Source: a virus
Lineage: Duplodnaviria; Caudoviricetes
Strand: one strand, 5' to 3'
Length of the DNA: 26,394 nt
Virus record (IMG/VR): IMGVR_UViG_3300028925_005553
Span: 1-26,394 of that record
Shown: one piece after another, positions 1-26,394 of the stretch
Numbering within the stretch: the stretch's first letter is position 1
Layout: every line of letters starts with the position of its first letter
Notes under the pieces: model-generated
Databases searched by the model: none
Told to the model about the DNA's origin: nothing
Seen by the model: only the letters and a program-made list of their open reading frames with translations
Made by a program: the position numbers and the translations under genes

Positions 1-13
1 TACAGAAATAGTA

Positions 14-274
14 TCATACCACTAACCCGTTTTTAAATGTTTCTTTAAATTGTCTTATTATAGTATTCTGTCCAGATATTACTCCCAGATTAAATAGAGC
101 TTTCTCACTGCCAGACATAGTGTTTCCGATATCCTTTGCATTAAAACTCGTTACTCTGGCATTGCTAACGGCAACATATAAATCATATATTGCTTGTTGT
201 TGTTGTGGTTTAAGTCCTTTAAAAAATAGTTCTACATTTGATGTGGTCGGTGATGGTTTTTTATCTTGTGTCAT
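14..274 (-). CDS. Hypothetical early phage protein (86 aa)
   Basis: ORF with an AGGAGAG Shine-Dalgarno (about 282-288) upstream of the ATG, on the same strand as the early cluster. No recognisable motif. Confidence 0.75.
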   Translation of the reverse strand: MTQDKKPSPTTSNVELFFKGLKPQQQQAIYDLYVAVSNARVTSFNAKDIGNTMSGSEKALFNLGVISGQNTIIRQFKETFKNGLVV

Positions 275-298
275 AATTAGGCTCTCCTATATTAGGTT

Positions 299-334
299 AA
301 AAAAAAAGTTAGCTACATTATATAACTAACTTTT
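299..334 (-). terminator. Putative intrinsic terminator
   Basis: 9-bp inverted repeat aaaagttag (304-312) / ctaactttt (326-334) with a 13-nt loop. On the minus strand it runs into a 9-T tract. The stem is AT-rich, so it may be weak. Confidence 0.55.
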
Positions 335-360
335 CCTTTCTGTCTACAACAATATTAATA

Positions 361-432
361 TTACATTAATGCACCAATTATTAACAGTAATAATAGTATT
401 ATTAAGAATGACCTTATAGTACTTAATAACAT
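361..432 (-). CDS. Small hydrophobic single-TM peptide MLLSTIRSFLIILLLLLIIGALM (23 aa), absent from the ORF track
   Basis: Hand translation from ATG at 432 to TAA at 361, with an AAGG SD-like sequence about 7 nt upstream. It fills the gap between the DUF932-like gene and the terminator. Confidence 0.5.
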   Translation of the reverse strand: MLLSTIRSFLIILLLLLIIGALM

Positions 433-474
433 GATTTCGCCTTGCGTGTTAGATGTTAAATGTTTACTCATGTG

Positions 475-1539
475 CTATACTGCCAATGACTCTAATGTTG
501 ACCATGCCTGACTATCCAAAGCATTACGTACTTGTATTTCTCTTTCTTTCTGGACATTAGCTTTCTGGCTACCTTTCCTGCCCATTGATATTTCTTTCCA
601 CTCCCCTTTATCATTTTGAGACTCGTATGTTTCATCAGTGTGAGTACTCCAATGAGTCATAGCATTATATAAAGCCCAGATAGTGTTGCCTAAACTAGCT
701 TGCTCCTGCTGAAAGCGATACATAAGGTAGTCTGATAGCCTAGCATTGATTAGCTTAGGGTCTACATGGTTACTATCCTTAGATAATGCTAAGGTGTCCA
801 TAGTTTTGCTTTCTTTTCTACAGATAGAGTTGACCAGAAATTGCACTGCCTGCTCATCTGTTATTTTAGTGTTGCTCCAGAGTTGGAACTTTTCAGATTG
901 ATTGGTGAAGACATCAAGAGTGTTAGCAATTTTAGACAAGGCGGAACTAACATTTAACCCTGCGGTATGCTTGCGGTTTTCATGGTAGAACTTCTGACCA
1001 CCAAACACTAGAGTATTTAAGCAAAGGCTACGGTATGCACCCGTAAAGGTTTGGAATGACCAAGCACCGTCTAATGAATTAAAGATATCAGAACGTAGGC
1101 ATACTTCATCACCGTCTCTGACCTTCATGGTATGATCCAGAAAGTGTACAGTTCTTCTGGCTTTTGCTCCGTTATCCCATGTTTGATCGGTTACTTGTAC
1201 AGCGGACTTTCCAATGTCGCTTTCTAGTAGCTTTTTAGTGTGTTGCTTGTACAGATCAATATGCGGAATTGTCTTGTATCTTACAGAGTGGTTGCCAAGA
1301 AACATGCCAGTATCAGAACGAATGATTGCTTTCTTTTTAGGGGCAAGCATACTTATTTCTTCTTTATCTGCATTGGTATAGAAATAATGTAGATCAGTTT
1401 CCTGTATACCAAAGTCAAACATAGACATGTCATTGAGATTGTCATGTGTATGAGTTTCTGGCAAAGTATGAGTAGAAGTACCCATTGCTGTGTCTACAGC
1501 TATTTTTGGTTTATCGGTTGTCATTAAATCGTAAGGCAT
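475..1539 (-). CDS. DUF932 family phage/plasmid protein
   Basis: Motifs AIIRSDTGMFLG..SVRYK.IPH, IFNSLDGAWSF...GAYR.LCLN.L, RKHT and GNTIWALYNAMTHW.TH match DUF932-like proteins as I recall them. AGGAG SD present. Confidence 0.8.
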   Translation of the reverse strand: MPYDLMTTDKPKIAVDTAMGTSTHTLPETHTHDNLNDMSMFDFGIQETDLHYFYTNADKEEISMLAPKKKAIIRSDTGMFLGNHSVRYKTIPHIDLYKQHTKKLLESDIGKSAVQVTDQTWDNGAKARRTVHFLDHTMKVRDGDEVCLRSDIFNSLDGAWSFQTFTGAYRSLCLNTLVFGGQKFYHENRKHTAGLNVSSALSKIANTLDVFTNQSEKFQLWSNTKITDEQAVQFLVNSICRKESKTMDTLALSKDSNHVDPKLINARLSDYLMYRFQQEQASLGNTIWALYNAMTHWSTHTDETYESQNDKGEWKEISMGRKGSQKANVQKEREIQVRNALDSQAWSTLESLAV

Positions 1540-1564
1540 GTTTTTTCTCCTATTGTGTTAAGTT

Positions 1565-1593
1565 ATTATAAAAAGTGGTTCTCCCACTGTACA
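1565..1593 (-). promoter_or_regulatory. Putative sigma70-type promoter for the DUF932-like gene (TGTACA-N17-TATAAT)
   Basis: Perfect TATAAT at 1570-1565 with TGTACA at 1593-1588 exactly 17 bp upstream, in an intergenic gap about 25 nt before the start codon. Confidence 0.65.
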
Positions 1594-1627
1594 TATAGTT
1601 TCATAGTTATTCTGTACATGCAATAGT

Positions 1628-1804
1628 TTATTTATTTTTTATTTCTTCTAATACTTTTAATGTCTGTACAGCGGATTTCTCACTGGAGTGCAAAGTAAAA
1701 AGTTTGTCCTCCACCACATTTCGTATGGCATAACCATCTTCATGGACTATAATAACATAGGTAGGTTCGGTTGACATTATTTTAGCTGACAATTTATCAC
1801 TCAT
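1628..1804 (-). CDS. Hypothetical protein (58 aa, MSDKLSAK...)
   Basis: Start re-assigned to ATG 1804, which overlaps the stop of the upstream gene in a translational-coupling pattern. Confidence 0.65.
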   Translation of the reverse strand: MSDKLSAKIMSTEPTYVIIVHEDGYAIRNVVEDKLFTLHSSEKSAVQTLKVLEEIKNK

Positions 1805-2015
1805 AATATCTATTCCACGACTCGTTGACAAAATCGTACAGACTATTCTCGCTGTACTCATCACCTATAGTAAGATCCTTATACTTATCGGTTGACAAAA
1901 GGTGGATAGCCTTTGACAAAATCTCAAAGAAATCTCTCCCTTGCTTGACAAATTCCTCTACCTCATGTTGAAAAGCCATTTCCATATCCAGAATATCATT
2001 GGTTAGCTTGTTCAT
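1797..2015 (-). CDS. Hypothetical acidic protein (72 aa)
   Basis: GGGGA SD, overlaps both neighbours by a few codons, D/E-rich. Confidence 0.7.
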   Translation of the reverse strand: MNKLTNDILDMEMAFQHEVEEFVKQGRDFFEILSKAIHLLSTDKYKDLTIGDEYSENSLYDFVNESWNRYYE

Positions 2016-2184
2016 GGTGTTCCCCCATTTTTATACGTTTCTTCCATTTATAATTTCTTACTATCTTGCGTACCCAATCTGTATTTGTAGTTCTTCTGTC
2101 TACAAACATACCAACAATCGTGTCCATAGATTTGTTATCATCTACTGCTTTGTGAATTTTATTAATTACTTTATATTCTATCAT
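1996..2184 (-). CDS. Hypothetical basic protein (62 aa, MIEYKVINK...), possibly DNA-binding
   Basis: Perfect AGGAGG SD at 2196-2191 before ATG 2184. K/R-rich. Confidence 0.7.
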   Translation of the reverse strand: MIEYKVINKIHKAVDDNKSMDTIVGMFVDRRTTNTDWVRKIVRNYKWKKRIKMGEHHEQANQ

Positions 2185-2713
2185 GGTGTTCCTCCTGTAC
2201 AACCTTATAAGACTCTTTTAAATACCACATTGGCATATCCCTTGACTTCTCCCATTTAGCTATGTCTTTCTTATCGTTGACGTAGTACTGCCTGTATGCC
2301 CTAACAGCATTGTTATGTATACGCAAATAGCTACATTTATATTCCTCTGGCATACATTGTGGGTGAGGTGTTGTTAAATAGTTATCAAAACTAAAGTTTC
2401 TTGGAGATGGATAAGATATATCCATGATAACTTGCTGACATTTATGTATTTTGTTATACCTCCTAGTGTACTCAAAGCATAACTCCATACCGTGATGCCA
2501 AAGCCAATTATAATTATCCATACTATCTCCTGCCCATAGTGTACAGGGGTGGTTTTTGTGTGCTTCTTTATAGGGTACTTTATCTCCTAATCCATACCTA
2601 TACCATACAGAGCAAAGCATTTGTGCCGTCTCTAGTGGCATCTTGACAACATGCTTATCACATTGCATTTGTGCTGATGTAATAGGGCATTCGTCTAATA
2701 CAAATATGTTCAT
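2171..2713 (-). CDS. Pyrimidine dimer DNA glycosylase / endonuclease V-like protein
   Basis: N-terminus MNIFVLD.CP..SAQ..CDKHVVKM.LE.AQML, plus H.NHPCT.W, EYT.RY.K.H, PQCMP.EYK and AYR.YY..DK, characteristic of this phage family. Confidence 0.85.
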   Translation of the reverse strand: MNIFVLDECPITSAQMQCDKHVVKMPLETAQMLCSVWYRYGLGDKVPYKEAHKNHPCTLWAGDSMDNYNWLWHHGMELCFEYTRRYNKIHKCQQVIMDISYPSPRNFSFDNYLTTPHPQCMPEEYKCSYLRIHNNAVRAYRQYYVNDKKDIAKWEKSRDMPMWYLKESYKVVQEEHHDRI

Positions 2714-2997
2714 TTGTACAGCACTCCCAATTGAGACAGTATATTTAATGCTTGTATACTTAACTCCTGTACTTTATGTACTGTTATCCAATCATTATTA
2801 TAATCTTCATAGGTATTAGTATCTTCGTTAAAGTTTTCTTCCATGTAATCATCTTCACCTGTATACGTTTCAAGTATCATATCTTTATTCGTAATAGACT
2901 TAGCATCTTCATAGTGTGCTATACTATAGTTATTAAACCATGAATACTCAAAATATTCAGAGTCCCCAGATTTTATTTTAAATGTTACAAATAGCAT
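2710..2997 (-). CDS. Hypothetical acidic, aromatic-rich protein (95 aa, MLFVTFK...)
   Basis: GAGGA SD before ATG 2997, with an ATGA overlap into the next gene. 18 D/E versus 6 K and 0 R. Confidence 0.75.
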   Translation of the reverse strand: MLFVTFKIKSGDSEYFEYSWFNNYSIAHYEDAKSITNKDMILETYTGEDDYMEENFNEDTNTYEDYNNDWITVHKVQELSIQALNILSQLGVLYK

Positions 2998-2998
2998 A

Positions 2999-3187
2999 TC
3001 AATGTCCTCTCGGTGGTTGTAATTTATCATTCTCTTTTGATACACCAAAGTCTACTGTATATATCCACACAGCACTATCCTCATCAACTTTTGTTACTTT
3101 ATAAAGTTTCTTCTCTACTATATCTCTAAATTCTACTACAGGGCAAGTGTCAAGCCAATCCATAAATGTTTTCTGTGCATCTTTCAT
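2999..3187 (-). CDS. Hypothetical protein (62 aa)
   Basis: TAATG coupling to the upstream gene and a GAGGAG SD. F.DWLDTCP motif. Confidence 0.7.
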   Translation of the reverse strand: MKDAQKTFMDWLDTCPVVEFRDIVEKKLYKVTKVDEDSAVWIYTVDFGVSKENDKLQPPRGH

Positions 3188-3363
3188 TAGCTATTCTCCT
3201 CTTCTTCTATTTCTCTCAGCCAGTCATTAAAGACATTATCTACATGGTTAGGCATATCCTCCGTAAGTGGTACAGACTTAGGATTGTCTGACCACTCTAC
3301 TAATATTGTGTACCCAACTATGTGCCTATCTGTTGTCGGTATTGTATTTATATCTCTACTCAT
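3187..3363 (-). CDS. Hypothetical protein (about 58 aa, MSRDINTIP...)
   Basis: GGAGGAG SD at about 3377-3371. Start re-assigned from the ORF track. Acidic C-terminus. Confidence 0.7.
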   Translation of the reverse strand: MSRDINTIPTTDRHIVGYTILVEWSDNPKSVPLTEDMPNHVDNVFNDWLREIEEEENS

Positions 3364-3673
3364 TGTCATACTCCTCCCCTTCACTATAGGACTGATTGTT
3401 TAAATCCTCCTCTTGACCCTTCTTATAAAACGAAGCTTCTGTAGAAGGTGCATCTCCTGTATAGACAGTTCCTTGTTCTTCTTCTGTTTCCCATTTTTCC
3501 ATTTGTGATAACAATTCTTTGGCAAATTCTTTTCTTCCGTTCAGGTAGTAATCACTAAACAGAGCATCTTCCTGTCCTACAGTGCTAGGATCGGTGTTGT
3601 CTACCACTTCCTGTAGATAGTCTTTGACTTTCTGTACTAGCTGATTAGCTAAATCATCTGGATTACCTCTCAT
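3356..3673 (-). CDS. Hypothetical highly acidic protein (105 aa)
   Basis: TGATG coupling and a GAGGA SD. 26 D/E versus 9 K/R. Confidence 0.75.
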   Translation of the reverse strand: MRGNPDDLANQLVQKVKDYLQEVVDNTDPSTVGQEDALFSDYYLNGRKEFAKELLSQMEKWETEEEQGTVYTGDAPSTEASFYKKGQEEDLNNQSYSEGEEYDNE

Positions 3674-3834
3674 CAGGCCTTCCTCTTCTGTTCGGTTATA
3701 TGTACAGAACCATTCTTTATCTTAACGTCTATTCTTTTTCCCTTACTTAAATAGTGGCCAATTCTTTCGTTCATCTTAATCATATCCTGTTCAGTCTGTA
3801 CAGCAATGACTTCATGTATTTTAGTTCTTTTCAT
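3673..3834 (-). CDS. Hypothetical protein (53 aa, MKRTKIHE...)
   Basis: AAGGAG SD at 3846-3841 before ATG 3834. The longer ORF-track start lies inside the terminator/promoter region. Confidence 0.7.
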   Translation of the reverse strand: MKRTKIHEVIAVQTEQDMIKMNERIGHYLSKGKRIDVKIKNGSVHITEQKRKA

Positions 3835-3867
3835 AGTGTTCTCCTTTTCTACAATAATCCTTTCACA

Positions 3868-3897
3868 ATTATAAAACATTGTCAACCCCTTAGACAA
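3868..3897 (-). promoter_or_regulatory. Putative promoter (TTGTCT-N18-TATAAT, with an internal TTGACA at 3885-3880)
   Basis: Minus strand reads ttgtctaaggggttgacaatgttttataat, immediately after a terminator and upstream of a strong SD. Confidence 0.45.
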
Positions 3898-3931
3898 AAA
3901 AAAAGAGAGCAATGGGAATTAACTCTCTTTT
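3896..3931 (-). terminator. Putative intrinsic terminator
   Basis: Inverted repeat aaaagagag (3901-3909) / ctctctttt (3923-3931) with a 13-nt loop, running into a 9-T tract on the minus strand, downstream of the 5208-4036 gene run. Confidence 0.7.
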
Positions 3932-4035
3932 CTCTTATTTATTATGTACAGGTAACTTATCGGAAAGTAGCTACCTTTCAAGGATATTATTTAATTGACA
4001 ATCCTTATCTTTCATCAACCCTGTACAAAGTCTTT

Positions 4036-4338
4036 TTACAAAGAAACTGGTATACTCCTTTCAGTATCCTCCGACAAGGGTGTTTCTCCGTACTCTCCTT
4101 CTTCTAGTCGGTAGTGATAGACACCACCTAGCCACTTGCCAATGACATTTCTTCTACCGTAGCTTTGTTTTCGTAAAGACCTTATCCCTGCTGACGTTCC
4201 AGTTTCAAGGTAACCGATTGTTTTTGCCACACCTTGTACAGTGTGCCATCTTCTATCAGACATAACATCAAGTATTAGTGGGATCATTCCCTTTCTTCTA
4301 TGGTAAACTTTTTTTTCCTGTACATCTTCAGTCATCAT
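4036..4338 (-). CDS. Putative winged helix-turn-helix DNA-binding protein (about 100 aa)
   Basis: ILDVMSDRRWHTVQGVAKTIG...TGTSAGIRSLRK..YG...GGVYHYRL has the spacing of a phage wHTH. Start re-assigned behind a GGAAGGA SD. Confidence 0.7.
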   Translation of the reverse strand: MMTEDVQEKKVYHRRKGMIPLILDVMSDRRWHTVQGVAKTIGYLETGTSAGIRSLRKQSYGRRNVIGKWLGGVYHYRLEEGEYGETPLSEDTERSIPVSL

Positions 4339-4690
4339 TATCATTTCCTTCCCAAGCACTGGGGTCATCTGATCTAACTAAATCTTTGTAATAGGCTCGT
4401 ATAACATCTCCTTTACTTTCTCCGTACTCTATAGTTTGACTTTGGTGCATTAGATTAGACTCTTCCACTACAGTATCATAGGCTTTATCAAGTTTGCTAA
4501 TATCAGAATAGGTAAGATGGTCTACTCCACTATCTTGTATGTCTGATACAATAGACTTTACTCGGTTGACAAGTTCTAACTGAGCATCTGTAATAATAGG
4601 CACTTCTAACTTTTTGTTTTTGGCCATGTCTTCCTCCGCTTTTATTTTTAACTCAGTCTCTAACCAAGTAATGAATTTACCCTCTGACAT
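4328..4690 (-). CDS. Hypothetical protein (120 aa)
   Basis: AAGGAG SD. Acidic and probably helical. No motif recognised. Confidence 0.75.
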   Translation of the reverse strand: MSEGKFITWLETELKIKAEEDMAKNKKLEVPIITDAQLELVNRVKSIVSDIQDSGVDHLTYSDISKLDKAYDTVVEESNLMHQSQTIEYGESKGDVIRAYYKDLVRSDDPSAWEGNDNDD

Positions 4691-4712
4691 AATGTTCTCC
4701 TTGTCAAGTTAT

Positions 4713-5027
4713 TTATTTTATATCTACCAAAGAGTAGATGTTTCCTGTATTGCCAACAAACCTTTTTATAAGTTTATTGCCACATTTTATCTCTACAAGG
4801 GTATTAAGATTTATATTTCGGTAGCCACCACTCGCCATATCAAATACTGTTAAGTACCGAATATGGTCGTTGACATTAATGCCACCCTTGAGGTGTTTCT
4901 TAACTCCCAGTTTACAATTCATTTCCCTAACCTCGCCATTCTTTTTGACAAACTTAGCTTTAAATATTTTCTGCCCTACAGTGCGTTTAATTACTGGAGT
5001 TACCAGTGCTTCAGTGTATAGTGTCAT
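4713..5027 (-). CDS. WYL_2 / Sm-like SH3 beta-barrel protein (about 104 aa)
   Basis: F..KFVKKNGEVREMNCKLGV...GG...YLTVFDM..GGYRNINL.TL pattern. Start re-assigned to ATG 5027 after a GAGGAG SD. Confidence 0.7.
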   Translation of the reverse strand: MTLYTEALVTPVIKRTVGQKIFKAKFVKKNGEVREMNCKLGVKKHLKGGINVNDHIRYLTVFDMASGGYRNINLNTLVEIKCGNKLIKRFVGNTGNIYSLVDIK

Positions 5028-5208
5028 CTTCGTTCTCCTCCTCCTCCGAGTTAAATTCAATGGCCAATGTCATGTACAGACCAGCTAATGTATTTATTAT
5101 TACCCCTATCATATCAACCTTAGATATTCCTAGTAACACATATTTATTGTATAATTCAAGTAACTCTTTAATAAACCCTTCAGTTACCTTTATATTAGGT
5201 TCTTCCAT
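5011..5208 (-). CDS. Hypothetical protein (65 aa), first gene of the leftward unit
   Basis: AAGGA SD. Hydrophobic central helix (MIGVIINTLAGLYMTLAI) and an acidic tail that encodes the next gene's SD. Confidence 0.65.
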   Translation of the reverse strand: MEEPNIKVTEGFIKELLELYNKYVLLGISKVDMIGVIINTLAGLYMTLAIEFNSEEEENEDDTIH

Positions 5209-5233
5209 ATATGTTTCCTTATAAGTTTAATTA

Positions 5234-5262
5234 TAAGTAGGCCTTACAAAATTTCCTGTCAA
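5234..5262 (-). promoter_or_regulatory. Leftward promoter TTGACA-N17-TACTTA
   Basis: Perfect -35 at 5262-5257 and a -10-like TACTTA at 5239-5234. A TATAAT also lies at 5235-5230. Confidence 0.65.
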
Positions 5263-5277
5263 GTACTTTTTTTTATA

Positions 5278-5306
5278 TTGACATAGTTTTTACAAAAAGG
5301 TACTAG
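5278..5306 (+). promoter_or_regulatory. Rightward promoter TTGACA-N17-TACTAG for the replication operon
   Basis: Perfect -35 at 5278-5283, a 17-bp spacer, then TACTAG at 5301-5306, upstream of the primase AAGGAG SD. Confidence 0.65.
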
Positions 5307-5328
5307 TAATGGAGAGAAGGAGAATACT

Positions 5329-6111
5329 ATGGTTGGAGAGACTGATGTTGCTACATTTGTTAAGGCACTATCTATACCCACTGATGAAACTTACAGAGGC
5401 AGTTGCCCTGTTTGTCATCATCAAAATACTTTCAATGTTACTAATAGTTCTGGCAGGTTGCTGTATAATTGCTACCATGCTGACTGTTCAGTTGGGGGTA
5501 CTACAAAAACAGGCGATCTTATTCAAACATCGTCTAGGTCAAAAAATCAAACACCTCAGAAGATAGATCTTTCTGTATATAATAAACAGTGGGTAGGACT
5601 AGACCGCAGTCAAAGAGTCGTTGACTACCTAAAGTCTGTACAAGCTTACCATGCTTACAAGAATAGATTTGCTGACATTCGCTACGATGTTAAGGAGGAC
5701 AGGTGTGTCTTTCTTGTATACAAAGACAAGACATTGGTAGATGCGGTTGGTAGATCGCTGACAAATTCTAAACCAAAATGGAAAAGGTACGCATCGTCTC
5801 GTGTGCCGTTTGTGACAAAAAACCAAAGTGACAATCTTGTAATTGTAGAGGACTGTGCTTCGGCTTGTGCATTGACATTTGCTAATGTACAGGGAATGGC
5901 TCTTATGGGTACAAGTTTGTTGACAGAGTATTTAAAATATATTAAGCATTATAGCCGAGTTACCATTGCACTAGATAAAGATGCTTCAAAAAAGGCAATG
6001 AAAATGGTACATGAACTGTCTATCCATGTACAGACAAAGTTAGTGTTACTAGACAGAGACATAAAAAGGTGGAGTACAGAACAAATAAGGGAGAAGTTTA
6101 ATGTCACTTGA
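5329..6111 (+). CDS. DNA primase (Zn-binding domain plus TOPRIM)
   Basis: CPVC...CYHADC zinc motif, DAVGRSL...PKWKRY, and TOPRIM motifs LVIVEDCASA, ALMGT and IALDKDA. Confidence 0.9.
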   Translation: MVGETDVATFVKALSIPTDETYRGSCPVCHHQNTFNVTNSSGRLLYNCYHADCSVGGTTKTGDLIQTSSRSKNQTPQKIDLSVYNKQWVGLDRSQRVVDYLKSVQAYHAYKNRFADIRYDVKEDRCVFLVYKDKTLVDAVGRSLTNSKPKWKRYASSRVPFVTKNQSDNLVIVEDCASACALTFANVQGMALMGTSLLTEYLKYIKHYSRVTIALDKDASKKAMKMVHELSIHVQTKLVLLDRDIKRWSTEQIREKFNVT

Positions 6112-7312
6112 GAAACAAATATTATCAGCATGTTTATCCAATGAGTTTTATAAAGATACTGCGGAGGTTGTATCTAAAGAAATGTTTGCCAATGGTGTGG
6201 GGACAATTTTTGACACCATCAGTTTTGCCCAACAGAAGTACGAGAGTGATTTAGATGTCAATACCCTGATACAGCTACACAGGAATAAGTATCCTGCACT
6301 GCCAGAGTCATCAAGAGAACCCATAGAAGATGTTATACGAGAGCTTGGTAAGTTCATGCCAAGTAGCAAAATCATACTAAAAGATTTAATCATTGACTTC
6401 TGGAAGAAAGATAAGGCTCACAAGATTAGTGATCTATCGGCTGACATTTGGTTAGGCAACAGTGACGACTTTACTTCATTGAGAACTTTGGTTGACACGG
6501 CTATAGATAATACACCTGAAGAGGAAGGAAACTATCAAGAAGTGAAAGATGATGTAAAGGATTATGTAGAGGGGTGGGATCAAGGGTTTGAATTTAAGTT
6601 TGAGTTACAATCTTTGGCTGACAGAATAAGCGGTGCAGGTAGAGGAAACTTAGGGATTATATTTGCTAGGCCAGAGACAGGAAAGACAACTTTCTGTACA
6701 TACTTAGTTGCAGAGTACATTAAGCAGGGATTTAAGGTGGCATACTTTGCTAACGAAGAACCCGGAAGGTTAGTCAAAGGTAGAGTATTCTCTGCGTACC
6801 TTAAACGATCCATTGATGAGATGAAAACAAACTTAGAAGACTCTATGGATGTATACAAGAAAGAGATAGAACCTAACTTTAAATTGTTAGAGGGTAGAGG
6901 CATTACTTTATTAGAGATTGAGAAATTTATTGACATTCATAAACCTGATGTGGTAATGGTGGATCAGCTAGATAAGGTGGCTATCAGTGGTAACTTTGCC
7001 AGAACGGATGAAAAGCTAAAAGCTCTGTACGAGGGGGCAAGAACAATGGCTAAGAAACAACAGGTTTTACTCTGGTCAGTATCACAAGCATCTTATGATG
7101 CACAAGGTAGACAAGAGGTAGATTTTAGTATGTTGGAAAATAGTAGGACAGGAAAGGCAGCGGAGGCTGACATTATTATAGGTATAGGAAAGAACTATGG
7201 TGAGGAAGAGGATTACATACGACATCTTTGTGTATCTAAAAATAAACTTAATGGGTGGCATGGTACAGTAACCTGCTCCATTGACATATACAGAGCGAGG
7301 TATGAATTGTGA
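6101..7312 (+). CDS. dnaB: DnaB-like (SF4) replicative helicase
   Basis: Walker A ARPETGKT, NEE, Walker B VVMVDQLD, VSQA, SRTGKAAEAD and KNKLNG. Confidence 0.92.
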   Translation: MSLEKQILSACLSNEFYKDTAEVVSKEMFANGVGTIFDTISFAQQKYESDLDVNTLIQLHRNKYPALPESSREPIEDVIRELGKFMPSSKIILKDLIIDFWKKDKAHKISDLSADIWLGNSDDFTSLRTLVDTAIDNTPEEEGNYQEVKDDVKDYVEGWDQGFEFKFELQSLADRISGAGRGNLGIIFARPETGKTTFCTYLVAEYIKQGFKVAYFANEEPGRLVKGRVFSAYLKRSIDEMKTNLEDSMDVYKKEIEPNFKLLEGRGITLLEIEKFIDIHKPDVVMVDQLDKVAISGNFARTDEKLKALYEGARTMAKKQQVLLWSVSQASYDAQGRQEVDFSMLENSRTGKAAEADIIIGIGKNYGEEEDYIRHLCVSKNKLNGWHGTVTCSIDIYRARYEL

Positions 7313-7536
7313 TATTAAAAGCCGATGGGTTTGATGGTGCAATACTAGGTTTAGGTAGAAGGTGTGGACAGCCAGATCTGTTAGTTTACGATGCTGACAA
7401 ATGTGTAGCCATACTTATGAAAGACGGAATGACAGACGAAGAAGCTATGGAGTATTTTGAATTTAATGTGGTAGGATCATGGATGGGTGAAGGAACACCT
7501 ATCTTTCTGTACAGAGGATTGGAGGATGAAGAATGA
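7309..7536 (+). CDS. Conserved hypothetical phage protein (75 aa)
   Basis: GTGA overlap start. ADGFD.AI.G...VYD..K....L...GM..EEA.EYFEFNV.G.WMGE.TPIF resembles a widespread small aquatic-phage family. Confidence 0.85.
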   Translation: MILKADGFDGAILGLGRRCGQPDLLVYDADKCVAILMKDGMTDEEAMEYFEFNVVGSWMGEGTPIFLYRGLEDEE

Positions 7537-9632
7537 TAACCGTTCTTGACATAGAAACAACATATAAAAAAGATGATGCAGGTAAGCTAGACCTTGATCC
7601 TTATACAGGAAACATGTTAGTGTCTGTGGGGTACAGTGCTGTAGGTTCTGATATAATAGCTCCCTTTACAGAGAAAAAGATTTATCGCCCTGACAGTGAG
7701 GGGTATCTCTGCTTCACTCACACAGAAAAAGAACCGACAGAGAATGGCTTTGCTATACTGCAAAAAGTTCTGGATAATACAGAAGTTTTAGTGGGGCATA
7801 ACATCAAGTTTGACCTCAAGTGGCTCCTTGCTTGTAACTTTACCTATACAGGGAAACTATACGACACGATGATAGCTGAGTATGTTATACACGGTGGGGA
7901 TAAAGTTGCTCTGTCTTTGTCTGAGTCAGCTAAGAGATATGATTTAGATGAGAAACGTACCGACTTAACTGCACAGTACATGAAAGATGGTGTATCTTTT
8001 GACTACATTCCTTGGGATATTGTAGAGGAGTATGGCAGGGCTGATGTGGAAGTTACAAAACAATTGTACACTGCACAGCAACAGGCAGTAAAAGATGGCC
8101 TTGCACCTACTGTAAGTTTAATGAATGAGATGTGTCAGGTTCTTACCGAGATGGAAAACACCGGTATGAAAGTCAGTGTGAAAGCACTCACAGATATTAG
8201 AGAACAATATGGTAATGAATACAATGAGTTACATGAGTTTCTTGAGAGAGAAGTTAAACGTACAATGGGAGATACTCCTGTAAATTTAGACAGCCCAGAG
8301 GATAGGTCTAAAGTCTTGTACAGCAGAGGTGTAACAGATAAAAAATATTGGGCGAGTACATTCAATTTAGGCTATGAGCAATACGGCAGTACAAAGAGAA
8401 AGAAAAGACTGCGTAAACATAGCAAAGATGATTTTATTAAAAAGGTAAGAACTTATACAAAGGTACTACCCCACACCGAGTCCCACCAATGTGGTTCTTG
8501 TAGAGGGAGAGGATACTTCAACCCCCTTAAAAAAGATGGCACGGTGGGTAAAGCTAAAAGAATTTGTAAGACTTGCAATGCTGATGGTGTAGTGTTTAAA
8601 TCTACAGGACAGGTGGGTGGATTCAAACTTGTACCTAGAGATGCTTATGATGTTAGTACACATGGATTTAAAACAGACCGACCAACTTTAGAGAGCCTAG
8701 CTATGTCTGCTAACGATGAGCAAAAGAAATTTATCAGTGCCTATATAAAGTACAATGCCATAGGTACTTATCTGAGAACATTTGTGGATGGTATAGAGAG
8801 GGGCTTAGATAGTAAAGGATTTATACACCCACACTATATGCAATGTGTTACGGCTACAGGAAGACTATCATCTCGTAATCCAAACTTTCAGAACATGCCA
8901 AGAGGTACAACCTTTCCTGTAAGGGCTTGTGTAATATCTCGTTGGGAAGGTGGAAAGATATTGGAGGGAGATTACAGTCAGTTAGAATTTAGAGTGGCAG
9001 GGTTTCTTGCACAGGACAAACAGGTATATGCTGATGTGCGAAAAGGTTTTGATGTGCATACCTTTTCTGCTGAGGCTTTAGGAGTTTCTAGGCAAGAAGC
9101 AAAAGCACATACATTTAAACCATTATACGGAGGTACTTATGGAACCGAAAAAGAGGTTGCGTACTACGATCTTTTCAAGGCCAGATATCCAGATGTTGCT
9201 AAGTGGCACGTCTCTTTACAAGACGAAGCAATTAAGACAAAAAAGATCACCCTTCCTTCTGGTAGGATTTATCATTTTCCTCACGTTCGTAGGAACTTTT
9301 ACGGTGGTTCTACACATGCTACCGCCATAAAGAATTATCCTGTACAGGGATTTGCTACTGCAGACTTGCTCCCGCTTGCTCTTATAAACTTACGAAAAGT
9401 TTTGTTTGACAACGACATGCAGTCTGTAGTATGTAATACAGTACATGATTCAATTGTCCTTGATGTCTTTCCACAAGAGGAAAGTAAGGCGATTGAAATT
9501 TTAGCGGAGTCTATGTTGAGTATAAAATCTGAAGCTAAGAAACGATACAATGTTGACTATGACATGCCTGTTGGTATTGAATTGAAAATTGGTAAAGATT
9601 GGCTTGATATGGATGAAGTTTTAACAATCTAA
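7533..9632 (+). CDS. polA: DNA polymerase family A with a 3'-5' exonuclease and a DnaJ-type Zn-finger insert
   Basis: Exo I DIET, Exo II GHNIKFD, Exo III YGRAD, TATGRLSS.NPNFQN, motif A DYSQLEFR, motif B RQEAKAHTFKPLYG, motif C VHDS. Insert CGSCRGRG...CKTCNADG. Confidence 0.97.
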   Translation: MITVLDIETTYKKDDAGKLDLDPYTGNMLVSVGYSAVGSDIIAPFTEKKIYRPDSEGYLCFTHTEKEPTENGFAILQKVLDNTEVLVGHNIKFDLKWLLACNFTYTGKLYDTMIAEYVIHGGDKVALSLSESAKRYDLDEKRTDLTAQYMKDGVSFDYIPWDIVEEYGRADVEVTKQLYTAQQQAVKDGLAPTVSLMNEMCQVLTEMENTGMKVSVKALTDIREQYGNEYNELHEFLEREVKRTMGDTPVNLDSPEDRSKVLYSRGVTDKKYWASTFNLGYEQYGSTKRKKRLRKHSKDDFIKKVRTYTKVLPHTESHQCGSCRGRGYFNPLKKDGTVGKAKRICKTCNADGVVFKSTGQVGGFKLVPRDAYDVSTHGFKTDRPTLESLAMSANDEQKKFISAYIKYNAIGTYLRTFVDGIERGLDSKGFIHPHYMQCVTATGRLSSRNPNFQNMPRGTTFPVRACVISRWEGGKILEGDYSQLEFRVAGFLAQDKQVYADVRKGFDVHTFSAEALGVSRQEAKAHTFKPLYGGTYGTEKEVAYYDLFKARYPDVAKWHVSLQDEAIKTKKITLPSGRIYHFPHVRRNFYGGSTHATAIKNYPVQGFATADLLPLALINLRKVLFDNDMQSVVCNTVHDSIVLDVFPQEESKAIEILAESMLSIKSEAKKRYNVDYDMPVGIELKIGKDWLDMDEVLTI

Positions 9633-9650
9633 ACTAAAGGAGAAATTATA

Positions 9651-10505
9651 ATGTCAAACGATGTTGTAACGAATAAAGCAAATGTAGCACCTTCACTGAA
9701 AGATATGTCAGTGGCAGAACTTGCTACACTCACCGGTCAAGAAGTAAGTAACAACGAAGGCCAGAGTCTTCCTCGCCTAGCCATAAACCATGCAGAAGAG
9801 GACAACGATGGTAAAACTATTCCACGAGGACAGTTTTCTTTAAAACTCCCGGATGGGGTAACTGCCTATGCAAAAGAAGCCCACCTAAGAATATTCTACA
9901 GGCTATTTACTTATAGTAGGTGGGATGTAGAGCAGGGTTCTTTTGGTTGCCAAACTATACAGACTACAAGTCTTGGTGCTGACTTCTACGATACAGAAGG
10001 TAATATGCGTTGTGGCAGACTCACTAAAGATGAAGCATCTGGCCTTGCTAAGGATAGTCCAGAGATGAATTTACACAAGAGTGTGAAGTGTAACCAGATC
10101 CTGTACAACACAGTACAGCTAGTTGATCCTGTAGATGCTGATGGTCATAAGGTAGTGATGCCTGATGAAGTTCCATCTGTTTGGTACATCCGTGGTTCCA
10201 GTTTCATACCTGTAAGTGATCACATTAAAATGATTGCTAGACAGAAACAAATCATGTGTACTGTTGTGAACAAAGCAACTACAGCTAGAAGAAAAATGGC
10301 TGGCAACTCTTACTATGTTCCTGTAATGGCTACACTTAAAACTGTAGAAATAAAGGATACAGACCAAGAGCTAATGACTAAGTTCTTTGAAACTAAAGAA
10401 GCCATCAACAATAAAGTGATGGGACAGTGGAGAGAAGCTAAAGAAAAGAATGCTAAACTTGGAGACTTAAATGACTTCGGTGACGTTCTTTCTGCTACAG
10501 GATAG
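9651..10505 (+). CDS. Probable single-stranded DNA-binding protein (284 aa)
   Basis: Position between the polymerase and exonuclease, a strong AAAGGAG SD, the LPRLAIN motif, a beta-rich core and a mildly acidic tail. Function is inferred from synteny only. Confidence 0.55.
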   Translation: MSNDVVTNKANVAPSLKDMSVAELATLTGQEVSNNEGQSLPRLAINHAEEDNDGKTIPRGQFSLKLPDGVTAYAKEAHLRIFYRLFTYSRWDVEQGSFGCQTIQTTSLGADFYDTEGNMRCGRLTKDEASGLAKDSPEMNLHKSVKCNQILYNTVQLVDPVDADGHKVVMPDEVPSVWYIRGSSFIPVSDHIKMIARQKQIMCTVVNKATTARRKMAGNSYYVPVMATLKTVEIKDTDQELMTKFFETKEAINNKVMGQWREAKEKNAKLGDLNDFGDVLSATG

Positions 10506-10508
10506 GTT

Positions 10509-11414
10509 ATGTTTAGCCCTATCTTAATGAAAGTACAGGGATTACTAGATCGTGCCACTAAAGAAGGCATTGATCTAGACCCCCAACTTTTAGAAAACTT
10601 TAAAAATGACTGTGGGAATGCCCTAGTTAAGCAATTGTCTCGTGGCAAAAGCGATTACTCTTTACGTATGAGTGGCTTGGGCAGACCTATGTGTCAACAG
10701 TGGCATGATAAAAATGGATCTCCTAAAGAGGTGCAGTATAATTCCATCATGCGTTTTTTATTTGGAGATATAATAGAGGCTATCTCTATGGTAGTTTTAA
10801 AATCTGCTGGAGTAAATATAGAATCCGAACAAGAGAGAGTTAAATTAGATTTAGATGTGTGTGAACTTAATGGTACACTAGATGTTGTCATAGATGGCAA
10901 AGTGTGGGATATAAAATCAGCATCCCCCTATGCTTTTTCTAAGAAGTTTGGTGGAGAGTTCGGTGGGTACAATAAAGTAAAAGAAGATGACACCTTTGGA
11001 TATATCATGCAAGCACACCTGTACAGCAAAGCAAAGAACATGCCTTTTGGTGGGTGGATTGTTGTAGATAAAGCTTCGGGTGAGTGGGCTGTTTGTGAAG
11101 CACCAGACCAACAAGAAGAAGACTGTGCAGAGCAGATAGCAAAAGCTAAAAAGACTGCTAAAATAATGTTGGCAGATAAACCGTTGAAGAAAGAATTTAA
11201 AGATAAAGAAGAAACTTTCCGTGTACAAAGCGGGCCAAGGAAAGGTGAGATAGTTGCTACAGGAAACAGAGTAATGCACTCCGTGTGTGGTTTCTGTGAT
11301 TATAGAGCCCAGTGTTGGCCTGACTCACAGTTGCACAAGAAAGTAGGAACACAAGCAACCCAACGACCATTTGTTTGGTATACAAAATTAAAGAAAAGAG
11401 AGATTGTGTTGTGA
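10509..11414 (+). CDS. Cas4-like PD-(D/E)XK exonuclease
   Basis: LRMSGLGRPMCQQW, GTLD...WDIKSAS, Y..Q..LY and a C-terminal CGFCDYRAQCW (Fe-S-type cysteines). Confidence 0.88.
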   Translation: MFSPILMKVQGLLDRATKEGIDLDPQLLENFKNDCGNALVKQLSRGKSDYSLRMSGLGRPMCQQWHDKNGSPKEVQYNSIMRFLFGDIIEAISMVVLKSAGVNIESEQERVKLDLDVCELNGTLDVVIDGKVWDIKSASPYAFSKKFGGEFGGYNKVKEDDTFGYIMQAHLYSKAKNMPFGGWIVVDKASGEWAVCEAPDQQEEDCAEQIAKAKKTAKIMLADKPLKKEFKDKEETFRVQSGPRKGEIVATGNRVMHSVCGFCDYRAQCWPDSQLHKKVGTQATQRPFVWYTKLKKREIVL

Positions 11415-11803
11415 TATACTTGTCTACAGAAATAACCATAGGAGATAGTTATGTAAATGAAAGTGTATACTTTGCCTACCAAGAATGTGATAAACTTTTT
11501 GGTGGGGATAGTATCATAAAAGAATTACGTAATAGACCTAATGGTATACCCATAAGAATGTCGCAGACATTTGACCTAGACGAGCCTTGGGGTGATGACA
11601 GGCTTGAAGAACATATGGAGAAAATAGATTATGATTTAGATATATTAGCTATAAAAGCAAAGAAACGAGATAGTTTAGTAGTTTTACACTGGACAGGAAT
11701 AGAAGAACACCGTAGCATTCTAAAACAGAGTGCACCTAAAACTTTTACGTATTTTAATGATAAGTTTGAGGAAATAATATTTAAAAACTTGCCGAGGGTA
11801 TAA
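11411..11803 (+). CDS. Hypothetical protein, possibly a degenerate macro-domain-like fold (130 aa)
   Basis: GTGA overlap start at 11411. R..PNGIPI, IDYDL, VV....GI and L...APK.F.Y resemble a phage macro-like family. Confidence 0.6.
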   Translation: MIYLSTEITIGDSYVNESVYFAYQECDKLFGGDSIIKELRNRPNGIPIRMSQTFDLDEPWGDDRLEEHMEKIDYDLDILAIKAKKRDSLVVLHWTGIEEHRSILKQSAPKTFTYFNDKFEEIIFKNLPRV

Positions 11804-12174
11804 TGGTACTAAGACATCACGGCTACCGATCAGACTTTGAGTTGTCTATCGCTGTAGCTTTCAATAGAAATAATATAAAATTTAAATATGAATCGGAGAA
11901 AATAGATTATGTTAGGCATTCTACTTATAATCCTGACTTTACTATAGATGGTAAAGATTTCCTTATAGAGGCAAAGGGTCTTTTCTCTACAGCAGACAGA
12001 GGTAAACACCTGTTGATTAAGAAACAACACCCAGAAATTGATTTAAGATTTTTGTTTATGAGAGCAAGTAATAAACTTTATAAGGGTTCTAAAACTACAT
12101 ATGCTGGGTGGTGTGAACGGTACGGTTTTAAATGGTGCGAAGGATTTTTACCACAAGAGTGGTTGGATGAATAG
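11803..12174 (+). CDS. Endonuclease I (T7 gp3-like Holliday junction resolvase)
   Basis: YRSDFE, YE...I.Y, YNPDF, IEAKG.F...DR.KHLLIK.QHP..D.RF.F, SKTTYA.WCE..GF.W and P.EW. Confidence 0.93.
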   Translation: MVLRHHGYRSDFELSIAVAFNRNNIKFKYESEKIDYVRHSTYNPDFTIDGKDFLIEAKGLFSTADRGKHLLIKKQHPEIDLRFLFMRASNKLYKGSKTTYAGWCERYGFKWCEGFLPQEWLDE

Positions 12175-12517
12175 GGAAGATTTAAAAGGTTACAGAGATA
12201 GACTTCCCTCGGGCATGTATGTTATACTGCTTAAACCTGATGGGGAGGATGGGGTTAGCCTTGCTGTAATAGACACACACAATGTTGGCGATAATCATGT
12301 AGATCTATCTTATATTCTTTCTAGGGGTGTGTTGTCTCTATTGGCCAATGATATGGATATGATAAAGGAAAGAGGGCAAAGTGTTATATTGGAGGAAATG
12401 AGAGACGAAACTAAACTTCCTATAATTGATAGTCTTATGGACAGGACAGAACCTACCGCACGTATACAAAAAGATAATATTGTGTCTATATTTGGAGATG
12501 ATGATGATCAGCAGTAG
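12167..12517 (+). CDS. Hypothetical protein (116 aa)
   Basis: Start re-assigned to ATG 12167, overlapping the endonuclease stop. Ends in a DNIVSIF motif. Confidence 0.7.
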   Translation: MNREDLKGYRDRLPSGMYVILLKPDGEDGVSLAVIDTHNVGDNHVDLSYILSRGVLSLLANDMDMIKERGQSVILEEMRDETKLPIIDSLMDRTEPTARIQKDNIVSIFGDDDDQQ

Positions 12518-12785
12518 TTCAAAAAGAAAGAAAAAAGAATTTAATAGCCACAGTGATATGATTAAGCAATCTGTAAAAGGAAAAGATAGGCAGGTAGGTG
12601 GTGACCATTATATAGATTTTAAAATTATGCCCATTGAATACATTTCAAAAAATAAACTTGACTTCCTTGAGGGAAATATTGTAAAGTATATATCTCGTCA
12701 TAGAAAAAAGAACGGGGCAGAGGACATAAGAAAAGTCATACATTATGCAGAATTAATATTAGAATTAGAATATGGAGAAGATTAG
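12504..12785 (+). CDS. DUF3310 (SaV-like / T7 gp1.7-related putative nucleotide kinase) protein
   Basis: QVGGDHY, PIEYI, F.EGNIVKY.SR...KNG.ED..K..HY. GGAG SD at 12494-12497. The exact ATG (12498, 12501 or 12504) is uncertain. Confidence 0.88.
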   Translation: MISSSSKRKKKEFNSHSDMIKQSVKGKDRQVGGDHYIDFKIMPIEYISKNKLDFLEGNIVKYISRHRKKNGAEDIRKVIHYAELILELEYGED

Positions 12786-14717
12786 ATGGCATCATTACTT
12801 GGAGGAAATTATTTACCAACAGAATATCAGTCGTTTATACATATGTCTAGATATTCTCGGTGGTTAGAAAAAGAAGGCAGAAGAGAAGGTTGGAGTGAGA
12901 CAGTAAATAGGCTTGTTTCATTCTTTCGTCAAAAGGTAGAAGGAGTTGATGAAAAATCTTGGGAGGATGTAGAAGAAGCTATACTATCTCTTCAAGTCAT
13001 GCCTAGTATGAGAGCACTTATGACTGCTGGTAAAGCTTTAGAGAGAGAGAATATTGCTGGCTATAACTGTTCGTATATACCGATAGATAGTCCAAGAGCT
13101 TTTGATGAAGTTTTGTACATCCTTATGAATGGCACTGGAGTAGGGTTCTCTGTAGAGAGACAGTACGTTGATAAGTTGCCTACTGTGCCTGATGTAGAGT
13201 TTGAACATACAGAGGATGTGATATCCGTTGTGGATTCTAAAGAAGGTTGGTCTAAAGCTTTTAGAGATTTGGTATCCTACCTTTACACAGGGAGAGTACC
13301 TAAAATTAATGTGTCTAAGGTTAGGCCGGCTGGTGCAAGACTTAAAACATTTGGTGGTAGGGCCAGTGGGCCCCAACCCCTTATAAATCTCTTTGACTTT
13401 ACTATTCTTAAATTTAAAGATGCAAGAGGGAGAAAGCTTTCCTCTATGGAATGTCATGATATTGTCTGTAAGACTGGAGATGTTGTAGTAGTTGGTGGTG
13501 TACGTAGGTCAGCCCTTATATCTCTATCTAATCTATCCGACCAACGGATACGTACAGCTAAAACAGGAGATTGGTGGACTACTAATCCAGAGAGAACAAT
13601 GGCTAATAACTCTGTTGCTTATACAGAGAAGCCTGATGCCGGTATGTTTATGAAAGAGTGGCTGTCCCTCTACGAAAGTAAATCTGGTGAGAGGGGTATC
13701 TTTAATAGGACATCTGCTCAAAAGAAAGCTGCTGAGAATGGTAGACGAGATGCTAACTGGGAGTTTGGTACTAATCCTTGTAGTGAAATAATACTACGAC
13801 CTAATCAGTTCTGTAACTTAACAGAAGTGGTAGTACGTTCTGGGGATACAATGGCCTCCCTTACAAGAAAGGTACAGATTGCAACCTTGCTAGGTACAAT
13901 ACAATCTACTCTTACTGACTTTACTTACTTACGAAAGAGATGGCAGAATAATACAGAGGAAGAGAGATTACTTGGTGTATCTCTTACTGGTATTATGGAT
14001 AGTACTTTGATGAATGGTAAAGAGGGTGGGTTAGAAAAAAGATTAGAAACTTTAAGGGGTGTTGCTGTAGAGGCCAATAGTTATTGGGCACTCAAGTTTG
14101 GTATAAACCAAAGTACAGCCATTACTTGTGTTAAGCCTTCTGGTACGGTTAGTCAGTTAGTAGATAGTGCTAGTGGTATACATGCAAGACACAACCCTTA
14201 TTACATACGAACAGTACGAGGAGATAACAAAGACCCCCTCACTGAATTTTTGATTAACTCTGGCATACCTAATGAGCCAGAAATTAAAGCTAACGAAGAA
14301 TCTAAAGATATAACCGTGTTCTCCTTTCCGATGAAAGCACCCATAGGTTCTGTTTGTAGAAACGATATGTCTGCAATAGAACAGCTTGAGTTATGGAAGA
14401 TTTATGCAAAGCACTGGTGTGAGCATAAGCCTTCTGTTACCATTTCGGTAAAGGAAAATGAATGGGTGCCTGTTGGTGCGTGGTGTTGGGAAAATTTTGA
14501 ACATCTAAGTGGTGTCTCCTTTCTCCCCTTTTCCGACCACACGTACATACAGGCTCCCTATCAAGATATAACTGAGAAAGAATATAAGAAACTTGTAAAA
14601 AAAATGCCCGCAACTTTAGATTGGAAAAAGTTACAGGACTTTGAAAAGGAAGATAATACGAAGGGATCACAGGAATTAGCCTGTACTGCCGGAGTGTGTG
14701 AGTTGGTGGATATATAG
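12786..14717 (+). CDS. nrdJ: Class II (adenosylcobalamin-dependent) ribonucleotide reductase, monomeric RTPR-like
   Basis: MPSMRAL, YNCSY, GTGVGFS, VGGVRRSA, catalytic TNPCSEI, FCNL.E, TCVKPSGTVS and a C-terminal CTAGVC. No beta-subunit gene nearby. Confidence 0.95.
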   Translation: MASLLGGNYLPTEYQSFIHMSRYSRWLEKEGRREGWSETVNRLVSFFRQKVEGVDEKSWEDVEEAILSLQVMPSMRALMTAGKALERENIAGYNCSYIPIDSPRAFDEVLYILMNGTGVGFSVERQYVDKLPTVPDVEFEHTEDVISVVDSKEGWSKAFRDLVSYLYTGRVPKINVSKVRPAGARLKTFGGRASGPQPLINLFDFTILKFKDARGRKLSSMECHDIVCKTGDVVVVGGVRRSALISLSNLSDQRIRTAKTGDWWTTNPERTMANNSVAYTEKPDAGMFMKEWLSLYESKSGERGIFNRTSAQKKAAENGRRDANWEFGTNPCSEIILRPNQFCNLTEVVVRSGDTMASLTRKVQIATLLGTIQSTLTDFTYLRKRWQNNTEEERLLGVSLTGIMDSTLMNGKEGGLEKRLETLRGVAVEANSYWALKFGINQSTAITCVKPSGTVSQLVDSASGIHARHNPYYIRTVRGDNKDPLTEFLINSGIPNEPEIKANEESKDITVFSFPMKAPIGSVCRNDMSAIEQLELWKIYAKHWCEHKPSVTISVKENEWVPVGAWCWENFEHLSGVSFLPFSDHTYIQAPYQDITEKEYKKLVKKMPATLDWKKLQDFEKEDNTKGSQELACTAGVCELVDI

Positions 14718-14869
14718 TGAAGTGTGCTAAACCTATAATAGCTACGGAGGATGCCGGGTTAATTAGGAAAGTTATAGCTTACTACATCAAGTATGCATCA
14801 CCCCCGAATAAAGAAGTAGAAGAAAAACTTCTAAATCTATTTCACAGACTAGGAAGATTGGAAAAATAA
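14717..14869 (+). CDS. Small hypothetical protein (50 aa, MKCAKPIIATEDAGLIRKV...LLNLFHRLGRLEK), absent from the ORF track
   Basis: The GTG overlaps the nrdJ stop and the TAA ends 1 nt before the next ATG, so it fills the gap exactly. Confidence 0.75.
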   Translation: MKCAKPIIATEDAGLIRKVIAYYIKYASPPNKEVEEKLLNLFHRLGRLEK

Positions 14870-14870
14870 G

Positions 14871-15089
14871 ATGGCTGAAGCAAGCCTGTTTGAACTATCC
14901 GTAAAAGTTAACACAGATGGTAAAATAGTAACACAAATCAATTACATAAAAAGAGAAACTCTTACCACCGCCTTAGATACATGGAAAAAGGATTATCCCA
15001 ATACCCATGTACTGGGAGCAGTGGTAGAATATTTAAAGAATGTCGGGCACACTGTAGAGGAAGACGTAGCTAAACTTTGTAGGTCTTAG
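14871..15089 (+). CDS. Hypothetical protein (72 aa), last gene of the replication operon
   Basis: ORF coupled to the upstream gene. Its stop overlaps the stop of the convergent gene. Confidence 0.7.
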   Translation: MAEASLFELSVKVNTDGKIVTQINYIKRETLTTALDTWKKDYPNTHVLGAVVEYLKNVGHTVEEDVAKLCRS

Positions 15090-16036
15090 TAATTGTAAGA
15101 GGTTACTTTACCACCACCTGCTAGTTTTTTCTTTCTCTTCTTTTTCTTTACAGCCCCACCATATACAAAGGGGCCACCCCCCTGACCTAACTGTCTAAGA
15201 TCATCATCTACAAGCGGGGCAAACTGTTGGGATGCCGTGTAAGCTTTATTTTTATCCTCATCTACACCTCCTAACATACCATAGTTGCGGGCATCTTGTT
15301 TTCTAGAAACATTCATAGCAGCTTCTGGTACCATTCCCCTTTGTTGAGGCTTATCATACGGGCTGTACTTTAATGGTTGAGGTCTTTCTGGCTGTGCAGG
15401 CATTCCCTGTGGGCTTTCCATATTTGCAAAATCTGGAGCAGCATTAGGGTTTTCACCAAATGGCAGCTCAACAGGAGGTCTACGTTCTTCTGTTCTGTTG
15501 GGCACTGTTGGTCCACTTGTTCTTCCGGCCTCTGCTCTGCCTCGTTCTAACATAGGATTGATGGGTGGTCCTCCTTGTATAGTTTCAGAATCTACCATAT
15601 TATCTACACCAAAATCATTGGTAGAAATAATGTTATCTCCTGCTAACCCCATATTTCTAGGTTCTAGCATGTTTTGTCTTATTGTGTCAAATCTACTAGG
15701 ACTTAATTTAGCCATCTTTTCTTCAGCAGCCTCTCCTGCCATTCCACTTACAGCATTATAATACCCTGTAACTTTTTCATTAGCTCTTTCTCTTAAAATT
15801 TCTTTTTCATCATTGGAAATTGCCTTTTTTCCTTTGAGCACTTTAAGCTCTCGGTTACCACCAATAAAACTTAACAGATCTCGTATGCTACCGTTACCTA
15901 CTTTTATTTGAGTTACAGGAGAAGACTCTATCCCTCTGTGTGGTGGCATCGGTGTTTTTCTTCTATTTTTTTTAGGAATGGTACCATCTTTATTTAACTT
16001 AATACCTTTTCCTGTTTTTCCGCCTCTTGTTGCCAT
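15086..16036 (-). CDS. Hypothetical virion-block protein with basic termini and a Pro-rich disordered centre (316 aa)
   Basis: AAGGAG SD. K/R-rich N-terminus. C-terminus FVYGGAVKKKKRKKKLAGGGKV. Confidence 0.8.
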   Translation of the reverse strand: MATRGGKTGKGIKLNKDGTIPKKNRRKTPMPPHRGIESSPVTQIKVGNGSIRDLLSFIGGNRELKVLKGKKAISNDEKEILRERANEKVTGYYNAVSGMAGEAAEEKMAKLSPSRFDTIRQNMLEPRNMGLAGDNIISTNDFGVDNMVDSETIQGGPPINPMLERGRAEAGRTSGPTVPNRTEERRPPVELPFGENPNAAPDFANMESPQGMPAQPERPQPLKYSPYDKPQQRGMVPEAAMNVSRKQDARNYGMLGGVDEDKNKAYTASQQFAPLVDDDLRQLGQGGGPFVYGGAVKKKKRKKKLAGGGKVTSYNY

Positions 16037-16038
16037 GT

Positions 16039-16275
16039 TTAACTCCTTACCTTTCTAGGTCCGTTGTTGTACATAATACTTCCCCCGTACTTCATTTTTC
16101 GTGTATTGGGGTATTGTTTAACGCCCAAAGGTTCTACGTTAGATAACTCCATTGCATCCACCATTGGTGTAGGCATTTTTACTCGGTCTGTTTCTGTTTT
16201 TGTTGCATTTGGTCTGGCAGACATATCTGCCTTTCCCCCTTCAGCCATATATTTATATGTGTGTTTACCCGGCAT
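16039..16275 (-). CDS. Small basic protein with two GG motifs (78 aa)
   Basis: AAGGAG SD. YMAEGG and KMKYGG motifs. Confidence 0.8.
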   Translation of the reverse strand: MPGKHTYKYMAEGGKADMSARPNATKTETDRVKMPTPMVDAMELSNVEPLGVKQYPNTRKMKYGGSIMYNNGPRKVRS

Positions 16276-16290
16276 TTTATTCTCCTTATT

Positions 16291-19200
16291 TTAAAAAAAC
16301 AATTTATTTAGTTGTTCTTGAGTTGCTTCATCTTCCATTTTAATATTTTGTAAACTGTCTATTTTAGATGTATCAGAATCAGTAAATTCAAAATTATGTT
16401 CCAATTCAAAGTTTATATAATTATCACCCCACAAACTAGATGCACCCCCTGCAGCTTTTAAACCTAAAGCACCTTCCCAGTATGTTTTTAACGAAGTTTC
16501 ATCCACATTACCTTTGGTAAAAACAGCGTGCATTAAATCTGTTAATCTTTCATCTCTTGCCATAAGCATAAACATGTCAAGGTTTTTACCCCTTAATTCT
16601 CTAACATATATTGATCCACCAATCCACCAAGGAGAAACAACTCTTCTTAAATACGACATAGCATTGGACATATGCTGATTAGAAGTATTGGGTGTAGGTA
16701 AATCTTGTAGGTTGACCTGAGCTGACATCTTGTTTGACCAAGAAGAATTATCTATACCTAAATCTTTCATAGTGTGCATCTCAGTATTTATGTATATGGA
16801 CCGTGCTTTTTCCATGTGTTCAGCATTTTTATATAAACCAAATCTTGTATCTAGTAATATACTAGTAATCCTATCCATTTCTCCAATAGCTCTTTCAGTT
16901 ACAGGCATAGTAACATATTCTTTTCTAATTCTGTTAGTGCCGTCTGGCATCACAGTACCTGTGGTGTAACTTCCATCAGGACTAAGGATTCTTACACTAG
17001 TACGATCTTTAAAACCCTTTTCTAAAACACGCCTTATAAAATTATTTGCGTTATTAACCCCCTCTTGGCCTCCTAATTTTTTTGCATATTGTAAATATTG
17101 TTCAATATATTTGCCATCTTCAGATGTAAGAAAATCATACGCTTCATAAAATCTAAATGGTCTTTTTGTGCCAGTAGTATTTATGCCTACTTCTTTTGTA
17201 AAAGCTTGAAAATCATTTACTTGACCTTTAATTTTAACTTTTTTTGCATCTACAGTACGTACAATTACTTGGTCTGCATTTTTAATTATCCTTTGATATT
17301 TTATATATGCAGCTTTTGTGTGTACATCGTTATTTATAACAGTTTTAACAATTGCATCTAAATTACCAGAACTGTTCATTCCACCAAAATTAGTAGTTGC
17401 CATTTCATCTGTAATAGTTAACATAGTACCGGTTTTAAGATTTAACTTATCTAGGTGTTCATATGTACCACCTGACATACCAAACAACGACATTTCATCA
17501 GAAAAATTTTGAATATTATCTAAAATTCTGGTAAAATCTTTTAGGTCTGCTTTTGGAACTGTTGCTGATGTATAACCAGCCCCTAAAGTCCCCCTTCCTC
17601 CCAATATACCGGTGCCTTCTATGGCAATGTTAGAGTAAGTTCCTTCAGCAACTTTAGTTAATATGTTTGTAGTTTTGCTATCAAGATAAAGTCTGTTGTT
17701 CATTTTCCAATCTATCAACGCTGAAAGTTTACTAGAAATTTCTGGATCTATAATTCTTCGTGTAGTCCCCTCAGTTCCTGTTGAAAAACTGTCGGTAACC
17801 ATATCTGTGCCTCTAGCTTTGTTCATAGGTTTAGTTATTATTTCACCGTATCTTTCGTTTAGCATAGATGATGCCCGAGTAGTTTTGCCATCAAAAATCA
17901 AATCTACAATAACATCTAACCACTCTTCAGGGGGAGTTTCATACATTTTATTACTTGGGTTATCCATACTTTTTTTAAATCCTCCAACCCTAGAATCTAC
18001 CCCTGTATACTTAGCTAATGTATTTGCAAACTTTCCAGATTTTGATGTATGAAAATGGTCGCCATAAATTTGTCCGGCACGAAGTATTTTTTGTAACACT
18101 TCATTATTTCCACCCGACACTTCTTTCTGTAAAATACTTAAAGTGTTACCGTATGCTTCAAATATAGGATCTCCAGCTTTTCCAAAACTTCTTCTACTTG
18201 CTGCTAGAGTTTTATGTATATTAAGAACTCTGTCTGCAGGTATTCTAAATCCTTGTTTAAGAAGTTGGGGTACATACTCATTTAAAAGATCCCTAACAGC
18301 TTCACCTTCGTTTGAATTTTGAAGTACAACACGATAGAAGTTTGTAAAATCTTCATAAGTTTTAAGTGCCCCTACTCCTGATGCTTCTATAAGAAGTTGT
18401 CTAACATCTCTGAAGTCTTCTGGAGTTGTATTTTTCTTTAAAGTTTGTATTAACTGAGGTTCAACAGCTTCACCAATAATGTTACTTATTTTTGCAGCAT
18501 CTTTTGGTCTAATTGTAGCTTCACTTTTGTCTACTTTAAAAAACGACTGATCTAAAGTTTCAAAAATAGAACTTAATTTTACAGGTTTATTTTTTAAATC
18601 GTTTTTTACTTCTTTATATATTTGGTCTGCGTATTTCTCTACCACCCCAGCACGTTGGTCATCTAATGTTTGAAATTCTGCACCAGCACTTTTATTATTA
18701 TAACGCTTTGGGTTTTCTCTCAATTGTCCTACAACAGCTGTAAGATTTTTATTGTTTTTTATTCTGGTTTCTTGTATTAATTTAGAAATTTCGTCTTTGT
18801 CTGCATATAACATATTTTTAATGCGTATTCTCATGTCCAATATTTGTTCACCATTTAAATTGTTTCCTACACGGTCAAGAGCATGTGGTGAAGTTAAAAA
18901 TTCTTGTTCTAGAGATAATACAAGATCTAATTCTTTTAATTGTGCATTAGATCTTTTTATCTCAAGATTTCCAGTTTTACTCATTTGAGTTATGTGTGCT
19001 TTAATACTGCCGTATGCTTCTCCATCTGGTAAACCTTTAAACAAAGGTTCTAAAGCTCTTAACAATCTCATAGCACTCTCTCTTCTTGCTTCAATATGTT
19101 CTGCAGCTCTTATAGCTCTCTTAGGATCTACACTAAATCCTAAATTAGCCGCTTCACCCACAATGTTATCCATTGCTTTTAAACCTACTAAACCTTCTAT

Positions 19201-21411
19201 ATCTACCATAGCTAAATTATAATTATTTTTAAATTCCTCCGGTAAATTATTTAAATCTTTTATAAATTGTCTACCATTTTCAATTTCAAATACAAGTTGT
19301 TCTGTAGTACCAGATTTAACTGCTTGAGCTCTGGTGGCAATTATAACATTGGCCATATTTATTTTATGTTTTCTACTTATAGTTGTTCCATTTATAACAT
19401 CCGGAATTTTTTCAGCTATCTGAAACGCAGAAACAGCTGTATCACTGTAGCCTCCTGATCTTCCTCCACTAAACGCAAATTTCATCACATCGTAAAAGGC
19501 TTCTGGTCCAGACAGCAGAGCAATTCCAGCTTGTGGCACAGCTTTAAGAGTAGAACTAATAGGTCTTTTTAAAGATAAAGTATTATTCATAATACCTTGC
19601 TGTATACCTGTAGTAGAAATAGCGTAAGCTGTAGGTAATCCAAATAGTAAGGCACCAATAACATATGGTATAACAGGTTCTTGAGTATTGGTATAATCTG
19701 TAAGTGGCACCCCATAGCCGCCTACAGTCTGGCGTTTTCTCCCACTGAAAAATCCTTGCAAAAATAAACCACCTACGGCTGACGTAGCTGATGTGCCTAT
19801 GTTTAACCTATCACTAAGTTTCATATTTTTAGCCTGAGCTATTCGGCTTCTATTTAAAAAATTAGTAAGTTCAGGAAGATATTTATTTTTATTGTTATTT
19901 AAATAATTTGTTGTAGCTAACGCAAAATAATCTTCTTTAATATATTTATCATGTTCTGCTATTTTATTCCAAGGAAGTTTTCTAGTAGGGTCGTTTTTGT
20001 ACAATACTTCTGCATCTTTTTGTATTGTTCCCCAAAGTTTTTTTCCTAACGGTGTTCCAAAGTTAAAAACTTTTCCACCTATTCTATCTAAAGATCTCCA
20101 CGCCCCAATCATACCAATTATTTCTTGTCCGTATTTTACAGAAGAACTCCTCCCTTCTCCTGCAATAATATTTCCAATTTCACCATTTGATAGTATACTT
20201 CTACCCAATATTGCATCACTTATTTTTTCAGGTGGAGTTATAACGGCAGTAATAAGTGGTACAGAATAGAATGGGGCTATCTTAGAAGATAAATCTCTTG
20301 TTAAATCATAGAATGGTGTCTTAGGAAATGGTATATTTTTTTTTATTTCACCCTTTTTCTTAAAATCAAAAAAACCAACTTCCGCAGTATCTTTTGTAGT
20401 TTCATAAAGAAAAGCATGTGAAGAAAACGCATTATCATTATTTTTTCCCACTACTACAGGTTGGTTATTTATTATTTCTATATCAAGATTTGATAACATT
20501 CCAATTTTATGTAAACCTATGTAGGCAAGTTCTTTACTTTTTTGTTGAACTGATCCTACTCCTCGTATAGCTAAATCAAAAGCACCGGGAACTATGTCAT
20601 AACTAAATCCAGCGTAATGTGCCAATGCTTGACCAGCCATAAGGTCTCCCACAGGTACATCGTACTCTGTAGGTGTTCCATTTTTATTTGGTTTGAATTT
20701 AAAACTAGAACGGTTTTTATTAAAAATAAACTGCTGGCCCAGCCAAGTGTTTTCAAGAATATATGGTGCACCCGTCATTTCTTTACCATTTTCATCAAGA
20801 GCAAACTCTAATTGTCCACCGTCTGTGTGGTCAGATTTATCTTTAAGATAGCTTATTGTATCTATGCCAAAGTTTTTTCTATCTTTAATCCCAGATGCAA
20901 ACTCGTACATAATATCATCTGTTTGGCCATTGGTTTTATTTTCCATTCTAAATATAAAGCCATTTTGGTCTACTATATTTCTGTCAAATAACATTTCTCC
21001 CTGTTCATTTTGTCCTACAGGCAATGAATTAGAGACATCTTCCATAGAAAGCATCTTATTTGCATCCTTTGTGTAGGCAATCCACTTAGGACTTCCTTCT
21101 GAAAAATACTCATAAGTAGGCATAGGCACCTGTGTTTCTGAATCTATCTCCATACCCTTAAAACCACGGTAAATTTTACTTCCCCACAACATGCCAGCTG
21201 GTGTTCCTTTTAAATCTGGAGGAGCTTCGTTACCCTTACGAGGAATAGGCTTCATTTCTGGGTAGTAATATTGAGGAATGTTTATCTCTTCTGTAGGCAC
21301 ATTCAACGCTTCTCCTAACTTTACTTTATAATTAGAAAACAACTCTTCAAGAGCAACTTTACTTTCTGAGTTTACAAAATATTCTTTTTTATCTTCAGAT
21401 ATACCTACCAT
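16291..21411 (-). CDS. Large putative internal virion / ejection protein (1706 aa)
   Basis: Size, position at the end of the structural run, predicted helical character and Gly/Ala-rich hydrophobic segments. No catalytic motif recognised. Confidence 0.65.
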   Translation of the reverse strand: MVGISEDKKEYFVNSESKVALEELFSNYKVKLGEALNVPTEEINIPQYYYPEMKPIPRKGNEAPPDLKGTPAGMLWGSKIYRGFKGMEIDSETQVPMPTYEYFSEGSPKWIAYTKDANKMLSMEDVSNSLPVGQNEQGEMLFDRNIVDQNGFIFRMENKTNGQTDDIMYEFASGIKDRKNFGIDTISYLKDKSDHTDGGQLEFALDENGKEMTGAPYILENTWLGQQFIFNKNRSSFKFKPNKNGTPTEYDVPVGDLMAGQALAHYAGFSYDIVPGAFDLAIRGVGSVQQKSKELAYIGLHKIGMLSNLDIEIINNQPVVVGKNNDNAFSSHAFLYETTKDTAEVGFFDFKKKGEIKKNIPFPKTPFYDLTRDLSSKIAPFYSVPLITAVITPPEKISDAILGRSILSNGEIGNIIAGEGRSSSVKYGQEIIGMIGAWRSLDRIGGKVFNFGTPLGKKLWGTIQKDAEVLYKNDPTRKLPWNKIAEHDKYIKEDYFALATTNYLNNNKNKYLPELTNFLNRSRIAQAKNMKLSDRLNIGTSATSAVGGLFLQGFFSGRKRQTVGGYGVPLTDYTNTQEPVIPYVIGALLFGLPTAYAISTTGIQQGIMNNTLSLKRPISSTLKAVPQAGIALLSGPEAFYDVMKFAFSGGRSGGYSDTAVSAFQIAEKIPDVINGTTISRKHKINMANVIIATRAQAVKSGTTEQLVFEIENGRQFIKDLNNLPEEFKNNYNLAMVDIEGLVGLKAMDNIVGEAANLGFSVDPKRAIRAAEHIEARRESAMRLLRALEPLFKGLPDGEAYGSIKAHITQMSKTGNLEIKRSNAQLKELDLVLSLEQEFLTSPHALDRVGNNLNGEQILDMRIRIKNMLYADKDEISKLIQETRIKNNKNLTAVVGQLRENPKRYNNKSAGAEFQTLDDQRAGVVEKYADQIYKEVKNDLKNKPVKLSSIFETLDQSFFKVDKSEATIRPKDAAKISNIIGEAVEPQLIQTLKKNTTPEDFRDVRQLLIEASGVGALKTYEDFTNFYRVVLQNSNEGEAVRDLLNEYVPQLLKQGFRIPADRVLNIHKTLAASRRSFGKAGDPIFEAYGNTLSILQKEVSGGNNEVLQKILRAGQIYGDHFHTSKSGKFANTLAKYTGVDSRVGGFKKSMDNPSNKMYETPPEEWLDVIVDLIFDGKTTRASSMLNERYGEIITKPMNKARGTDMVTDSFSTGTEGTTRRIIDPEISSKLSALIDWKMNNRLYLDSKTTNILTKVAEGTYSNIAIEGTGILGGRGTLGAGYTSATVPKADLKDFTRILDNIQNFSDEMSLFGMSGGTYEHLDKLNLKTGTMLTITDEMATTNFGGMNSSGNLDAIVKTVINNDVHTKAAYIKYQRIIKNADQVIVRTVDAKKVKIKGQVNDFQAFTKEVGINTTGTKRPFRFYEAYDFLTSEDGKYIEQYLQYAKKLGGQEGVNNANNFIRRVLEKGFKDRTSVRILSPDGSYTTGTVMPDGTNRIRKEYVTMPVTERAIGEMDRITSILLDTRFGLYKNAEHMEKARSIYINTEMHTMKDLGIDNSSWSNKMSAQVNLQDLPTPNTSNQHMSNAMSYLRRVVSPWWIGGSIYVRELRGKNLDMFMLMARDERLTDLMHAVFTKGNVDETSLKTYWEGALGLKAAGGASSLWGDNYINFELEHNFEFTDSDTSKIDSLQNIKMEDEATQEQLNKLFF

Positions 21412-23703
21412 TTAATATTCCAATTCATTAGTGTCTGCAAAAATTCTTAGACTGTCTTGATCATCTTTTGTAATTTGATTAGTATCTACAGCCATTTTAC
21501 TTAAAATAAATGTTAAAGATTTTTTTGTTTGTGGAGTAGCTGCAGAATAAATGCTCATATTAGTAACTTGTCCTGATAATATAAATTGATCACCTGTTAG
21601 TTCGGTTGAAGTTTCGGTGTTGTCTACATTTGAAGTAACACTACTTTCAGCTATTTTGCTTGTCCAATCTGTACTATTTGGTAAGCTTCTTCTATTCATA
21701 GAATTATTACTATCATTTAACATTGGATAAACATTGGTATAATTTAGAGCAGCCCATTTTTGTTGAATATTACCATTGCCAATTCTATCTGCTCTTCCTA
21801 TTATGGAGGCCATACCTAAATCAAATTCATCAAGAGCAGCCAATGCTTGATCCCTTGTAGCAAATGGACTAACAGCTAAAGCCCTTGTTACCAACTCTCT
21901 ATCCCCATCAGAAATAGCTTTACCGCCTTCTCCTTGGAATATAGCTGCAGCGTAGAATACAAGACCACCTCGTAAAAGAGCTAATTTTGAAATCCTAATA
22001 GAATCTTGTTTAGTCGTATTACCTTTAAAATCATCAGCATTTAAATATGCATCATTCATATTCATGCCGCTAAATGTTGTTTTTAAACTATCAAGCAAAC
22101 CTTTAGCTGCATTTAAATTTTTTAATCTTGTTTCTAAATCAGTTTTTTCCTTACCTGTAGCGGTAGCTATTTGAGTATTTAAAGCACTCATTTGACTATC
22201 TAACCCCTCCGTTTGTGCGGTTATTTTATTAGTCATAGCCTCGGAATTAAATTGTTTACTCTCTATTCCGCCAGTAAGTATACTAAATATATCACCCCCT
22301 GCTGTTTTAGCTTGTTCATAAAGAGATATGGCACCTGTTAAAAATGTGCCACCAAGATCTAGTTTATCTATTAATTCTTTTTGTCTTCTTGTGTTGTCTA
22401 ATGCTAATTCACCCTGCCGTGCCAACTCTCTGTAACCTTTTATAATAGTTGGAGTAAGGTTAAAGCGTTCTTCTAAAAGTTTACTGCCGTCATTGTATAG
22501 AAGATCCCTTGCATATCCCCGATCTACCCCTACACCAACAAAACTTCCGGGAAGATCATGGGGACCTGCAACTGCTGCAAGTGCATCTATTTGATAATAC
22601 ACAGCATCTAGATAATTATAATGATAACCCTCTTGTCTTAATTTATAAAGTTGCGATCCCGGCACTAATTTATCATCTGCAAATTTAAATGCCGCATTTG
22701 TTACATAGTTAGCAGCATTTAATAAATCAGGATGTTGAAAAGGGCTGTCATAAACATCTTTAGCTCGCACATCAGCTAACTGACCATTTTTTTTGTATAT
22801 TTTGTTAAGCATGATTGGCCCAAATTGAGTAAATCCAACAGACTGTATAGGGTGCTCTCGCAGCCAAGCCCTCCCGTTGGCATCTGAAATATTATCTGTT
22901 TGATTTAAAGCTTCTTTTTGCGGCAGTGGTGTTGTAAACAGAGCAACTTCAAGACCTACCTGTGAATAGTAGTCGGTAGCTTTTTTTACATCTACAGGAT
23001 CATAAGCTGTGCCTTTTGATGTATACGACCAGCTGTTAGCTATATTCAATGGAACTTCTTTTGGTGCTACATGAAGAATATTATTATTATCAAAAACTTT
23101 ACCTTGCTCATTTTCAATATTCCCTACAATTACACCTTTTATCCAAGGGCTGTAATCACTAAATAATTTTTGATAATTCAAAGCTCCTTCTGACATTCCT
23201 GTATCTGTTTGTCTCATATCTTTATCTATTAAACTTACTCTACCTTTAATTGCACCTTTAATTCTACCTGCTTGCGAAGGATAATTTTTATTTACATATG
23301 CCCATTCAGTATCAGAAAAGTTATTTAGTTGACCAATCCAATTAAAAGCTTTACCAGTAGCATTTGGCCCCTCGGCAGTAGCTTTAATGCCCCACAATTT
23401 TGTACGAATACCTAAATCATACTTAAATTCTTGTGTTTGTTCTTTTAAAAAAGCCTCCACGTTTGGGCCACCCATATTAATAGGTAATAATGAACTGGTA
23501 AATTCATTAAACATACTGGTACCACCTCGTTTTATAAATTCTAATTTTGAAGCATTACCAAATTCCATGTCTTTTAGTTGTTTTTGCTGGCTAAATTCAT
23601 AATCCGCAACACTTCTAGCTGCTTGGGCAGTTTCATACTTTTCTTTTCTTCCTGCTAAGTTGGACAACATACCAACTACAAACGGTACAATTGGAGCTAC
23701 CAT
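21412..23703 (-). CDS. Putative internal virion / ejection protein (about 763 aa)
   Basis: Start re-assigned to ATG 23703 behind a GGGAG SD. Hydrophobic N-terminus MVAPIVPFVVGMLSNLAG and a coiled-coil-like segment. Confidence 0.65.
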   Translation of the reverse strand: MVAPIVPFVVGMLSNLAGRKEKYETAQAARSVADYEFSQQKQLKDMEFGNASKLEFIKRGGTSMFNEFTSSLLPINMGGPNVEAFLKEQTQEFKYDLGIRTKLWGIKATAEGPNATGKAFNWIGQLNNFSDTEWAYVNKNYPSQAGRIKGAIKGRVSLIDKDMRQTDTGMSEGALNYQKLFSDYSPWIKGVIVGNIENEQGKVFDNNNILHVAPKEVPLNIANSWSYTSKGTAYDPVDVKKATDYYSQVGLEVALFTTPLPQKEALNQTDNISDANGRAWLREHPIQSVGFTQFGPIMLNKIYKKNGQLADVRAKDVYDSPFQHPDLLNAANYVTNAAFKFADDKLVPGSQLYKLRQEGYHYNYLDAVYYQIDALAAVAGPHDLPGSFVGVGVDRGYARDLLYNDGSKLLEERFNLTPTIIKGYRELARQGELALDNTRRQKELIDKLDLGGTFLTGAISLYEQAKTAGGDIFSILTGGIESKQFNSEAMTNKITAQTEGLDSQMSALNTQIATATGKEKTDLETRLKNLNAAKGLLDSLKTTFSGMNMNDAYLNADDFKGNTTKQDSIRISKLALLRGGLVFYAAAIFQGEGGKAISDGDRELVTRALAVSPFATRDQALAALDEFDLGMASIIGRADRIGNGNIQQKWAALNYTNVYPMLNDSNNSMNRRSLPNSTDWTSKIAESSVTSNVDNTETSTELTGDQFILSGQVTNMSIYSAATPQTKKSLTFILSKMAVDTNQITKDDQDSLRIFADTNELEY

Positions 23704-23704
23704 A

Positions 23705-24322
23705 TTATATTTCTCCCATAGGTATTGCCGGTTCTTCAACAGGCGGGGTTAGTTGTTCCGGCATCATTTCTTCTTCGCCTCCAGCCATAGGGGGTGGGGC
23801 TAAAAATCCTTGGTCTTGGATCTCAGCATCTTGTTGTTGCATATTGGCTTCTTCCTGTAACTGGGCAAATGCTTCTGGATTTCTATCAGCCATGAGAGAT
23901 AGGACCTGATCATCTGGTATACCATCATCTGTTAACTCGTTTGGATTATTAAATACTTTGTACGGAATATCATGTTCATCGGCATAAGCTATAAAAAAAG
24001 CGGTAAGAGGAGGTTTAATAATTTCCGCTACATCAACAGTCCATTTACCTTCCATAAATCCCCCAAAAGATATTGTGTTGACGATACTTTCAACAGGTAA
24101 CCCCGCAAGCATAAGTTTAGAATACGCAGATTGTGTTTTTTTACTACCTTCAAATTTATCCACTACATATAGTACCGCCTCATCTGGGTCAGTGATATCC
24201 GGAGTGCCTTCCCACGTTCTACTGCCCGGCTCATCTGTCAATGACTGCCCCGGAACAGGGCCATCAAACGGGCGTTTTTCTATATCTTTATCTTCGTTTT
24301 GAATTTGTTGAAAGCCTGCCAT
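23705..24322 (-). CDS. Conserved hypothetical acidic protein of the structural module (205 aa)
   Basis: AAGGA SD. PFDGPVPGQSLT.EPG...WE..P and GFMEGKWTVDV motifs, which I recall from HMO-2011-like phages. Confidence 0.75.
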   Translation of the reverse strand: MAGFQQIQNEDKDIEKRPFDGPVPGQSLTDEPGSRTWEGTPDITDPDEAVLYVVDKFEGSKKTQSAYSKLMLAGLPVESIVNTISFGGFMEGKWTVDVAEIIKPPLTAFFIAYADEHDIPYKVFNNPNELTDDGIPDDQVLSLMADRNPEAFAQLQEEANMQQQDAEIQDQGFLAPPPMAGGEEEMMPEQLTPPVEEPAIPMGEI

Positions 24323-24346
24323 TACTTTTCCTTATGTTATATACTG

Positions 24347-24994
24347 TTAAAGTGCGGGTTTTGCACTAGATATTCTTGTTCCTGAATATTGATTTCTTAC
24401 AGAAATGGCACCTAGTTGTGCTTGAGAAGATAAATTTCTACTGTTACCTCCATAGCTTTGTGCCCCTACGCCACTAACTTCATTATCCATTCTTTCCATT
24501 ATTTTTTGGTCATTTTTAATATTTTGTATTATTCCATAACTTTTAGGCATACCACCTTTTCCTTTTGAAGCACCAAAACCACTTAACGGGCTAGACTTGT
24601 ATCCTCCCCGTTTTTGTCCTACACTTTGTGGTAAAGGAAGTTTTCCAGCAGGCGTACCAACACCTTTTATTCTTAATTTATTAATATACGCCATTGTCTC
24701 TTTAAAGGTATCGCTTGTAATTACCTTTCCACTCCAATGTACGGCTTTTTTTCCAGCCTCATAAGCATCCCCAGCATAGTCTAGAAAACCCCCATCGTAT
24801 TTTCCCGCAGATCCACCACCACCTGTGCCTCTTGGTGAAGAAAACTTTGGAGGAGTGCCACTTCCTACACTACTAAAATCAAAATCATAAGTTTCTTTAC
24901 TTGTTATATAGTCATATGCATCACTAACCTGTTCACTAATATACTCTGCTGAGTCATATACGTAATCCCAAAAAGATGTTGTTCCGTTTGCCAT
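24347..24994 (-). CDS. Hypothetical Gly/Ser-rich virion-block protein (215 aa)
   Basis: AAGGA SD. Acidic/aromatic N-terminal part and a basic Gly-rich C-terminal part. Confidence 0.75.
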   Translation of the reverse strand: MANGTTSFWDYVYDSAEYISEQVSDAYDYITSKETYDFDFSSVGSGTPPKFSSPRGTGGGGSAGKYDGGFLDYAGDAYEAGKKAVHWSGKVITSDTFKETMAYINKLRIKGVGTPAGKLPLPQSVGQKRGGYKSSPLSGFGASKGKGGMPKSYGIIQNIKNDQKIMERMDNEVSGVGAQSYGGNSRNLSSQAQLGAISVRNQYSGTRISSAKPAL

Positions 24995-25030
24995 GTTTTT
25001 TCCTTAATTTATTTAATTATTTAGCTGAAA

Positions 25031-26394
25031 TCATAGTTTTACTTCTGAAATTTTACTTACTATATCAAACATTCCATCTAACGTACTACTTCCTAACTGT
25101 GCATACATAGTATTTTTAAATTGAGAATCATACATTGCTTTATCGTACCCCTGTTGTTGAGATATCTCTGCCATACTATGAGCACGATCAGCAGCGTTCT
25201 CTACAACTTGTACAAGGTAGGATGCTTCATCTCTGTACCTTTGCCATAGTTGGTCTTGGGCTGTAGCAGAAAGACCCAATAATGACTGGGCGTTAATTCG
25301 GTTTACTTCATTTTGTCTTGCGGTGTTTTCTGTGTTAATCTGTCTTCGCCAATTAGCATTTGCTTGATTTATTTGAGCTTGCATATTTGAATTAAATTTA
25401 TCTCGGCTATCTTCCATTTGTGATTTAAATTTTAATACAGAGTTTTCTTCACTTGCATTAAATTGTCTCATAGCAGATACCCTAGTAGCGTTGGCATTGT
25501 CTATCTGTACACCTAGCTCTGAAAAAAACTCCATAGTTTGTTGGTCAGATTTTGCGTTAAATTGTCTAGATGCATTTTCTTGGGATTGATCAGATAATAA
25601 AGTTTGTACTTTTGCTTGGGCATTTAATATATTAGTTTTTTGTTTAGAATCTAAATTTGCCATATCTATAGACAAGAAACTTTTTGCGTTGTTTACAGAA
25701 GACTGTAATCTAGAATTTAAATTTGCCTTATCCATTGCTGCATATGTCATAGCATTCTGTAAAGTAGTTTGCTGTTCATTATTAAGGTTAGCTAAATCCA
25801 TAGTAGCATATGTTTTAGCATCTGCAGCAGCAATAGGAACACCAGCCTCGTAAACAGCCTGTGTTATTGCGGCAGCAGCCATAGAAGAAGCACCAAGTCC
25901 ACGCTTTTGCATAATGGCAGAAGCAGCCCTTACAGGACCAGCAGCCCATGCTGGTAATTCTTCACCTGCCTTAATACTATCAAACAAAGAACCAAGTTGG
26001 TATTTAACCGTTGCCTTTTCACTTACTGTGCCTTGTGCAGCTTGTGCTTTTGCTTCAGTTGAAACAGTACCTAATACATCACCTAAAATTGCTTCTTGAG
26101 ACAAATTTCCTTGGGCCGCAATTGCCTCTGGTGTATTTTGATTTACAAAATAATTACTGTACTGTGCAGCAACTTGAGCATTAGAACTAGGGATTGTTAC
26201 TCCTGTAGTATCCGCTAAGGCTGTTGTCATAGTTGGGTTAGCACCTAATTTTACATCAGAACCAGATATAATTTCTCCCGGCTGTTCTGTTAAACTGGCT
26301 ACAGCAGGCTGTTCCCCCGTTTGTAGTGTTGTTTTCTGTGCAGGGGGAGAATTAGCATATGCCAACGATGTTTCAGTGCTGCCCCCTTCTGCAA
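25031..26394 (-). CDS. Ala/Gln/Asn-rich putative structural / internal virion protein, 5'-truncated by the window edge
   Basis: The frame stays open beyond the TTG at 26365 to the window end (..AEGGSTETSLAYANS). P.WAAG.VRAA...M..RGLGASSMA..AI.QA..E...PIA..DA motif and recurrent QFNA-like segments. Confidence 0.75.
   Translation of the reverse strand, partial: AEGGSTETSLAYANSPPAQKTTLQTGEQPAVASLTEQPGEIISGSDVKLGANPTMTTALADTTGVTIPSSNAQVAAQYSNYFVNQNTPEAIAAQGNLSQEAILGDVLGTVSTEAKAQAAQGTVSEKATVKYQLGSLFDSIKAGEELPAWAAGPVRAASAIMQKRGLGASSMAAAAITQAVYEAGVPIAAADAKTYATMDLANLNNEQQTTLQNAMTYAAMDKANLNSRLQSSVNNAKSFLSIDMANLDSKQKTNILNAQAKVQTLLSDQSQENASRQFNAKSDQQTMEFFSELGVQIDNANATRVSAMRQFNASEENSVLKFKSQMEDSRDKFNSNMQAQINQANANWRRQINTENTARQNEVNRINAQSLLGLSATAQDQLWQRYRDEASYLVQVVENAADRAHSMAEISQQQGYDKAMYDSQFKNTMYAQLGSSTLDGMFDIVSKISEVKL

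Follow-up and report, generated by a model that had tools for sequence, protein, structure and literature searches.

A dispersed soft palindrome under selection in the early and replication genes of HMO-2011-type marine podoviruses

The early and replication genes of a clade of marine podoviruses carry a dispersed array of a soft palindrome with the core CTGTACAG, for which enrichment beyond coding, two-fold symmetry, purifying selection, site turnover and the presence of sites on predicted promoters are directly observed. Our preferred, tentative interpretation is that the array consists of sites for a dimeric protein that would coat and regulate this block of genes.

The window, by which we mean the whole stretch of 26,394 nucleotides that was analysed, is a fragment of an uncultured HMO-2011-type marine podovirus, as that type is defined in PMC9038755. 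Of the polymerase motifs in the definition, the first is present exactly and the second has A replacing its first G; the polymerase insert matches PF00684 at 314-356 with E=0.003, which is below cut-off, and the best 12 phage records in a polymerase search are all HMO-2011-type (36-45%). The capsid and TerL lie outside the window: in the relative G001, TerL is present and the capsid is 64% identical to that of HTVC033P. With subgroup X of the type, agreement is confined to GC content (34-39%) and the presence of RNR. Phages of this type rank with the most abundant marine phage groups known (PMC9038755), and the main text of that paper is silent on their promoters, termini, palindromes and binding sites. 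In Pfam scans covering the window and most other G001 proteins we saw no integrase above cut-off, nor anything else suggesting a lysogenic life for which a repressor would be needed; G002 has a single sub-threshold integrase match. The phage carries exonuclease and endonuclease genes of its own. The layout is as follows, a reader being a protein that would recognise the motif:

14 to 274, minus strand: last gene of the terminal small-gene unit
475 to 1539, minus strand: DUF932 / TIGR03299-like gene and candidate reader; the motif domain has its left edge at the gene's 3' end
475 to 15089, unstranded: motif domain, from DUF932 to the end of the replication arm, with about 4 sites per kb by EM and 28 exact TGTACA
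3673 to 3837, minus strand: 54-aa beta-alpha-beta-beta protein, missing in G003
4036 to 4347, minus strand: winged-helix-like protein by our own reading of its sequence, with no Pfam match; clade A only
4328 to 4690, minus strand: 120-aa early protein, fold not recognised, in all six clade genomes and zero outgroup loci; candidate reader
5229 to 5310, unstranded: predicted divergent sigma-70-like promoters between early arm and primase, TTGACA at 5257 (minus) and 5278 (plus)
7533 to 9632, plus strand: family A DNA polymerase with the DnaJ-like zinc-finger insert that marks the HMO-2011 type
15086 to 26365, minus strand: virion-gene arm, the internal control, with CTGTACA 1 against 0.6 expected and the soft motif mildly raised

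An earlier note on this DNA had listed 33 occurrences of TGTACA, and all 33 coordinates match exactly; 9.43 +/- 3.36 are expected, and none of 100 dinucleotide shuffles reaches 33. The sites fall, as it had also claimed, in different frames (all three, in genes of both strands) and in intergenic DNA (4 sites). The word is nevertheless longer than TGTACA, with a preceding C or a following G at 25 of the 27 sites before 11.5 kb but at 1 of the 6 beyond, and CTGTACA on both strands numbers 30 within 1-11.5 kb where 4.4 are expected. The actual signal is a soft 14-bp palindrome, TT(C/T)CTGTACAG(G/A)AA. When all 10-bp palindromes were tested, CCTGTACAGG came out best (169 against 56, log10 p -33, the best in the null being -2), and tolerance of mismatches is graded, with CTGTACAG enriched 18-fold, several one-base variants 2.5-5.5-fold and others absent. 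A matrix trained without the window (9.6 bits) scores 65 sites of the window within 1-11.5 kb and 24 within its final 11.3 kb; it fixes T-n-T-A-n-A and not GTAC, the G being present in only 65%, and GTAC in other flanks is much rarer (AGTACT 4, GGTACC 0). On the sense strand CTGTACA and TGTACAG are equally enriched (52/12 and 44/10 in early genes, 42/9 and 34/9 in replication genes, for six clade genomes that were pooled and are not independent), so that the signal lies on duplex DNA. A search for spaced dyads of LexA and NtcA type gave its sole peak at spacer 0, and no fixed spacing between palindrome sites was found. The LexA SOS box of Gammaproteobacteria is CTGT-N8-ACAG; here, by contrast, spacer N8 gives counts of 5 and 2 in the two clades, where N0 gives 50 and 49.

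The excess goes beyond coding constraint. In the leftward early genes TGTACA occurs 12 times against 4.8 in 2000 within-gene synonymous shuffles, and CTGTACA 14 against 3.9; from primase to exonuclease, with the same number of such shuffles, the figures are 11 against 3.5 and 12 against 2.3, and 0 of 2000 reach any of these counts. The loss of enrichment in a codon- and dinucleotide-preserving shuffle, which the earlier note had named as the outcome that would speak against a recognition sequence, was thus not seen, although the 10-fold early enrichment claimed there holds against base composition only and is lower against synonymous shuffles. It is accordingly hard to give any credence to a word without function, produced by bias in codons or dipeptides, by mutation bias or through UV-sensitive dipyrimidines being avoided. 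Val-Gln or Leu-Tyr codons are indeed used at many sites, and protein opportunity explains part of the density difference between early and replication genes. However, other palindromes of alternating purine and pyrimidine are scarce in 1-11.5 kb (CATATG 0, ATGCAT 0, ACATGT 2), and this explanation is largely refuted, being contradicted by the synonymous shuffles, by conservation at fourfold-degenerate positions and by outgroups that have the same proteins without the motif.

Along the window the distribution is a step more than the gradient first described: a uniform distribution is not rejected within the first 11.5 kb (KS p=0.31), against p=4e-5 for the whole window, and domain boundaries follow gene classes. 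Enrichment of 2.3-6.2-fold is found in 23 of 25 early/replication families, the other two being early gene families, against mostly 1-2.7-fold in large virion genes, while four terminal gene families have 0 sites in 6.9 kb pooled. The structural block, earlier placed at background, is weaker in signal but holds 5 TGTACA against 2.1 (p=0.028), and the idea that "first-entering" DNA carries the sites proves wrong in detail, the terminal small genes being site-free and the physical end itself only presumed. Most sites are intragenic; it is only in the window that sites are clearly denser between genes than within them (7 in 1.1 kb against 9 in 4.0 kb), the order being reversed in G003 (1 in 1.1 kb against 15 in 5.9 kb). 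Individual sites include:

1145 to 1253, unstranded: three TGTACA sites inside DUF932 (1145, 1196, 1248)
1584 to 1674, unstranded: three sites (1588, 1613, 1665) on and just upstream of the predicted DUF932 promoter
3941 to 4031, unstranded: two intergenic sites (3945, 4022) upstream of a predicted promoter at 3880
9337 to 9350, unstranded: site with the highest score (15.0 bits), lying over the polymerase's conserved YPVQG motif

At the DUF932 promoter a site lies upstream of the A-tract in 4/4 genomes compared, and sites 1588 and 1613 are kept in 8/8 aligned loci; the core of sites 3945 and 4022 is kept in 12/12 aligned loci, and the YPVQG site in 10 of 11 relatives.

Across the clade, which spans 57-100% polymerase identity, the soft palindrome is enriched at least 2-fold in 78/78 loci; it is significant in 1 of 158 outgroup loci. 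Sites are kept above matched controls in 11/11 relatives (e.g. 13/15 against 8.7), and synonymous positions point the same way, in that only 6 of 31 fourfold-degenerate positions at sites are variable where 16.4 are expected (p=2.5e-4); there is no added conservation at two- and threefold-degenerate positions (8/18 against 9.9). Selection is also reflected in Val-Gln dipeptides, which number 79 against 44 in early/replication proteins and 65 against 72 in virion proteins. Between distant relatives sites turn over, 15 of 19 aligned sites in G004 being at new positions. Taken together, the shuffles, the conservation of aligned sites and the comparison of clade with outgroup loci support one part of what the earlier note proposed, a dispersed recognition sequence in early DNA, and indicate that it is selected at the DNA level and common to relatives. 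Other lineages carry different words. Run on outgroup lineages, palindromic EM drifted in most cases to codon periodicity. A link between the motif and the flipped early arm was rejected, since many lineages have the same flipped arm and DUF932 but lack the motif.

A second word, which is polar, starts near the boundary of the palindrome domain:

1771 to 9412, plus strand: (C/T)TGACA(A/T), 24 copies on the plus strand against 3 on the minus

It runs antisense to the early genes and in the sense direction of the replication genes, and so keeps a single genome direction; counts for CTGACA (47/0 and 29/7) likewise favour one direction under genes of both orientations. The TGACA word is conserved (6/29 against 15.1). 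We rejected TGACA as cryptic promoters, there being no -10 signal at spacers 15-19, and its apparent purging from the virion arm is mostly explained by codons (x0.69).

How might such an array work? On the tentative reading preferred here, a two-subunit DNA-binding protein likely docks at CTGTACAG-core palindromes, the bound protein would coat the early/replication block, and coating may repress or time transcription of the block as one unit; the binding, the homodimeric state and the transcriptional effect at the palindrome are what we infer. Counting against regulation are the want of a recognisable reader gene, the mostly intragenic position of sites and the mild enrichment in virion genes. 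The terminal early genes are site-free, and the pattern is therefore not one that simple early-gene shut-off predicts.

None of the methylase, Phd/YefM, HTH and RHH genes tested fits the distribution of the motif. Among the readers suggested earlier, the winged-helix product cannot be the sole one, because its gene is missing from clade-B early arms that carry the motif, and WYL_2 and DUF932 are found also in lineages that lack it. Since no recognisable DNA-binding gene is found in all motif-bearing genomes, we lean slightly towards a reader supplied by the host; the chance is somewhat short of even that it is a phage protein of unrecognised fold, namely DUF932, the 120-aa protein at 4328-4690 or the terminal 124-aa protein. 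The model of DUF932 (pLDDT 42, five sequences) is unusable, and its Atlas matches are only to DUF932; neither the terminal 124-aa protein nor TerS covaries with the words. The 54-aa protein was rejected as a Phd-like reader, having no Pfam or PDB sequence match and being absent from G003: none of its 76 homologues has a domain, its model (pLDDT 81) has one helix, and Foldseek returned nothing at E<=0.001, with no antitoxin among the matches listed. Also rejected, as a switching reader, was the RHH-like gene that precedes the primase in outgroups, its strand being constant across lineages with different words and the gene being absent from the clade. As to the host, a GTDB scan returned one unrelated match, and cluster names pointed to no host.

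The main rival to regulation, which we consider somewhat unlikely, concerns entry and protection: a protein on the palindromes would either pull the following DNA inwards by ratcheting or guard it against a nuclease that loads at ends, the terminal 2 kb entering and being expressed first and the palindrome working with the polar TGACA word. A conserved non-coding gap, which we take to be the genome end, does lie about 2 kb from the start of the domain, and this gap holds a rightward promoter pointing into the leftward early genes; GATC is purged at the same end in G001 (0 against 9.1), G003 (1 against 9.2) and G005 (0 against 7.9), and TGACA, itself conserved, is unidirectional under genes of both orientations. 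However, the genome end is a deduced one and contigs run across the gap, the window has no clear GATC avoidance (8 against 12.6), the palindrome carries no direction, and the right boundary is the end of the replication arm, which transcription class fits at least as well. Rather unlikely, in our estimate, is a broader scheme in which HMO-2011-type phages carry a two-signal address after the terminal genes, a lineage-specific palindrome loading a dimer and one-way TGACA being read by a tracking enzyme; together these would set when the genome enters and when early genes are expressed, and a change of host or reader would bring a change of palindrome (CTGTACAG here; elsewhere TAGATA-type, CGATC-type and other words). 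If this proposed switching is true, the word could therefore serve as a host signature for uncultured phages.

Two further explanations draw on likeness to known words. That the word is a self-mark, a methyltransferase or phosphorothioate target whose dense marks protect early DNA, is improbable, although its palindromic core, its occurrence in all frames and the selection for density are reminiscent of HIP1 as described in PMC5861425. Near-matches lacking GTAC are enriched as well, which makes a methylation mark at GTAC/TGTACA a poor fit; moreover, no PF01555 or PF02086 methylase is found in 5/5 relatives, 2 of them complete, Pfam scans of the window and most other G001 proteins gave no C5 methylase, and hardly any methylation was found in the marine podovirus MAGs described in PMC8919816. 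More improbable still is that the word serves as a decoy for an antitoxin or toxin-antitoxin complex of Phd/YefM type in the host. In the account of PMC1802561, YefM-YoeB operators are dimer-recognised paired palindromes with the same TGTACA core and those of Phd have GTAC at their core, but known operators are paired 12-13 bp apart at one promoter, whereas here dozens of sites are unpaired (among pairs within 60 bp only 4 lie at 12-13 bp, with no peak) and no PF02604 is found in the window or 5/5 relatives; an accessory toxin-antitoxin locus would also seem an unlikely constant partner for so diverged a clade.

Other dispersed sites invite comparison. The stoperators of Cluster A mycobacteriophages, bound by the L5 repressor, are described in PMC9283540 as asymmetric 13-mers, oriented with transcription and mostly intergenic, read by a phage monomer in a temperate phage. 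Shared with them are many sites dispersed over a phage genome, at promoters and elsewhere, and stoperators let one protein silence a gene block; the present motif, in contrast, is a soft, unoriented and mostly intragenic palindrome at about 4 per kb. As to a phage repressor and lysogeny, no universal HTH/RHH gene and no integrase above cut-off were found, but the phage proteins of unrecognised fold may include a repressor. HIP1 (GCGATCGC) of cyanobacteria, according to PMC5861425, is chromosome-wide, 15-300-fold enriched and tied to methylases; it shares an 8-bp palindromic core, over-representation and conservation inside and between reading frames, but our motif is 2-6-fold enriched as a matrix, lies mainly in one phage domain and is not GTAC-strict. 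Chi sites, clustered terminally in phages LLS and MD8 and there asymmetric and polar (20 against 3; PMC12315714), are also short words concentrated towards one genome end, and their reader is a host protein; only TGACA shares their one-way orientation, relative to a presumed end, and it matches none of the Chi sequences given in that paper. The GntR/HutC-subfamily operator consensus GTMTAKAC (PMC4494728) has the T-n-TA-n-A skeleton, conserved centre and variable A/T-rich periphery seen here, yet in place of its outer GT...AC pairs we find C...G (G 4%), and G predominates at the M position. In the literature searched, mostly non-subscription papers without supplements, we found no description of the motif.

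A selected, clade-wide array lying in coding DNA and shifting amino-acid choice would point to an unrecognised step of host-phage or phage-phage recognition. The motif offers a concrete bait for finding its reader, and should that reader be a host protein, it may provide a route to assigning hosts to uncultured lineages.

The virus record, of which the window is the entire 26,394 bases, is 48% complete by CheckV and is laid out in three arms:

14-5208, leftward, small early genes
5329-15089, rightward, replication arm: primase, helicase, family A polymerase with a DnaJ-like insert, exonuclease, endonuclease I and class II RNR
leftward, virion arm

The best 12 phage records for the window polymerase are all of HMO-2011 type (36-45%), and GC content and the RNR suggest that the window may belong to subgroup X (PMC9038755), the host of that subgroup being unproven. 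The early arm (475-5208) runs leftward, opposite to the cultured phages compared, HTVC033P and HMO-2011, and this orientation is common to many uncultured lineages. It includes a pyrimidine-dimer-glycosylase-like gene (PF03013, 2171-2713) found in 4/6 clade genomes. Exonuclease and polymerase form a single fused gene in the window's clade; in 60 of the 66 loci with a whole polymerase from other lineages (outgroups, L198-L275) the two parts lie in different frames, split at a conserved place (residue about 185-190), with overlapping stop and start in most of the seven examples listed.

All 33 TGTACA sites listed in the earlier note are present, against 9.4 expected, and under within-gene synonymous shuffling the early and replication arms stay enriched, with 0 of 2000 shuffles reaching the observed count. 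The excess is smaller than the roughly 10-fold first proposed, being 2.5-3-fold for TGTACA and 3.6-5-fold for CTGTACA against that null, and no gradient reaches significance inside the first 11.5 kb of the window. The structural block, which had been placed at background, is close to it, though virion genes are slightly enriched under synonymous shuffling. Enrichment of the exact word is absent from 11.4-15.1 kb (1 against 0.7 expected), and 25 of the 27 early sites have a flanking C or G.

Pooled relatives reveal a soft palindrome, in which CTGTACAG is enriched 18-fold, some one-base variants 2.5-5.5-fold, and others are absent. Training a palindromic matrix on four relatives, with the window left out, gave TT(C/T)CTGTACAG(G/A)AA, which has 9.6 bits and a density of about 4 sites/kb; T-n-T-A-n-A stands at 91-95% and the G at 65%. 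An unbiased search of all 10- and 12-bp palindromes ranks CCTGTACAGG and TCCTGTACAGGA first, with log10 p of -9 in the window alone and -33 in seven clade loci, against a null best of -2 to -3. CTGTACA and its reverse orientation are equally enriched relative to transcription, so the signal lies on duplex DNA rather than RNA.

The signal is confined largely to two clades, A and B, whose polymerases are 57-100% identical and which form one group in a 19-row tree (100/100) and in a larger FastTree (0.935). In 46/46 clade-A and 32/32 clade-B loci the count of CTGTACA is twice or more that given by a second-order Markov model (p<0.01 in 70/78); the word reaches p<0.01 in 0/80 HTVC033P-like loci and 1/78 loci of other lineages. 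The loci are not independent, many being near-identical. Six of seven cultured HMO-2011-type phages lack enrichment, CRP-3 being a mild exception (TGTACA 11 against 4.6, CTGTACA 5 against 2.4). The window has no TCGA, nor have 45/46 clade-A loci (L001-L046; one copy in L030), and in clade B the word is present, though reduced; avoidance of a TCGA-cutting enzyme is the likely cause.

Conservation at synonymous positions, which the earlier note had proposed examining, is evident at one class of site. With 70 clade loci aligned on the window, fourfold-degenerate TGTACA positions are variable in 6/31 cases, where those codons elsewhere would give 16.4 (p=2.5e-4), but two- and threefold-degenerate positions show no such effect (8/18 against 9.9). 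At conserved amino acids, retention of sites exceeds that of controls in 11/11 relatives compared. In distant relatives most sites lie at other positions (15/19 in G004), and a lost site has often turned into TGTATA or TATACA, variants that are tolerated. The dipeptide Val-Gln spells the motif and occurs 79 times against 44 in early and replication proteins and 65 against 72 in virion proteins; Leu-Tyr shows no increase (69 against 68). The selection is for site density, and a small number of sites at predicted promoters are fixed.

The domain begins about 2 kb from a non-coding gap that is conserved in G001 and G002, both complete, and in two partial relatives covering the region. Measured from the gap, the matrix profile is at background for 2 kb, about 2-fold up to 18-20 kb, and then mostly at background. 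The four terminal gene families hold no site in 6.9 kb pooled, where 2.9 would be expected (p=0.055) and a 3-fold rate is rejected at p=2e-4. Enrichment is 2.3-6.2-fold in 23/25 gene families from DUF932 through the last replication gene, two early families standing at 0.9 and 0; large virion genes are mostly at 1-2.7-fold and small genes are noisy. The gap holds a conserved mirror-image pair of predicted sigma-70-like promoters, TTGACA-N16-TATA(A/C)T (L038:326-393; G001 54033/54071), which a near-identical strain places some 1.6 kb to the left of where the window starts; both members match the strict pattern in G001, G003 and 11/24 DUF932 loci. Transcription from the rightward member would run antisense into the early genes. 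This predicted promoter type also occurs where the early arm meets primase in clade B. Adjacent GATC avoidance in three relatives and gene order suggest that the gap may be a genome end, though contigs cross it. In G001 (54000-55495 and 1-6000), G003 (12000-20000) and G005 (1-4000) the purge of GATC is limited to the early arm; avoidance is not clear in the window, and GATC is enriched in the early arm of the outgroup G009.

A second word, (C/T)TGACA(A/T), points rightward (window 1771-9412, plus strand) beneath leftward early and rightward replication genes alike. Orientation counts in early and replication arms are 47/0 and 29/7 for CTGACA, and 23/0 and 22/1 for GCTGAC. It is enriched 3.5-34-fold in 7/12 early gene families, 2-fold in DUF932 and absent from four, then falls from 5 in primase through 4 in helicase and 2.3 in polymerase to about 1 or less. 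Rightward copies are conserved at fourfold sites (6/29 against 15.1); leftward copies are not. The word resembles a -35 box, yet has no -10 partner. It recurs in several outgroup lineages with variable early-arm direction, rightward in L199, L210, L213, L259 and L261 and leftward in L209, L211, L219, L238 and L275. In the relative G004, a 53-aa gene (27682-27843) contains five rightward TTGACA in a span of 160 bp.

Outgroups (G006-G010, L198-L275) over-represent words of their own, some in the early domain only: AGATAG/TAGATA, GCCGCGAAC, AAACATAC, CGATCA, ATGAAT, AAACCGAC and ACACCA. AGATAG occurs 47 times in the early domain of G006 against 25 in a late part that is longer, and its increase, too, starts at DUF932; the corresponding counts are 14 against 2 for CGATCA in G009 and 21 against 7 for ATGAAT in G010, while GCGAAC is scattered over the whole G007 record. 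Because these words, as palindromes, are much weaker than the motif of the window (best log10 p -9 in 3/17 non-clade groups, most near the null), motif switching is a lead rather than a result.

What might read the palindrome? No recognisable DNA-binding gene common to every motif-bearing genome was found. The winged-helix-like gene is restricted to clade A, and DUF932, WYL_2, TerS and the terminal 124-aa protein also occur in motif-free lineages. A 54-aa protein was rejected, being missing from G003 and without match to Phd/YefM. In about two dozen outgroup loci an unannotated gene of 65-77 aa (L209:7371-7601 and relatives), ribbon-helix-helix-like as read from its alignment and with no Pfam hit, lies immediately upstream of primase; as a reader it was likewise discarded, being absent from the window's clade. 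A 120-aa protein of unassigned fold is both clade-wide and clade-specific. Clades A and B exchange early genes, the 54-aa gene of G001 being 98% identical to that of G005. This exchange suggests that they share hosts and is consistent with a putative host-encoded reader.

A symmetric site that tolerates mismatches and carries about 10 bits is the mark left by a protein that binds DNA as a homodimer. Such a protein, here putative, would bind the palindrome array across the early and replication domain. We tentatively favour domain-wide transcriptional control as the best reading of these sequence patterns, because the boundaries track gene classes and conserved sites lie on predicted promoters. 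A role in DNA entry or protection is rather unlikely: it accounts better than transcriptional control for the motif-free terminal genes and the polar second word, but depends on the gap being a genome end. Chemical self-marking fits worse and is improbable, an antitoxin decoy slightly more so; N6/N4 and D12 methylase families and Phd/YefM were not found in five relatives. That the palindrome has no function fits worse too, and is very improbable.

In mode of working, stoperator arrays and HIP1 come closest, although the palindrome departs in defining features from stoperators, Chi, YefM/Phd operators, LexA boxes and HutC operators. No description of the motif was found in the limited literature searched. 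With domain-wide transcriptional control as its best, tentative reading, the palindrome is a real DNA signal, under selection and present clade-wide, now more sharply defined than in the earlier note, with a putative reader.
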